Of a stretch of DNA of 53,875 nucleotides, positions 1 to 53,875 are shown one piece after another (the stretch's first letter is position 1; each line of letters starts with the position of its first letter). The position numbers and the translations under genes are program-made. Source of the DNA: a virus (Duplodnaviria > Caudoviricetes); the IMG/VR virus record IMGVR_UViG_3300006803_000001, positions 1 to 53,875 of that record. One strand, given 5' to 3'. A model generated the notes under the pieces. The model had not been told where the DNA came from and ran no database searches. It worked only from the letters and a program-made list of their open reading frames with translations.

Positions 1-123
1 CTCTTCGTAATGAAGCAACATGTTCATTTTTTCGACGTCAATCTTCTTGAACCCTTTTTTGTTCTCTTTCGCGATTTCCGCTTTTATCTCGTCCTTGGCT
101 TTTTGGAATTGGACGACTGACGC
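1..123. repeat. Terminal direct repeat, left copy (circular overlap)
   Basis: 1-123 is identical to 53753-53875, and a reading frame continues across the junction. Confidence 0.97.
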
Positions 124-3100
124 GGCGTTGAATTGCTTGTCGTCTTTGTGGTGATTGGTCGTCTTGACCATCGCCATCATTTTGCTTTGATAGTTTTTGT
201 CGGCTGGGTGCTTTTGCGGTCCGGTTGCCTCTTGCACTCGAGTTTCCGTGACTTTTTTCAGTTTGTCTTGCGGGAGCTTTTCGCGAATTGCTTTTGCACC
301 ATCGTCTGTGACTTTGAATTGCAAGAATGTTTTCTTTTTGCCGTCAGTCGTTGTCTCCTGCCAACCGATTGCTTGCATGTCTTCGACGTGCGACGATCCG
401 AGGTCAATTGAGTATCCATTGATTCGTGCGTTCTTGACTTTTTCGGCAACAATCCTCGGTTGCTTTGTTACGTCAAGAGCGGCTTGTTTGCCTTTTCTCG
501 ATGCTTGTTGGATTGCTGGTTTTTGCTCCGCAGGCAACAACGACTCGAGGTATTCGATCCTCTGCTTGAAGACCTTTGTCTCGGCGGCTGTCGCTGTGCT
601 CTTGACTATCTCGACGAGGTTGTCTTTGCGCTTTACGATTTCGCGAATCTGATCGTTGATCTCGTTTTGCGATATCCCTTCGAATATCTTTGCCGTCTTG
701 CCGTTGCCCGCTGCAATGCTGGGGTCTCTCATGCTCTCGAGCTCTCCGACAACCTTGCCCCATGCTTTTGAGTCTTTCTTCGCTCCTTGGGCTCTGTATG
801 CCAGTGACGCCCCGTTGTCGATTCGGTATGGCACGCCGTCTCTGATCAGAATGTTGTCATTTGATTGCCCCGCGACGTCTCGGTTCCCAAGGAGGCTGTC
901 TAGGACAAAATGCTCTTGCAATTGCCTGTTGACCTTGGCTTGAGCTTTTTCGCTCTCTCCCGATTCCCATTTGCCAAGCTCTTTTGAGTTGTCGACGTAT
1001 TCCGCAACCTTGTATGTGACGCCGTCTTTGACGAAGGTCTTTGACCCCGGCACCTTGGCTCCCATCTCGCGATAAATGCTGTCGGCTGTCGCCTCATTGA
1101 TCAATGCCTTGCTGTCGAGATTGTTGTCAAACGAGTCACTCTTGACAACCCATTGCTTGCCCGTGTCGGGGTCGACCATCAATTGAGGCTTTGTCGACCC
1201 GTTTAGTTGCTTTACGAACTCGAGCTTCTCGGGCTCGGGGAATACGAGGTCGAGGTTCTTGACGTCCTTGTCGAACTTGGTCGAGGTCTCGTTGTCTTTG
1301 AGCTTGTTTGAAATGACCTTCTCTTCGGCTTTCTTGTCGAGCTTTGCGGGCGTTGCTCCCGCTTCGAAATCTTCAATCTCCTTTTTCGTCGCTGCAATTT
1401 GCGCCTCGAGCGATTCAATTTTCGAAGTCGTGACTTTCGCTTGCTTCTCGAGTTTTTTCTTTTGGTTCGCGTCGTTTACTCCTTGGTAAAAAGCGGCGTT
1501 TTCCTCGGGAGACAAGTTGACGATGATTTGCAACTCTTTGTCGCTGGGGACTTTTCCCTCAGTGAGTTTTTTCTTCGCCTTGCTCAAGTATGAAGCTTCG
1601 GTCAATTGCGCTTGCTTCTCTGCCGTTAAGACTTTGAGCTTCTCGTTGACGACTGAAAAATCCCCCGACTCGAGTTGCTTCCAGTTCTCTGCTTTAATTC
1701 CCGTCAACTCTTGGAACGCTTTCTTTGTCGCGGCGTTCGGCTTCGCCATTGCGTCGTTGATCTCTTGGTATGCTTGGACGCTGTTCTCTTGCTCGAGACT
1801 CGCTTTTGCCTTTAATACGTCGTTGTCAGTGTATCCGTCTGGGTAAAGTTTCTTGTGCTTTTCGTATGCAAGCTTTTGCGTGCTTGTGCCGTCCTTGTAT
1901 TCTTTGAGCTTTGTCTCGAGGATCGTTTTGTCTTGCGAGATTTGTTCGGTGAGCTTTTTCGATGCCCCGAGGTCGTCGGCTTGTTTGTAAAATTCCGCGG
2001 TTTCTTTGCCCGACAATGACTTGATTGCCTCAAGACCTTTCGGGCTCGGGTTTTTGCCTTCTGAGATCGCTTTTTTTGCTTTGCTCAGATTTGAAGCTTT
2101 TGTGAGTTGCGCTTGTTTCTCTGTCGCGGCTCCCTTGGCTTGGTCTAGTAATGACGTATCGGAAATGCCCTTGTTTTGCTTCTTGATGTCTGTCAGCGCT
2201 TCGCCGAGCAATTTGTTTCCTTTGGTCTTCGGATTGTTGAAAACGTCCTTGATTGCTGTCTCGGCGTTGTATTGCTCGACGTCGAGCATTGTCACCTTTA
2301 CCTTGTCGGCGCCGTCTAGCTTTGCGGCTGTCCATTGATGATGACCTTCAATGATTTTGAACTTCCCGTCGGTGTCGCGTATTACAACGATATTGTTTTT
2401 CGGCAAGGTCGGGTCTTTCGCGTATGCTTCGACGTCTGATTTGAATACTTTGCTTGTCCCGAGCTTGAGCTCGTCGGTTGCAATGAACTCGGTCGACAAG
2501 TGCTCGGTCAAGAAGTAATCGTGTGCCTTTTGATACTCAAGCAACTTCGAGTTTGTTATCGGTTGAAAGTCCCCCAAGTCGTCAATGATTAGAGCGGCGG
2601 CAATTTCTCTTTCTCCGTTTGCAAGTTTTCTCGAGAGCGTTCCTTGCGGCAAGTTGTCGATCTTGTCTTGCAATGTCTCCTCTTGTGACTGAATCACTCC
2701 CTCGGTCTCGATTGCAAACTCCTGTCCGTCGCTAGTGACTGCAATGTCGAGTTGCTCGAGGGTCAATGGTCGATTGTCTTGATTGGTCAAGTCGCTGATT
2801 TCAAGCTGTCCGCTTCTGAATGCGTTTGCTCTGTTAATCCCTAAGACTTTATTTTGGAACTCATTCGGCTTTGTCTTTAACCATTCGCCATAGGTTTTGT
2901 CTTTCGGGATTTGTCCGTCCATGCTTGCGCGTGACCTTACAACGGCGCCCTTGCGCTGTTCTTTGCTCATGCCCATCTCTTTGAGCCTGTCGTCGACCGC
3001 GGCTTGAAATTCCTTGTCCCCGAGTGACTTGATTTTCTTGCCTGTCAACTCTGAGAGGCTCGGCAATACGGGGACTTGTGTTGAACGACATCCCCAATGC

Positions 3101-3864
3101 GCCGTCGGTCCGGGGAACTCCTTGTCGTGATCGACGGGTTTGTATTCTGGCAATGACCATCGCTTGCCGTCGAGCGCCATGCATGTTTTGGTCGTCCTCG
3201 AGTCCAGTGTCGCCAACCATCTGATCTCGCCGACAATGTCGTCGTTCTCTTCGATCGCCTCAAGTCGTGCCTCGTTGCTGACTGTTTGAACTGAGCTCCT
3301 CGCCAGTGTCTCGGCTTGAGCCTTCGAGACGTTCATGATTCCGTCTTTGTAGTTGTTCGCCTTCGTGCCGCGGATCCTCTTTGCCAAGTCTCCGACGTCC
3401 TCGCCTGCAAGATATCCTTGCCTCATTTGCCCCTCGAATTTGAATCGTAGAGCCTTGTCTTGCTCCTTCCACCATTTGCCGCTTGAGTGTCCCTCGATTG
3501 CACTGCGACGCATTACGGCGTTGACTTGGCTCTCTGTGGGGCTCTTGCGCAACAAGGGAACTCCGATCGCACCATTGAGCGCCGCCTTTGTCCCTTTGAT
3601 TTGCGTCCGCGCTAGTTTATCGAGGTCTTTCTCGGTGTTCTTGGTAATCGTCTTGTATGACTCGGTGATTGTCTGAGACGTGTCCTTCAAGAGCATTTGC
3701 AAGTTGCCTTTCTTGCTAGGGCTCGCGACCGCAATCTTCTTGACGAGGTCTTGTTCTAGGGTCTCGAGCTCCTTGACAACTTTCTTTCGAATGCCCGCCT
3801 CGACGCGCAAGATGTTTATCGCATTGGTATTTGACCAATCCTCGAGGTATTCGTTTGCGGACAT
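1..3864 (-). CDS. MuF (SPP1 gp7-like) minor head protein, N-terminal 1288 codons of a ~1721-aa multidomain protein that continues at 53752..52451
   Basis: ATG at 3864 (MSANEYLE) lies just after the portal stop. MuF motifs WLATLDSRTTKTC...GPTAHWGCRS (~3230-3080), ParB-like IVVIRD..GKFKIIEGHHQWTAAK (~2400-2310) and kinase-like DSLLGNRD...DNILI...RIDNG (~900-810) are all in frame with ORF 52451..53779. Confidence 0.88.
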   Translation of the reverse strand, partial: MSANEYLEDWSNTNAINILRVEAGIRKKVVKELETLEQDLVKKIAVASPSKKGNLQMLLKDTSQTITESYKTITKNTEKDLDKLARTQIKGTKAALNGAIGVPLLRKSPTESQVNAVMRRSAIEGHSSGKWWKEQDKALRFKFEGQMRQGYLAGEDVGDLAKRIRGTKANNYKDGIMNVSKAQAETLARSSVQTVSNEARLEAIEENDDIVGEIRWLATLDSRTTKTCMALDGKRWSLPEYKPVDHDKEFPGPTAHWGCRSTQVPVLPSLSELTGKKIKSLGDKEFQAAVDDRLKEMGMSKEQRKGAVVRSRASMDGQIPKDKTYGEWLKTKPNEFQNKVLGINRANAFRSGQLEISDLTNQDNRPLTLEQLDIAVTSDGQEFAIETEGVIQSQEETLQDKIDNLPQGTLSRKLANGEREIAAALIIDDLGDFQPITNSKLLEYQKAHDYFLTEHLSTEFIATDELKLGTSKVFKSDVEAYAKDPTLPKNNIVVIRDTDGKFKIIEGHHQWTAAKLDGADKVKVTMLDVEQYNAETAIKDVFNNPKTKGNKLLGEALTDIKKQNKGISDTSLLDQAKGAATEKQAQLTKASNLSKAKKAISEGKNPSPKGLEAIKSLSGKETAEFYKQADDLGASKKLTEQISQDKTILETKLKEYKDGTSTQKLAYEKHKKLYPDGYTDNDVLKAKASLEQENSVQAYQEINDAMAKPNAATKKAFQELTGIKAENWKQLESGDFSVVNEKLKVLTAEKQAQLTEASYLSKAKKKLTEGKVPSDKELQIIVNLSPEENAAFYQGVNDANQKKKLEKQAKVTTSKIESLEAQIAATKKEIEDFEAGATPAKLDKKAEEKVISNKLKDNETSTKFDKDVKNLDLVFPEPEKLEFVKQLNGSTKPQLMVDPDTGKQWVVKSDSFDNNLDSKALINEATADSIYREMGAKVPGSKTFVKDGVTYKVAEYVDNSKELGKWESGESEKAQAKVNRQLQEHFVLDSLLGNRDVAGQSNDNILIRDGVPYRIDNGASLAYRAQGAKKDSKAWGKVVGELESMRDPSIAAGNGKTAKIFEGISQNEINDQIREIVKRKDNLVEIVKSTATAAETKVFKQRIEYLESLLPAEQKPAIQQASRKGKQAALDVTKQPRIVAEKVKNARINGYSIDLGSSHVEDMQAIGWQETTTDGKKKTFLQFKVTDDGAKAIREKLPQDKLKKVTETRVQEATGPQKHPADKNYQSKMMAMVKTTNHHKDDKQFNAASVVQFQKAKDEIKAEIAKENKKGFKKIDVEKMNMLLHYEE

Positions 3865-3873
3865 TTGCCTTTT

Positions 3874-5370
3874 TTAAGCTTCGACCTCGTCTTGCTCCTC
3901 TTCGGGCTCCTCTTGCTCTTCGCTCAATTGCGGCTCGGGCTCGGGCGCTGGCGTTGGCATTGGTGACTCTTGCTCGAGGTCTCTTTTCTCTTCGTCGGCT
4001 GTTGTTCCCTCTGGATACATTTCGCCTTTTTGGAGGTTGTAGAAAAAGGTCGGATATGAGATCGCCCCCATTTGCAACGCTGAAACAAGCGCCGTCAGTG
4101 TTTGGGGATTCATGCCCGCCGATACAAAGTCTTGCGATACAACGAGAAAGTTTGTTTCGGAATAGTCTTTCGGCATATTCGAGGACGTCTTGTCAGACCA
4201 CCATGCCGCAATCTGCATTGCTTGAGAAAGTGAGGCGCTCATTGCCGAGCTCATGCGACTTAGAGACGCCGTGTCGGCGCTTGCTCTCAACTGGACTGTC
4301 TCGAATGCTTCCGCGTCTCTGGACTCTGCAAAAAGCAACCTCGCCCCAAGTGCTGACATTTGTTGTTGCTTCTCTTCTAGTGCTTTTGTGAGCTCTGAAA
4401 GTCCGCTTCCCGTGAACTCCAAGAATCCGAACTTTGCATTGTCGTTTTCGCTGATCCACGCATATTCCGTCCCCAACTTGAATGTCCCGTTCTCGGCGTC
4501 AATGCCTGTCGCGTATGGTGTCGGCAATGCGGCAATGTGGCGAGCGTGCTCGAGGTCGACGCTTGAAATGTAGTGACTGACGTTGATTTGAGCCAAGTCC
4601 TCGAGGGGGATTTCCCCGACGTCGGGTTTTGTGTGCGTTGCCCCGTGAAAGACCACGGGAATGAAAGTCATGTTTTTGCCTCCGCGCATTGGCTCGAAAG
4701 TTTCTTCGGCTTCCATTGAGGATGTGATCCCCTTGCCTAAGTATGTTTCGACTCCGCTTCCCGTATATTGAGAGGTCTTGTTTCTGTCTGAATAAACGTC
4801 GACTGTCAGAATGCCGTCTCTGATTCGATATATGCGGATCCTCTCCGTATTGGCTGTCGATACGTCGTCCCCCTTCATCTCGTCGTCACGCTCTCGCACT
4901 TTGAGATAATCGAGCACGTTCTTTCCTTGTGTTCTTGTTGTGTGCCAATCGAGAATGTCGACTTCGCGATAAAACGCGAAATATGGTCTTTGTTCCTCTT
5001 CCGACCATTCGATGATTGTGCATGCCCTGCCAGTGCTTGAGACCGCCTCCGCCAACTCGACGCAATAGTTGGTGATCGAGTTGCCCTGCATGTCTACGTC
5101 GGCAAGGACTTGTTCGTCGAGCTCGCTCTCTGTCTCGGGCGGCTTGCGAGTCAACAATCCAGTTTGAGCCCTGTTTGCTGTTGATGTGCCGTTGAAGAAA
5201 TTGCCGCGTTGTTTGAACTTCTGATATTCCTTCTCGGTCTGCCCGTCGAGCCTCGGGAGATATGTCTCTCCTAGCTTCTTTATTGTGCGACCGCCTGCGA
5301 TGCAATCAATGACTGTTTTCCACCCTTCGACGTTTTCTTCGTATTGGGTATGGACTGATTCGATGCTCAT
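3874..5370 (-). CDS. Portal protein (DUF4055 / SPP1-like)
   Basis: YLPRL..Q.EKEY..F..RG.F.N.T N-terminus, PLEDLAQIN.SHY, acidic C-terminus; sits directly upstream of MuF. Likely start MSIESV. Confidence 0.9.
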   Translation of the reverse strand: MSIESVHTQYEENVEGWKTVIDCIAGGRTIKKLGETYLPRLDGQTEKEYQKFKQRGNFFNGTSTANRAQTGLLTRKPPETESELDEQVLADVDMQGNSITNYCVELAEAVSSTGRACTIIEWSEEEQRPYFAFYREVDILDWHTTRTQGKNVLDYLKVRERDDEMKGDDVSTANTERIRIYRIRDGILTVDVYSDRNKTSQYTGSGVETYLGKGITSSMEAEETFEPMRGGKNMTFIPVVFHGATHTKPDVGEIPLEDLAQINVSHYISSVDLEHARHIAALPTPYATGIDAENGTFKLGTEYAWISENDNAKFGFLEFTGSGLSELTKALEEKQQQMSALGARLLFAESRDAEAFETVQLRASADTASLSRMSSAMSASLSQAMQIAAWWSDKTSSNMPKDYSETNFLVVSQDFVSAGMNPQTLTALVSALQMGAISYPTFFYNLQKGEMYPEGTTADEEKRDLEQESPMPTPAPEPEPQLSEEQEEPEEEQDEVEA

Positions 5371-5432
5371 GATACTTGCCTTTCTACTGAGAAAACAATC
5401 TTTCGTCAAAAATAAATACTTAGATTTGCAAT

Positions 5433-5615
5433 TTAGTGGTCAAAACGCAACGCGTCCCTTTGATTCCAATCAACGATTTTTGTGTTCGCGTGATTTACTT
5501 TTGATTTCTTGAGCCTTTTTGCCGCCTTCATTACCTTTTCCATGTCGACGCTGTCGCTGTGTCTTAATCTTGTGAGCAATTGTTCTTGAGTCAATTTTCT
5601 TGGGTTTGTTCGCAT
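5433..5615 (-). CDS. Hypothetical basic protein
   Basis: 3' part of track ORF 5433..5765; start MRTNPRK chosen because 5650..5823 occupies the upstream part. Confidence 0.45.
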   Translation of the reverse strand: MRTNPRKLTQEQLLTRLRHSDSVDMEKVMKAAKRLKKSKVNHANTKIVDWNQRDALRFDH

Positions 5616-5649
5616 TCGTGGAAAGGGTATGATTTTACAAGGGTCTAAT

Positions 5650-5823
5650 TCAACCGCCCTCTTCCTTTTCCTCGGGAGGTTTCTCGGCAAGCTCAGAAAC
5701 ATTGCTTGCGGTTTCGGGTGTTCGCTTGGAAAATATTCGATCCCAACCTTGACGATATTGCTCATTGCTGACTTTGGTCTTGATCAAATCTTTTGTGATG
5801 TCGTTGCGGGCTGGGGTGCTCAT
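5650..5823 (-). CDS. Small conserved-type phage protein (57 aa, not in ORF track)
   Basis: Manual translation MSTPARNDITKDLIKTKVSNEQYRQGWDRIFSK...; the ARNDIT..LIK.K....Y..GWDRIF pattern is familiar from small phage proteins. Starts 2 nt after the upstream stop. Confidence 0.65.
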   Translation of the reverse strand: MSTPARNDITKDLIKTKVSNEQYRQGWDRIFSKRTPETASNVSELAEKPPEEKEEGG

Positions 5824-5825
5824 TA

Positions 5826-6068
5826 TCAATCGGGGTCGTATGCGCTTGCGACCATGACCATTGCCGCCTCTTCGTCATCATTCTCGATCGACTTCATCGC
5901 TCCTGCGAGCGCAACGCTTCGCCTGTTCAAATCGTCGGTCACGTAAATGTCAAGTTGGTCTCTTGCGTTCTGCTTGACGACGTTCCATTCGTCGGCGTAT
6001 TTCTTGCGGCAATGGGCAACGACTTCCGCAATGCCTCTTGCCGTTTGCCTGTAAAGGGTCGCGTCCAT
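5826..6068 (-). CDS. Hypothetical protein
   Basis: 80-aa ORF tightly packed downstream of ssb. Confidence 0.65.
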   Translation of the reverse strand: MDATLYRQTARGIAEVVAHCRKKYADEWNVVKQNARDQLDIYVTDDLNRRSVALAGAMKSIENDDEEAAMVMVASAYDPD

Positions 6069-6070
6069 TT

Positions 6071-6541
6071 TTAAAAAGGAATTTCGTCGTCGTGTGTAAT
6101 AGCGCCCGCGGGCGCTTGCCTCTGCGGCTCCGCTGGGGGGAGATGCGATGCTCGAGGCATACTTTGCTGACTTTGCGGTTGCGACGCACTAGGGGCGCCG
6201 TTTTGAGCCTTTGCGCCTATGAATTGCGCATTGATGATCGTCACGGCGTGCTTTGTCTTCGTTGCTCCCGTTTCTTTGTCCTGCCATTGCTCTTGCTTGA
6301 TCTTGCCTTCTACAAACAGCGCCGACCCCTTGGTCGTGTATTGCGTCAATGTCTCGGCGAGTTTGCTCCAAGCTGTGATGTCCATAAACATTACTTGCTC
6401 GACTTTCTCCCCGTTCTTGTCGAGTCGAGTCTCGTTGACTGCGATTGAATTGCTCGCGACGACGTTGCCGCTGGCAAGTGTTTGTTTGTTCCAGTCGGCG
6501 ACGAGGTTTCCCATTAGCATTATTTTATTATATGAAGGCAT
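6071..6541 (-). CDS. ssb: Single-stranded DNA-binding protein
   Basis: YNKIMLMGNL N-terminus, KGS.LFVEGKI, Pro/Gln linker, acidic DDEIPF tail. Confidence 0.95.
   Translation of the reverse strand: MPSYNKIMLMGNLVADWNKQTLASGNVVASNSIAVNETRLDKNGEKVEQVMFMDITAWSKLAETLTQYTTKGSALFVEGKIKQEQWQDKETGATKTKHAVTIINAQFIGAKAQNGAPSASQPQSQQSMPRASHLPPAEPQRQAPAGAITHDDEIPF
6102..6115. repeat. Palindrome GCGCCCGCGGGCGC, copy 1 of 8 (inside ssb)
   Basis: Exact copies at 6102, 9522, 19030, 24941, 32409, 36360, 43508 and 50581. Confidence 0.95.
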
Positions 6542-6571
6542 TGATTGCTGTTTGTTTGTTGTTGCGGCTTT

Positions 6572-6946
6572 TTACACGTTAGGGTCAAGCTCTGCAATCT
6601 CTTTCTTCTCGTCATAGTCTTTCCAGACCTCGAGGTCGACGTTGTTGCTGTATATGCCCCGCCCTTGCTTCGCCGCGTGCACGGCGCCTGTATGGTCGCC
6701 ATACCCTAGCGTATGACTGATATCTTCCCATGTAAGGCTTGTGCATTTGCGTATGAGGTATGCGGCAACTTGCTTTGCGTTTGTGTTCTTCAATAGGACA
6801 GTTGCTCGGTCGATCTCGTATCGTCTTGCAACAAAGGAGATGATTTGCTCGGCTTTCTTATCCTCTGGGCAATGTCCTCGTTTGTTTAATTCTTTGACGA
6901 GGTCTCCTGTCGCGACGTTTTCGAGCGTTGGTTGTTTATTGATCAT
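6572..6946 (-). CDS. DnaA C-terminal (domain IV)-like HTH protein
   Basis: KQVAAYLIRKCTSLTWEDISHTLGYGDHTGAVHA parallels the DnaA domain IV pattern RQIAMYL.R..T..S..EIG..FGGRDHTTVLHA. Confidence 0.75.
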   Translation of the reverse strand: MINKQPTLENVATGDLVKELNKRGHCPEDKKAEQIISFVARRYEIDRATVLLKNTNAKQVAAYLIRKCTSLTWEDISHTLGYGDHTGAVHAAKQGRGIYSNNVDLEVWKDYDEKKEIAELDPNV

Positions 6947-7415
6947 TTGATGACTCCTCTTCTTTTTGTTGTTCGGTCAAACATTCTTCTTTTTGGTCAT
7001 GAAACGACCAGCAATCCTCACAGAAATTGCGCATGTGCGCGTCGTCGTTGTAGTCGTGCCAGAATGCCGACGATGGGTGATAGTCCATGCTCGACCCGTA
7101 TTCGGTCTCGTTCTGCCAATCATACATACATTGCCAAACTTTCATGAGTGGCGCTTCGTGCATGAGAGTGTCTTGCGTGCTGTTCTTGAAGTTGTCATAT
7201 TGCAACTCGGCGGTCTGGGTAATCATCCAAGAGACAAAGTCAGACTCGCGAACTGTCTTGCGTGCGACATAGTCTGCCGTCGGGGTGATTGTGATCTCTC
7301 CGTCAAGCGTGCATGCCTCCGCCTGCGCCCTTGAGCGAAAGCGGATCATGAGGTGCTCGGGTTTGTCTCGGTGTCTCACTACGCTGAGAAACTCGTTTGA
7401 GGTAAATATCCACAT
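6936..7415 (-). CDS. Conserved hypothetical phage protein
   Basis: MWIFT..FLSVV...LMIR.R...TPTADY..R...YDNFK pattern; likely start MWIFT. Confidence 0.65.
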   Translation of the reverse strand: MWIFTSNEFLSVVRHRDKPEHLMIRFRSRAQAEACTLDGEITITPTADYVARKTVRESDFVSWMITQTAELQYDNFKNSTQDTLMHEAPLMKVWQCMYDWQNETEYGSSMDYHPSSAFWHDYNDDAHMRNFCEDCWSFHDQKEECLTEQQKEEESSNDQ

Positions 7416-7416
7416 A

Positions 7417-7776
7417 TTAGTAATTCGTTGATTTGATTGCTTGATACTCTTTGAACGTCTTTTCAGAGACTTGCCACAAGTGATCGACAAGCGTTCTGAA
7501 TTCGACGACGTCGCCTTCGAATGCGGGCGCCTTTGTTATTGCTCGAGATGTCATTGTCTTGATCAACAAGCAATCGGCAATGCTGTCGGGGAGCTCTTCC
7601 CCTGTTTTGTGCATGATGAAGTATCGCCATGTCGGGGCGTCGTCCTTGTCGACGAGTGCCCAAACATTGAGACCCTCTTCGGTCATGTCTGTGTGTGTAA
7701 TGACTGCCGTCGCTGGGATTTTGGCACGCATGCCGCTAGGCGACAAGCTGATGTTGTATTTGAATATTGTTTTCAT
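7417..7776 (-). CDS. Conserved hypothetical phage protein
   Basis: MKTIFKY.I...P..A.I....LNVWALVD pattern; tight packing with neighbours. Confidence 0.7.
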   Translation of the reverse strand: MKTIFKYNISLSPSGMRAKIPATAVITHTDMTEEGLNVWALVDKDDAPTWRYFIMHKTGEELPDSIADCLLIKTMTSRAITKAPAFEGDVVEFRTLVDHLWQVSEKTFKEYQAIKSTNY

Positions 7777-7784
7777 GTTGGTTT

Positions 7785-8012
7785 TTATTGTGATTTTGCT
7801 CTGTCGGCTTCGATGATTCCTTCGCGCATGTAGTCAAGCAACTCGGAAAGGTCTTGACGGATCAGCATTGCTTCGTATTGCGTATTACGATCGCAACTCT
7901 TGACGTCGAGCTCGTTGATCAAGTTTGTGATTCTGGTCAATCTTGTCTCTGCGACGATGAGCTTTCCTTGTAGGTTGCCCGCGATTTTGTGATATTCGAT
8001 TTCTTTTTTCAT
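7785..8012 (-). CDS. Hypothetical coiled-coil protein
   Basis: Start MKKEIEY follows the junction hairpin at 8038 and an A/C-rich leader. Confidence 0.65.
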   Translation of the reverse strand: MKKEIEYHKIAGNLQGKLIVAETRLTRITNLINELDVKSCDRNTQYEAMLIRQDLSELLDYMREGIIEADRAKSQ

Positions 8013-8037
8013 GTTGGTTCTTGTTGGTTTAGGTTGT

Positions 8038-8051
8038 GCCCCCGAGGGGGC
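8038..8051. repeat. Junction hairpin GCCCCCGAGGGGGC (family of 6)
   Basis: Identical at 10892 and 11209; variants at 15024, 15303 and 15747; all are intergenic. Confidence 0.85.
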
Positions 8052-8058
8052 TGTATAA

Positions 8059-8418
8059 TTAGTCGACGATTGGATATGCGTCTCTGATTGCGTTTTCGAT
8101 CTTGTTGAGCCTTTCGGTTTCCGCCTCGATGCACATGTCGGTTTTGAAATAGAACATGTCCTCAAAGGTCAATCCGTGTTGTTTGGCGTATGACTTGTCT
8201 GTCTCGTCGAGTTGTTGCTCGTAATAGCTTTCGCTCTTGAAGGTGCTTTGATATCTGTCCATGTAGATTCGATATTGCAAGCTCGAGACGCCGTCGTATG
8301 TGTAGTCGTCGCCGAGGATGTCTTTCGCTTTCTTGAAGCAATCGCCCCAGTTCGCATGAAAGAATTCGGTAACAGTTGGCTTGTGTGTCTCTGTGTTGGT
8401 TTTTGTGTTGGTATTCAT
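8059..8418 (-). CDS. Hypothetical protein (MNTN start)
   Basis: ATG lies 9 nt after the repeated -10 element. Confidence 0.7.
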   Translation of the reverse strand: MNTNTKTNTETHKPTVTEFFHANWGDCFKKAKDILGDDYTYDGVSSLQYRIYMDRYQSTFKSESYYEQQLDETDKSYAKQHGLTFEDMFYFKTDMCIEAETERLNKIENAIRDAYPIVD

Positions 8419-8480
8419 AACGACGTCAATATGGGACAACTCCGTCCCCTTTGCAAGACCTAATGTGAAAAAAGGTGAAA
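8419..8480 (-). promoter_or_regulatory. Repeated sigma70-like promoter, copy 1
   Basis: TTTTTCACA-7nt-TTGCAA-17nt-CATATT-9nt-ATG. Confidence 0.75.
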
Positions 8481-8482
8481 GT

Positions 8483-8692
8483 TTATTTCATGGCTTTTTT
8501 GAGCTCCTGCGCTGTTCTTAGCTTTTGCCCTTGTGCGTATCCGACTCGCCAGTTCAAAGCCCATACGAGCCTGTTTTCGTTCGTTGCGGGTATCTCAGTG
8601 TCTTCGTCGAGAAGGTCTTCGCTTTGCAAGTCTTCGTGCCCCGTGTTGAATGCTCGGCGAGCGATTTCCTCTTTTGTGTATTCGAATATCAT
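8483..8692 (-). CDS. Hypothetical protein
   Basis: 69-aa ORF with ATGA overlap with the upstream gene. Confidence 0.6.
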   Translation of the reverse strand: MIFEYTKEEIARRAFNTGHEDLQSEDLLDEDTEIPATNENRLVWALNWRVGYAQGQKLRTAQELKKAMK

Positions 8693-8985
8693 TTTCTTTT
8701 TTTGATTTTGAAGAATCGCGTCAAACGATTACCGAATGAGTCGGGTCTTTCTGTGCGCGACTTGGCAACTGGTTTGCGCTTGCTGTAATAGGTCGTCTCG
8801 ATGTGCCCGAAATGATTCTTTCGTGAGGATGCGTGACCGATGACTTTGCCGTTGCTGTCTCGGAATGTGGTCTTCGTATTGCCGAACGAGTCGGGGCGCT
8901 CTGAGGTCGAGCTCTGAGCATTGGCGATTGTCGCCCCCAAAGCAGTGACCCATATTGCTGCGAGTATGATGATGATTTTTTTCAT
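8689..8985 (-). CDS. Secreted small protein with internal repeats
   Basis: Sec signal MKKIIIILAAIWVTALGATIANA|Q; ERPDSFGN occurs twice, plus a KNHFGH variant. Confidence 0.7.
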   Translation of the reverse strand: MKKIIIILAAIWVTALGATIANAQSSTSERPDSFGNTKTTFRDSNGKVIGHASSRKNHFGHIETTYYSKRKPVAKSRTERPDSFGNRLTRFFKIKKRK

Positions 8986-8989
8986 TGGC

Positions 8990-9187
8990 TTATGCGTTGA
9001 TGTCTTCGACGTAATATTGTGTCACTTGTGAGGTGAAATTGTGGATGACGACGACCTTCACTCCGTGGCAAGTATACGTCGAGAATTCTGCGAGCTCTGT
9101 TTGATAGTAATCCGACCATGTGTTTTCGTCGTTTCCGATGAGAGCCCATGCCGCCTCTTTGGTGATTTCGATTGTTGTGTTACTCAT
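8990..9187 (-). CDS. Hypothetical protein
   Basis: Likely start MSNTTI; operon packing. Confidence 0.6.
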   Translation of the reverse strand: MSNTTIEITKEAAWALIGNDENTWSDYYQTELAEFSTYTCHGVKVVVIHNFTSQVTQYYVEDINA

Positions 9188-9191
9188 GATT

Positions 9192-9416
9192 TTAAAGGTT
9201 TGGAACTTCGACGAGCTCGGACGTTCTGCCCAAGTCGTATTGACGCTGCCAGAAAGCAACGGCGGCGGCGTGCTCGGCTTCCTGCTCGAGCTTGAGGTCT
9301 TCGGCTGTCTGCTCGTAGTTCTGAGCGGACATGAGGTCGTGATGTTGGCGAATGCTGCCCATTTTCTCGAAAGAATTGGCGCGGTCGTCGCGGTCTTGTT
9401 GGCGTTCTAGGTTCAT
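9192..9416 (-). CDS. Hypothetical protein
   Basis: 74-aa ORF in the small-gene cluster. Confidence 0.55.
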   Translation of the reverse strand: MNLERQQDRDDRANSFEKMGSIRQHHDLMSAQNYEQTAEDLKLEQEAEHAAAVAFWQRQYDLGRTSELVEVPNL

Positions 9417-9420
9417 TGTA

Positions 9421-9504
9421 TTAGATGGAAATCATAATCACCCCCATGAGGATGATCAGTAAAATTGAGATGATGTCGGCGAGTGCGTTGAGGATGGTTT
9501 TCAT
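9421..9504 (-). CDS. 27-aa hydrophobic membrane peptide (not in ORF track)
   Basis: MKTILNALADIISILLIILMGVIMISI* fills the gap after the palindrome at 9522. Confidence 0.5.
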   Translation of the reverse strand: MKTILNALADIISILLIILMGVIMISI

Positions 9505-9521
9505 GTGATAGTGAATGTGGG

Positions 9522-9535
9522 GCGCCCGCGGGCGC
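9522..9535. repeat. Palindrome GCGCCCGCGGGCGC, copy 2 (intergenic)
   Basis: Exact match. Confidence 0.95.
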
Positions 9536-9542
9536 TTTTGTT

Positions 9543-9767
9543 TTAGTGAGGCATTTCGAAGTGATAAATCGCGTCGTAAATGTAAACTCTTTCGGGCACG
9601 GGCAATTTTAGGCTCTCAATCTTGGCTTGTATGTTGTCGACGATTTGACTTTCGTCTTCGAAGCCGCCTGTCTCATAGCATTCGAGTATCATGTTTGGGA
9701 TAATTGCGTGCGCGTGCTTGTAGTCGGCGGCGAATTTCTGTGCGTTGGTCATTGTGTTTGTATTCAT
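9543..9767 (-). CDS. Hypothetical protein (MNTN start)
   Basis: ATG lies 9 nt after promoter copy 2. Confidence 0.65.
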   Translation of the reverse strand: MNTNTMTNAQKFAADYKHAHAIIPNMILECYETGGFEDESQIVDNIQAKIESLKLPVPERVYIYDAIYHFEMPH

Positions 9768-9830
9768 AACGACGTCAATATGGGACATCGCCGTCACCTT
9801 TGCAAGCCCCAATGTGAAAAAATGTGAATT
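9768..9830 (-). promoter_or_regulatory. Repeated sigma70-like promoter, copy 2
   Basis: TTTTTCACA-7-TTGCAA-17-CATATT-9-ATG. Confidence 0.75.
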
Positions 9831-10194
9831 ATTTTCCCTCGGGCAATTCGGGCGTCGGTTCAATGCTCCAAATTCCTTTGTTGCTTTGGAGCGAATAACC
9901 TTCGCCAAATACTGAGGCAATCCAGTTGTCTCGGTCTTTCTGTGACTGCATGCCCATCAATTGATTGATGAACTTGCGCTGTCCCTCCTGCTTGAGCATG
10001 ATGCATGCATTGACTGGTTGAGCTTGCATGATGATCGCCTTTGTTGCGTTGCGCCATTGGTCGGCGTTTTTGCTTTTCCAACTTGTCGCGCTCGGCTTGA
10101 GGTTGAATTTGCTCTCAAATACTCTGCAATAATTCTCCCATGCTTTGCATGCTTCCATGTCGTGCCCGCTGTTGATTTCGTTTTCTGGTTTCAT
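9829..10194 (-). CDS. Hypothetical protein
   Basis: 121-aa ORF with ATGA overlap. Confidence 0.6.
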   Translation of the reverse strand: MKPENEINSGHDMEACKAWENYCRVFESKFNLKPSATSWKSKNADQWRNATKAIIMQAQPVNACIMLKQEGQRKFINQLMGMQSQKDRDNWIASVFGEGYSLQSNKGIWSIEPTPELPEGK

Positions 10195-10421
10195 AGATCG
10201 TCAATGATTCTGAGCGCCTCGAGGCAACTCGCGTATAAATGGTCGCATTCCTTTCGCAGTAATTGGCTCTCGCTTATTTTCTGCAATGCAATGTTCAAGT
10301 CCGAGATCATGGTCTGAATCATGACCAAGTGATACAAAGAGAGAACGCCCTTCGTGTCGGGGTTTTCTTCCCATCGTTGCAAGACCTCGTCTCTAAGCTT
10401 GATTGCGTCGGTGATCGGCAT
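10191..10421 (-). CDS. Hypothetical protein
   Basis: 76-aa helical ORF; tight packing. Confidence 0.6.
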   Translation of the reverse strand: MPITDAIKLRDEVLQRWEENPDTKGVLSLYHLVMIQTMISDLNIALQKISESQLLRKECDHLYASCLEALRIIDDL

Positions 10422-10424
10422 GTC

Positions 10425-10637
10425 CTAACGAATAACTGACATTTTGCATGTCTTCAATCCTTTTGCCGCGAGTGCCGCGGTTGGTGCTTGAATCGTGTCT
10501 TCCCCGTCTTCTGTGACCCATCCTTCTTTGAGGTGAATCGTCACGTTGAACTTTCTCCCGCAGGGTTCATACTGACGGGTCAAACAGTCGACGCGTTGAT
10601 CCCTGTTAATTTGTCCGATGTTTTGTGGTATCTTCAT
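10425..10637 (-). CDS. Hypothetical protein
   Basis: Likely start MKIPQN, overlapping the upstream stop (ATGA). Confidence 0.55.
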   Translation of the reverse strand: MKIPQNIGQINRDQRVDCLTRQYEPCGRKFNVTIHLKEGWVTEDGEDTIQAPTAALAAKGLKTCKMSVIR

Positions 10638-10876
10638 TGGTTGGCAATGTTGTAAAGTTTGTCTTCTAGCTTCATAGCTGCATTGAGGACTGTTTGCGGA
10701 ACCTTTCGGGGCAGGTATGTCTGCCCGTGCTCGACGGCGCCTGTGTCCTCTGCTAGTGCCAAGGAGCCATAATACGACCCGCAAGGGGATTCAATATAAA
10801 GATGGTATTTTTCGCCGTCGTGCTCGGCTTCGATTTTCCAGCGATTGACGACGAGGTTGATTGTGTCTGTGTTCAT
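10634..10876 (-). CDS. Hypothetical protein
   Basis: Start MNTDT follows the hairpin at 10892 and an A/C-rich leader. Confidence 0.6.
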   Translation of the reverse strand: MNTDTINLVVNRWKIEAEHDGEKYHLYIESPCGSYYGSLALAEDTGAVEHGQTYLPRKVPQTVLNAAMKLEDKLYNIANQ

Positions 10877-10911
10877 GTTGTTGGTTCTTGTGCCCCCGAG
10901 GGGGCGATTAA

Positions 10912-11187
10912 TTAAAATGGGACTTCGCTCTCTTGCTCTGCTTTGATATTGGCTTCGCACTGCGCTTGCCAAGCTGCCGCCTCTTCGAGTTCGGCTTTGA
11001 GGGTATCGGCTTCGACTGCGGCTCTCTCTTCTTTTGTCATTCCCTCCCATTGGCGAGCTTCCTCGATTTCTGCTTCGGCGTCTCCGTCGATTGCGGACGA
11101 CCCGTATGCCTCGCGAATGTAGTCTTCATGCGCAAACATGGTGTCGTTGATGTGCTCTTGTTCGGCGTCGTGATAGTAATTATTCAT
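10912..11187 (-). CDS. Acidic small protein ending in EVPF
   Basis: 91 aa, Glu/Asp-rich, follows the hairpin at 11209. Confidence 0.7.
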   Translation of the reverse strand: MNNYYHDAEQEHINDTMFAHEDYIREAYGSSAIDGDAEAEIEEARQWEGMTKEERAAVEADTLKAELEEAAAWQAQCEANIKAEQESEVPF

Positions 11188-11229
11188 AATGTGTTGGTTG
11201 TTGGTTGCGCCCCCGAGGGGGCTGATTGA

Positions 11230-11439
11230 TTAAAGCTTGTATGCCACTTCATAGGCGGCGATTGTCGGAAGCTGCGAACGATAGCGAGTCAAGTCGTCAA
11301 TGATGTCGTCGAGAATCTCGCGTCCGTGCATGTGCTCTTGAGACTCCTTGATCTCGCAACGAACGATCTCTCGAATCTGCTCGAGTATGTCAATGTGCGA
11401 GGCGAACGGGGCGGGTGCTGTGTCAGTGTTTGTATTCAT
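11230..11439 (-). CDS. Hypothetical protein (MNTN start)
   Basis: ATG lies 9 nt after promoter copy 3. Confidence 0.65.
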   Translation of the reverse strand: MNTNTDTAPAPFASHIDILEQIREIVRCEIKESQEHMHGREILDDIIDDLTRYRSQLPTIAAYEVAYKL

Positions 11440-11503
11440 AACGAGACCAATATGGGACATCGCCGTTCCTTTTGCAAGCACTAATGTGAAAAAATGTGAA
11501 AAT
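11440..11503 (-). promoter_or_regulatory. Repeated sigma70-like promoter, copy 3
   Basis: TTTTTCACA-7-TTGCAA-17-CATATT-9-ATG, immediately after the terL stop. Confidence 0.75.
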
Positions 11504-11505
11504 AA

Positions 11506-12924
11506 TTACAAGCCCCCGATTCTGAGCTTTCCGCTTCGGCGCTTTTTCCACTGCAACGCATATGTCAAGGCGTCATACGCGTGGTCTTCGTGTGTTGTGT
11601 CCACGTCCTCGGGATTTGTTCCGCTCCTGCCAAGTGCGGGAATTGTTCGGATCGCGTGAACGCAATTCTCGAAGAATACCAGACCCGCCCCTCCCTCTGG
11701 GTCAAGTGAGTTGGGCGATAATAAGAGGTGCAACAATTGTGCGCGGTGAACTCGAGACCCTGCCCATTTTTCGACGGGTTTGATTTTGAGCCCTAGCGCC
11801 TGCAATTGCTTCCCTCTCGGGATTGCCTCCTTGCCCGATGCGTCGGCGCTGCCGATGTTGGCGAATGCTCCCGAGTCCATGTTGCCCGTGATCGGCTCGA
11901 CGTGCCTCACTGGTTCGCCTTCATGGTCACAACGACCGAGCCTCTCGTTGATTGCAAGTGCCCGCTCTGCATACTCTCTCGGCAACATGCCTTCCTTGTA
12001 GAGCTCGGCAATGACGTAGTATGTTTTTGTCGTTGGGTTCTGAGTGACCCAATACATTGCGGCGGGGGCGGCGTATCCGTCGTCGGCTCCGACCCAGACA
12101 TCCCAATCAATCGGAATGTCGAACTCTCTGCAAACGTGTCGGCTTCGGTTCCAGACTCCCCCATACATTGCCCCAGCGATGACTTCCCAATCTCCGAGCC
12201 TCAATGCACGAATCAAGTCCCTGTCGCCTAGACCCTCGAGGCGCTGTTCGTAGTCTGGGTCGTTGCTCGTCATGGCGAAGTTGTCCTCGAGCTTGGCAGG
12301 CACAAAAACTCGAGTCATTCCGCCGTCCTCTTTTGCTGCCGTCTTGACTATGTATTCTCCTTGATCGACGAACCCAGCCTTTGCCCAATGATGCCCGACG
12401 CCGCCCGGGTTTGTGCCCAGTATGCTGCGCGGGAACTTGGTTGTCACATGCTTGGGCACGTCGAGCGTTCCGATGCGCATACGGGCTCGTAAATAGCGAT
12501 ACTCGGCTTCTGTGAAGTGTGTCGCCTCGTCTAAGAGCAAAACGTGTATTTCTGCGCCTTGGTATTTCGTCAATGCGTTCGGGTTGGACAGGTGACAAAG
12601 GTTGATGCGGCTCCCGTTGGCGAATCTGACTTGCTTGCCGACGATCTTTGCATGCCCGTCTTCAACGATTGGCGCAAGCATATCTCGGAAACTTCCCGAG
12701 CCTTGCAAGTGGTTGTATTCGAGCTCCGGCCATGTGCGGCGGAAGAGGTAGACTTGCAAATTTGGAACTTGCAAACACCAAAGAATGCCCGCGGCTCTCA
12801 ATAGCCAACTCTTGCCCCCGCCCGCGGCGCCTCCGTATAGTGTCTCGGCGGCGGGGCTGTTGATTGCGGCTTCTTGCTTCGGCTGAATTGTCAGCGTTAT
12901 GCCCTGCGCGTTTTCGGTCATCAA
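11506..12924 (-). CDS. terL: Terminase large subunit
   Basis: Walker A YGGAAGGGKS, Walker B LLLDEATHF, TNPGG.GH.W, nuclease motif DHAYDALTY. Confidence 0.96.
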   Translation of the reverse strand: MMTENAQGITLTIQPKQEAAINSPAAETLYGGAAGGGKSWLLRAAGILWCLQVPNLQVYLFRRTWPELEYNHLQGSGSFRDMLAPIVEDGHAKIVGKQVRFANGSRINLCHLSNPNALTKYQGAEIHVLLLDEATHFTEAEYRYLRARMRIGTLDVPKHVTTKFPRSILGTNPGGVGHHWAKAGFVDQGEYIVKTAAKEDGGMTRVFVPAKLEDNFAMTSNDPDYEQRLEGLGDRDLIRALRLGDWEVIAGAMYGGVWNRSRHVCREFDIPIDWDVWVGADDGYAAPAAMYWVTQNPTTKTYYVIAELYKEGMLPREYAERALAINERLGRCDHEGEPVRHVEPITGNMDSGAFANIGSADASGKEAIPRGKQLQALGLKIKPVEKWAGSRVHRAQLLHLLLSPNSLDPEGGAGLVFFENCVHAIRTIPALGRSGTNPEDVDTTHEDHAYDALTYALQWKKRRSGKLRIGGL

Positions 12925-13502
12925 TCTGACTCGTCGGTTTGGTCAATGAACTCGGGAACCTCTGACTCGTTTTTGTGTATGATGGTGATCGGCGGCATTG
13001 TGGTGACTAGCGGTTTCCCGTCGGCTCCTGTCATTTCCATTTTGTTACGATCTCCCCACCTGTCAGAATAGCGCCTTTTGAGTATCTCCATTTTTGCACG
13101 CCAATCGGTGTCGCTTGCCACTTGCTCGACAAGCATGACCTCGTTGTCCGCTTCGGCGTGTTCGATCGCGTCGAGAAATTGGGTGTATATTGACTCGATG
13201 TCCTCGTCCCTCTCTTTTTGTCCGCGTTCTTTCCATCCGAAAAATGATCGGTATGAGACTCGAGCTCTGCCGCATGCTGCATTAACATATGAGCCCCCGC
13301 GTATTGATGCGCAAATGCTCTCAATCACCTCGATCGTCAATTCGGTTTTTCTTCCCGCTTTCCCCATGTGCTTGAGGTTGCCGCGCATTCGATACCAATT
13401 CAAGGTCAAAACGTCTGTCTCGTTCCTTCCGTGTTCGTCCTCGTTCCATTTAGGGACGGAAACCTCGCGCCCGCGTGGAGTGCGCAACTTTTGTCGAATC
13501 AC
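12921..13502 (-). CDS. terS: Terminase small subunit
   Basis: Immediately upstream of terL; GRKTELT...I..G....AC HTH-like region, WRA..EIL.RRY...WG, and EMTGADGKPL tail. Alternative start at 13367. Confidence 0.8.
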   Translation of the reverse strand: MIRQKLRTPRGREVSVPKWNEDEHGRNETDVLTLNWYRMRGNLKHMGKAGRKTELTIEVIESICASIRGGSYVNAACGRARVSYRSFFGWKERGQKERDEDIESIYTQFLDAIEHAEADNEVMLVEQVASDTDWRAKMEILKRRYSDRWGDRNKMEMTGADGKPLVTTMPPITIIHKNESEVPEFIDQTDESD

Positions 13503-14320
13503 TTTTCACGAATGATGCAAGGGACTGTGCGTTTCCAGTCAATCGAATGATGCAATCTTTTGTGGTTTGCGTTCATCATAGAGACTTGCACACTCGAGGG
13601 TTGCATTGTGACTGTGGTGAAGGATTTGACATATGTTCCATTTGCGTATGCCCCCGTCATCCCGCCCTTTTGTCTTTGTGTCTCTTTCTGGTTGATTGCA
13701 ATCACTGGAATTGTGAGGAATAGGTTTCCTCGGCTTCCCTCGAGTGTGTATGCGTTGACGTCTTCATTGATCCCGACGAATGTGAATTGTCGTTTCGGAG
13801 ACAGTATGAAACTATTCATGCATTTTCGTTTGTTGAATCTGTATTGTTTTTCGTTGTTCCATCCCCCGATGAAGTCTCCGTTCTGTGCCATTGCTACCGC
13901 TTTGCAATTTGTCGACTCATAGAATGCAATCATCATTTCGAATACCTTGTTCAAGTCTTTGATCAATGGCGTTCCTGTTGTGTCTGCGTATTTGTATGCA
14001 ATTTCGTAGTAATCGTCGTCAAGTTGTATGAAGTGATCGAGCCCCAGTTCTCGGGCAATGTCGAAACAAGCGTTTCTCGCGTGCACAATGACGTTGCGGT
14101 TGTCGAAGTTGTTCCCCTCGTCGCTGGCGTCTGCAATCGCTTTCTTGTCGAAGCAAATGACCTTGTCTCCGAATCTCTCTCGGTATTCGTCTGCGGTCTC
14201 GTCTTCGTCGTCAATGATGATGTAAACGTCCCCAGTGTATCCGCATTTTTCAAGGGTCTTGTATGTCAAGACGTTGTCGGCTCTGCCGTGTGAGAGAATG
14301 AATACGGCGTGCTTACTCAT
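13499..14320 (-). CDS. GT-A fold glycosyltransferase, TET-associated/GREB1-like family (putative DNA modification)
   Basis: FILSHGRA, YIIIDDED, ARNACFDIA, FIQLDDD (DxD), NEDVN, Q...GGMT motifs. Confidence 0.72.
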   Translation of the reverse strand: MSKHAVFILSHGRADNVLTYKTLEKCGYTGDVYIIIDDEDETADEYRERFGDKVICFDKKAIADASDEGNNFDNRNVIVHARNACFDIARELGLDHFIQLDDDYYEIAYKYADTTGTPLIKDLNKVFEMMIAFYESTNCKAVAMAQNGDFIGGWNNEKQYRFNKRKCMNSFILSPKRQFTFVGINEDVNAYTLEGSRGNLFLTIPVIAINQKETQRQKGGMTGAYANGTYVKSFTTVTMQPSSVQVSMMNANHKRLHHSIDWKRTVPCIIREK

Positions 14321-14723
14321 ACTCCTCGAGGTATTGCTTTCTTAGCTCTTCGCATATCTTGAGAAATCCGTTTTCGATTGCTGACTCAAAGTCGACAATC
14401 ACAAGGGCGCTCTCTTCCATTAGGGTTTTGACCTCTTGATTTGCGTGCGAATAAAAGTCGGCGATTTTCTCGTAATTAAAAACGGCGTGACGATGTGCGG
14501 CAATGATCAAGAAGTCTTTGACCTCTGGGGGTGCTGTTGAGTCTGCAATTGCTCTCTTGAGCTTCGCAAGCTTGCTTCGGTCTACAAGTTCGAAAACGTC
14601 GGGCGGCTTGTTCTTGGGCTCGTATATTGGCGCCTCGATCTTGAGCTCGTATTTGCCCTCAGTTTCTTCGGGTATGATCTCCTCGGCTCCAAAGAGCGTT
14701 TTCTGTCTATGCATTTTCCTCAA
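14313..14723 (-). CDS. Conserved partner of the phage glycosyltransferase
   Basis: KIEAPIYEP...FL..AA.RH.VFNY.KIAD.Y.HA...LMEESALVI.DF..AIE.G; overlaps the glycosyltransferase start. Confidence 0.65.
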   Translation of the reverse strand: MRKMHRQKTLFGAEEIIPEETEGKYELKIEAPIYEPKNKPPDVFELVDRSKLAKLKRAIADSTAPPEVKDFLIIAAHRHAVFNYEKIADFYSHANQEVKTLMEESALVIVDFESAIENGFLKICEELRKQYLEEYE

Positions 14724-15009
14724 GCTTTGTGGTTTGTTGCTCCCAATATCTCCGATCTTCTTGTCTCCAAGTTTCGGATCTTGATGTCAAGAATGCGGTC
14801 GACTTCACCTCGTTGATGTCTTTCCAAGTTTCTATGTAGAGGCGCCATGCATCCCATTGGTCGAATTCTTCGGGCGTTCTGATGTCTGGTTGCAAGTATC
14901 TGACTTGCCAATACAATTTGCGAGCGGTCAGTTCGTCGGCGTCGTTTGAATAGAGGTGTAATACGTGCCCTAGAAGGTCGGGCTCTGTTTTCGTGAATTG
15001 CGTTTTCAT
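14707..15009 (-). CDS. Hypothetical protein
   Basis: Start MKTQF follows the hairpin/leader unit at 15010-15042. Confidence 0.6.
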   Translation of the reverse strand: MKTQFTKTEPDLLGHVLHLYSNDADELTARKLYWQVRYLQPDIRTPEEFDQWDAWRLYIETWKDINEVKSTAFLTSRSETWRQEDRRYWEQQTTKLEENA

Positions 15010-15042
15010 GTTGTAGCGGTTGTGCCCCCGAAGGGGCGTTTG
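15004..15042. repeat. Intergenic ~39-bp hairpin+leader unit, duplicated at ~15283-15321
   Basis: Minus strand CAAACGCCCCTTCGGGGGCACAACCGCTACAA(C/A)ATGAAA occurs twice. Confidence 0.9.
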
Positions 15043-15045
15043 CAA

Positions 15046-15288
15046 TTAGTGATCGTCTCTTGTGATTTCAGTTTCGGGCGGAGTTTCGATTTCCCAACAT
15101 GTCGTCAAGTGATCGAAAAACTTGTCAAAGTCGTCCTCTTCGAACCAAGAGGTCATTTCGGAGATCAAGTTTTGCTGTATGAATGACGCGGAGCAAGTCT
15201 CGCAAAGCCATTGCACTTTTTCGAATCGGGAGGTTTCATCAATCCACTCGTCTCGGGCGTCAATTTCGTCGTCTGTTGTTGCTTTCAT
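15046..15288 (-). CDS. Hypothetical acidic protein
   Basis: Start MKATTD follows the duplicated leader unit. Confidence 0.6.
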   Translation of the reverse strand: MKATTDDEIDARDEWIDETSRFEKVQWLCETCSASFIQQNLISEMTSWFEEDDFDKFFDHLTTCWEIETPPETEITRDDH

Positions 15289-15322
15289 TTTGTAGCGGTT
15301 GTGCCCCCGAAGGGGCGTTTGT

Positions 15323-15730
15323 TTAAAAGTTGTAATCGTGAAATGCTTTCCATCCTTGGGCAATTTCCATGCGTCCGTCTGGGTTTGTTCTTTTGGCTGT
15401 CCAGACATAACGCCCGCGCCATTTTCTGAGCGTGTATGTTGTGACTTCGCCTTTCGGGTCTTTGCTGATCTCATACTCGAGCTCCCTTTGATTTGTGCAA
15501 TGTCCTGCAAATCCGCCTTTGATAAAGTTCGGGGTTTGCCCTTCCTTGAGGTCGAATTTGTCGTATCGGATTGTCACTTCTCTGCCGTTGCGTTTCACCT
15601 CAATGACTGTCGCGGGACTGATGTCGCTGTAAAAATTGCGGTGCACCTTGTCTCCGACTTTGAATACCCCGTAAGGGTATCGCTCATTCTGCGGCAAGTC
15701 GGCTATCGTTTCGTGTTGTTCTGTTTTCAT
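15323..15730 (-). CDS. Hypothetical phage protein (SH3-like beta fold possible)
   Basis: FKVGDKV...YSD..PATVIEV...YTLRK..GR.V...G....HDYNF. Confidence 0.7.
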   Translation of the reverse strand: MKTEQHETIADLPQNERYPYGVFKVGDKVHRNFYSDISPATVIEVKRNGREVTIRYDKFDLKEGQTPNFIKGGFAGHCTNQRELEYEISKDPKGEVTTYTLRKWRGRYVWTAKRTNPDGRMEIAQGWKAFHDYNF

Positions 15731-15771
15731 GTGATCAAATGGTTTTGCCCCCTTGGCGGGGGCTGTGTTGA

Positions 15772-16293
15772 TTAACCTTCGGCGAGTCTGCGGTTGCTTT
15801 CCTCTTCTGGGGTTGGTGCATAGGGGTCAAAATCGTCTTCCTGCATGGGGACGTTGAGCTCAATATGTTCGGGCTCGTAGTATGGTGATATCTCTTGAGC
15901 TTCGTATTTGAAGAAAAGCCCGTCGCGGTTGTATTGGTCATTAAATGCCTTTCTGATTACTTCGTCCTTATACCAAAAGGTATCTTTCTCGACCTCGGTG
16001 ATGAAGTCCTTGCCGCCCTTGCACTTGTAGCGCCCGTGGTTGTCGTCTCCGATGTGGTCTTCGTTTCCATACCATTCGCGTATCTGGGTGCTGATCTTGA
16101 TTTGTATCGTGCTTTTGGGTTGCTCTTTCATTTCAAGATTGGTGATGTCATAGCTTGTCCACTCTGACCAAAATTGGTCGAACGCGCTTGCAATGCCGTC
16201 GGCGATGACAGTCGCGTGTGTTTGCTCTGTCTGTCCGCGAAGGTTGAATTTGAATTGATACGAGTTGTATGTTTTGTGTTGGTTTGTATTCAT
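15772..16293 (-). CDS. Hypothetical protein (MNTN start)
   Basis: ATG lies 9 nt after promoter copy 4; I.TQ.RE.YG......YKCKGG motif. Confidence 0.7.
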   Translation of the reverse strand: MNTNQHKTYNSYQFKFNLRGQTEQTHATVIADGIASAFDQFWSEWTSYDITNLEMKEQPKSTIQIKISTQIREWYGNEDHIGDDNHGRYKCKGGKDFITEVEKDTFWYKDEVIRKAFNDQYNRDGLFFKYEAQEISPYYEPEHIELNVPMQEDDFDPYAPTPEEESNRRLAEG

Positions 16294-16354
16294 AACGACA
16301 TCAATATGGGACATCGGCGTTCCTTTTGCAAGATTAAATGTGAAAAACTTTGAA
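16294..16354 (-). promoter_or_regulatory. Repeated sigma70-like promoter, copy 4
   Basis: TTTTTCACA-7-TTGCAA-17-CATATT-9-ATG. Confidence 0.75.
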
Positions 16355-16472
16355 TTGCTTTCTTTTTCAAGCTTTTCGGGTATGTTTTAGATCATAAGCG
16401 TGCCGCTTGTGTTTGATGTTTCGTGTTGGTTCTCGTCATCTAATGCAATCGGCACGTCTTTTTTTTCCCAGC

Positions 16473-18092
16473 TTATGTTTTTCTCCGACCGAATCCGCCC
16501 GTCAGATTTCTTATTTTGTCACTTGCGTCGACGAACGTCATTGCATGCGCTTCGGCGTGTCCCCGTTGCTGTAAGAATGCAACTTGCTTCGGCGTCGCTA
16601 GTTTCTTGTGCCTTCTCTCTGTAATCTGGGCAATGATTGCCGATGCCTCGCCCTTTGTTTTGACTGTGAAAGGGTTGATTCCGACTCTCTCGAGCATTTC
16701 GAGTTGTGGTGACGTTGGCGGGTCGAGCTCCCATTTGTTGGTCGGCTTGTATTCCAAGAGATCGGGCTCGTCGAGTATGCCTGCCATTTCTCGGGCGTCG
16801 TATGTCTTTGCTCCCTTTTTTGACTTCTCTTTGAATTTGTCAATGAGTGCCTGCTTGGTTGCAATTTCGCATTCACTCATGAGGTCTTGCAAATTGAGTT
16901 TGCCTTGTTTGCCTTTTCCAAAGCTGTTGATCTGCTTTTGCATTGCCGCTTCGATCTCGTCTCCTCTTGCTGCGAGCGCTGCGGGTCGTATGGCGCCCAA
17001 GTCCTCGAACTGATACAAGAAGTCCAAAAGGAGACAGTCGTCCTTGTTTGGGGCTGTGCGTGTCCCCCTGCCGACCATTTGCTGGTATGCAACGCGGCTC
17101 TTTGTCGGTCGTAAGACAATGACGCATTCAATATCTGGGCAATCATACCCCTTGGTCAGTAAAAGAGCGTTGTTGAGGATGTCGAATTTTCCCTTTTGAT
17201 AATCGAGCAATATCTCTTTTCGGTTCTTGCTCGTCCCGTCGATATGCCTGCTCTTGATCCCTCTTCGAATGAGTCGTTCGTCAAACTCTTTTGACATCCT
17301 AATGTTTGGATGAAAAACAAGGGTCTTGCGGTCGCTTGCGTGCTCTTGCCATGCGTCAATGATTGCGTCGAGGTATGGTTTCATGGCGTGGTCGACGTCT
17401 TCACTGTCGAGCTCTCCCGTGCGTTTCGATTTGATTCCCGTCGTGTCCACGTCAAGCGGGATTGATTGCACTGTGATCGGGCTCAAGTGCCCTTTTTCGA
17501 TTAGGTCGAAAAGTCTGATTTCGTAGGGAATGCAATCGTAAAACTTGAACAGGTTTTTCCCGTCCCCTCTCTCTGGGGTTGCTGTGATCCCGAGTATTTT
17601 TGCGCCTCCGTCTTTAAAGTGATTCAATACCCTTTGCCAACTCTTCGCCATGCTCAAATGAGCCTCGTCGGCGATGACCATTCCGAAGTGATCTGGATCC
17701 CACTCGTCGAGCCTGTTTTGTCGTGCCAGTGTTTGAATGCTGCCGACAACGATCTTCGCCTTTTTGCTTGCTCGAGCCTGTGCTTTTTCGATGTCTGGTT
17801 TGAGCCCCGCGGCGTCGACCATCTTGTCTCGAGCCTGCTCGACTAATTCGTCGGTGTCTGCCAGAAATAAAACTCTCTCGTTTTTGTGCCTAATTACTGT
17901 ATAAGCGAGAGCCGCTGCCATGATTGTTTTTCCTGCCCCAGTTGCGGCAACGCTCAAAGCGGTTTGCACTGGGTCGCCTCCGTCAACGCCCTTGTAAAAG
18001 GCGTCAATGCTTTTGCGACAAAAGTCTTTTTGATAGTCGCGCAATTCAAATTGAAATGCCATGTGGTGACAGGTTGCCTCGACCTCTCTCAT
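16473..18092 (-). CDS. Superfamily 2 DEAH helicase
   Basis: LRDYQ, ATGAGKT, DEAH, TATPER, KGYD.P, QMVGRGTR. Alternative start MAFQF at 18062. Confidence 0.95.
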   Translation of the reverse strand: MREVEATCHHMAFQFELRDYQKDFCRKSIDAFYKGVDGGDPVQTALSVAATGAGKTIMAAALAYTVIRHKNERVLFLADTDELVEQARDKMVDAAGLKPDIEKAQARASKKAKIVVGSIQTLARQNRLDEWDPDHFGMVIADEAHLSMAKSWQRVLNHFKDGGAKILGITATPERGDGKNLFKFYDCIPYEIRLFDLIEKGHLSPITVQSIPLDVDTTGIKSKRTGELDSEDVDHAMKPYLDAIIDAWQEHASDRKTLVFHPNIRMSKEFDERLIRRGIKSRHIDGTSKNRKEILLDYQKGKFDILNNALLLTKGYDCPDIECVIVLRPTKSRVAYQQMVGRGTRTAPNKDDCLLLDFLYQFEDLGAIRPAALAARGDEIEAAMQKQINSFGKGKQGKLNLQDLMSECEIATKQALIDKFKEKSKKGAKTYDAREMAGILDEPDLLEYKPTNKWELDPPTSPQLEMLERVGINPFTVKTKGEASAIIAQITERRHKKLATPKQVAFLQQRGHAEAHAMTFVDASDKIRNLTGGFGRRKT

Positions 18093-18166
18093 TCAAGCTC
18101 AGTGCACCCGTGCTTGATATGAATACGTTGAAAGAGGTCGAGACGTTTCCTTGGAGGGAGTTGTCA

Positions 18167-19003
18167 TCAATCGACTTTTGTCACGCTGACTTCCCAGCCT
18201 TTGACAATTGTCGTGAAGTGATCTTTTGACGGCGTGTCGATTGCAATGTGAATCAAGTCAATGATTGTGCTGTCGGTTGTGATTTCGCTCGTCATGTATT
18301 TGAGAGCCTTGTTCACTTGCCAACCTTTCGTCACCATGTTTGCAATTTGCGTTTGTTGGGTCTTTGATAGTCCTGCGAAAACTTGCAATTCGGAGTCTTT
18401 TTTGAGGATGATTCCGTCTTTGATTGCCTCAATGAACTCGGACTCATGATTCGGACTGATTGCATTTGCAAGCAATTGACGTTGAGAGTCGTCTCTCGCT
18501 GTCTGGACTGATTGCTTTTTTGCGACTTCGTTGCTTGCTGTCTTGAGTCCGACCTTGCCTTTCTTGACCTCCTCGAATGCTTCGGGGTCTTCTTGCTTGA
18601 GTTTCTTTGCCCTCTCGACTGAGCGAATGCTTGCCCCTGTGGCGTCCGCTGCAATTTTGGCGGTCTTGCCAATCTTTGCCTTTTCTATTTTATCAAGCAA
18701 CTCGGCTCCAATTGCCGCGCGTTGTGTCGAGGTCAAGTGCCTGCGCTTGATATTTGCATCTAGGACAAAGACCTCGGGAATTGCTCCGTCTTTCTTTACG
18801 TCGTAGGCTCGATATGCAAAAGGCAATCCGAGCTCTTGGCAAGCTCTGTATCTGTGGCGTCCGTCGAGGACTTGCCCGTCGTAGACGATGCCCGCGTCGC
18901 GTTGCCCGTTTTCTTTGATTGACTGCTTGAGCTCTTCGTATTCGAGGTCGCTCATTTCTGGAAGAGCGGTTGCCAGTTCATGGCATTTCATTTTCGTTTT
19001 CAT
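18167..19003 (-). CDS. ParB-like N-terminal domain + HTH protein
   Basis: LP.MS..EY.EL..SI..NGQ...VLDGRHRYRAC..LG; N.KRRHLT..QRA; AADATGASIRSVERAK HTH. Confidence 0.85.
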   Translation of the reverse strand: MKTKMKCHELATALPEMSDLEYEELKQSIKENGQRDAGIVYDGQVLDGRHRYRACQELGLPFAYRAYDVKKDGAIPEVFVLDANIKRRHLTSTQRAAIGAELLDKIEKAKIGKTAKIAADATGASIRSVERAKKLKQEDPEAFEEVKKGKVGLKTASNEVAKKQSVQTARDDSQRQLLANAISPNHESEFIEAIKDGIILKKDSELQVFAGLSKTQQTQIANMVTKGWQVNKALKYMTSEITTDSTIIDLIHIAIDTPSKDHFTTIVKGWEVSVTKVD

Positions 19004-19029
19004 TGCGTTTTTTTTGGTTCTTGGTTGGA

Positions 19030-19043
19030 GCGCCCGCGGGCGC
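19030..19043. repeat. Palindrome GCGCCCGCGGGCGC, copy 3 (upstream of parB-like gene)
   Basis: Exact match; extends to 16 bp with A/T flanks. Confidence 0.95.
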
Positions 19044-19047
19044 TGGT

Positions 19048-19296
19048 TTACTGGTCAGACGTTTGCATTGTCTTGATTGATTCAAAGAGTGCAAGAGCGT
19101 GACCGAGTGAGGGTTGTTGAAATTTCTCAATTTTATCGCGCAACCATCTGCTCACTGTGTGACGCGCTATTCTCTCGCCGCTTGCCTCAGACATGAGAGA
19201 AGCTAGTTTTTGAACGCTTCCATGATTCGCTTTCACATACGCCCGAACGGACGCCAGTGATTCGAATGCTCTTTCTCTGCTTGATTGTTGTGCCAT
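19048..19296 (-). CDS. Small HTH (Cro/XRE-like) regulator
   Basis: VQKLASLMS......ARHTVSRWL......PS. Confidence 0.6.
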   Translation of the reverse strand: MAQQSSRERAFESLASVRAYVKANHGSVQKLASLMSEASGERIARHTVSRWLRDKIEKFQQPSLGHALALFESIKTMQTSDQ

Positions 19297-19329
19297 ATCT
19301 TTTTGTTGTAAGGGAATGTCTTTGTTCCG

Positions 19330-19851
19330 TCAAGCGCCGATCTCGTTGCTTTTGTTCGGTTGTTTGATTTTGATCAGTTGTGCAAGGTAGTCGAAGTCGT
19401 TTTCGATCTCGATTGCCGTCTCCCATGTGACGCTTTTCCTGTGATCAAGCGTAATGTCAATATCCTCGATTGTGACGAGTCGGGCGGCTTGTTTGCTTAT
19501 GCAATACCAAACGACCGCGGTCAACGCTCCTGCGGCTTGCCAGCGCTTCATTGAGGCAATCTGTTTTGCTGTGACTCCGTTCTTGCCTCCGCATGGAAGA
19601 GTTGCGTCGGATGTGCTTTTGGCTTCGATCATCAACAATTGCCCGCTTTCTCTGATTGCCCCCATGTAATCGAGAAAAGGGTTCTCTTTGAATATGACTC
19701 GGCGTTTGAATCCGCCGCCAAGGACTCGGACAGGCGGGTCAACTTTCTCGAGGTCTGCAATTCCGCGCAACCTGTAATCGGCATGAATTGCGTCGAGAAA
19801 TTTCTCGAGTTGCTTGCCTGTGTTTTTGGCATTTGTTCTTTTAGGATTCAT
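19330..19851 (-). CDS. recU: RecU-like Holliday junction resolvase
   Basis: G.QLE..L......Y...GIA..EKV.PP, DYMG, IEAKST, KQ motifs; start MNPKRT. Confidence 0.8.
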   Translation of the reverse strand: MNPKRTNAKNTGKQLEKFLDAIHADYRLRGIADLEKVDPPVRVLGGGFKRRVIFKENPFLDYMGAIRESGQLLMIEAKSTSDATLPCGGKNGVTAKQIASMKRWQAAGALTAVVWYCISKQAARLVTIEDIDITLDHRKSVTWETAIEIENDFDYLAQLIKIKQPNKSNEIGA

Positions 19852-20152
19852 AATGGTGCGGGTTTGCCAATTTGCTGATGACGATGTCGACGAGTGCCGA
19901 CCTTGCGGCTTCGATATGTGCGCAACGTCTGAAACCTCTTTCGGTTCGCCCTTCAATTTTTGGTCTCAAGCGAAAGTCGAAATGCTCGCAAGTGCAATCT
20001 CCGTTGCCTTGGTATGCCCCGAGGTCAACAATGTGCTCGATATCCTTTCGGCTCTTACTGACGACCCTCATGCTCAAGATTGAGTCGTGCGGGTAGACTG
20101 TGAGGTTTTTCCATTGCGAGGGTTTGAATTCGTCTTTTACTCCCTTTCCCAT
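19841..20152 (-). CDS. SWIM zinc-finger protein
   Basis: CTCEHF...RCAHI (CxC...CxH). Confidence 0.65.
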   Translation of the reverse strand: MGKGVKDEFKPSQWKNLTVYPHDSILSMRVVSKSRKDIEHIVDLGAYQGNGDCTCEHFDFRLRPKIEGRTERGFRRCAHIEAARSALVDIVISKLANPHHYES

Positions 20153-20460
20153 TTTTGCCCCATTGCGCTGATGGTTAAAACTAGACCGCAAACTCGAATT
20201 GCAATCAGCGCCCAAAGCCCCGCGTCTTTGAATGATGCAAGACATATCAAGATCAATACAAGCGATTCAATCCAAGGTGCTATAAAGCTGTGACGAAGGT
20301 TCGGCGGCAACCAAGTATTTGACATTGCAATCACTAGAACAAAAAACGCCCCGATGATTGCAATCCACATTGGCGCGTTGCCCTGCAATAAAAACGCCGT
20401 TGCGATTATGCCGCAAAGCTCGACGAGTAAAACGACTTCGAATTGTGTGCGGTCTCTCAT
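20137..20460 (-). CDS. Small multi-pass membrane protein
   Basis: 3-4 hydrophobic segments. Confidence 0.6.
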   Translation of the reverse strand: MRDRTQFEVVLLVELCGIIATAFLLQGNAPMWIAIIGAFFVLVIAMSNTWLPPNLRHSFIAPWIESLVLILICLASFKDAGLWALIAIRVCGLVLTISAMGQKWERE

Positions 20461-21215
20461 TTTGTTGTGTTGAATAGCTCGTTTTCGAACAGGTCGATTC
20501 TCGTTGCGTCTTGTGCTCGGTTGCTGATTGCCATTCCGATTGACGGGTTGTGAAAGCTCTCGACGAGTTGTTTGCCGTGATACTGGGTCGTGACAATGGT
20601 TTTGATTCCTCGAGCCTTGACCCCTTCGAGTAAGCTCAAAAGGTGCTCGTCGCTCGCTGCTGTCTTCGCTGTATTGCCGAAGTCGTCGAGGATGATCAAG
20701 TCGGCATTGAGAAATTCAATCTTGAATGACTGAAATTTCTTTGTGTCTGTGCTTGAACTTGCTTGAATTGCCTTTTGCCTCAAGTCGCTTGCCTGCCAAT
20801 ATTTGACCCGCTTGCCTGCAAAGTGACATGCCCTTGCAAAGACGAATGCCGCCGATGTTTTGCCGATGCCGCTTGCCCCTTTCATGTATAGAGACTTCGG
20901 GAAATCTGCATCCCATGTCTTGTAAAGCTCTTGCAATTTCGAAGGCATTTTGTCCGCTTTCGATATCTGATATGATTTCGGACATATTGCCTCCCATCGT
21001 TTTGCAGTCTGTTGAACTTCCTTTTCCATTTTTTGGAGTTCAATCTCTCTTGTCTTGTCCTCTGCTTTCTTGTCGCATGCGTCGCACATGACCTCCTCGC
21101 CCTCTTGCAATTCTGTTTTGCACATTGCGCAAATCGTCTCGTCTTCGAATATTCCTTTGTTGTTGGTTCTCATGTTTTTTTGTTGGTTCGTTTTTATGAT
21201 ACGGACTCGGCTCAC
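20457..21215 (-). CDS. DnaC/IstB-like ATPase (helicase loader)
   Basis: N-terminal CxxC..CxxC, Walker A GASGIGKT, Walker B LIILDDFG, TIVTTQ; directly after the initiator. Confidence 0.88.
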   Translation of the reverse strand: MSRVRIIKTNQQKNMRTNNKGIFEDETICAMCKTELQEGEEVMCDACDKKAEDKTREIELQKMEKEVQQTAKRWEAICPKSYQISKADKMPSKLQELYKTWDADFPKSLYMKGASGIGKTSAAFVFARACHFAGKRVKYWQASDLRQKAIQASSSTDTKKFQSFKIEFLNADLIILDDFGNTAKTAASDEHLLSLLEGVKARGIKTIVTTQYHGKQLVESFHNPSIGMAISNRAQDATRIDLFENELFNTTK

Positions 21216-21961
21216 ATAAGCGAGTCAATATTTTCGCCGTCGTTGATTTTTTTCGCTTTTGGTTTGTCAGTCTGAGGAAAGAGCCCCGTCCAATTTGATT
21301 GAATCGCGTCGTCGATTGCGTCAATGCATTGCTGGGGCGAAAACTTTTCAAGCTTCTTGATAAATCGCGAGTAAGCAATATTCGAGATCGGCTTCCGCAT
21401 GTCGGCTCTGTATGAGACCCATTGATCCCATGCCAAGCAAAACTCGAGGTTCTCTTTCAAAACTTCTGGAAACATTTCAAAAGCTGAAACCTGTTTTTTA
21501 ATTGGTTTTTTATCTGTTGTTTTTATCTGTATAGTTGATTGGACACTTTTGACCAATGCGCATTGGTCGGATTTGACCAATGGGGTTTGGTCAGATTTGA
21601 CCAATGGGGTTGTCCGTTGTTGTCCATTGTGTGCGTCTGTGTTCTCGTTGCTGCTTTTCTGTGCAATTGTATACCATTTCGTTTGATCATACCCGTCGTC
21701 GTTAAAGCATGCGCTTTCAATGGCTCCCGCCTTCTCAAGCTGGACAAGCAGTCTTGCAATTTTCCGACGAGACCAAAACGGGTAAAGATTCGTCAAGGTT
21801 CTCGCACTGTTGTATGTCCAAAACTTACCATCTTTTAAGTTTCTTTCTTTTGCCTTATTTGCAAAAACCCAAAAGCGAATATTACTCAAAAGGACTGCGG
21901 CTTCGACTCCGTATTGTGTAGCGTCGTCGACATCAAAGTTGTATGTGATTGATTTTTTCAT
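21212..21961 (-). CDS. Replication initiator protein
   Basis: FD...A..YGV.AAVLL.NI.FW...N...DG..WTYNS...L..LYPF wHTH...D.TKWY; internal iteron repeats; W..W..YR...K, SI.SNWTGLF C-domain. Confidence 0.82.
   Translation of the reverse strand: MKKSITYNFDVDDATQYGVEAAVLLSNIRFWVFANKAKERNLKDGKFWTYNSARTLTNLYPFWSRRKIARLLVQLEKAGAIESACFNDDGYDQTKWYTIAQKSSNENTDAHNGQQRTTPLVKSDQTPLVKSDQCALVKSVQSTIQIKTTDKKPIKKQVSAFEMFPEVLKENLEFCLAWDQWVSYRADMRKPISNIAYSRFIKKLEKFSPQQCIDAIDDAIQSNWTGLFPQTDKPKAKKINDGENIDSLM
21548..21610. repeat. Putative origin iterons (3 x 24-bp period) within the initiator gene
   Basis: TTTGACCAATG at 21548, 21572 and 21596, interleaved with inverted TTGGTC. Confidence 0.7.
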
Positions 21962-22028
21962 TTTGTTGGTTCTCTTTTGTGCCTTAATAGCCGCGCAAGT
22001 AATGTTTCCATGTGCGTTGCATGCATAA

Positions 22029-22068
22029 GCCCCGCCCCTTGAGGTTGCGTTTTCCCTCGGGGGCGGGC
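22029..22068. terminator. GC-rich hairpin, possible terminator or processing site
   Basis: CCCGCCCC..GAGG / CCTC..GGGCGGG stem between the exonuclease and initiator genes; weak U-tract. Confidence 0.45.
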
Positions 22069-22103
22069 AATTTACTTGCTGCGAATCAAGACGTCGAGAA
22101 GTT

Positions 22104-22982
22104 TCAGATTTTTTCTAAACCCTCGAGCTCCTCTTCATCCGTAATCGCTGCAAACGCCGCTCGCCCGAGCATGACTGGGTCTTCGTATCTCATGGGGAAG
22201 TATGATCGGAAGCTTGCCCCAACTATGCGCCCGAGCAAATGGTCAAACATTCTGACCCCGTCCTCGAGGTCTTGTTTGGGTATTTCCGTGATTGCCACTT
22301 CGTAAGGATACGAGCTCTCTTGCCAAACAATTTGGAACCTGTGCCTTTGGTCTTCTGGGTGCAATTTATTCCACATTCTGAGGTAGTGCCCGGCCTGCGC
22401 CGCATAATTGAATCTTGCTTGCGCCTTCGCGAATCCCGCCGCTGAAAAGTCGGCGGTTGTTTTTAAGTCCGCAAGAAACGGCTCCCCTTCGGGTGCTAAG
22501 TCAACAAGACCCTTTAAATATATATACTCACAATCGTAAGCTGAATGGGTCGTCCTGTTAAGCAAGACCACTTGCTTTCGGCTTTTCTCAATCAGTGCGG
22601 CGGCTTTCTTGTGCTTTTGTGTCAGCATTTCGATCGCCTTTTGCGCTTCTGCAATTGTGCTCTCGTCGACGACTGTGACGTTGCTCTCTTGCTGTTTAGC
22701 TTTCCATTCTCGAGCCTCCTTTGTTCGAAAGTTGTCGTATGGGCTGACCACAAATTCACTTTCAAAATCTAATGGGCTCGTCAATAGACAATCGACAAGG
22801 CTTCCCCAATTCATGCTCGAGCTTGAGTATTTTCTTGGATAGTGTCTCCATCGAAAAAGCGATGATCCGTAAAGCTCGAAAATGGAGCTCTTCGAGAGCC
22901 AACTGTTTTTGTTGAAAATGTCCGCCCGATTGAGTGTCAATTTTGAGTGATATTCGCTCGGTAATACTTGGGTTGCGTTCAT
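22104..22982 (-). CDS. PD-(D/E)XK exonuclease (RecE/ExoVIII, DUF3799-like)
   Basis: LSKSSI, M.WGSLV.CLL, KGLVD, DLKTT, Y..QA.HY; start MNATQ. Confidence 0.85.
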   Translation of the reverse strand: MNATQVLPSEYHSKLTLNRADIFNKNSWLSKSSIFELYGSSLFRWRHYPRKYSSSSMNWGSLVDCLLTSPLDFESEFVVSPYDNFRTKEAREWKAKQQESNVTVVDESTIAEAQKAIEMLTQKHKKAAALIEKSRKQVVLLNRTTHSAYDCEYIYLKGLVDLAPEGEPFLADLKTTADFSAAGFAKAQARFNYAAQAGHYLRMWNKLHPEDQRHRFQIVWQESSYPYEVAITEIPKQDLEDGVRMFDHLLGRIVGASFRSYFPMRYEDPVMLGRAAFAAITDEEELEGLEKI

Positions 22983-22983
22983 G

Positions 22984-23649
22984 TTATCGTCCTGTGGAGT
23001 GTTTGAGCATTGCGTCGGCGGCTTGCTCGGCGTATTTCCAAGCGCTGGAAAGCTTCGTATGAGGCTCGATTGCAAGTTGAACCTCACATGTGATCGGCTC
23101 ATATTCGCGCTTTTGTCTGACCTCTCGATATGTCAACGAGGTGACTGTGACTCCGTCGGGTAGTGTATGCACTATTTTCTGCGCTGGTTGCTCGATAATT
23201 GGCTCCTGCGGCGTCTCAATTGGTTGCCCGTAATCTTGTGGCATTTCATCAAACGGCTCGTCATGTTGTATCTGTGAAGCTTCCTCGGGAGCTTTGACGT
23301 CAGAGAATGAAGCTGATTTAGTGACCCTAAGTTTTCTTGTCACTGTGCCTTGTGGGTATTCGTCGTCGTATACCTTGACTCCGTGCGTGCCCTTGTCTGT
23401 GGTATTGCTCATAATTGCAATATAAGAGCCTTTAAGGTCTTGAGGTATCTCGGGGCGGTCTTTGAACTGTATGTCGACTGAGGCGCCGTTGTCGTCCTGC
23501 AATTTAGCATTCTGAAATGACCATTCGCCATGTTCGCCCGTCCCGTTTTTCCTCGGGTATATGTTGGTCAAGGTTCCCGAGATTCCCGAGATGACTTGCC
23601 CGTCCATCATTTGCGCGATTTGCGCCGCGCTTGCTGTGTTGGTATTCAT
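22984..23649 (-). CDS. OB-fold ssDNA-binding-like protein (MNTN start)
   Basis: ISGTL..I.PRK.G....GEWS.QN..L.D....V.IQF is an OB-fold-like pattern; adjacent to the exonuclease. Confidence 0.55.
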   Translation of the reverse strand: MNTNTASAAQIAQMMDGQVISGISGTLTNIYPRKNGTGEHGEWSFQNAKLQDDNGASVDIQFKDRPEIPQDLKGSYIAIMSNTTDKGTHGVKVYDDEYPQGTVTRKLRVTKSASFSDVKAPEEASQIQHDEPFDEMPQDYGQPIETPQEPIIEQPAQKIVHTLPDGVTVTSLTYREVRQKREYEPITCEVQLAIEPHTKLSSAWKYAEQAADAMLKHSTGR

Positions 23650-23690
23650 TACGACCGAACAATGGGTCGTATCCGTTCCTTTCGCAAGAA
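23650..23690 (-). promoter_or_regulatory. Repeated promoter, degenerate copy 5 heading the replication operon
   Basis: TTGCGA-17-CATTGT-9-ATGAATACCAAC; lacks the upstream TTTTTCACA. Confidence 0.65.
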
Positions 23691-23695
23691 TTAAA

Positions 23696-24529
23696 TCAAA
23701 AAACTAATTCGAGAAAATTCGATTGCGGTGCAACCTCCGCTCTTCCCATGATGATACGATCGTCAAAATCGTCCGCGACCATTGTTTGGTTGGCTTTCAT
23801 TTGAAAGAGTGTCGGCGCCGTGATTGATCCGATGTTGCCATATACGATCTTGACCTTGTGTCTTTCAATTGGGTTGTTCACTGGAAAATTTTCTCCCGCC
23901 AATGACAAGACAATCGTCGCGTTCCATCTGCCCGCATTCTTGAAGCTTCTCGCCTCTCCGTGTGTGTCAAAATTTGTGGGGATATATTCGGGTCGGGATA
24001 TCTCAATTTGCGCCGCGTATGTGTCAACTTGCACGTCGTCAATGTAGACCGAACAATCGAGACCAGATATCGGTCTGTGCGCAGGCTCTTCAACTGTAAC
24101 AACAAGAGGGTCGAACGTCTCTCTTGCAATCCTGCAATTGTAATTAGTTTCTAGCGCAACGAGCCCCCTTTTTTCTGTTGGAATTGTGATGCTCGTCATT
24201 GCGCAATCAATAAATCTTCGATTGATTCCGTCGGGCGTTGTCATCTCAATGGTGAAGGAAGGCGGATCGGTGTCGGGATTTAGAATTGAACCCAGACCAG
24301 TGAGTCCGAGGAGTTTCGCCTCAGAAAGTGTCATTTCCTTGAGCGTGCTTATTTGCCATGCCCATGCGGTTTGTCTGTGTGTGACAACTCCCCCGTATGG
24401 GTCTTTCGGTGCAAGCGAGTTGACAACGACTCTCGCGACCTTGACTTCGTTTGCTCGATATTTGTATACACTCGAGCCCCCAGTTCGCTGAATGCGAATC
24501 TCTGTATTTCTTAGCTCGAGCGCTCCCAT
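23696..24529 (-). CDS. Virion-associated protein, possibly tail-tube-like fold
   Basis: Last gene of the tail cluster; beta-rich; SFTIE......F.DC.MTSITI pattern echoes the tube gene. Confidence 0.45.
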   Translation of the reverse strand: MGALELRNTEIRIQRTGGSSVYKYRANEVKVARVVVNSLAPKDPYGGVVTHRQTAWAWQISTLKEMTLSEAKLLGLTGLGSILNPDTDPPSFTIEMTTPDGINRRFIDCAMTSITIPTEKRGLVALETNYNCRIARETFDPLVVTVEEPAHRPISGLDCSVYIDDVQVDTYAAQIEISRPEYIPTNFDTHGEARSFKNAGRWNATIVLSLAGENFPVNNPIERHKVKIVYGNIGSITAPTLFQMKANQTMVADDFDDRIIMGRAEVAPQSNFLELVF

Positions 24530-24532
24530 GAC

Positions 24533-24928
24533 CTAAAGTGTTGCAAATGCCGTGAGTGCGACGCCCGGGATAATTAAAATTGCAATGGCTTCTCCCGCTG
24601 GGCAATCGAGAACGACGCTCCCGATTTGCTCCCATGCCGCGGGAACTTGAATCGTCCGAACGGCGTTTGATGTGTTGTGAAATACCACAATCGTATTTTG
24701 CCCCGGGTGTGGATTGGTGATTCCCGTGATTGTGACGTTGTTTCCTGTCACATTGACCTCTTGTGTCGTTCCGTCGTCTGGGTCGATTGCAAAGCTGTTC
24801 GAAACTGGTATGACGTGGTGACTGTCGAACTTCTGATCAACAATTGCAAAGTTCGAGTCGATTATTCCTTGAACATTTGTCGTCCCCGCTGGGAGAGTTT
24901 CCATCCCTGTATGTGTTAGTATTGCCAT
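24533..24928 (-). CDS. Small tail/fibre-associated protein
   Basis: Follows the tail tip; L..G......I.SNF.I.D fibre-type N-terminus. Confidence 0.55.
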   Translation of the reverse strand: MAILTHTGMETLPAGTTNVQGIIDSNFAIVDQKFDSHHVIPVSNSFAIDPDDGTTQEVNVTGNNVTITGITNPHPGQNTIVVFHNTSNAVRTIQVPAAWEQIGSVVLDCPAGEAIAILIIPGVALTAFATL

Positions 24929-24940
24929 TTTTTATGATAC

Positions 24941-24954
24941 GCGCCCGCGGGCGC
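24941..24954. repeat. Palindrome GCGCCCGCGGGCGC, copy 4 (intergenic)
   Basis: Exact match. Confidence 0.95.
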
Positions 24955-24960
24955 TTTTGT

Positions 24961-27876
24961 TTATGTTACGATAAGAGGTCTTTTGCTTTGTGATCCGTTT
25001 GTTGCGTCGGTTGTGAAAATATTCAAATACCTTGACCCTGTCACTCCTAAAACCTTAATGCGCAAAGTTCCGCTTTTTGGGTCGTTGTCGTCCTGCGGGA
25101 ACCATTGGTATTCGGCGACTCCAGTTGTTGGGGTCGACCCCGTGAAGTATTCCGTCCCGAGTGTCTGGTCGCTGAGTGTCGACGAGCCCGATTTGACTTG
25201 CACCCTCACCCCCATGTAATTTGCAACGACCCTCTCGTCGAATAGGTATTGCAATGACAGTGTGTTTTGTTGCTGTGTGAAGTGACGAGGTCTGATTCTG
25301 ACCTCCCATTCTCCGACGTTTTTGTCAATCTGCGCAAGGGTCATTTCCATTGGCTGTTGATATGCTGTGCCGATATTGACTATTGGCTGGATTGTCGAGT
25401 ATCCCCAGTCTCCCCGAATGCTCTTCCGAAGGAATTGCATTTCGACGTCTGTATTTGCGGGGAAGGTTTCAAGATCGAGCAAGTTTTCCCCCGCGCCGAT
25501 ATCGGGGAAGAAATACGCAATTGACGCGGCATTGTGGTCTTGCACTGGCGTCCCGTATGCCCCGCGCATAAATGCTTTCATTTCAATACCCGTCGCCGTC
25601 TCTATTGCATATCCGACTTGTATGATTTCGTCGTTGATAAAGATCAGAGACTCGAGCGTTGATGTGAGATAAGCAAAGTCGTCTGAGAGAAACTCAGTTC
25701 GGCTTGCCACTTCTGCAATTTTTGATCTTTGCCAAGCGTTTGCGACTGTGAATGCAATCGCTTGTTCTCTGAGAATGACGAGCGGACTCTTGTCGAGAGC
25801 GGCGTCGAGTGTCATCTTGTATGCTTGTGGCATGACGTCCGTCAAAAGCTCATTCCATTCGATCGCGTCAACGAGCCTGTTGTTTATGTCTACCCTGTAA
25901 AGGTTTTCGGTTTCGGCACTTAGTGCCATTAGTGCAAACGCATTCCCTTCTGACAAAGGTTTCGGCATGTCAATGATATCGAGACTTGCAATTTCCCCGG
26001 GATCCGTGAGGTCTGAGAAATCGTCGGCAAAATTCAAATCGTCATCCTCGAGAGTATCTCGTATTTCGTATGATGGTGTCGGCGTGATGAAGTCGCCGTC
26101 TGGGTATCCGACGAATGATGTCGCGTAATAGTCTTCGTGCAACGTGATCTCGATTCCTTCGGGGTCTTGATTTTCGTCGTTGATTTCAATCACTCTCCAA
26201 TAAGAAGTCGTAGGTTGACCGCCTGCAAAGTCATCAATGACCAATTGCACAAAGTCGCCCGGCTCAAGATCGGCGTTGAATCTTGTCATTGTCGCCGTAA
26301 GGTTTGCCGCTGGGTATGAAGACTCGCTCAAAAGTCTTTGGACTTGTTTCTCTGCTGTCTTCCTGTTTGAGAATGCAAGGAGATTTACCTCTCGGCTGTT
26401 GATCGTTCCAGCCATTTGTATTGAAGCGTTGTCCGTCGCTGAAACAACCTCTTTCATGAAGTTCTTTTCCCTGTTGATGAACTTCGCCCTCAACTCGTTG
26501 ACAGTCCCCGCCCAAGCTGGTCGTGTGAGTTTGATGTCGACAAGCATGTCTCTCGTCAATGTGATCATGGGGTCGTATGCCGTCGTTCGGTCAGTCATTG
26601 CCCGACATGTAATCAAGGCGCCTTTTGTGAACGTGTAGAGTTGGCAATGGTCACGCATCATCTCGACCGAGTCTGCCATTGCTGTTTGACGTCCTAAAGA
26701 AAAACTGACTCCGACGTTTTGTTCTGCGAAATGGTTTGCCGCCGACTTGAATGCTGCAACGTCAATCTTTGATGCGCTGAGTCCCCTTCCCCAAGTTCGA
26801 TTTGTCATTATCTCGTATACACATGCGGCGGGGTTTGCCTCAACGTATGCAGGATGCGACGGGTTGTAACTGCCCCTTCTTGGGAATTCGGACTCGGGGA
26901 TTAAAGCAAGATTCTCGTCGATTGGTTTCGGCAACCTGTCGATCTCAAACATAATTGACCCCGGTCTCGGAGAGGATCCCATCAAATATTTCGGCATATG
27001 TGCAAAGCATATCCCTCGATGATTTGTTACGGCGCCCCCATAGCGATTGCCGGGCGACCTTTCTTGCAATTCGCTTCCGAAGTAAAGTTGCATTGCCCCT
27101 CCCTTTCTGTCGTCTCGCCTGCCCCCCGATACTTTGAAACTTGTATACCCTATTTCTTTGTCAATTGAAGTGAGGATTCCACCCCTGCCCCTAAAAAAGA
27201 AAGCCCTGTATAGATTATCCTCCTCTTCTTCGGGAATTTCGAGGGTTGCATTGATTCTGAACTCTTGATCGCCTGTAATTGCTGCAATGGTAAATGTCCC
27301 ATTATACCAAGTCGGGTCGACTCCCGCGATTTGAACCGATTGCCCAACTCTGAAAAAATGCAAGTCCGTGGTTCTGACTGTCATGTATGAGCCATTGTAA
27401 AAAGTGTAATCAAGGGAACTGATTAGATAATCCCCCTCTGATCGTTCACCTTGCCACATGACATGCTCGCCGGGGTTCGAGAGCACTTTTCGGACTTTGT
27501 CAATTTGACCGCAACAAATGCCGACGTCTTGTGTGATGTAATAGTTGTATCCTGTCGTCACCCTCTTTGATGAAAACAAGCCCGTCTTCACTTTTTGTGA
27601 AAGCGCCTGTGTAATAAATGAGTCCCTGTCCATTCGAATTACATTCGAAGGCAATCTCAACCTTCCAAAAACGATCGGGACGGGGGCGGCTTCGGTCACG
27701 CTTGATTCGTCAAGCTCGTCGGGTCTAGGCGGCTTTTGTTTCGCCTCCCCTCCAACAAGCATTTGTGTCAACGACATGAAAATTCCGCCGATTGCAAGTG
27801 CACTCATTGCCGAAAGACCCGCCCCGATTGCTGTCGCCCCTGCAAGTCCGCCAATGATAAAAGGTAATAAAAACAT
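24961..27876 (-). CDS. Tail tip / central fibre (host specificity) protein
   Basis: PVPIVFGR.R...N, GY.YY....GIC.G, ANPA..YE..TN..WGRG, LEPGD motifs; follows NlpC/P60. Confidence 0.88.
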   Translation of the reverse strand: MFLLPFIIGGLAGATAIGAGLSAMSALAIGGIFMSLTQMLVGGEAKQKPPRPDELDESSVTEAAPVPIVFGRLRLPSNVIRMDRDSFITQALSQKVKTGLFSSKRVTTGYNYYITQDVGICCGQIDKVRKVLSNPGEHVMWQGERSEGDYLISSLDYTFYNGSYMTVRTTDLHFFRVGQSVQIAGVDPTWYNGTFTIAAITGDQEFRINATLEIPEEEEDNLYRAFFFRGRGGILTSIDKEIGYTSFKVSGGRRDDRKGGAMQLYFGSELQERSPGNRYGGAVTNHRGICFAHMPKYLMGSSPRPGSIMFEIDRLPKPIDENLALIPESEFPRRGSYNPSHPAYVEANPAACVYEIMTNRTWGRGLSASKIDVAAFKSAANHFAEQNVGVSFSLGRQTAMADSVEMMRDHCQLYTFTKGALITCRAMTDRTTAYDPMITLTRDMLVDIKLTRPAWAGTVNELRAKFINREKNFMKEVVSATDNASIQMAGTINSREVNLLAFSNRKTAEKQVQRLLSESSYPAANLTATMTRFNADLEPGDFVQLVIDDFAGGQPTTSYWRVIEINDENQDPEGIEITLHEDYYATSFVGYPDGDFITPTPSYEIRDTLEDDDLNFADDFSDLTDPGEIASLDIIDMPKPLSEGNAFALMALSAETENLYRVDINNRLVDAIEWNELLTDVMPQAYKMTLDAALDKSPLVILREQAIAFTVANAWQRSKIAEVASRTEFLSDDFAYLTSTLESLIFINDEIIQVGYAIETATGIEMKAFMRGAYGTPVQDHNAASIAYFFPDIGAGENLLDLETFPANTDVEMQFLRKSIRGDWGYSTIQPIVNIGTAYQQPMEMTLAQIDKNVGEWEVRIRPRHFTQQQNTLSLQYLFDERVVANYMGVRVQVKSGSSTLSDQTLGTEYFTGSTPTTGVAEYQWFPQDDNDPKSGTLRIKVLGVTGSRYLNIFTTDATNGSQSKRPLIVT

Positions 27877-27885
27877 ATTTCTTGA

Positions 27886-28359
27886 TTAAGTTTTGCGCAA
27901 ACTTGGAATTCGAACGTCCCTCGGATTTGTCTTGTATCCGCTTTTTGTCGGCATGTAAAATTCCAATATGTATCGAGACCATTTTTGTATCGGATCGGTC
28001 GTAAATTTTTGCCCCCTCATTGTGTGTGCAATTCCTTGATTTGTGATGATTCCGATGTGGCTTGCAAACGCCCCATTCTTGAAAATTGCAATTGCTCCCT
28101 CTTGCTCTTCGACTTTTTCGACGTGTAGTATTTTTTTGATATACTCTGACGCAACGCTAAATGTCGCAAGATGTCCCTCGGTTCGTCGATAATAAGTCTT
28201 GCCGCCGATGGTGCTGTCGACGACCCCTCCCTTTTTTAATAGGTAGAATGCCCCATACAAGCAATCTATTGCTTCCGACTTGTTCCACCCTCGCCACTTC
28301 CACGGAACCCCCTCGAGCTCCTGTGCGGCTTCTGATACGGCTTTGAGATCATACTCCAT
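27886..28359 (-). CDS. NlpC/P60 tail-associated peptidase-like protein
   Basis: GVPW.W.G......DC (Cys) and SHIGI...IAH; start MEYDLK. Confidence 0.8.
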   Translation of the reverse strand: MEYDLKAVSEAAQELEGVPWKWRGWNKSEAIDCLYGAFYLLKKGGVVDSTIGGKTYYRRTEGHLATFSVASEYIKKILHVEKVEEQEGAIAIFKNGAFASHIGIITNQGIAHTMRGQKFTTDPIQKWSRYILEFYMPTKSGYKTNPRDVRIPSLRKT

Positions 28360-29230
28360 GCTTGACCGAGTCTCTTGTCGGGACTTTCCAGAAACCCCCA
28401 AAGTTTGCGGCGTTGTTGAATCTGTTTTGACAGTCTTCGGTCGTGCGCCTGCAACCCGGGAGCAATCTCACTCCGTCCCCGACCTGTAAAGCGGGCAACC
28501 AATTGTTTGTGAAGAATTTGCGTCTTGTTGTTTGGACGTCAGTTGCTTTTACAATGGAAATTTTCACGCCAGTGATGTCATGAGACATTGTTCCGTATGC
28601 CCAAAAATCAGTCGTATTCACACGCCCTTCGACTGTGACTGTCCTGTTTGTTCTGTTAATTGCAACGACTGTCGCGTCGACCTTGTATGTGTCTGAGGAT
28701 ACATTGCAACCTGTCCCGAAGAGAACGTGATTGCATGTCCTTGTCCACCAAAAGCGAGGAACACTGAAATTCTGTGCGTATGCTTCTGGCACAAGGTCGG
28801 CGGTTGCAATGTCGTCGTCGAAAGTCATGTTCGTGACGACTCCCTCGGTGATGATTTTTGTATCGACTCCCCATTGGAGCAATTGAGGATTGTCCGCATA
28901 TGAACTTAAACGTATAATTGCAATGCGGATTTCTGCGGTAATACTGCTCAAAAACAATGTGCCGAAATCGGTGTTGTTTTTGGGAACCATTACTTGCACC
29001 CCAGATTCCTCGAACTCTCTCGATTTTTTCTGTCCTGCATGTGCGACGGGAACCGATGCAAAGGTTCTAGTCCCCCCAAGCTCTTCGGCTGGCATGTTTG
29101 TGATGGTGACGTCTTCGTCCGCTCCCGTGTAAAAGACTTTTGTCCCTTTTGCTTTGTCGGTGAAAATATAGCAATACCTTGCGGTTGTTGCTGGCGAACT
29201 ATTGAACGCAATGCTTGTTTCGTCTGCCAT
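28349..29230 (-). CDS. Baseplate hub protein (DUF2163/BR0599-like, Fe-S cysteines)
   Basis: C.H.LF...C and PGC.RT..DC..RFNN..NFGGF..VP C-terminus. Confidence 0.88.
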   Translation of the reverse strand: MADETSIAFNSSPATTARYCYIFTDKAKGTKVFYTGADEDVTITNMPAEELGGTRTFASVPVAHAGQKKSREFEESGVQVMVPKNNTDFGTLFLSSITAEIRIAIIRLSSYADNPQLLQWGVDTKIITEGVVTNMTFDDDIATADLVPEAYAQNFSVPRFWWTRTCNHVLFGTGCNVSSDTYKVDATVVAINRTNRTVTVEGRVNTTDFWAYGTMSHDITGVKISIVKATDVQTTRRKFFTNNWLPALQVGDGVRLLPGCRRTTEDCQNRFNNAANFGGFWKVPTRDSVKHGV

Positions 29231-29234
29231 GATA

Positions 29235-31019
29235 TTAGTCTTCTAGGGTTCGGAACATTTTGATCGAGTAATTGAACGTCAATGTATACTCGCCCGTTTT
29301 CTTTTGTGGCTCATGGAACCACATAGAAAATACATGTTGTTTGTTCATGCCCCCCGAGAATCCATCCCATCCAACAAGAATTTGTTTAATGTTGTCGTAG
29401 TTAATTTCGCTGACGGAAAATGTTTTCGTGTAATAACTGGTAAAAGACCCCGGGACATATGTTTGCGATAAGTCCCTTGCTGTATCTGTTACATTATACG
29501 GGACGGGATTTGATCCGTTTGGAAAGCTTGGGTTTTGATAAAATCCGTTGTATATTCTTGTATCGTATCCTTGCACGTAAACCATAATCTGATTGCAATA
29601 TGACCCGCTTGTTTGGTGATCCATTTGCCCCGTGTATCTGCTGAATCCGCCCGCGTTGATGTCGGTTCCGAATATGTCGTTTGAGTAATATGTCGGTAAA
29701 AAGTGCATGCCGAATATGCCCTTATTGACAATCTCGCACAAATTGCTGTTCGTGATGACCCCTCCGTCTCCCGCTTCTGCAATACCACTCGGGATTGATA
29801 CTGTAATCGTATTGTTTGGCGCGTCAATTGCCGTGACTTCATACTCTCCGTTCCACCATGTTATCGGGTCAGCTTCTCGAATGGTTCCGCCGCTTCCCGA
29901 TCCCGCATTCAGTGCCGAGGTGATTGTGAGTGTTGTTGTTGTCGGAGTCGACGCAACTACCCATCCACCATTGTATGAGCTCGGTATCACTCCAAGGATT
30001 TCGACGTCGTCTCCTGTTGTCAATTGATGGTCGACGCTTGTCGTCAACGTGAACTCGGTCGCGGTGCTTGTAATTGATGCAATAGGTCTTTTGACCCTTT
30101 GGGCTCCCGAGATTATTACATTGCCCCCGACTTGGTAGTGATGCGAATCCCCAGCGCTTGGGGCGACTGTGATCTCTGCGGTTCCATCTCCGTTGTCGAC
30201 GATTCCTGCCGTATTGTATTCGACCGGCCAACCTGTGATGTCAAACGGGACATTGTCCGTCGGCGTGAAATCATATGTCGATGTCATTTGATATTTGAAA
30301 CCGAGTTGCTGACCCGGACCGAGAATGACGGGGTCGTCGAGAACAATTCGAGAGAATATCGGTTTGTTATAAAAGAGCCCGACGCCGAGCTCTGTGATTG
30401 TGTTGTTCTCTGTTTGCGCTGCGGTGAACAAGTATGATTGATGAAGAGTGACTCGCGGATAGTCTGTATCTGTCACGTCGACGACGTTATATTGAAAATA
30501 CTCTCCAATTGGGGGAGCCATTCGAGTTGAAGTGTATGCGACCAGTGAATCCAGCGCATCTCGTTTTGTGTTGTATACAGTGAGAGACGCGGGCGTTGTG
30601 ACTGTTTGCGATCTGTCAACTGTGACGACTGTGCCGCTGTTGACTGTGACAATTCTTGCCTCTTCGCCCGAGCCAAACTTGATCATATTGTCGACGTCGT
30701 TCCCGATGAAGTTTGCTGTCCCGCTCGATCTTGTGACTTGGTTTCCTGTTTGCGTATAAAGCGAGTTTGCTTTTGCCTCACTGTTGGGCGAGTTGCCCGT
30801 CCCGCAAAACCCGTATCGCATGAGTTGATCGAATGCGGAGCTTGCATTTGAGCTCACATAATCGTCAATCGCGGGGTTGAGTATTAGGTTTTTTTTCAAT
30901 CCAGATTCGTATGCAATTGTTCCGTCTTCATTCAATACATAGACTTGATACTTCCCGCCTCCGATTGTGGCGCTTCTCGACTGGTTTGCCTTTTCGGTCA
31001 CTTTGATTTCATTTTTCAT
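29235..31019 (-). CDS. Virion structural/adhesin protein C2 (paralog of 33270..34994)
   Basis: Shared KNLIL..GTGNSPN, TITELG, SR..LDDPV.LG.GQQL, TATEFT.TTS, WWNG and PQKK..YTL blocks. Confidence 0.75.
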   Translation of the reverse strand: MKNEIKVTEKANQSRSATIGGGKYQVYVLNEDGTIAYESGLKKNLILNPAIDDYVSSNASSAFDQLMRYGFCGTGNSPNSEAKANSLYTQTGNQVTRSSGTANFIGNDVDNMIKFGSGEEARIVTVNSGTVVTVDRSQTVTTPASLTVYNTKRDALDSLVAYTSTRMAPPIGEYFQYNVVDVTDTDYPRVTLHQSYLFTAAQTENNTITELGVGLFYNKPIFSRIVLDDPVILGPGQQLGFKYQMTSTYDFTPTDNVPFDITGWPVEYNTAGIVDNGDGTAEITVAPSAGDSHHYQVGGNVIISGAQRVKRPIASITSTATEFTLTTSVDHQLTTGDDVEILGVIPSSYNGGWVVASTPTTTTLTITSALNAGSGSGGTIREADPITWWNGEYEVTAIDAPNNTITVSIPSGIAEAGDGGVITNSNLCEIVNKGIFGMHFLPTYYSNDIFGTDINAGGFSRYTGQMDHQTSGSYCNQIMVYVQGYDTRIYNGFYQNPSFPNGSNPVPYNVTDTARDLSQTYVPGSFTSYYTKTFSVSEINYDNIKQILVGWDGFSGGMNKQHVFSMWFHEPQKKTGEYTLTFNYSIKMFRTLED

Positions 31020-32695
31020 TGTAGTATGTATGCCCCGCCTGTTTGCTCGATTGCGCCCGCGGTGATGGATGTTTCGATTTGTTGTGGTAAATTTGGCTTC
31101 GCAAAGAAGTATGTTGATGCCTCCGCTTCTATATTGCCTTGCGTCTCGTCTTGAGAAAAATAACCGATTGGAGTTGGAGTCAAAAGAACGGCGCGGTATT
31201 CTCCCCCCGTTTGACTTATAAGACCAGACGTAATATTTGTTTCGATGAAATTTCCCGCATTAACAAGGATGGACAAATATTCCCCGCTGCTCTGCTCGAT
31301 CGAGCCCGACGTTCGGTTGGTTTCTATGATGTCGGTTTTGAGCAATGCCGCTTCGTAAACGCTTGTTACTTGCTCGATAATTCCCGAGCTTCTGTCGTTG
31401 AACAAAGGAATGATCGGAGTCACGTCGGCGACCCATGTTGCGAGGTTGTGAGTGACGTCGAGTCCATTGATCAAGAGCTCTCCCGCCGAAGCTTGAATAC
31501 TTGTCAGATAAAGCGGATTCACTGGGGAATTGCAAAGGAGATATTCGGTTGCGTATTCGCCGCCCGCAAATCGGACGAAAAGCTTTGCCTCTCCTCGTTT
31601 CAGATATATGCATGCGATGTCGGATTCTCCCGCAAAGACTGATCCGTCAATTGCCCATGTATTGATCATGAGAGGAGAGAACCCGTCGAATTTGGTGATT
31701 TGCAATTGTTGTAATTGCGAGTCGAAAAATCTGATTTCGACTTGCCCGTCGGTGAGACCTGCGCACAAATGCTCCCTACCTCCAATTGTAAAAGTCCCGT
31801 GTATGTGTGCCCCCTCGGGAGCTTGCCCGACATACCAATTCGAATAAAATGGGTCGACTCCTTCTGCTGAGAGTCTGACCCCTTGCAATGGCACGATCTC
31901 AATGAGCCAATCCTTTTGATGAGGGAAGGTTTGCCCCGTGATGTATTCTTCCGGTCCTTTGACTGTCGCCGTTTCGAATGTGAGTTTCTCCGATATTGGT
32001 AGAGGAGTTTGTCTCACTTCATTGACTTGGGGCATTGAGAAGACCTCCCCGAAATCAGTTCCTTCGATGAGCTCTGTCGAATCTTTCGGGAGCGTGTGCA
32101 ACGCTTCCTCCAGTTGCAATTCGAACTCGCATGAGTTTGGCGCTTTATGTCGAACGATAAATGTGTCGTTTGACTGCTTGGCAAAAATGCAAAACCCCGC
32201 GTATGTCCCCTCTTCAATCGGAAAAGGACTTTCACTTTCTAAGAGTATACCCGTATTACCTCCGACAAGGTTTGTCGCTTCGATTACCCGCGAGACGTGC
32301 AACTCCCGATTTCTTGAGTAAAACCAAGCAACTGTCCCGAACTTGTCGAGCTTGGTCGGATCAAGGTCAACGGCGTAATCAATGCCGACTTTGATTTCCA
32401 TATATCGAGCGCCCGCGGGCGCTGCATTGGCAACAATCAAATCTTGTGTCCATGAGGGGATATAAAAAGGATTCGACTTGCCTTGATTCCTTTTGATTAT
32501 CCGCTGCATATTGCGAACGTCCGCCGAGTTGGTGATCGTCCATTTGCCGAGGAACATTCTTTTTCCTCTTCTGTCGTAAATGCCGTATTTTTTTGCTGCC
32601 CCAAGAGCGATGTCTCGACGACCATCTGAAAAGCTCGAGACGGGAGGGGTCGAGAAATCGGGTGCAATTGTAAAAGTTGGATAAAACTCAATCAT
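31016..32695 (-). CDS. Distal tail/baseplate protein B2 (paralog of 34991..36646)
   Basis: MIEFYP.FTIAPDFSTPP...NPFYIPSWTQD shared; degenerate C-terminal repeats. Confidence 0.75.
   Translation of the reverse strand: MIEFYPTFTIAPDFSTPPVSSFSDGRRDIALGAAKKYGIYDRRGKRMFLGKWTITNSADVRNMQRIIKRNQGKSNPFYIPSWTQDLIVANAAPAGARYMEIKVGIDYAVDLDPTKLDKFGTVAWFYSRNRELHVSRVIEATNLVGGNTGILLESESPFPIEEGTYAGFCIFAKQSNDTFIVRHKAPNSCEFELQLEEALHTLPKDSTELIEGTDFGEVFSMPQVNEVRQTPLPISEKLTFETATVKGPEEYITGQTFPHQKDWLIEIVPLQGVRLSAEGVDPFYSNWYVGQAPEGAHIHGTFTIGGREHLCAGLTDGQVEIRFFDSQLQQLQITKFDGFSPLMINTWAIDGSVFAGESDIACIYLKRGEAKLFVRFAGGEYATEYLLCNSPVNPLYLTSIQASAGELLINGLDVTHNLATWVADVTPIIPLFNDRSSGIIEQVTSVYEAALLKTDIIETNRTSGSIEQSSGEYLSILVNAGNFIETNITSGLISQTGGEYRAVLLTPTPIGYFSQDETQGNIEAEASTYFFAKPNLPQQIETSITAGAIEQTGGAYILQ
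32409..32422. repeat. Palindrome GCGCCCGCGGGCGC, copy 5 (inside B2)
   Basis: Exact match; encodes APAGA. Confidence 0.95.
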
Positions 32696-33267
32696 ATTTC
32701 ATTGAATGTGAGGCTCTCTGACGACGCCCTCGTTTGTGTGATTGTCCTCGCCCCATTTGTGAGAGACAGGGTTCCGACTGCCGTTGGAAAGACCCAAGCG
32801 CCAAGCGGGAAAAGGGGCGCCGTCAAATCCTCTTCAAGCACAAGTCGCCTTCTCAAGTTTTGTATGTCCGTGACTGTTCGCCATGCCCCCCCCACTTGGT
32901 AATCATAGAGGTATATCCTTGAACCGATTGCAATTTCTGTCGGGACTCCGAAATCACAATTGATCTCGCCCTCGATTGTTTGCGGTATTCTTAGCGCGAC
33001 GCCGTGTCCCCAAAGAGGCATTTTGATAGGCTTGTATGCTTGTGCAACTCTGTTGAATGAAAGCTTTTCGTTGTCAGAATCGCTTGTCGTGTCTCGTTGG
33101 AACCTGTAGGAATTTCGAACTCTCGACCTGTGACGGACTGACTGATCCCATCCGCTCAATGAGGATATGATCGCCGTCTTGTATTCGTATATACACTCGA
33201 TTCCCGCCGCCCAATTTGGCAACAAGACAAGCTCTTCGGGTTGGTCGTATGTATTAGGATATGCCAT
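32692..33267 (-). CDS. Distal tail (Dit-like) protein A2 (paralog of 36643..37221)
   Basis: YPNTYD..EEL.LLPNWA.G...YKT..I..LSG..Q.VR; start MAYPN. Confidence 0.75.
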   Translation of the reverse strand: MAYPNTYDQPEELVLLPNWAAGIECIYEYKTAIISSLSGWDQSVRHRSRVRNSYRFQRDTTSDSDNEKLSFNRVAQAYKPIKMPLWGHGVALRIPQTIEGEINCDFGVPTEIAIGSRIYLYDYQVGGAWRTVTDIQNLRRRLVLEEDLTAPLFPLGAWVFPTAVGTLSLTNGARTITQTRASSESLTFNEI

Positions 33268-33269
33268 TT

Positions 33270-34994
33270 TTACACAAGCTCCCTTCCCCAATAGTATCGA
33301 ATCTTGAGCTCAAGCGTGTATGTGTTTTTCTTCTTTTGGGGCTGATTGAAGACGCACCACACTCCGCCGAATGTATTCATGTTGTTGCCATTTTTTCTGC
33401 CGAAAAGGATTGTTTGTATTCTGTCGCTGTTGTGTTCACTTACACTCAACGTCAATGTGTATTCCCTTTGATGAGACCCCGCGACATATGTTGACGATGT
33501 CATGTTTGGCTCGTATAATGAAACCAAACCCCCGATGTTTGCTGCTACTCCAAACCCGCCGATTGAGATTGGTTTTTGCTCGTAAAACATAACGTATGGC
33601 GAAAGAGTCGCCTCTGGTCTGTGCCGCCAAGTGTCAAAGGTGCTACCTGCACCCGGTATCTCTGCGTTTATAAAGTTTCCCGTGATGGGATTGGTCAACT
33701 CTGTGCTCGTTGAAACCGACAATGCAGGCATGGTCTTGTTGTATACAGTGCACCTTGCATCATTTTTCACAACGCCTCCGTCGCCTGCATCTTCACGTCC
33801 CGAGGTTGCGTCTATGGTGACTTGATTCGTTGCAATGGCTGTGACTGTGTGCGTGCCGTTCCACCATGTGACGGGGTCTGTATCTCTCACATTGCCCCCG
33901 CTGCCCGATCCTGCATTGATAGCGGACAATACGTCAAAGGTTGTTGTTGTTGGTGTTGTGTTGACGACCCATGTTGAATTGTATCCCGATGGAGTTGTCG
34001 CCTCAATGACGATCGAATCCCCCGCGCTGAATCCGTGCGCCGCGCTTGTTGTGACTGTGAACTCAGTCGCGGTGCTTATGATTGAAGTGATTGCAATTCT
34101 TGTCCGCACTGAATTTTCGATGATTATCTCGTCCCCGATTTGGTAGTGATGATCGTCTCCGACGTCGGGGGTCATTGTGACCAATGCCGTATCGTCACCA
34201 TTGTCGACGATGCTGTCTAAGTCATATTCAATTGCCCATCCTGCGATGTTGAGGTCAACATTGGTTTGCTCTGTCCAATCGCCGACCATAGTGACTGAAT
34301 AGGTTGCGGCTAGTTGCTGCCCCGCTCCAAGGACAACGGGGTCGTCGAGTAATACCCTCGAGTATAAAACTTCCCCTGCCGTCGTTCCCGATGCGATCCC
34401 CAGTTCCGTAATCGTATTGCCTTCAACGTCTGCAATGGAAAATAGACCCGTGCTATTGTAGACGTAGACAGGACGATCGGGGTCTGTTTGATAATCGAGC
34501 GTGCCAGTGTCCCCCTCTGGGGTCTCTGTTGTTGTTGACGCGAGCCAATTGTCCAAAAACTCGCGTTGCGTGTTGAATATTTTCAATCCTTGCGCCGTCA
34601 CTGACTGACTGACGTCGACTGTCACTTGTGTCCCGCTGTCCACGCTCAAGATTTTTCCCTGTTCGCCTGTTTCAAAGCGGAAAGCTTGATTCAAATCATT
34701 TGCAACAAAGACCGAGACTCCCGAGTCCCTTGTGACGACATTGCCCGTCTGCGAATATGTTGACGGATCCAAGTCTCGGAAATTTGGAGAGTTTCCCGTT
34801 CCTGCATGTATGGTTTGAAATAAGCCGCCTCCGGCGCCTACCAAAGACTTACTTGCAATCTGATCAAGACCGCTGTCGAGTATGAGGTTTTTTTGCCTTT
34901 GCTCCTTGATGACTTTGCCGTCCTCAATCACCTTGAGGGTAAACTCTCCCGAAAATGTGGTTTTTTTTGTGAGGTTTGTTGATTCTTGATTCAT
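33270..34994 (-). CDS. Virion structural/adhesin protein C1
   Basis: KNLILDSGLD..GTGN, Thr-rich beta modules (TTSAAHGFSAGD.I.I....GYN..W.V), C-terminal YTLEL...WGR. Confidence 0.75.
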   Translation of the reverse strand: MNQESTNLTKKTTFSGEFTLKVIEDGKVIKEQRQKNLILDSGLDQIASKSLVGAGGGLFQTIHAGTGNSPNFRDLDPSTYSQTGNVVTRDSGVSVFVANDLNQAFRFETGEQGKILSVDSGTQVTVDVSQSVTAQGLKIFNTQREFLDNWLASTTTETPEGDTGTLDYQTDPDRPVYVYNSTGLFSIADVEGNTITELGIASGTTAGEVLYSRVLLDDPVVLGAGQQLAATYSVTMVGDWTEQTNVDLNIAGWAIEYDLDSIVDNGDDTALVTMTPDVGDDHHYQIGDEIIIENSVRTRIAITSIISTATEFTVTTSAAHGFSAGDSIVIEATTPSGYNSTWVVNTTPTTTTFDVLSAINAGSGSGGNVRDTDPVTWWNGTHTVTAIATNQVTIDATSGREDAGDGGVVKNDARCTVYNKTMPALSVSTSTELTNPITGNFINAEIPGAGSTFDTWRHRPEATLSPYVMFYEQKPISIGGFGVAANIGGLVSLYEPNMTSSTYVAGSHQREYTLTLSVSEHNSDRIQTILFGRKNGNNMNTFGGVWCVFNQPQKKKNTYTLELKIRYYWGRELV

Positions 34995-36646
34995 GGTTGC
35001 TCTTGGTATGTTCCTGCAAAAGTTGATTTTTTAAGCTTTAGGTTTGCTTCGCAAAGGTATCTCGGAGTCGGTGGCGATGCAAAGAAATATGTCCCCTCTG
35101 TCGTTGTTTGCGGAAATTGCAGTGCACTGGGGTCGTCCCCTAGCGCGGCAAACAATGTCGGGTTGTAGCTTCCCGAGATGGTTGCATCTTTAAATGTCAG
35201 AAACGCTTCGTCATTTGCATTTGTTGGAATGAGTGTCGGGTTGTAGCTTCCCGAGATGGTCGCGTCTTTAAATGTCAGAAACGCTTCGTCATTTGCATTT
35301 GTTGGAATAAGTGATGGGGTATAGCTTCCAGAGATGGTCGATTTGCGCCACAAAAAACGATCGCCAATTCTCGGGGGGATTGGTGTCACCTCTCCGACCC
35401 AAGTCGTGAGGTTGTGTGTCACGTCAAGACCCTTGATCAATAGTTCTCCCGATATGACTTCGACTCCTGTCAGATACAATGGGTTGACGGGTGAATTGCA
35501 AAGGAGGTATTCTTGACTGTAGAACCCGCCGAAAAATCTGATATAAAGCTTTGCCTCTCCTCGCTTGAGGTAGACAACGCACATGTCCGCTTGTCCCGCC
35601 GTGATTGATGCGTCAACCGCCCAAGTATTGACCATGATCGGCGAAAAACCCTCGAAGGTCGCGACTCTTTTTGCAAGCGTTCCGTCTCTGAATTTCACTT
35701 CTATGTTCCCATTCGTGAGACCAATTGCAATGTGTTCTTTCGAGCTTAAATCAAAAAGACCATGAACATGTTCTCCCTCTGGGGCGGCGTCGTATAAATC
35801 TGAAAAGAATATATCCCCGCCGCTCTGCTTTAATTGAACCCCGCTTCCGTCTACGATCTCGAGCTCCCAATCTCTTTGGTGAGGGAATGTTTGTTGCAAG
35901 CTGTAGGCTTCCGGACCGACTATTTCTGCCGTTGTGAACGAAAGCTTTTCGCCAATGGGCAACGGCGTTTGCCGAGTCTTGACAACGGGAGGGTATGAAT
36001 TGATTGCTTGCCCCGATATAAGTTGCTCGCTTTGGTTTGGCAATGTGTGCAATGCCTCCTCGACTTGTAATTCGAACTCGCATGAGTTTGGCGCCTTGTA
36101 TACGATTTGAGTTTCGTCGTTCACCTGTTTTGCAAAAATGCAAAATCCTGCATACGTCCCTTCATCAATTGCAAAAGGTGTTTTTGTTTCGAGGACAATA
36201 TCAGTTGTTGAGCCCCCAGCGCTTGAGGCTGAAATCACTCGAGAGACATGCAATTCTCTGTCGCGGCTATAAAACCATGCAACTGTGCCGAACTTGTCGA
36301 GTTTTGTCGGATCAAGGTCAACCGCGTAATCAACGCCGACGATGATATTCAACGCAACCGCGCCCGCGGGCGCTGCATTTGCAATAATGAAGTCTTGTGT
36401 CCATGACGGAATGTAAAACGGATTTGCGATTCCTTGATTTTTCAACAAGAATTCACGCAAGATTCTTTCGTCTGCCCCGTTGGTCAATGTCCATTTTGCG
36501 TTCATTGAACGGCGACCGCGGCTGTCATATATGCCATACCTTTGCGTTGCTCCGAGCTCGAGGTCTCGCCGCCCGTCCGTGAACGTAAAAACAGGAGGGG
36601 TCGAGAAATCGGGAGCGATTGTAAATACTGGATAAAACTCAATCAT
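34991..36646 (-). CDS. Distal tail/baseplate protein B1
   Basis: Paralog of B2; contains a 26-aa tandem repeat. Confidence 0.75.
   Translation of the reverse strand: MIEFYPVFTIAPDFSTPPVFTFTDGRRDLELGATQRYGIYDSRGRRSMNAKWTLTNGADERILREFLLKNQGIANPFYIPSWTQDFIIANAAPAGAVALNIIVGVDYAVDLDPTKLDKFGTVAWFYSRDRELHVSRVISASSAGGSTTDIVLETKTPFAIDEGTYAGFCIFAKQVNDETQIVYKAPNSCEFELQVEEALHTLPNQSEQLISGQAINSYPPVVKTRQTPLPIGEKLSFTTAEIVGPEAYSLQQTFPHQRDWELEIVDGSGVQLKQSGGDIFFSDLYDAAPEGEHVHGLFDLSSKEHIAIGLTNGNIEVKFRDGTLAKRVATFEGFSPIMVNTWAVDASITAGQADMCVVYLKRGEAKLYIRFFGGFYSQEYLLCNSPVNPLYLTGVEVISGELLIKGLDVTHNLTTWVGEVTPIPPRIGDRFLWRKSTISGSYTPSLIPTNANDEAFLTFKDATISGSYNPTLIPTNANDEAFLTFKDATISGSYNPTLFAALGDDPSALQFPQTTTEGTYFFASPPTPRYLCEANLKLKKSTFAGTYQEQP
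35156..35338. repeat. 78-bp tandem repeat (~2.3 units)
   Basis: Encodes TISGSYNPTLIPTNANDEAFLTFKDA repeats; the two full units are near-identical. Confidence 0.92.
36360..36373. repeat. Palindrome GCGCCCGCGGGCGC, copy 6 (inside B1)
   Basis: Exact match; encodes APAGA. Confidence 0.95.
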
Positions 36647-37221
36647 ATTTCATTGAATGACAATCTTTCCATTGACGCCCGTGTTTGAGTCAGTGTTCGA
36701 GCCCCAGACTCGAGAGACAGTGTCCCGACTGCTGTCGGAAAAACCCATGCCCCCGAGGGGAAAAGCGGCGCGGTCAAATCCTCTTCGAGTATGAGTCTAG
36801 TCCTTTGGGTTTGTATGTCCGTGACTGTTCGCCATGCGGCGCCGATTCGGTAATCATAAACGTATATTCTCGACCCGATTGCAATCTCTGCGGGAACCCC
36901 AATGTCGCAAAAGATTTCACCCTCGATTGTTTGAGGGAGTCTGACCTCTGTCGAATGACCCCAAAGAGGCATGCGCAAAGGCTTGAACGCTTGTGCAATT
37001 CTATTGAAAGAAAGCTTTTCGTTGTCAGAGTCGCTTGTCGTGTCCCTTGTAATTGTCCACGCGTTGCGGGGTCTCGACCATTGTCTGACGTTTTGCGTGT
37101 ATCCGCTCAACGCTTCGATTGACGATGTCTTGTAAGATATTGTCGATTGCACGCCTCCCGCCCAATTCGGCAAGAGTGCAAGCTCTTCGGCGTCATCGTA
37201 TGTATTTGGGTATGACATCAA
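36643..37221 (-). CDS. Distal tail (Dit-like) protein A1
   Basis: Immediately after the tape measure gene; PNW..G......KT..I...SG..Q.VR motif. Confidence 0.75.
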   Translation of the reverse strand: MMSYPNTYDDAEELALLPNWAGGVQSTISYKTSSIEALSGYTQNVRQWSRPRNAWTITRDTTSDSDNEKLSFNRIAQAFKPLRMPLWGHSTEVRLPQTIEGEIFCDIGVPAEIAIGSRIYVYDYRIGAAWRTVTDIQTQRTRLILEEDLTAPLFPSGAWVFPTAVGTLSLESGARTLTQTRASMERLSFNEI

Positions 37222-37224
37222 TCA

Positions 37225-39750
37225 TTATCCTTGGAAGGCTTGTTGAAACTTTTTGCGGTTTCTGGATATCACATTGAGAATGAGCCCGGGGTTGTTTGCA
37301 ATTTCTCTTTGCACCTCTCTCGGGTCAATCACATTGACGATTCGCATTTCCTGCTGTGGCGCTTGTTGTTGATTTTGAGTCGGTGCATTGGACTCGAGCA
37401 TTCCTTCCATGTCTCGGCGCTGTTTGCGGCTCAAGACCATTTCGCCTTTTTCTAAGACTGCGGGTATCTCGCTCGATGCAATTCCGCCTTTGTGGTATCT
37501 CTTGACTCCTGCGAATGCCGCGTTTGGCAGTGACCTTGTCGAGCCTCCCTCCGCTGCGCCTCCGCCGTGCCTTGTTGACACTGGAGTTGACGGGGCTCCC
37601 GGCTGTGGGGCGCCTCCGCTGATTGCTCGGATTGCCGCTCTCACTGCCATTTCGATGAGCAATTGCATGATGATTTTTAAGATGCCTTTGACGATTTGCT
37701 CTGCCAGTTGGGCGAACGCTTCCTTCGCGTCTTTCGCTCCTGTGATGACGTCGACCATTGTGTCTCGAAGTGCGGTCATTGAGCCCGCCGCAAGCTCGTC
37801 GATTTGCTGGTCAACGTCCCCCCATGCTTCGAGCAATCCCTCAACTTGACTGACCTCCTCTTCGGTATCTGACCCTTTCTTTTTGTCCTCTGGTTTGACT
37901 GGGTCTTGCTTTTCTCTCGGAACGAGACCCTCGATTGGTTTCTCGTATTGAGCATTAAATTGTCCTGCTAGTTCATCGGTTTTGCTCTGAAATTTCCCGA
38001 TTGCCGTTTGTGGGGGCGAAGGCTCAAAAGCCCCGAACATTGCGCCGCCCGCCTCTGGAATGCCTCCGAATGTTTGTGTCGGGTTTACTTGATTGAACAA
38101 ATCTCGCCTTTCCCCTGCTTGCTCCATAAATACTTGCCCAAGCGGCTTGGCTCCCTCTTTACCAATTTGAAGTGTTTTTTCAATGTTTCTGCGAAGGTCG
38201 TCGAGCGGCGTCTCGTCAATTTCCAGTTTGATAAATCCGCCTCCCCCCATCCAAGAGGGCAATTTACTCGCCATTTCATTGACGATATGCTTGACGAAGT
38301 TAAGAGCTAGTTGTTTGAACATGGCTTCGATCCAACTTCGCACGGGAATGAAACCATCTCCGAATGTTCCCCAGAAATCCAAGATTACGTCTTTTAAACG
38401 GCGAATCATGTATACACTCAAAGTGTCAATCGCCGCGCCTCCTAATATGTAAAGCTCTTTACCGAAGAATTCTGCCGCCGCTGCAAGTCCGAGTCTTGCA
38501 TAATCAATCATGCCTTTAAGACCCTCTTCCTTGCCTGTCATGTAAAGAGCCTTGATTGCATTGCCTATCGCCTCTCCTGTGGCTTGGGCGTATGGTAAGA
38601 GCTCGTCAATCAATTGCTGTATCTCGACGAGAACAGGCTTGAGTGCATTCATGATTGGCTTGGCAAACTCCGACAAGAGATATTTCCATTTGCCGTCTAT
38701 GGTCGAAATTAATCCGTTCCAAGTCATCGAGGACGCCATGAGCATTTCTGAATATTTGCCAAGGTCTTTTGTGACGATTTTCCACATGTCCGCTTGAGAC
38801 GCTCCCGCCGCTGAGAGCTTTTTGATCTCGGCTCCCGCGTTCTGACTCAATACGGGAATTTCAACCATCAATCGACGCAATGCTTCCCCGTCTGGTTTGC
38901 CCATCGCTAAGGATGCATAAAGTCTGCCGAAGGTTGAAGTCACTTCCTCGAGAGGTCTGTTTGCAATCTTGGATGCCGCGCCGATAAGTTTGAGGTTTTC
39001 GTTTGTGTCAAAGTCTTCCCCGCCTGCGGCATACAAAAGCTTGCTTGCCCCGATGACCTCAGTTGGTGAAAATGGAGTTTCATTTGAGAACTGGACAAGT
39101 TCCCCCATCCTTTTCTCGGCGGCGTCCATGTCCCCCATCATAAACGAGAGTTGCAATCTTGCATCCTCGAGTTGCGCTGCAATTGGAAGTCCTGCTTTAA
39201 ATGCTTTATAAAGTCCGCCGACCGCTGCAAATGCGATTGTCGCTCCCGCTGCCAATGCTGCAAGGGCGACAATGATCAATCCGATTGTTCCAAGGATTGC
39301 AACTAAGGGAATTGCCGCGGCTGTTGTTGATGCTGCGAGTGCTGTCATCCCCCCAGAGGCTCCCATTGCTGAATTACCAAGAGCCCCGACCCCCGCTGAC
39401 GTGACGCTTGCTGTGCCTGCAATGCCTGTCATGCTATTGCGAAGACCAGAAAGTCCGCCGATGAATGATCTTGTCCGATTCACAAGGCGCCCGAATTTGC
39501 CTTCCATCACGCCCGCGCCGTCTGCTACGTTTAGCAGTGACCCCGACATTGATGCGAGCCCTCCTCGGCTCTTCTGTGCCGCTTGTCCGAGCTTTGCCGC
39601 TGACCTCGATGCCTTGGTCGCGTTCTTGTCTAGTTTCGGGAGGCTTTTTGATGCGGCATTGCCGACGCCTGCAAGACCCTTTCCTATTTTGTCTAATTCT
39701 GAAACGGCTTGTTTTCCGTCGACTTTGACTCCTAGTGTGGCGATATCCAT
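37225..39750 (-). CDS. Tape measure protein
   Basis: MDIATLGVKVD start, Ala/Gly-rich helical, ETPF...EV..A, T.NG..ST, and HKGG....EIPAVLEKGE.VLS C-terminus. Confidence 0.93.
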   Translation of the reverse strand: MDIATLGVKVDGKQAVSELDKIGKGLAGVGNAASKSLPKLDKNATKASRSAAKLGQAAQKSRGGLASMSGSLLNVADGAGVMEGKFGRLVNRTRSFIGGLSGLRNSMTGIAGTASVTSAGVGALGNSAMGASGGMTALAASTTAAAIPLVAILGTIGLIIVALAALAAGATIAFAAVGGLYKAFKAGLPIAAQLEDARLQLSFMMGDMDAAEKRMGELVQFSNETPFSPTEVIGASKLLYAAGGEDFDTNENLKLIGAASKIANRPLEEVTSTFGRLYASLAMGKPDGEALRRLMVEIPVLSQNAGAEIKKLSAAGASQADMWKIVTKDLGKYSEMLMASSMTWNGLISTIDGKWKYLLSEFAKPIMNALKPVLVEIQQLIDELLPYAQATGEAIGNAIKALYMTGKEEGLKGMIDYARLGLAAAAEFFGKELYILGGAAIDTLSVYMIRRLKDVILDFWGTFGDGFIPVRSWIEAMFKQLALNFVKHIVNEMASKLPSWMGGGGFIKLEIDETPLDDLRRNIEKTLQIGKEGAKPLGQVFMEQAGERRDLFNQVNPTQTFGGIPEAGGAMFGAFEPSPPQTAIGKFQSKTDELAGQFNAQYEKPIEGLVPREKQDPVKPEDKKKGSDTEEEVSQVEGLLEAWGDVDQQIDELAAGSMTALRDTMVDVITGAKDAKEAFAQLAEQIVKGILKIIMQLLIEMAVRAAIRAISGGAPQPGAPSTPVSTRHGGGAAEGGSTRSLPNAAFAGVKRYHKGGIASSEIPAVLEKGEMVLSRKQRRDMEGMLESNAPTQNQQQAPQQEMRIVNVIDPREVQREIANNPGLILNVISRNRKKFQQAFQG

Positions 39751-39756
39751 TGAATT

Positions 39757-40035
39757 TTATTTCTTATTTGCGACCCATTCAAGGAATACCGCATCCGCCT
39801 CTTGCATTACAGTCAAAAAATACACATGGTCGCAGAAACCCGCGGCGTTGGCGTAGCATATCGCATCAACGATCGAGATTGCGTTCGGTGCAAAGCCCGA
39901 GCTCCTCGACGCTGACAACTGAAAGAAGGCGCGAACGTATTGCCATTGAGCCTCGTTGATCTCTGGTCTTCTAAGTAATGCGGCAGGCGGATTTTCTGGG
40001 TCGTCTTCGAGCATTTGCTCAAAGTGATCAATCAT
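39757..40035 (-). CDS. Tail assembly chaperone, C-terminal (frameshift) part
   Basis: P......F.QLS.SR..GF.PN.I...D...Y.......D..FL pattern; the frame is open back to the A-run at 40073. Confidence 0.75.
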   Translation of the reverse strand: MIDHFEQMLEDDPENPPAALLRRPEINEAQWQYVRAFFQLSASRSSGFAPNAISIVDAICYANAAGFCDHVYFLTVMQEADAVFLEWVANKK

Positions 40036-40057
40036 GCCGCTGTATTTTAGCTGCCAC

Positions 40058-40453
40058 TCAACTTCCTTTTTTTACGGCGTCCGCTGTGGCGGACATGCTC
40101 TCCCGTTGAAAGTTGGCTTGCTCGGTTGCTTGATCTGCAATGAAGTCTCTCACTGAGGGGACTTGCAATACGCGCTCAACATTTTCGGGCGTGCATGCAA
40201 GTTTTTTCCCATTGTCAGTGATTCCTTTCCAATCAATAATGATCGCTTCAACAAGGCATTTCATTGTCACCTTGCGCGCTGCTGACATTGACTTCGCGAG
40301 CTCTCCTTTGAGCTTGCGACTGTTTTTTTGCATTGCGCGAACATATTCTTTGCTTTCGGTCGATCGGATTTGAAAGGAAGTTTCTTCGTCGTAATCGACC
40401 CAAACTCCATTTTCGACGGCGTCTTCAACAAGCAGTGCGTTTGATAATTCCAT
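40058..40453 (-). CDS. Tail assembly chaperone
   Basis: ENGVW.D, I..DWKGI...G, NF; lies between tube and tape measure. Confidence 0.85.
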   Translation of the reverse strand: MELSNALLVEDAVENGVWVDYDEETSFQIRSTESKEYVRAMQKNSRKLKGELAKSMSAARKVTMKCLVEAIIIDWKGITDNGKKLACTPENVERVLQVPSVRDFIADQATEQANFQRESMSATADAVKKGS

Positions 40454-40470
40454 GTGCGTATACTTGCTTT

Positions 40471-41622
40471 TTATTCGAAGATGTCAAATACGATTTGCGT
40501 GCCTGTGACGGGGTCTAGGATTGCTTGAATATCGGTGTTGACCATGACGTCAGAGTCAATCCCTTCAATGCTTGCACTTCCGCTCGGGAACTTGATTCTC
40601 GGCAAGTAAACCGAGATTGTCCGTCCTGCCGAGTCGGTGACTGTGAAGTCAATCGAGATGTCGTCATGATCGTCGACCTTTGTCAAAAAGTCATTGTTCT
40701 TGAAGTATGCATTCAAGCTTCCTGTGATCTCACAACGACCCATGCCGACGTCGAAGTTGCCTTCGTATGACAGGGCGTCTTTGCCTCTGAGGTTGTTTGC
40801 AATTTCGAGGGTCAAGGTTTTGAATCTCTCTGTTGATGCGGCGTCGTCGACTGCAAGGGTTCCCATGTTCGAGGTTCCGTTGAGGATGTCTCCGACTGGG
40901 GCGTTGGCGTATCCGTTCGAGTCAATGCTTGTGTTTGCCTTGACTCCAGTCAATCCAAGAAACGAAAGGGATCCCGTGATGATTGCCTTGCTCTCGATAT
41001 TGAGAGAAAGAGTATCCGCGACCATGCCGCTGAATTGCTGATAAAATTCCCCGCCTGTATTGTCGACGATCTTTTTCTCGATGGTCATGCTCTTGCGAGT
41101 CACTCCGTTGCGGATTGATTTGACTTTGATTGTGGCTGTATCTGATTCGTCTGAGTTGAATTGACCAGCAACGCATGTCAGTTCTGATCCGTCTCCGCTT
41201 ACTGCAACGACGCGCTTGACCCCGTTGTTGAGTGCGTCGGCTAGTCCGCTGACTTTAATTCCCGACCCGACCTTGACTGTTGAGAAGTCTCCCGCCGCTC
41301 CTGTGATAGTGCTCGAGCTCGCAACGACTGCAATTGCCCCCGTGAAATCGAGTGTGTCGTAATCGGCTTGCATTGCGTATTGCAACAAGTCGTCAAATTG
41401 TAAAACGGAAAGCTCAAAGTCCATTGATCCGCTTGCTTGGTTGTGAACTTTTGCAAGGTCTGGAATTTGGCGGTCGCTTCGAATCTCGTCCGATGTGATT
41501 GCTTCTTTTTCTGTGATGATGCTTTCGCCAGTCATGCGCAAAAGTTTGTATCCGTCTGTCGGAGGGGTTCCGAATGTTGTCTCGCCCGAATAAGCGAGAG
41601 ATGCTAAGTTTGAGTCACTCAT
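40471..41622 (-). CDS. Major tail tube protein
   Basis: Y..ETTFGT.P....LR.TGES....S.EIRSDRQ..., G.CEITGSL.AYF. Confidence 0.9.
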   Translation of the reverse strand: MSDSNLASLAYSGETTFGTPPTDGYKLLRMTGESIITEKEAITSDEIRSDRQIPDLAKVHNQASGSMDFELSVLQFDDLLQYAMQADYDTLDFTGAIAVVASSSTITGAAGDFSTVKVGSGIKVSGLADALNNGVKRVVAVSGDGSELTCVAGQFNSDESDTATIKVKSIRNGVTRKSMTIEKKIVDNTGGEFYQQFSGMVADTLSLNIESKAIITGSLSFLGLTGVKANTSIDSNGYANAPVGDILNGTSNMGTLAVDDAASTERFKTLTLEIANNLRGKDALSYEGNFDVGMGRCEITGSLNAYFKNNDFLTKVDDHDDISIDFTVTDSAGRTISVYLPRIKFPSGSASIEGIDSDVMVNTDIQAILDPVTGTQIVFDIFE

Positions 41623-41694
41623 ATTTTTGTGTTTGTTGTTTGGGTTGCTTTTTACTGTGACAAATCATGGTGATTCGTCGGGCGGTAAATTGTT

Positions 41695-42099
41695 TTAAGT
41701 GTCGCCGATTGCGTCGATTGCAATGCTGAATACTTTGTATCCGTCTGCAATCCCTCCGTCTTGCAATGTGACTCTTTTTGTTTTGAGGGTTGTCAATCCG
41801 TCATCTGACAAGAAGTTTTGATTCTCGAGCGTTGAAAGGGCGTCGGCTGATTCGTATGCTTCCTTGATTCCTTGGTGCATTTCCATATGAATTTGCACTC
41901 CAAAGATTACGGGCGTGCGTTGCAAAAGACCAGTCATCGCGGCGTTGATTGTTGTTCCTTGTATGATGGTGAAACGACCCCAAGGCGCGACCGATGGTTT
42001 CTTGCGCCCGTCATTAGGATAGAGCAAAGGCATACGATCCGCCCATGCTGTCACGAACGCTTGCGTTGCCAGTGTTCTGATGTTTGAATGATGACTCAT
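41695..42099 (-). CDS. Tail terminator protein
   Basis: Position before the tube gene; YPN.....PW.RF.I...G..QI pattern. Confidence 0.7.
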   Translation of the reverse strand: MSHHSNIRTLATQAFVTAWADRMPLLYPNDGRKKPSVAPWGRFTIIQGTTINAAMTGLLQRTPVIFGVQIHMEMHQGIKEAYESADALSTLENQNFLSDDGLTTLKTKRVTLQDGGIADGYKVFSIAIDAIGDT

Positions 42100-42548
42100 A
42101 ATTGTGAAAGGGCGTTTGATATTTCAACTTCGATTTCTGCGATTGATATTCTGACCATGCCCCCGACCGCTTGCTTGCTGTGCCCCGTTTCTAGGTATTG
42201 AATATATTCAAGATTTGACGTGATGTAAATCGGCTTACTGCCGAGGTCTGTGCCCTTGGAAATACTCGGGAATTTGTTCTCGGGTGATTTTGGCGGGGAG
42301 CCCTTGGTCTTGTTTTTGCCTTCTGCTTTCTTGCTGGTCTTTGACGGGACTTTTTGGTTGATCGCCCCGACGCCAAGATTCCAACTTGCGCGAGCTCTGC
42401 CCGTGTCGACTGGCGTCCTCTCTGTGATCTTTGTCCAGAGATTGAGGACGATGTATCGAATAAGCTTGTTCATGCTCATTTCCGCCTTCTCGGCGAATTG
42501 TTCTAAATCCGCTTTGAATGCAATCACGTTTGATGCGTTGCTTGCCAT
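42096..42548 (-). CDS. HK97 gp10-like tail completion protein
   Basis: TPVDTGRARASW...YI.SNL.YI..LE.GHSKQA..GMVR. Confidence 0.88.
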   Translation of the reverse strand: MASNASNVIAFKADLEQFAEKAEMSMNKLIRYIVLNLWTKITERTPVDTGRARASWNLGVGAINQKVPSKTSKKAEGKNKTKGSPPKSPENKFPSISKGTDLGSKPIYITSNLEYIQYLETGHSKQAVGGMVRISIAEIEVEISNALSQL

Positions 42549-42913
42549 TACCTTGCGACGATGAATTTGATTGTTGCCCCGACTGGGTCGAGCTCGATTC
42601 CGACAACGCCGTATGTCGCCGCCCCGATTTGAATTTGTGCCTCTGTTGTTGGGTCTACGCTTCCGACGTCCGAGGCTTTGACGAGATACACTTCATTGTT
42701 GACCATTAAGCTGGTATCGGCGTTGTATTGCTTTTCGTTATATCTCAACGCTGAGAGCTCGACTTCCGTTCCCCACCCCGAAGTCGAAGTCTCTGTGATC
42801 GGGTCATAGACGCCCTCTGTGGGGTCAAGGCGGAGTGTGATCGTCTTCCAAGCTTGATCGGCGAGCCCTTCCGCGATATCGTATCCTTTTTCCGCTAGTG
42901 CTCTGATGTCCAT
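42548..42913 (-). CDS. Head closure protein
   Basis: G.YDP.T motif; neck position. Confidence 0.7.
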   Translation of the reverse strand: MDIRALAEKGYDIAEGLADQAWKTITLRLDPTEGVYDPITETSTSGWGTEVELSALRYNEKQYNADTSLMVNNEVYLVKASDVGSVDPTTEAQIQIGAATYGVVGIELDPVGATIKFIVAR

Positions 42914-42916
42914 ATC

Positions 42917-43453
42917 TTATCTTTCAACGCTTCCGAGTGAGAAGCTTTTCGATGAGTTGCTTGTCTTGACTGTGCCGTATCCCGGGAGCATGTGATCAAT
43001 AAAGTCGGGTATGATTTGGGTTCCTAGCTTCTCGAAGAAACCAAGTTGAACGGCGCCGTTGCCGACGTTTAGGCTGCTGAGATTTGCCTCAGACGGATCG
43101 ACTGCGACCTTCCCTTGTTTTGCGTGCAATTGAATCGCCATTTCGCAACATGCGTCTTTCACTGGATTCGGGACGATGTCGTCCGCGATTGCAATCCCGT
43201 CAACAACGAGCTCGATTCTCGGGAATGCAAGAGCCTGTGTATCTGTCGCCCTCTTGCCTACCCAGTTGACAGAGCTCGTCAATTGCCTGCTTGCGCTGAT
43301 GATTGCCGCCTTTTTGATCTCCCCGTCGGTCTCTGCCGTCCATGCCGTCGAGGTCAATGAACTCTCGGCGTATGCGTCAACCTCGAGCTCGGTGACGTAT
43401 GTGTTTGCGTCTGCAAGTCCTGTGCCGTCTTCGGGTGTTAATACTAAAGCCAT
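42917..43453 (-). CDS. Head-tail adaptor (DnaT-like family annotation)
   Basis: EDGTGL.DANTYV...QAL.FPR.....IVP..VK.A.CE.A. Confidence 0.82.
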   Translation of the reverse strand: MALVLTPEDGTGLADANTYVTELEVDAYAESSLTSTAWTAETDGEIKKAAIISASRQLTSSVNWVGKRATDTQALAFPRIELVVDGIAIADDIVPNPVKDACCEMAIQLHAKQGKVAVDPSEANLSSLNVGNGAVQLGFFEKLGTQIIPDFIDHMLPGYGTVKTSNSSKSFSLGSVER

Positions 43454-43507
43454 TATTTTGTAATTGTCTGTTTATACGATTTTCAAATTCTTTTGTCATC
43501 AACTAAA

Positions 43508-43521
43508 GCGCCCGCGGGCGC
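43508..43521. repeat. Palindrome GCGCCCGCGGGCGC, copy 7 (intergenic)
   Basis: Exact match, just after the holin-like stop. Confidence 0.95.
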
Positions 43522-43525
43522 CTTT

Positions 43526-43834
43526 TCATGATTTGTGCTTGATTTCGCTGTGCATTGACTGAGTTGCCGCGGCTAAATCTTTGAGTGCAAGGGAAAGTGT
43601 ATTGAACAATTCCCGTTGTTCTGTTCTGTCCGCGTGACGCTCTGTCCTTTCGTCTCTCATTACTTTTTCGATGAGCTCTGTATGATGCTTGTCCTTTCTT
43701 GTGAGGACATAAAAGAAAGCAAACAAAGAGGCAAAAAGGGCGAAGATGATCAGACCAATAAGCCCGCCCGCGTTTTGCCACATTTCGGGGTCGCCAATGG
43801 TTGCAATGATGTGAATTGTATTTTGAAGATTCAT
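43526..43834 (-). CDS. Putative holin
   Basis: One TM segment plus coiled-coil; next to the lysin candidate. Confidence 0.55.
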   Translation of the reverse strand: MNLQNTIHIIATIGDPEMWQNAGGLIGLIIFALFASLFAFFYVLTRKDKHHTELIEKVMRDERTERHADRTEQRELFNTLSLALKDLAAATQSMHSEIKHKS

Positions 43835-43836
43835 GT

Positions 43837-44484
43837 CTATTTGTAGTCTCCGTCATACCAAAACCCGTTTTTCGGGTCTTTGATACGAGGCTCATTTATA
43901 AGGTGATATTGAAAAGAGTTTTGATTGTGTCTCTTCATCAACATTTGCAGGGTGGAAAAAAATGATTGCCACTGTTCGGGCGGGACTGTCTGACATCCTG
44001 CCGAGCTCGTTGTCGTGTATCCGCCTCGGTGAAGGTTAATCCAGAATCGGAGGTTTGCTCGGTCATGAAATAGGCTGTCCGTGCCCTCTATGCGCTTGCC
44101 GTTGCCCTCGCCGCCGTCTCGGCGAACCACAACGCTCGAGGCTTGTCGGAAGGCTGTGTGCCCGCTTTTTTTGCCGTATCCGTGATGCCCTTGCACATAG
44201 TCGACGATTTGCGGGCTCTCAAGACTTGCTCGTCCCTGCTTGTATCCGCTTGGGTCGGTGTTGAAATTAAAGCTTAAAAATGATTCGGGTGAGATTATGA
44301 ACGCGGCGTCGTCGTAGATTCCCCGATCGTTCTTTGCCTTTTTACCCATTGAGTCGAGGTAATAGCCTCTGACTGCAATGACTGAAACGGCGTCCTCTTG
44401 CAATTTCTGGTCAATCTGACTCGATCTCCAGTTCTCAATCTTCGCTCGCAATGCCTGCGGTCTTTTTTTGGGTAAGAATCTCAT
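43837..44484 (-). CDS. Putative endolysin / cell-wall enzyme
   Basis: VRGYY...NDRG.YDD...NTDPS...INLHRGG...SAGCQT (H..SxGC, transpeptidase-like catalytic motif); start MRFLP. Confidence 0.65.
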   Translation of the reverse strand: MRFLPKKRPQALRAKIENWRSSQIDQKLQEDAVSVIAVRGYYLDSMGKKAKNDRGIYDDAAFIISPESFLSFNFNTDPSGYKQGRASLESPQIVDYVQGHHGYGKKSGHTAFRQASSVVVRRDGGEGNGKRIEGTDSLFHDRANLRFWINLHRGGYTTTSSAGCQTVPPEQWQSFFSTLQMLMKRHNQNSFQYHLINEPRIKDPKNGFWYDGDYK

Positions 44485-44948
44485 AGCTTTTCGAGTATGT
44501 CTTTTGTGCTTGGTGTTCGTCCGAGAAGGAAGTTCAAATGCTCGATTCGACTTGCGTGTCTGCCGTATGCGACGAACCCTGCAATTCTTAGTCCTGCAAT
44601 TATTTTTTTTCGCTTCCACCATGAGACGGGGCTCCAATGGTCACGCATTGCCCGATTGAGAATCTTGTCGGCTGTCCTTTGTCCGTTTGCCCCGCAGAAT
44701 TGCGAGCGATACAGCCAATCGTGTATGACTGCCGGACCATTGCTGTCTTGCACTTTGCTGACTAACGAGCGGACAATCCTCGGCACGCTGTAAAGATCAG
44801 AGACAAAATTTTTGGGAACTCGTATCTCCCCGAACTCGAGGTCGTCATATATGTAATCTGAGAGCAATTGCCATTTTCCTTGTCCTACTTCTCTGACGTC
44901 AAGGTGCATGGGGAATGCCTCGTTTGTTTTTACTGTGTCAATTTGCAT
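44481..44948 (-). CDS. DUF1353-like protein
   Basis: W.L......I.VP..F.SD..SVP....AVIHDWLY....AD......M. Confidence 0.8.
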   Translation of the reverse strand: MQIDTVKTNEAFPMHLDVREVGQGKWQLLSDYIYDDLEFGEIRVPKNFVSDLYSVPRIVRSLVSKVQDSNGPAVIHDWLYRSQFCGANGQRTADKILNRAMRDHWSPVSWWKRKKIIAGLRIAGFVAYGRHASRIEHLNFLLGRTPSTKDILEKL

Positions 44949-44949
44949 C

Positions 44950-45054
44950 TCAATCGCTTTGTGAGTAAAGCATATATATCAACGCATAAATCAATGTCAT
45001 GACCAAAAACCAAAGGACGAAAGCTTTTGCCGCATCTGTGTCGTCCCCGTTCAT
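44950..45054 (-). CDS. 34-aa single-TM peptide (not in ORF track)
   Basis: MNGDDTDAAKAFVLWFLVMTLIYALIYMLYSQSD* fills the gap between two genes. Confidence 0.45.
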   Translation of the reverse strand: MNGDDTDAAKAFVLWFLVMTLIYALIYMLYSQSD

Positions 45055-45057
45055 TTT

Positions 45058-46368
45058 TTAGGGTGCTGTCGGGTAATTGCTCCATGTTGCAATTGTCACG
45101 GAAGGGTCGACTCCTTGTGTCGTTCGCCATCCCGCGTCATATCCTGCGAGCTCGCTTGCTTTGACGTAAATTGTTGTCAATGCGTCTGTGCCCGCAAGGG
45201 CGGTTCCACCTGTCCATGCCGAAGCTGGGCAAGCAATATACGCCTCTGTAATTGATGAGCAATTCAGAAACGCACTCCAGTTGACCAATGTCACGCCCGC
45301 AGGGATTACAAGTATTCCGTCGAACCCAATGCATCCGGCAAATGCGGTTCGGTCAACTTCGGTCACTGAGCTTGGTATAATAATGTCTCCCGTAAACCCG
45401 CTGCAATTACGAAACGAACTTTGTCTCAAGAACGTGACCGAACTTGGTATTGTCAATGTGCCGCTCAAATTGAAGCATTCATTGAAGCAACTGACCGGGA
45501 TTGACGATATGCTGTTTGATATTGTCAGAGACCCAGCGAATCCAGTGCAATTTTCAAATGCATCGGAGTCAATGCTTGTGACTGTGTTTGGTATAGTCAA
45601 GTTGCCTGTGAAATCCGAATTTGAAAACGCCCCGTAATTGATTCTTGTCACACTGCTTGGGATAGTGAGTGTCCCTGTTCGTTCGCTGTAATTGAAAGCA
45701 TAATTTGCAATCAATGTCACACTGCTTGGAATAGTAAGAGCGCTTGTCACTCTTCTCGGGGAATAAATCAATTCGGTTTTGCTTTTGTTGTATAAGACAT
45801 CGTCCGAATTGTCGCTGTAGTTTTGATTTGTCGGTGCAACTGTAAGCGATGTGAACGCGCACTGATCGAATGGGTTCGATAATCCTGCGGCGGATTGCAG
45901 TGTCGTGACTGTTGAAGGTATATTCAACGCCCCCGTCATTGCTTCGCATCTTCCGAACGCTAAGTGCCCAATTGTTTGCAATCCTTCATTCAAAATCAAT
46001 CCCGTTGGGGTGAAACAAAATGCAAACGCCTGTTGTTGTATAGTTGTGACTGAGGTCGGGATTTCTATTGTCCCCGAAAAGCTGTTGTCTTGAAAAGCTT
46101 GTTCCAATATCTGAGTGACTCCATTCGGCAATGTAAGTTGCCCCGTAAGGTAATTTCGATAAAAAGCTCTTTCACCTACAATATTGCATGACGTCCCGAT
46201 AGTGACTCTCGTTGCGGTTGGGTATGTTGTTTTCTGGTAGTTCCAGTCGTTGGGGACGTCGCCCTCGATAGAGACAAGAACAGTATTCCCGTCATATAAT
46301 GTCGTTGCGGTTATAGGCGGATCGACTTGCCGACTCCCTATCAATTCAATTGGAAAGTTGAGTATCAT
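45058..46368 (-). CDS. BspA-type leucine-rich repeat (LRR_5) protein
   Basis: About a dozen LTIPSSVT.I...AF..C repeats; start MILNF overlaps the upstream stop. Confidence 0.88.
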   Translation of the reverse strand: MILNFPIELIGSRQVDPPITATTLYDGNTVLVSIEGDVPNDWNYQKTTYPTATRVTIGTSCNIVGERAFYRNYLTGQLTLPNGVTQILEQAFQDNSFSGTIEIPTSVTTIQQQAFAFCFTPTGLILNEGLQTIGHLAFGRCEAMTGALNIPSTVTTLQSAAGLSNPFDQCAFTSLTVAPTNQNYSDNSDDVLYNKSKTELIYSPRRVTSALTIPSSVTLIANYAFNYSERTGTLTIPSSVTRINYGAFSNSDFTGNLTIPNTVTSIDSDAFENCTGFAGSLTISNSISSIPVSCFNECFNLSGTLTIPSSVTFLRQSSFRNCSGFTGDIIIPSSVTEVDRTAFAGCIGFDGILVIPAGVTLVNWSAFLNCSSITEAYIACPASAWTGGTALAGTDALTTIYVKASELAGYDAGWRTTQGVDPSVTIATWSNYPTAP

Positions 46369-47192
46369 CCTACCTCCAATCCCCAAGGGTAATCAAGATC
46401 AGTCACTAAAATTTGCGGGTAGTTTGACCCGTCAAGCTCGCATCTTGCGATGAAGTTTGCGCCTAGACCTTGTCCCTTCATGACGTAGATTCCCTCGTCT
46501 GTGACGCTAATTGCAGAACAACCACGATCAGAATCCGCCAAGCTTGAAACTAATGTTGTGATATTTGACCCGTCAAGGTTGGCTCTTTTTACTGTCATTG
46601 GAACCCCATTGAATCCGCCTTGGGTATTCCAATACAGGAAATTGCCTTCAACTGTTACGCCCCAAAGGGCATCTGCGCTTGCTATGTTGACCAAAGTTGT
46701 TGGGTTTGACCCGTCAAGCTCGCACCTTTTAATTGCTTTGGTTCCGCTAGAATTGCCCCAATAGATATATGTCCCGTCTGATCCGAGCCCGTAAGAGGAG
46801 CCCGAATCTGTATGAATCAAGTTGACGCTTGTTCCATCAAGATTGCATCTTTTAATATGACGGACTCCGCTCGAGTATTCTTGCCAATAGATGAACTCGT
46901 CATTCACGACAACGATTGTGTCCGCTGCATTGGCAAGGTTGTCGACTAGAACAATTTGCTCGCTTCCGTTTTTTCGGCTTCGGCGTATTTGGTTGGGGAA
47001 GTCAGTCCAATAAATGAAATTGCCATTTTTCGCAATGCCCCTCGAGACGTCGGTTGGTTGCTGTCCTCTGACAATCTCTCTCTCCCCCGTCCCGTCGATG
47101 TTAATACGCATCAAGTTGTCCCCAGAGAAATTACTCCAATATACGTGAGCTCCGAACAAATCGGTTCCAACAAGTGATGTCTGAAAGTTCAT
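46365..47192 (-). CDS. YWTD (LDL-receptor class B / DUF5050-like) beta-propeller protein
   Basis: VYWSN, IYWTD, IYWQE, IYWGN, LYWNT repeats, each followed by IKR..LDG(S/T)-like strands. Confidence 0.85.
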   Translation of the reverse strand: MNFQTSLVGTDLFGAHVYWSNFSGDNLMRINIDGTGEREIVRGQQPTDVSRGIAKNGNFIYWTDFPNQIRRSRKNGSEQIVLVDNLANAADTIVVVNDEFIYWQEYSSGVRHIKRCNLDGTSVNLIHTDSGSSYGLGSDGTYIYWGNSSGTKAIKRCELDGSNPTTLVNIASADALWGVTVEGNFLYWNTQGGFNGVPMTVKRANLDGSNITTLVSSLADSDRGCSAISVTDEGIYVMKGQGLGANFIARCELDGSNYPQILVTDLDYPWGLEVG

Positions 47193-47200
47193 ATTGCAAG

Positions 47201-48310
47201 CTATCCGACTAGGCTGATATACAGATACATTTCTGTGCCGTCGTAATAATACCCGATTGTTATCTTGTCCGCTGTCGTCAAAGTGGCGACGTCGGCAGGG
47301 ATACCATTCAAAACTCTATTGGCTCCCGCCGCTAGTGACCACGCTCCGAGCCCGTCAGTCGTCAAAATTATCATCCCCGAAGCTCCCTCGACTGCATTCG
47401 TGATTGCAAGAGAAGTGACGTTCTCAGTCAATGTCGTCTTTACGATCTCGCCCGCTGTATAATCAAAAGAAAGAACCCCCGCTGTTGTTGATACAGTTTG
47501 AGTTTTTGATTTCGCTTGCCATGTGCCGACGCCGTTCGCATCTGATGTGAGGACGTAATCGTCGGTTGCTCCCGTTGGCATTTTGAATCCTGCGCCAACA
47601 TTAAGACTTGGAACGTATGCCGTATCCGCTGCATCTGTTACGATGCCCGTGCCACCTAAGATTACTGAACGATGATGCGTAGATTGGATTTTGTTTGTAT
47701 CTCCACCAATTATGACCGCCTCAGTTGCGCTTTCGATTATGTTTGTATCTCCACCGAGAACTGAAGAATTTTTTGTCTGTGTTGATGACGTTCCCTCTCC
47801 AGTTAGTCCGACAACGCTGTTGATTGTCCCAATCGCACTTGTGTATTTCGTGTTAAGAGTTGTATCTGTACAACCTAAACCTTCCGCTTCCTGTCCATTT
47901 ATAGTTTGCCTAAAGCCTCCCATACTAGAACTATCGTTGCCAGAAACTACATTCTCACGCCCTCCATAACTTACCGAGCGATTGCCGCTTACTACATTTA
48001 CAACGCCTCCAATTGCGCAAGCTTGATTGCCAGAGGCGATATTGTCGTTGACTGGATTTGATGGATGCAATGTTGCAATCCTGCCCGCACTTATGTCGTT
48101 GCGCGTGGTTGCTCCGTTATTTGTGACTGACTCAAGAGTCGGGTCGGCTGGTTGCAATGCTGAGTCCGCTGTCTGTCCTTGAGTGAATGTCGCAAAGTCT
48201 TCTGTCGCGGCGTCGGCGGCTGTGCCAAGTCCGAGACTGGTCTTTGCCGCTGCATTGTCGGCGCTCTTTAATAGGTTGTCGACGTCTGTTGATACTGGAT
48301 AATCTGGCAT
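47201..48310 (-). CDS. Trimeric fibre/spike-like protein
   Basis: LGLGTAA, AT..QG..ADSALQP, S..GG..N beta-roll repeats, GA.D.YVLTSDANG.GTW. Confidence 0.75.
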   Translation of the reverse strand: MPDYPVSTDVDNLLKSADNAAAKTSLGLGTAADAATEDFATFTQGQTADSALQPADPTLESVTNNGATTRNDISAGRIATLHPSNPVNDNIASGNQACAIGGVVNVVSGNRSVSYGGRENVVSGNDSSSMGGFRQTINGQEAEGLGCTDTTLNTKYTSAIGTINSVVGLTGEGTSSTQTKNSSVLGGDTNIIESATEAVIIGGDTNKIQSTHHRSVILGGTGIVTDAADTAYVPSLNVGAGFKMPTGATDDYVLTSDANGVGTWQAKSKTQTVSTTAGVLSFDYTAGEIVKTTLTENVTSLAITNAVEGASGMIILTTDGLGAWSLAAGANRVLNGIPADVATLTTADKITIGYYYDGTEMYLYISLVG

Positions 48311-48323
48311 GATCTTTTATTTT

Positions 48324-48518
48324 TTAAGGTTGGATGTATTTGTCCCCATTAGGTGCAAGAAAGACCCCGCCCGCTGACGGGCTGAAATATCCATTGCCCG
48401 AACTGGGGGGGATAGTCGGCTCGCTTGGCTCTGAGAACGCCGTCGAAAACATGCGGACGACTGGTTTCGTGACGCTTGTTTTGACGGGGTGTCCTGTGTC
48501 TCTGCTTGGGGCGCTCAT
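48324..48518 (-). CDS. Hypothetical protein
   Basis: Packed in the structural operon. Confidence 0.5.
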   Translation of the reverse strand: MSAPSRDTGHPVKTSVTKPVVRMFSTAFSEPSEPTIPPSSGNGYFSPSAGGVFLAPNGDKYIQP

Positions 48519-48520
48519 TA

Positions 48521-48808
48521 CTAGCCTCTTGTGCTTGGCTTGATTTTTGCAATACGAACGACCATGTCGGTTGTTCCGCTTGCGCTTGATACGATAAGAG
48601 ATCCCGAGGCGCTAATTGCTCGGAATTCGCAAGCATTCGGCGACGTGACTGAAGTGTCCGACCCGCTGAATGGCAGATATAAAACTCCGCCCGTGCTTTG
48701 GACTTTGACCTCGGCTCCGCCGAATGTGCCTTCGACCGATGCGATGTAATGTTGCAACGGGACAAGCTCGATTGCGGTCGTGCCGTCTGTGGTGATATTG
48801 AATGTCAT
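48521..48808 (-). CDS. Small virion protein (decoration-like)
   Basis: Beta-rich, GTFGGA.V..Q motif; downstream of the capsid gene. Confidence 0.55.
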   Translation of the reverse strand: MTFNITTDGTTAIELVPLQHYIASVEGTFGGAEVKVQSTGGVLYLPFSGSDTSVTSPNACEFRAISASGSLIVSSASGTTDMVVRIAKIKPSTRG

Positions 48809-48819
48809 TGTTGTTTTTG

Positions 48820-49287
48820 TTATTTGATTGTGACGCCTTCAATGGCGATGTGACCTTCGGGGATTTCGTCTTTTGAAACTTCGACAACGTATCCGTCCTC
48901 GGTTTCTTTGATGCTGTCAAAAGCGAGATCGAGCTTTGCCGCCAATGCTTCGGCGTGACGCTCTTGCGCGTATGACTTGCCGTCCTTGGTTCCGATGTAT
49001 GCTTTGAGCTCTTGAGCGGGCTCCTGTGCCTCTTCAACGGGTGTCTCTGCGGATAGGACGTCGGTTGTTGCCTCCTCGGGCGCTTTAATTGGCTTTTCTG
49101 GGGCTCCCCCGCCTGCTATGCGTTTGTTCTCGGCGTTGATTGCTGCTCGTCGAATGCGTGCGGCAAACTTTGCCTCGGCAACTTTCTTGAGTTGTGTCTT
49201 GTCGACCTTCAATGGTTTTCTGCGGCGACGAATCGGCACGTTCGGGTTGTGAACGATTGCCTTATTGAGTGAGATGTCTTTGTCCAT
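48820..49287 (-). CDS. Hypothetical protein (basic N-terminus, acidic C-terminus)
   Basis: Start MDKDIS lies after the capsid terminator. Confidence 0.6.
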   Translation of the reverse strand: MDKDISLNKAIVHNPNVPIRRRRKPLKVDKTQLKKVAEAKFAARIRRAAINAENKRIAGGGAPEKPIKAPEEATTDVLSAETPVEEAQEPAQELKAYIGTKDGKSYAQERHAEALAAKLDLAFDSIKETEDGYVVEVSKDEIPEGHIAIEGVTIK

Positions 49288-49305
49288 TTGCGTTGTTTTT
49301 TGAGC

Positions 49306-49340
49306 AAAAAGGGGAAGCCGCCGATTTGGCAACTTCCCCC
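49306..49340 (-). terminator. Rho-independent terminator after the capsid gene
   Basis: GGGGAAGTTGCC-AAATC-GGCGGCTTCCCC followed by TTTTT. Confidence 0.8.
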
Positions 49341-49366
49341 CCTTGTGGTTTTATCCTTGGAAGGGA

Positions 49367-50377
49367 TTAGTTGTGACGGACGCGAACGATTCGCACGTTC
49401 TTTGTCTCGTATACCTGTGACCAGTTGGTCTCGTCGGCAACCTCGAGGTTTGTCGGTGCAAGACCAGCCATTGAAGCGCCGTTCCACTTCACGCCGCGTG
49501 GGTGAAGGATAAAGCGCTTGCGGTTGATGATGTTGCTATCGCCTGCGAGAGCATTGCGGTCGAGCTCGACTGCCCATGTTCCCTCACCACCTTCGGCGGC
49601 TTCGCTTCCTTCGCCTGCGGCGTATGCAAATGCACCACGTCCGAAGAGGTATGTTGAGTAAACAGGATCGCCGTCGATTGTCTCAACTGTGATCTTGTCG
49701 TCAACGATGACCTCCATGCCTTGGAAGACGCGGATTTCTGCGGCGCCTTCGCTCGGCTTGATAAAGTCAATTAGGTCAGCTTGTGCAAGTTCGGTCTCAA
49801 CCTTGGAGTGCATTGCAATCGCGGTGAGGCTTCCTTTGTTGTCGCCGAGCAATTGCTTTGCGTCGAGGATTACGTCGCCGTTGATTACGTTGTCGACTCC
49901 TGCTGATCCTGCGCCGCCTGTGGTATGGTATACGTCGAGGGTTGAGTTTGCTGCCATTGTTGTTTCGCCAAATACGCCTGTCAGTGTGCCAAGCAATAAG
50001 TCTTGATGCTTGCGCATCCAGTAATCAGCAAAGAGGTCAACGATTGTGTTGAGAGGATCCGCCCCACTAAGCTTGCGAGAAAGGTCATTCACTGAGAATG
50101 CGTCTCCGCGTAAGTGAACGATTCCGACGTCCGCGGTTGCGGTGATCTTCTTTGGAGTAAGAGAGGCGCCGTCGGTGAGGACTTGGTCATCTCCTGCAAG
50201 GTCTTGGAAGAAAGGAATATTTACAGTCTGTCCGCCCTCTGATATTTTGGATGAAAGGGTTGATTCAATTGAGATAAGTCCGCTCTGAAAGAGACGACTT
50301 TTTTCTGCTGTCCGCTCAACAACGTATCCCTCGAAAAGCTCGGGGACGATGATGTCTGCAACTTGTGTTTTTGCCAT
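49367..50377 (-). CDS. Major capsid protein
   Basis: T.VADIIVPE.F..Y....T.EKS.L.QSG...G.TVNIPFF.DL.G...R.RFILHPRG..W; follows the scaffold gene. Confidence 0.92.
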   Translation of the reverse strand: MAKTQVADIIVPELFEGYVVERTAEKSRLFQSGLISIESTLSSKISEGGQTVNIPFFQDLAGDDQVLTDGASLTPKKITATADVGIVHLRGDAFSVNDLSRKLSGADPLNTIVDLFADYWMRKHQDLLLGTLTGVFGETTMAANSTLDVYHTTGGAGSAGVDNVINGDVILDAKQLLGDNKGSLTAIAMHSKVETELAQADLIDFIKPSEGAAEIRVFQGMEVIVDDKITVETIDGDPVYSTYLFGRGAFAYAAGEGSEAAEGGEGTWAVELDRNALAGDSNIINRKRFILHPRGVKWNGASMAGLAPTNLEVADETNWSQVYETKNVRIVRVRHN

Positions 50378-50407
50378 ATTGGTTTGTTTGTATTTTGTGT
50401 TTGGTTT

Positions 50408-50477
50408 GTCGAGTTATATCATCCGCATCCCCGATGCGTCGATCTACCGCCCCGCGGCTTTTCGAAATTCACTCGAC
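50408..50477 (-). promoter_or_regulatory. Candidate structured RNA in the capsid 5' leader
   Basis: GTCGAGT/ACTCGAC closing stem enclosing GCCGC-GGG-GCGGT and CGCATC-GGG-GATGCG hairpins. Confidence 0.45.
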
Positions 50478-50510
50478 GTCACGATTAACCATTAGACAGG
50501 ACAATACGTC

Positions 50511-50552
50511 AAAAACAAAAAGCGCCCGAAGGAGATATTCCCTCGGACGCGT
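50511..50552 (-). terminator. Probable terminator between scaffold and capsid genes
   Basis: GCGTCCGAGGGA..TCCTTCGGGCGC stem followed by TTTTTGTTTTT. Confidence 0.6.
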
Positions 50553-50580
50553 GTCGCCGTTGTTCCTTTTTGATCAATAA

Positions 50581-50594
50581 GCGCCCGCGGGCGC
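50581..50594. repeat. Palindrome GCGCCCGCGGGCGC, copy 8 (at the scaffold stop)
   Basis: Exact match. Confidence 0.95.
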
Positions 50595-51379
50595 TATGCG
50601 TTCGGGATTTTGATTGTCACTCCTGCTTGAGCCGCAAGTCGCTTTGCCTTCTGAGGGTCAGTCTTGATCATCTTGGCTTGCTCGGTCATGTTGTGCGTTT
50701 CCTTCTTGAATGGGTTCGAGCCTGCTGTTGACCCGTCGGCTGTGCCACTACCCCCAGCGCCTCCGCCGACGTTGTCGCTGAATAGGTGCTCGGCTTGAGT
50801 TGCAAGTTCCTTGATGAACTCGGCGGGACTGAGCGGTTGTCCTGCGGCGCCGTATCTGACTTCGCCTTTGTCGTCTCTTGCGACGAGGTTCCCTTGATCG
50901 TCGAGCGAGAACACTTCACGTCCGCGACTGAGCAAGTCCGCCTCGGCTCCTTTGCGAAGTCCTGCGGTTGCCCCCGCTGTGAGGAGTGCTTGATTGACTT
51001 TGACTGTCTCGAGCTCTCTCTTCATGGTGACGGCGAATTCTTGAGCCTTGTTGATCTCGGTCTCGTATTTCTTGGTCATCTCTTCGGTTCTGCGCTCGAC
51101 CATCTTGTCGACGTCTTCCTTCTTGGCGTTCTCAACGAACTTGCCCTCGGAGACTCCGTGCCATGCGTCGAGAATCTCGGGCGCCTTGTCTGGGTCAATG
51201 CCTTCGAATTTCTCGAGTGCCGTTTTTAGAGCGAGGTTGTTTGCACGGAAGTCGTCAACTTGTTGCTTCGGGACTGCGCCCTCGACTTTCAATACGTGCT
51301 TTCCTGTGCCGTCGTCTTGGTAAAGGTCTCGGAATGATTCGTCGACGCTTTCGATATCTTGAATGATGTATTTCAACAT
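50594..51379 (-). CDS. Capsid scaffolding protein
   Basis: LK.......E....LY....G..VL.VEG, coiled-coil, HLF....GGGA.G, NPFKKET.N.TEQ; start MLKYII. Confidence 0.85.
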   Translation of the reverse strand: MLKYIIQDIESVDESFRDLYQDDGTGKHVLKVEGAVPKQQVDDFRANNLALKTALEKFEGIDPDKAPEILDAWHGVSEGKFVENAKKEDVDKMVERRTEEMTKKYETEINKAQEFAVTMKRELETVKVNQALLTAGATAGLRKGAEADLLSRGREVFSLDDQGNLVARDDKGEVRYGAAGQPLSPAEFIKELATQAEHLFSDNVGGGAGGSGTADGSTAGSNPFKKETHNMTEQAKMIKTDPQKAKRLAAQAGVTIKIPNA

Positions 51380-51469
51380 GCCTCTTTGGTATCCGTTCGC
51401 GCCCCATCGCGCAACCAAAAAACCCCGTATCGGAACGCGCCCGATACGAGGTTGGTGTCTTTTGTTCTG

Positions 51470-51742
51470 TTACGCCTCGGCGGGTATGCTGATGGCGATC
51501 GTCACAACGCTTGCAATCCAGTTGACGCAATCGACGTCTTCGGTTCTGAAGTATGCATATGTGCAATCGTTCACAAGGACTCGGAATGCGTCTCCGTCTG
51601 GGTGTCCCTCGAGTTTGCCTTGCACCATGAGCCCTGTCGGGAACCCGTCGCCCGGCAATACTCCGTTCTCGTTTGCTGTCACTCTCACTTGCTTGCCGAT
51701 ATACTGGGCAAGCTCTTGTCTTGTTTCGTTTTTGTTTTTCAT
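51470..51742 (-). CDS. Hypothetical protein
   Basis: 90-aa ORF with an A/C-rich leader; extended -10 TGtTATAAT at ~51783-51791. Confidence 0.6.
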   Translation of the reverse strand: MKNKNETRQELAQYIGKQVRVTANENGVLPGDGFPTGLMVQGKLEGHPDGDAFRVLVNDCTYAYFRTEDVDCVNWIASVVTIAISIPAEA

Positions 51743-51811
51743 GTTGTTGGTTCTCGCCGTGTTGTTTCTCGGCTCGGGCTCTATTATAACATATCACATT
51801 TTGACAAATCC

Positions 51812-51851
51812 AAAAAAAAGACCCGATTCGGCGTGTTTGCCGAATCGAGCC
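51812..51851 (-). terminator. Rho-independent terminator ending the portal-MuF operon
   Basis: GGCTCGATTCGGC-AAACAC-GCCGAATCGGGTC followed by T8. Confidence 0.85.
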
Positions 51852-51903
51852 CTTGCCCTGTATAGGATAAAAAAAAGCAAAAAAAAGCTTTTTGGGTTTT
51901 TAG

Positions 51904-52089
51904 CTATTTTGCCGAAGCTTCGTCAATTAGGTTCTGGTCAATGGAAATCACGACCCCGCCGTTTGGCGAATATGTGGCTTCTACTCCATCGCGTTTGAAC
52001 CCGATTGCAACGGGGAACGCGGATCTTTGCGCGGGCGTGCAACTACAAACGAGTGCCGCTGTCAGTGCTGTCAGTATTATTTTGTTCAT
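51904..52089 (-). CDS. Small lipoprotein
   Basis: MNKIILTALTAALVCSC signal peptide II-like start. Confidence 0.6.
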   Translation of the reverse strand: MNKIILTALTAALVCSCTPAQRSAFPVAIGFKRDGVEATYSPNGGVVISIDQNLIDEASAK

Positions 52090-52093
52090 ATCT

Positions 52094-52441
52094 TTAATTG
52101 TAAATCGTAAGCTGTGTATTCCACCAATCGGTGATCGTCCCGTCTTCAATCTCTCTCCTGCCCCTGTCGATTCTGTCTTGAAACTCTTGCGGGTCGATCT
52201 GTCCGTCCCAATTATATATCGAACCGAAGATTGCAATCGGCTCCCCTTCGGGGGTCTCAAGTTGCCCTTGTTGGTCGTCAATACTTTTAAATTTGCATCT
52301 GTTAATTTGACGCATTCCGTTTTCGCCTCCAATGAATATGACGTGATTGCCCCGCTCTGTGATGTAGACTTTGATTACTGGGTATATTTCCTCGTCGAAA
52401 TACATTGTCGAATAGGTGTTGTTTAGGTTTTCGAATTTCAT
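52094..52441 (-). CDS. Acidic protein downstream of MuF, candidate immunity protein
   Basis: Starts 9 nt after the MuF stop; position only. Confidence 0.55.
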   Translation of the reverse strand: MKFENLNNTYSTMYFDEEIYPVIKVYITERGNHVIFIGGENGMRQINRCKFKSIDDQQGQLETPEGEPIAIFGSIYNWDGQIDPQEFQDRIDRGRREIEDGTITDWWNTQLTIYN

Positions 52442-52450
52442 GGTTTTTGT

Positions 52451-53752
52451 TTATTCTATGATTGGGAGTTTCTGTCCTTTTATGAATACGACTTCCTCTG
52501 CTCGTCTTCCGTCGGGTAGAATCTGAAGTCCGTTTTTCTTGAGGACGGCAATTGTGTCGTCTCTCTGTTTTTCTGATGTTGCTAGGAAAAAGTCTATTTC
52601 GTCGGGAATGAATATTGTGCCTTTGAAATCGGTTTCGTCGGACATTCCGTATTTGGTCGCTTCCTTTGCCAATTCGTCGATTTGTTCGATTGTTGAAAGT
52701 CGCAATTTATTCTTTGAGATTGCTCCCCATACGTCCCCCCTGTGTATGACCGCGTCGGCTCTTGCTAGGTTTCCCGCTTTGAAATACATTCCACCTTCGA
52801 GATTGTCGAACTCTTCTTTCTTTCGTAGTCTTGTGAATGACGAGTCGGCGCCTCCTGTGTGTATGTCTGTGATGGGGCTCGCGCCTTGCTCTTCTCCCCC
52901 GGGTCTCTCCACGACGACCCCTTTTCTGAGTCGTTGTCCTGTTGAAGTGAAATCCCCTCCAGATTGCAACATATTGTCGAGGGTGATTGACATCTCTTTG
53001 TATGTCCTATGATGAAGGGCAATATTTCTTGTTCTTGGGTCGGTCTCAATTTGCCTTCTTGTGATGTCGGCTCGATATGATGCCTTTCGACCCTCGTCAA
53101 AGCTGTTTGCAATGCCTTCGGCTGTGTATCCTTCTGTGCCTCTCTTCGGAACCTTGGTCTCGTATTGTTTCTCGATGAAGGTTCGCGCTTTTTTGATACG
53201 CTTCTCGATGTCGGGTTCTGCAATCGCTTTTTTCCATCCTGCTTTGTTGGTGTCGTTGTGGACATTGACAGTTTTTGACAACCAAACCATTTCTTTGTAG
53301 TTTGCGTCGGCGGGTTTTGTGTCAACGCCGAGCCTATCGAGTGCCCCGACTGCTTGCGTGATCTTGTCCGCGTTGACCTCCCCTTCGATTTCAATTGTGA
53401 CGCGCCCCTCGAGTGCTAGTCCCCTGCGCCTTTCCACCCCTTCGAGCCTGTCAATGAATTCGACTGATGTGCCGTCTTCTAGTCTGAGCTTGTAGACGTC
53501 CGCCGCTGTGTTTTCGATTCTGACCGCGAGTTGCCCGTCGTTTTTTGCTTGCCCGTTTTTAAATGTCGAGCTCCGAGCCTCAAAAGTATTTGATATTGTC
53601 CCGCTGAATCCTTCCGCGGCAACGTCGGGTTTCTTTTTTACTTTTGGCGGTTCGAAAAGATATGACTCATTCGGGATTGCGACTGTCAAATTCGAGGGAA
53701 TGTCATTATTCTTTTGAACGTGATCGTAAAGCTTTTGTAGCTTGTCCGCTTG
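52451..53752 (-). CDS. C-terminal 433 aa of the MuF multidomain protein (possible ADP-ribosyltransferase-like domain)
   Basis: In frame with 3864..1 across the junction; LHHRT....L..GG.F.S...R...S...D...GGADSSFTR...E motif. Confidence 0.75.
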   Translation of the reverse strand, partial: QADKLQKLYDHVQKNNDIPSNLTVAIPNESYLFEPPKVKKKPDVAAEGFSGTISNTFEARSSTFKNGQAKNDGQLAVRIENTAADVYKLRLEDGTSVEFIDRLEGVERRRGLALEGRVTIEIEGEVNADKITQAVGALDRLGVDTKPADANYKEMVWLSKTVNVHNDTNKAGWKKAIAEPDIEKRIKKARTFIEKQYETKVPKRGTEGYTAEGIANSFDEGRKASYRADITRRQIETDPRTRNIALHHRTYKEMSITLDNMLQSGGDFTSTGQRLRKGVVVERPGGEEQGASPITDIHTGGADSSFTRLRKKEEFDNLEGGMYFKAGNLARADAVIHRGDVWGAISKNKLRLSTIEQIDELAKEATKYGMSDETDFKGTIFIPDEIDFFLATSEKQRDDTIAVLKKNGLQILPDGRRAEEVVFIKGQKLPIIE

Positions 53753-53875
53753 CTCTTCGTAATGAAGCAACATGTTCATTTTTTCGACGTCAATCTTCTT
53801 GAACCCTTTTTTGTTCTCTTTCGCGATTTCCGCTTTTATCTCGTCCTTGGCTTTTTGGAATTGGACGACTGACGC
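53753..53875. repeat. Terminal direct repeat, right copy
   Basis: Identical to 1-123. Confidence 0.97.

What the first reader, a model, noticed from the sequence alone, without database searches (positions are those of the whole stretch)
1..3864. Giant ~1721-aa MuF head protein carrying several enzyme-like domains, hidden by the circular junction
Seen: one frame runs from ATG 3864 to base 1 and on through 53752..52451. It contains an N-terminal MuF domain, a ParB/Srx-like segment (IVVIRDTDGKFKIIEGHHQW), a duplicated helical linker, a kinase-like domain and a separate C-terminal domain. Established: MuF proteins are packaged minor head proteins, and some carry a C-terminal polymorphic toxin. 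Inference: this one stacks at least two effector domains and may be injected at infection to modify host proteins or lipids, or to counter defences.
Basis: partly seen in the sequence, partly recalled or inferred. Interest (0 to 1): 0.82.

Follow-up and report, generated by a model that had tools for sequence, protein, structure and literature searches.

The report
Giant multi-enzyme phage head protein
A 1721-residue phage head protein joins a portal-binding MuF domain to a HipA-like kinase and a domain shaped like the DNA ADP-ribosylating toxin DarT, and it belongs to a large, unnamed family of phage proteins that are probably injected into the host with the DNA.

Summary
The window is a complete virus record with an exact 123-bp end repeat. 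The minus-strand frame from ATG 3864 runs through base 1 into 53752..52451 and gives 1721 aa. An identical 1721-aa protein is on record as one uninterrupted gene on six other contigs.

- MuF/SPP1-gp7 domain (Pfam, NCBIfam).
- ParB/Srx-like segment (hhalign 95.8% to ParB_N), but the motif arginine is glutamine here.
- A duplicated helical unit.
- A kinase domain (hhalign 96.4% to HipA_C; the AlphaFold model matches PI4K, CtkA and HipT).
- A separate C-terminal domain, whose model matches four DarT structures best of 48,161 chains (Z 8.2-8.7, a borderline level).

The polymorphic-toxin reading is not supported. Kinase, middle and C-terminal domains form one conserved ~840-aa block. It is found in 441 protein clusters and in 59 reading frames among 73 prophage loci from many phyla, always at the C-terminus and almost always behind MuF. 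The 115-aa downstream ORF has no relatives.

This is a polyvalent MuF head protein, a known kind, carrying an unannotated kinase plus ART-like cassette. Packaging, injection and both enzyme activities are inferred, not shown.

The parts
1..3864 (-). First 1288 codons of the 1721-aa gene (ATG at 3864-3862). It starts 10 nt after the portal gene's stop codon.
52451..53752 (-). Last 433 codons plus the stop (52451-52453) of the same gene, continuing from base 1 across the circular junction.
53753..53875 (.). Second copy of bases 1-123 (exact terminal repeat of the record). It is assembly overlap, not extra coding sequence.
2695..3864 (-). MuF / SPP1 gp7-type minor head domain, aa 1-390.
   Evidence: Pfam Phage_Mu_F, aa 144-263, E 5.8e-12, 46.8 bits against a cut-off of 29.6. 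TIGR01641, 44.3 bits against 39.65. phrog_241, 2.5e-87.
2215..2424 (-). ParB/Srx-like segment, aa 481-550, with a degenerate motif E506-G-H-H-Q510.
   Evidence: hhalign to ParB_N 95.8%, E 7.3e-9, with controls at or below 0.2%. phrog_26387, 6.5e-5. SerK and SbnI weak hits. Homologous segments in 5 other giants read DG[NH]HR.
1777..2247 (-). Helical repeat unit, copy 1 (aa 540-696).
1288..1755 (-). Helical repeat unit, copy 2 (aa 704-859).
550..1242 (-). HipA-like / PI3-4K-like kinase domain (KIN), aa 875-1105. Conserved K908, E924, D989, N994, D996, D1003, N1004, D1016 and R1102 are all present.
1..462 (-). Middle region (MID), first part, aa 1135-1288: beta strands carrying the conserved G1150, E1161 and D1162, then helices.
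53417..53752 (-). Middle region (MID), second part, aa 1289-1400: the end of a helical hairpin, a low-confidence linker and a beta-sandwich.
52454..53416 (-). C-terminal domain (CTD), aa 1401-1721. The core, aa 1517-1718, has a DarT-like (ADP-ribosyltransferase superfamily) fold in the model. There are 18 invariant residues, including H1536, R1596, R1619, D1621, E1661 and K1665.
52094..52441 (-). 115-aa ORF starting 10 nt after the giant gene's stop. No relatives were found, so it is listed as a neighbour and is not shown to belong.
3874..5409 (-). Portal gene directly upstream. The portal is the expected docking partner of the MuF domain.
   Evidence: phrog_145, 6.6e-103

Best explanation
The gene encodes a 192-kDa polyvalent MuF minor head protein of a siphovirus. 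The N-terminal MuF (SPP1 gp7-type) domain is expected to bind the portal and carry a few copies of the whole chain into the procapsid. The chain would then leave with the DNA at infection. It carries a degenerate ParB/Srx-like segment and two copies of a family-wide helical unit. It ends in a conserved ~840-aa cassette made of a HipA-like serine/threonine-type kinase with an intact catalytic set, a beta/helical middle region, and a C-terminal domain with a DarT-like ADP-ribosyltransferase fold. The most likely job is early host takeover or counter-defence by phosphorylating and ADP-ribosylating host targets (protein, or DNA by analogy with DarT). What is shown: the ORF, the domain homologies and folds, the conservation, and the position in the head-gene module. 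What is inferred: packaging, ejection, both enzyme activities and the targets.
For: ORF and join.

Head-module position: small and large terminase subunits, portal, this gene, scaffold, major head protein. The same order, terminase-portal-giant-...-major head, is seen in prophage loci.

MuF: over the curated cut-offs.

Family: 441 cluster representatives at E<=1e-3. Of the 121 listed representatives of 1000 aa or more, KIN is in 119, MID in 121, CTD in 121, MuF in 101, and all four in 99. The CTD ends a median of 1 residue from the C-terminus. Fifty-nine reading frames among 73 genome loci from many phyla carry KIN-MID-CTD in that order.

Kinase: HipA_C or HipA_2 weak Pfam hits in 7 and 2 of 42 members, and PI3_PI4_kinase in 1. 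hhalign to a 30-sequence HipA_C alignment gives 96.4%, E 1.1e-9, and 80.8% with a 107-sequence query, running from the beta3 lysine to the catalytic loop. Six unrelated control pairs score at or below 1%. The AlphaFold model has pLDDT above 90 over the domain. Foldseek gives 423 kinase matches at E<=1e-3, including PI4KIIIbeta 1.5e-5, CtkA with TMt 0.52 and HipT with TMt 0.46. K908, D996 and D1016 are invariant, and N994 is conserved in at least 90% of a 19-sequence alignment.

CTD: the model has pLDDT 86.9 and pTM 0.79. A search of 48,161 chains that does not depend on Foldseek puts four DarT structures from different clusters at ranks 1-4: Z 8.7, 8.4, 8.4 and 8.2, with 156-161 residues aligned at rmsd 3.7-3.9. 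All later rows match only a helical hairpin. Foldseek lists Thermus DarT at probability 0.92 and TMt 0.51. The CTD has 18 invariant polar or glycine residues in 32 sequences.

Separability: the kinase domain occurs alone in other giant phage proteins. One is Yersinia phage fHe-Yen8-01 gp129, annotated as particle-associated, where an ADPrib_exo_Tox ART follows it. The start of MID plus the CTD occurs without the kinase in the Pseudanabaena phage Pan1 MuF protein.

Literature: SPP1 gp7 binds the portal, enters the procapsid in a few copies and supports the start of infection (PMC6316719, passages). MuF fusions and polyvalent proteins with ParB, kinase and ART domains have been proposed as injected effectors (PMC5512222, passages; PMC9503650, passages).
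Against: No data show that the protein is in virions or enters cells.

The DarT match is borderline by the tool's own note: models without a clear relative typically reach a best Z of 7-8. Foldseek found no PDB match at E<=1e-3. Profile comparisons of the CTD with DarT (0.45-0.62%), PARP (0.13%) and DUF3626 (0.1-0.2%) are not significant. In the same setup PARP against DarT reached only 55.6%, so these comparisons have little power for ART families.

The window's CTD has Ser where 87% of relatives have Tyr (position 1592).

No Pfam, NCBIfam or PHROG model reaches significance on the window's own kinase or CTD sequence. No PDB sequence or profile search found a relative.

The ParB-like motif lacks its arginine.

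Strict conservation of the cassette would also fit a role inside the capsid rather than in the host.
Confidence: 0.6

Rival explanations
1. It is a MuF polymorphic toxin of the kind described by Jamet et al. 2017. In that picture a variable C-terminal toxin is delivered to kill or arrest competitors, and the small downstream ORF 52094..52441 is the immunity protein that protects the producer.
For: It has an N-terminal MuF domain and a long C-terminal extension. A small ORF starts 10 nt after the stop codon. HipA and DarT, the nearest known relatives of two of its domains, are toxins of toxin-antitoxin systems. The MuF-toxin concept is published in PMC5576092 (passages).
Against: The C-terminal 840 aa are conserved, not polymorphic. 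The 115-aa ORF has no relative among the ORFs downstream of 57 family members. About 35 of those 57 instead share an unrelated ORF of 144-170 aa. It has no relative in Pan1, in phage records, or in PHROGs and NCBIfam. No integrase or repressor turned up in 62 ORFs scanned against PHROGs, whereas MuF toxins were reported in temperate phages.
Confidence: 0.12
2. The conserved cassette works inside the particle or during assembly and ejection, for example as an internal head or ejection protein, or by modifying phage proteins or phage DNA. On this reading it is not an effector aimed at host targets.
For: The cassette is tightly and almost always coupled to MuF and holds a fixed C-terminal position across phyla. 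The helical repeat units are long. In the prophage relatives a large DNA methyltransferase sits in the same head module, which hints at DNA modification linked to packaging.
Against: The kinase domain also occurs in other giant phage proteins in which no MuF domain was detected (Pfam E<=0.01 on gp129), and the CTD occurs without the kinase. That pattern fits modular effectors. Siphoviruses already have a tape measure protein for channel formation, and this genome has one. ATP and NAD+ are not expected inside a packed capsid; this last point is an inference.
Confidence: 0.15
3. The C-terminal domain is not an ADP-ribosyltransferase. The DarT resemblance would be a shared alpha/beta arrangement only, and the domain would carry out some other chemistry or only bind a ligand.
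For: Z of 8.2-8.7 lies at the level the tool calls common for models without relatives. There is no significant Foldseek, HMM or hhalign support. Ser replaces the consensus Tyr at 1592. The best viral structure matches are unnamed giant-virus proteins.
Against: All four top rows of 48,161 chains are DarT, from four different sequence clusters, each covering about 160 of about 200 residues. The one local hhalign alignment places the invariant E1661 strand on the C-terminal DarT strand 'AE.L.'. That this strand carries DarT's catalytic glutamate is my recollection, not a tool result. Language-model leads, weak as they are, repeatedly named ART families.
Confidence: 0.35

Closest known systems
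Polyvalent proteins of phages and conjugative elements (Iyer, Burroughs, Anand, de Souza, Aravind 2017; PMC5512222)
   Same: One polypeptide joins a virion-targeting MuF domain with several effector-type domains. ParB/Srx-like, kinase and ART domains are all on their list. They describe a distinct kinase clade in prophages of Verrucomicrobia and Bacteroidetes, and Verrucomicrobiota loci hold the window's nearest kinase relatives here (41% identity).
   Different: Here three domains form one fixed C-terminal cassette rather than a free mix. None of the Pfam models present in the library scanned matches the cassette; that Pfam holds models derived from that study (ART-PolyVal, PBECR, LPD) is partly my recollection. 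Their paper places the kinase nearer to classical protein kinases, while the profiles here place it with HipA_C. Their domain tables are on an FTP site that I could not see, so the cassette may already be listed there.
MuF polymorphic toxins (Jamet et al. 2017; PMC5576092)
   Same: MuF N-terminus with a long C-terminal extension, encoded next to the portal gene.
   Different: The C-terminus is conserved rather than variable. No recognisable immunity gene is present. No sign of lysogeny genes was found.
HipA / CtkA / HipT kinases (Pfam HipA_C, PF07804)
   Same: The profile match runs from the ATP-binding lysine strand to the catalytic loop, and the folds match.
   Different: There is no HipA N-terminal domain and no HipB-type partner. 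The window's subfamily reads N-R-D-V-A-G...N-D-N and I-D-N-G rather than D-G-H-x-K-N; the D-G-H form is found in the Desulfobacterota-type relatives. The Pfam model does not reach significance on the window protein itself.
DarT, the DNA ADP-ribosyltransferase toxin of DarTG (PDB 7omu, 7omv, 7yk3, 8baq)
   Same: Best structural match of the CTD core, aa 1517-1718.
   Different: Sequence identity is 9-11%. There is no significant profile match. The domain is about 100 residues larger, with added helical and beta-sandwich parts, it is fused to a head protein, and no DarG-like macrodomain was found in the PHROG scans of the window's ORFs.
Yersinia phage fHe-Yen8-01 gp129 and Pseudanabaena phage Pan1 gp15
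   Same: gp129 (2146 aa, annotated as particle-associated) has the same kinase domain (local HMM, 6.7e-59) followed by an ART. Pan1 gp15 (927 aa) has MuF, the start of MID and the CTD.
   Different: In gp129 Pfam detects no MuF, and its ART is of the ADPrib_exo_Tox type. Pan1 gp15 lacks the kinase.
T4 Alt
   Same: An ART packaged in the head and injected with the DNA. This is the precedent quoted in PMC5512222 (passage).
   Different: It is not a MuF fusion and was not compared here.

Membership tests
MuF / SPP1 gp7 minor head protein (PF04233, TIGR01641) | Family model matched above its curated cut-off | tested here: met
   46.8 bits against 29.6; 44.3 bits against 39.65
MuF / SPP1 gp7 minor head protein (PF04233, TIGR01641) | Gene lies in the head module next to the portal gene | tested here: met
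   The portal gene ends 10 nt upstream; scaffold and major head genes lie downstream
MuF / SPP1 gp7 minor head protein (PF04233, TIGR01641) | Binds the portal and is present in virions | not testable with these tools
   Needs virion proteomics or a pull-down
Polyvalent proteins (Iyer et al. 2017) | Two or more effector-type domains in one chain of a phage or conjugative element, with a delivery-linked domain | tested here: met
   MuF, ParB-like, kinase and ART-like fold domains
MuF polymorphic toxins (Jamet et al. 2017) | C-terminal domain varies between otherwise related proteins | tested here: not met
   The C-terminal 840 aa are conserved in 119-121 of 121 long relatives
MuF polymorphic toxins (Jamet et al. 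2017) | Cognate immunity gene directly downstream | tested here: inconclusive
   A 115-aa ORF is present, but it has no relatives and no family hit
HipA-like kinases (PF07804) | Pfam model matched above its cut-off on the window protein | tested here: not met
   No hit at E<=1. Seven of 42 relatives give weak hits, the best at E 0.001
HipA-like kinases (PF07804) | Profile-profile homology to the catalytic core | tested here: met
   96.4%, E 1.1e-9, 96 columns; controls at or below 1%
HipA-like kinases (PF07804) | Protein-kinase-like fold with the lysine, the catalytic aspartate and the metal-binding aspartate | tested here: met
   423 kinase matches by Foldseek. K908, D996 and D1016 are invariant. 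The equivalence of D1016 to the HipA metal-binding aspartate is inferred, because the alignment does not reach it.
ParB/Srx superfamily (PF02195) | Homology to the ParB N-terminal domain | tested here: met
   hhalign 95.8%, E 7.3e-9; controls at or below 0.2%. The Pfam model itself gives no hit.
ParB/Srx superfamily (PF02195) | Conserved arginine of the G-x-x-R motif | tested here: not met
   The window has Q510. Five of 5 homologous segments in other giants have R.
ADP-ribosyltransferase superfamily, DarT-like (PF14487) | ART fold | tested here: inconclusive
   DarT takes ranks 1-4 of 48,161 chains at Z 8.2-8.7, but this is at the tool's borderline and Foldseek gives E 0.1
ADP-ribosyltransferase superfamily, DarT-like (PF14487) | Sequence or profile match to the DarT family | tested here: inconclusive
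   hhalign 0.45-0.62%. The method gave only 55.6% for PARP against DarT.
ADP-ribosyltransferase superfamily, DarT-like (PF14487) | NAD+ binding and a catalytic glutamate | not testable with these tools
   Invariant E1661 is the candidate. This needs biochemistry.

The most novel reading that the evidence does not exclude
The kinase-MID-CTD block is a widespread, so far unnamed cassette carried into host cells from phage capsids. In it a HipA-type kinase works together with a DarT-type transferase that ADP-ribosylates host DNA or RNA. On this reading phages use against the cell the same chemistry that bacteria use against phages in DarTG. The recurrence of 'kinase followed by an ART', with a different ART clade in Yersinia phage gp129, would then mark a functional pair rather than a chance fusion.
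Probability: 0.2. Interest if true: 0.75.

Novelty: new variant of a known kind. Interest (0 to 1): 0.55.

Why it matters
Phage head proteins that travel with the DNA act before any phage gene is expressed, so they are strong candidates for the first moves against host defences. This family is large: 441 clusters at 50% identity, with prophage copies in Desulfobacterota, Verrucomicrobiota, Hydrogenedentota, Nitrospirota, Gammaproteobacteria and other phyla. Its conserved 840-aa cassette has no name in Pfam, PHROGs or NCBIfam. Placing the two catalytic-looking domains with HipA-type kinases and, tentatively, DarT-type transferases gives concrete mutants and assays to try. It also gives annotators three domain models that would label thousands of 'head morphogenesis' giants.

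Tried and rejected
- DNA search of the gene against phage records found nothing.
- Close-relative scans of viral contigs with both halves of the cassette found nothing. A genome-contig scan with the major head protein also found nothing.
- Word-based protein searches gave little. P0002 returned only two frameshifted fragments of one close relative. The kinase slice and the ParB slice returned nothing.
- PDB sequence and profile searches with P0001, P0002, A1, A3, A4 and A5 found no meaningful match. CtkA appeared at E 1.1 on the catalytic loop only.
- hhalign of the kinase alignment against a single E. coli HipA sequence aligned only the catalytic loop, at 10%. The 30-sequence HipA alignment was needed.
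- Kinase against classical protein kinases (24 sequences) gave 0.15% and 4.2%, not significant, although the register was correct. HipA against the same set gave 0.27%, so this setup cannot see that distance.
- CTD against bacterial PARP gave 0.13%. CTD against DUF3626 gave 0.1-0.2%. CTD against DarT gave 0.45-0.62%.
- The CTD model matched Hsp70 substrate-binding domains by Foldseek at E about 0.01, but with TM 0.1-0.2 and rmsd about 15. I rejected this as a partial beta-sandwich resemblance.
- The viral structure library had no match at E<=1e-3. Unnamed giant-virus proteins reached TMt 0.5-0.64.
- Protein Atlas leads scored 0.81-0.91 and are leads only.
- I tested whether the window's ParB-like gene 18167..19003 is related to the segment. 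BLASTP gave E 0.24 over the motif only.
- I looked for relatives of the window's 115-aa ORF among the ORFs downstream of the giant gene in 57 relatives and found none. Many of those relatives share a different ORF of 144-170 aa.
- No tRNA genes were found.
- I did not run complex prediction, because no binding claim is made.

Full report
**Observation.** The window is a whole IMG/VR virus record, classed as having direct terminal repeats and as 100% complete. Bases 1-123 equal 53753-53875 exactly, so the unit genome is 53752 bp with 48.9% G+C. On the minus strand, ORF 1..3864 runs off the left end and ORF 52451..53875 runs in from the right end. On the rotated sequence they form one ORF of 1721 aa with a single, terminal stop. 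The protein is 191.7 kDa with pI 8.6.

The join is not an assembly illusion. A protein identical in all 1721 residues (P0154) is on record as a single gene on six contigs from several sources, the longest 53909 bp. A second 1721-aa relative differs at 48 positions. Contigs from four other sequencing runs cover the right end, and they continue past base 53875 in three of the four runs, one by 10818 nt. The junction (aa 1288/1289) also lies inside a block that more than 100 homologues carry uninterrupted.

**Context.** Nearly all genes are on the minus strand. PHROG scans give small and large terminase subunits (12921-13502, 11506-12924), portal (3874-5409), this gene, scaffold (50594-51418), major head protein (49367-50377), head-tail connectors, tail tube-type protein, tape measure and tail fibres. 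The gene's ATG lies 10 nt after the portal stop. It therefore sits exactly where siphoviruses keep their MuF/gp7 minor head gene. No integrase or repressor was recognised.

**N-terminal half.**
- *MuF.* Pfam Phage_Mu_F (aa 144-263, 46.8 bits against a cut-off of 29.6) and TIGR01641 (44.3 against 39.65) are met. phrog_241 'head morphogenesis' covers aa 1-684 at 2.5e-87.
A local iterative search found homologous segments in five other giants that read DG[NH]HR. An alignment of the six segments matches a 30-sequence ParB_N alignment at 95.8%, E 7.3e-9, with four unrelated controls at or below 0.2%. The window's E506-G-H-H-Q510 aligns with ParB's G-E-R-R, so the second arginine is a glutamine here. 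The fold call stands, but activity is doubtful.
- *Helical duplication.* The duplicated 'linker' is real (34% identity, E 3e-21). It is a unit found in one to three copies in many relatives.

**The family.** An exhaustive phmmer search with the last 474 residues found 441 cluster representatives at E<=1e-3, of which 337 are at or below 1e-10. The 150 best were listed, almost all 1000-3570 aa long, with the match at the extreme C-terminus.

Mapping the whole protein on the 149 representatives kept for analysis showed that aa ~875-1712 behave as one block. With local HMMs for three parts (KIN 875-1105, MID 1135-1400, CTD 1401-1715), the 121 representatives of at least 1000 aa gave these counts: KIN 119, MID 121, CTD 121, MuF 101, all four 99. 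The CTD ends a median of 1 residue before the C-terminus. The one clear exception is a 3570-aa protein. These HMMs were built from the same set, so the counts describe architecture, not independent detection.

Pfam on 29 of the giants found MuF in 27. Between MuF and the block it found variable inserts: NUDIX in 6, ADPrib_exo_Tox in 2, and ART-PolyVal, GNAT, HNH, an intein and a weak peptidase hit in 1 each. Nothing hit the block itself.

A degenerate DNA pattern for the family's most conserved motif found 73 loci in bacterial genome assemblies. They come from Desulfobacterota (most), Verrucomicrobiota, Hydrogenedentota, Nitrospirota, Gammaproteobacteria, Acidobacteriota, Planctomycetota, Chloroflexota and others. 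Fifty-nine reading frames there carry KIN-MID-CTD in that order. In two of the three loci examined the neighbours are terminase, portal, the giant gene, two small ORFs, a large DNA methyltransferase and the major head protein; in the third a neck protein and a head maturation protease follow the giant gene.

**Kinase domain.** The window's own sequence gives no Pfam hit at E<=1. Among 42 relatives, however, 7 touch HipA_C (best 0.001), 2 touch HipA_2 and 1 touches PI3_PI4_kinase. Three touch TIGR03843 and one touches Bud32.

A 19-sequence alignment of the domain matches a HipA_C alignment built from 30 gammaproteobacterial loci at 96.4%, E 1.1e-9, over 96 columns. The match runs from the W-V-V-K strand (K908) through the helix-C glutamate to the N-R-D catalytic loop. 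A 107-sequence query gives 80.8%. Six unrelated profile pairs score at or below 1%. Classical protein kinases are not significantly matched.

The AlphaFold model of aa 860-1288 has mean pLDDT 84.9, and above 90 across the domain. It finds 423 kinase structures at E<=1e-3. These are led by PI4KIIIbeta (1.5e-5), PAK1 and the HipA-family kinase CtkA (TMt 0.52), with HipT at TMt 0.46.

K908, D989, D996, D1016 and R1102 are invariant, and N994 is nearly so, in the 19-sequence alignment. All are present in the window. Two sequence subtypes exist. The window's type reads N-x-D-V-x-G and is found in 98 of the 124 representatives that have the domain. A D-G-H type looks more like HipA.

**C-terminal domain.** No sequence method names it. 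It has 18 invariant residues in 32 sequences, among them R1515, H1536, S1580, D1584, T1595, R1596, R1619, D1621, D1628, E1661, K1665 and R1704.

The AlphaFold model of aa 1248-1721 is confident, with mean pLDDT 86.9 and pTM 0.79. Foldseek finds no PDB match at E<=1e-3. Its top rows (Hsp70 substrate-binding domains) have TM 0.1-0.2, and I reject them. Rank 31 is Thermus DarT with NAD+, at probability 0.92 and TMt 0.51.

An aligner that does not use Foldseek compared the model with 48,161 representative chains. It put four DarT structures at ranks 1-4: Thermosipho, M. tuberculosis, Thermus and E. coli DarT1. Their Z-scores are 8.7, 8.4, 8.4 and 8.2, with 156-161 residues aligned at rmsd 3.7-3.9, covering model residues ~270-471 (aa 1517-1718). 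Every later row matches only the helical hairpin at the start of the model. By the tool's own note, Z around 8 is where unrelated arrangements begin, so I rate the ART fold as likely, not proven.

Profile tests do not help. CTD against DarT gives 0.45-0.62%, against PARP 0.13% and against DUF3626 0.1-0.2%. PARP against DarT reaches only 55.6% in the same setup. The one local CTD-DarT alignment does put the invariant N-E-T-I-F-K strand (E1661) on the C-terminal 'AE.L.' strand of DarT. That this is DarT's catalytic glutamate is my recollection, not a tool result. The window differs from 87% of its relatives in having Ser at position 1592 in place of Tyr.

**Modularity.** The kinase domain alone occurs in other giant phage proteins: 20 phage records at 28-36% identity. 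One is Yersinia phage fHe-Yen8-01 gp129, which its depositors annotate as particle-associated. It has the kinase at aa 1578-1785 (6.7e-59) and an ADPrib_exo_Tox domain at aa 2035-2117. The Pseudanabaena phage Pan1 MuF protein has MuF, the first strands of MID and the CTD, but no kinase. So the kinase and MID-CTD are separable units that are usually kept together. A kinase followed by an ART of another clade recurs in at least one unrelated virion protein.

**Mechanism.** SPP1 gp7 binds the portal, enters the procapsid in a few copies and raises infectivity (PMC6316719, passages). MuF fusions and polyvalent proteins are proposed to be ejected with the DNA (PMC5512222, passages; PMC9503650, passages; PMC5576092, passages).

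On that basis the most likely course is: docking on the portal through MuF, packaging of the 192-kDa chain, exit with the genome, and then phosphorylation and ADP-ribosylation of host targets. Only the sequence-level steps are shown here.

The toxin-immunity reading is weak for three reasons. The cassette is conserved. The 115-aa ORF is an orphan. A related strain in an estuary run lacks 391 bp just beyond that ORF while keeping it, which says nothing either way.

**Novelty.** The kind is known (polyvalent MuF proteins). The fixed kinase-MID-CTD cassette and the DarT-like fold of its last domain are not named in any library searched. No paper joining these features turned up in four of the full-text searches: MuF with polymorphic toxin, MuF with kinase and polyvalent protein, HipA with MuF, and polyvalent protein with kinase, virion and injected. 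A fifth search, HipA-like with phage, virion, injected and kinase, returned no papers at all. The supplementary domain tables of Iyer et al. 2017 could not be seen and may already list parts of the cassette.

Noticed in passing
window 13499-14320 (-): An ORF next to the small terminase subunit matches phrog_842, 'beta-glucosyl-HMC-alpha-glucosyltransferase', at 2.5e-60. This may be a sign of modified phage DNA.
   Followed up: no
window 29235-36646 (-): Four tail genes look like a tandem duplication of a two-gene cassette. 31016-32695 and 34991-36646 both hit phrog_1082, and their 20-nt leaders share the last 12 bases. 29235-31019 and 33270-34994 both hit phrog_9998.
   Followed up: no
window, all gene starts: Only 7 of 36 gene starts have a Shine-Dalgarno-like motif, and many leaders are A-rich. 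This pattern is typical of Bacteroidota hosts; that link is my own knowledge and was not tested. The DNA is held by freshwater runs and, at 0.75 of the sampled words, by one estuary metagenome run.
   Followed up: partly
window 51510-51900: A 5346-nt contig of a related strain in an estuary run skips these 391 bases, which lie between the scaffold gene and the 115-aa ORF. The stretch therefore seems dispensable.
   Followed up: no
window 18167-19003 (-) and 14313-14723 (-): There are two further ParB-like genes in the same genome: phrog_4715 at 3.9e-16 and phrog_620 at 1.1e-6. The first keeps the D-G-R-H-R motif.
   Followed up: partly
L034:7772-8634, L042:9378-10195 and about 35 of 57 loci: In the prophage relatives, a conserved ORF of 144-170 aa and then one of about 116 aa follow the giant gene directly. 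Neither has a PHROG hit. In the two loci checked (L034, L042) a 799-1284-aa DNA methyltransferase (phrog_27806) comes next, ahead of the major head gene.
   Followed up: partly
P0012 aa 260-530: One relative carries an intein inside its MuF domain: Pfam Intein_splicing at 1.4e-7, below the family's cut-off. Intein models also hit one or two members of alignment A1 in the NCBIfam and Pfam scans.
   Followed up: no
model of aa 1517-1718: Unnamed proteins of giant viruses share the CTD core fold at TMt 0.5-0.64, though with E above 1e-3. They come from Tupanvirus, a mimivirus, Klosneuvirus and invertebrate iridescent virus 6 (its protein 422L).
   Followed up: no
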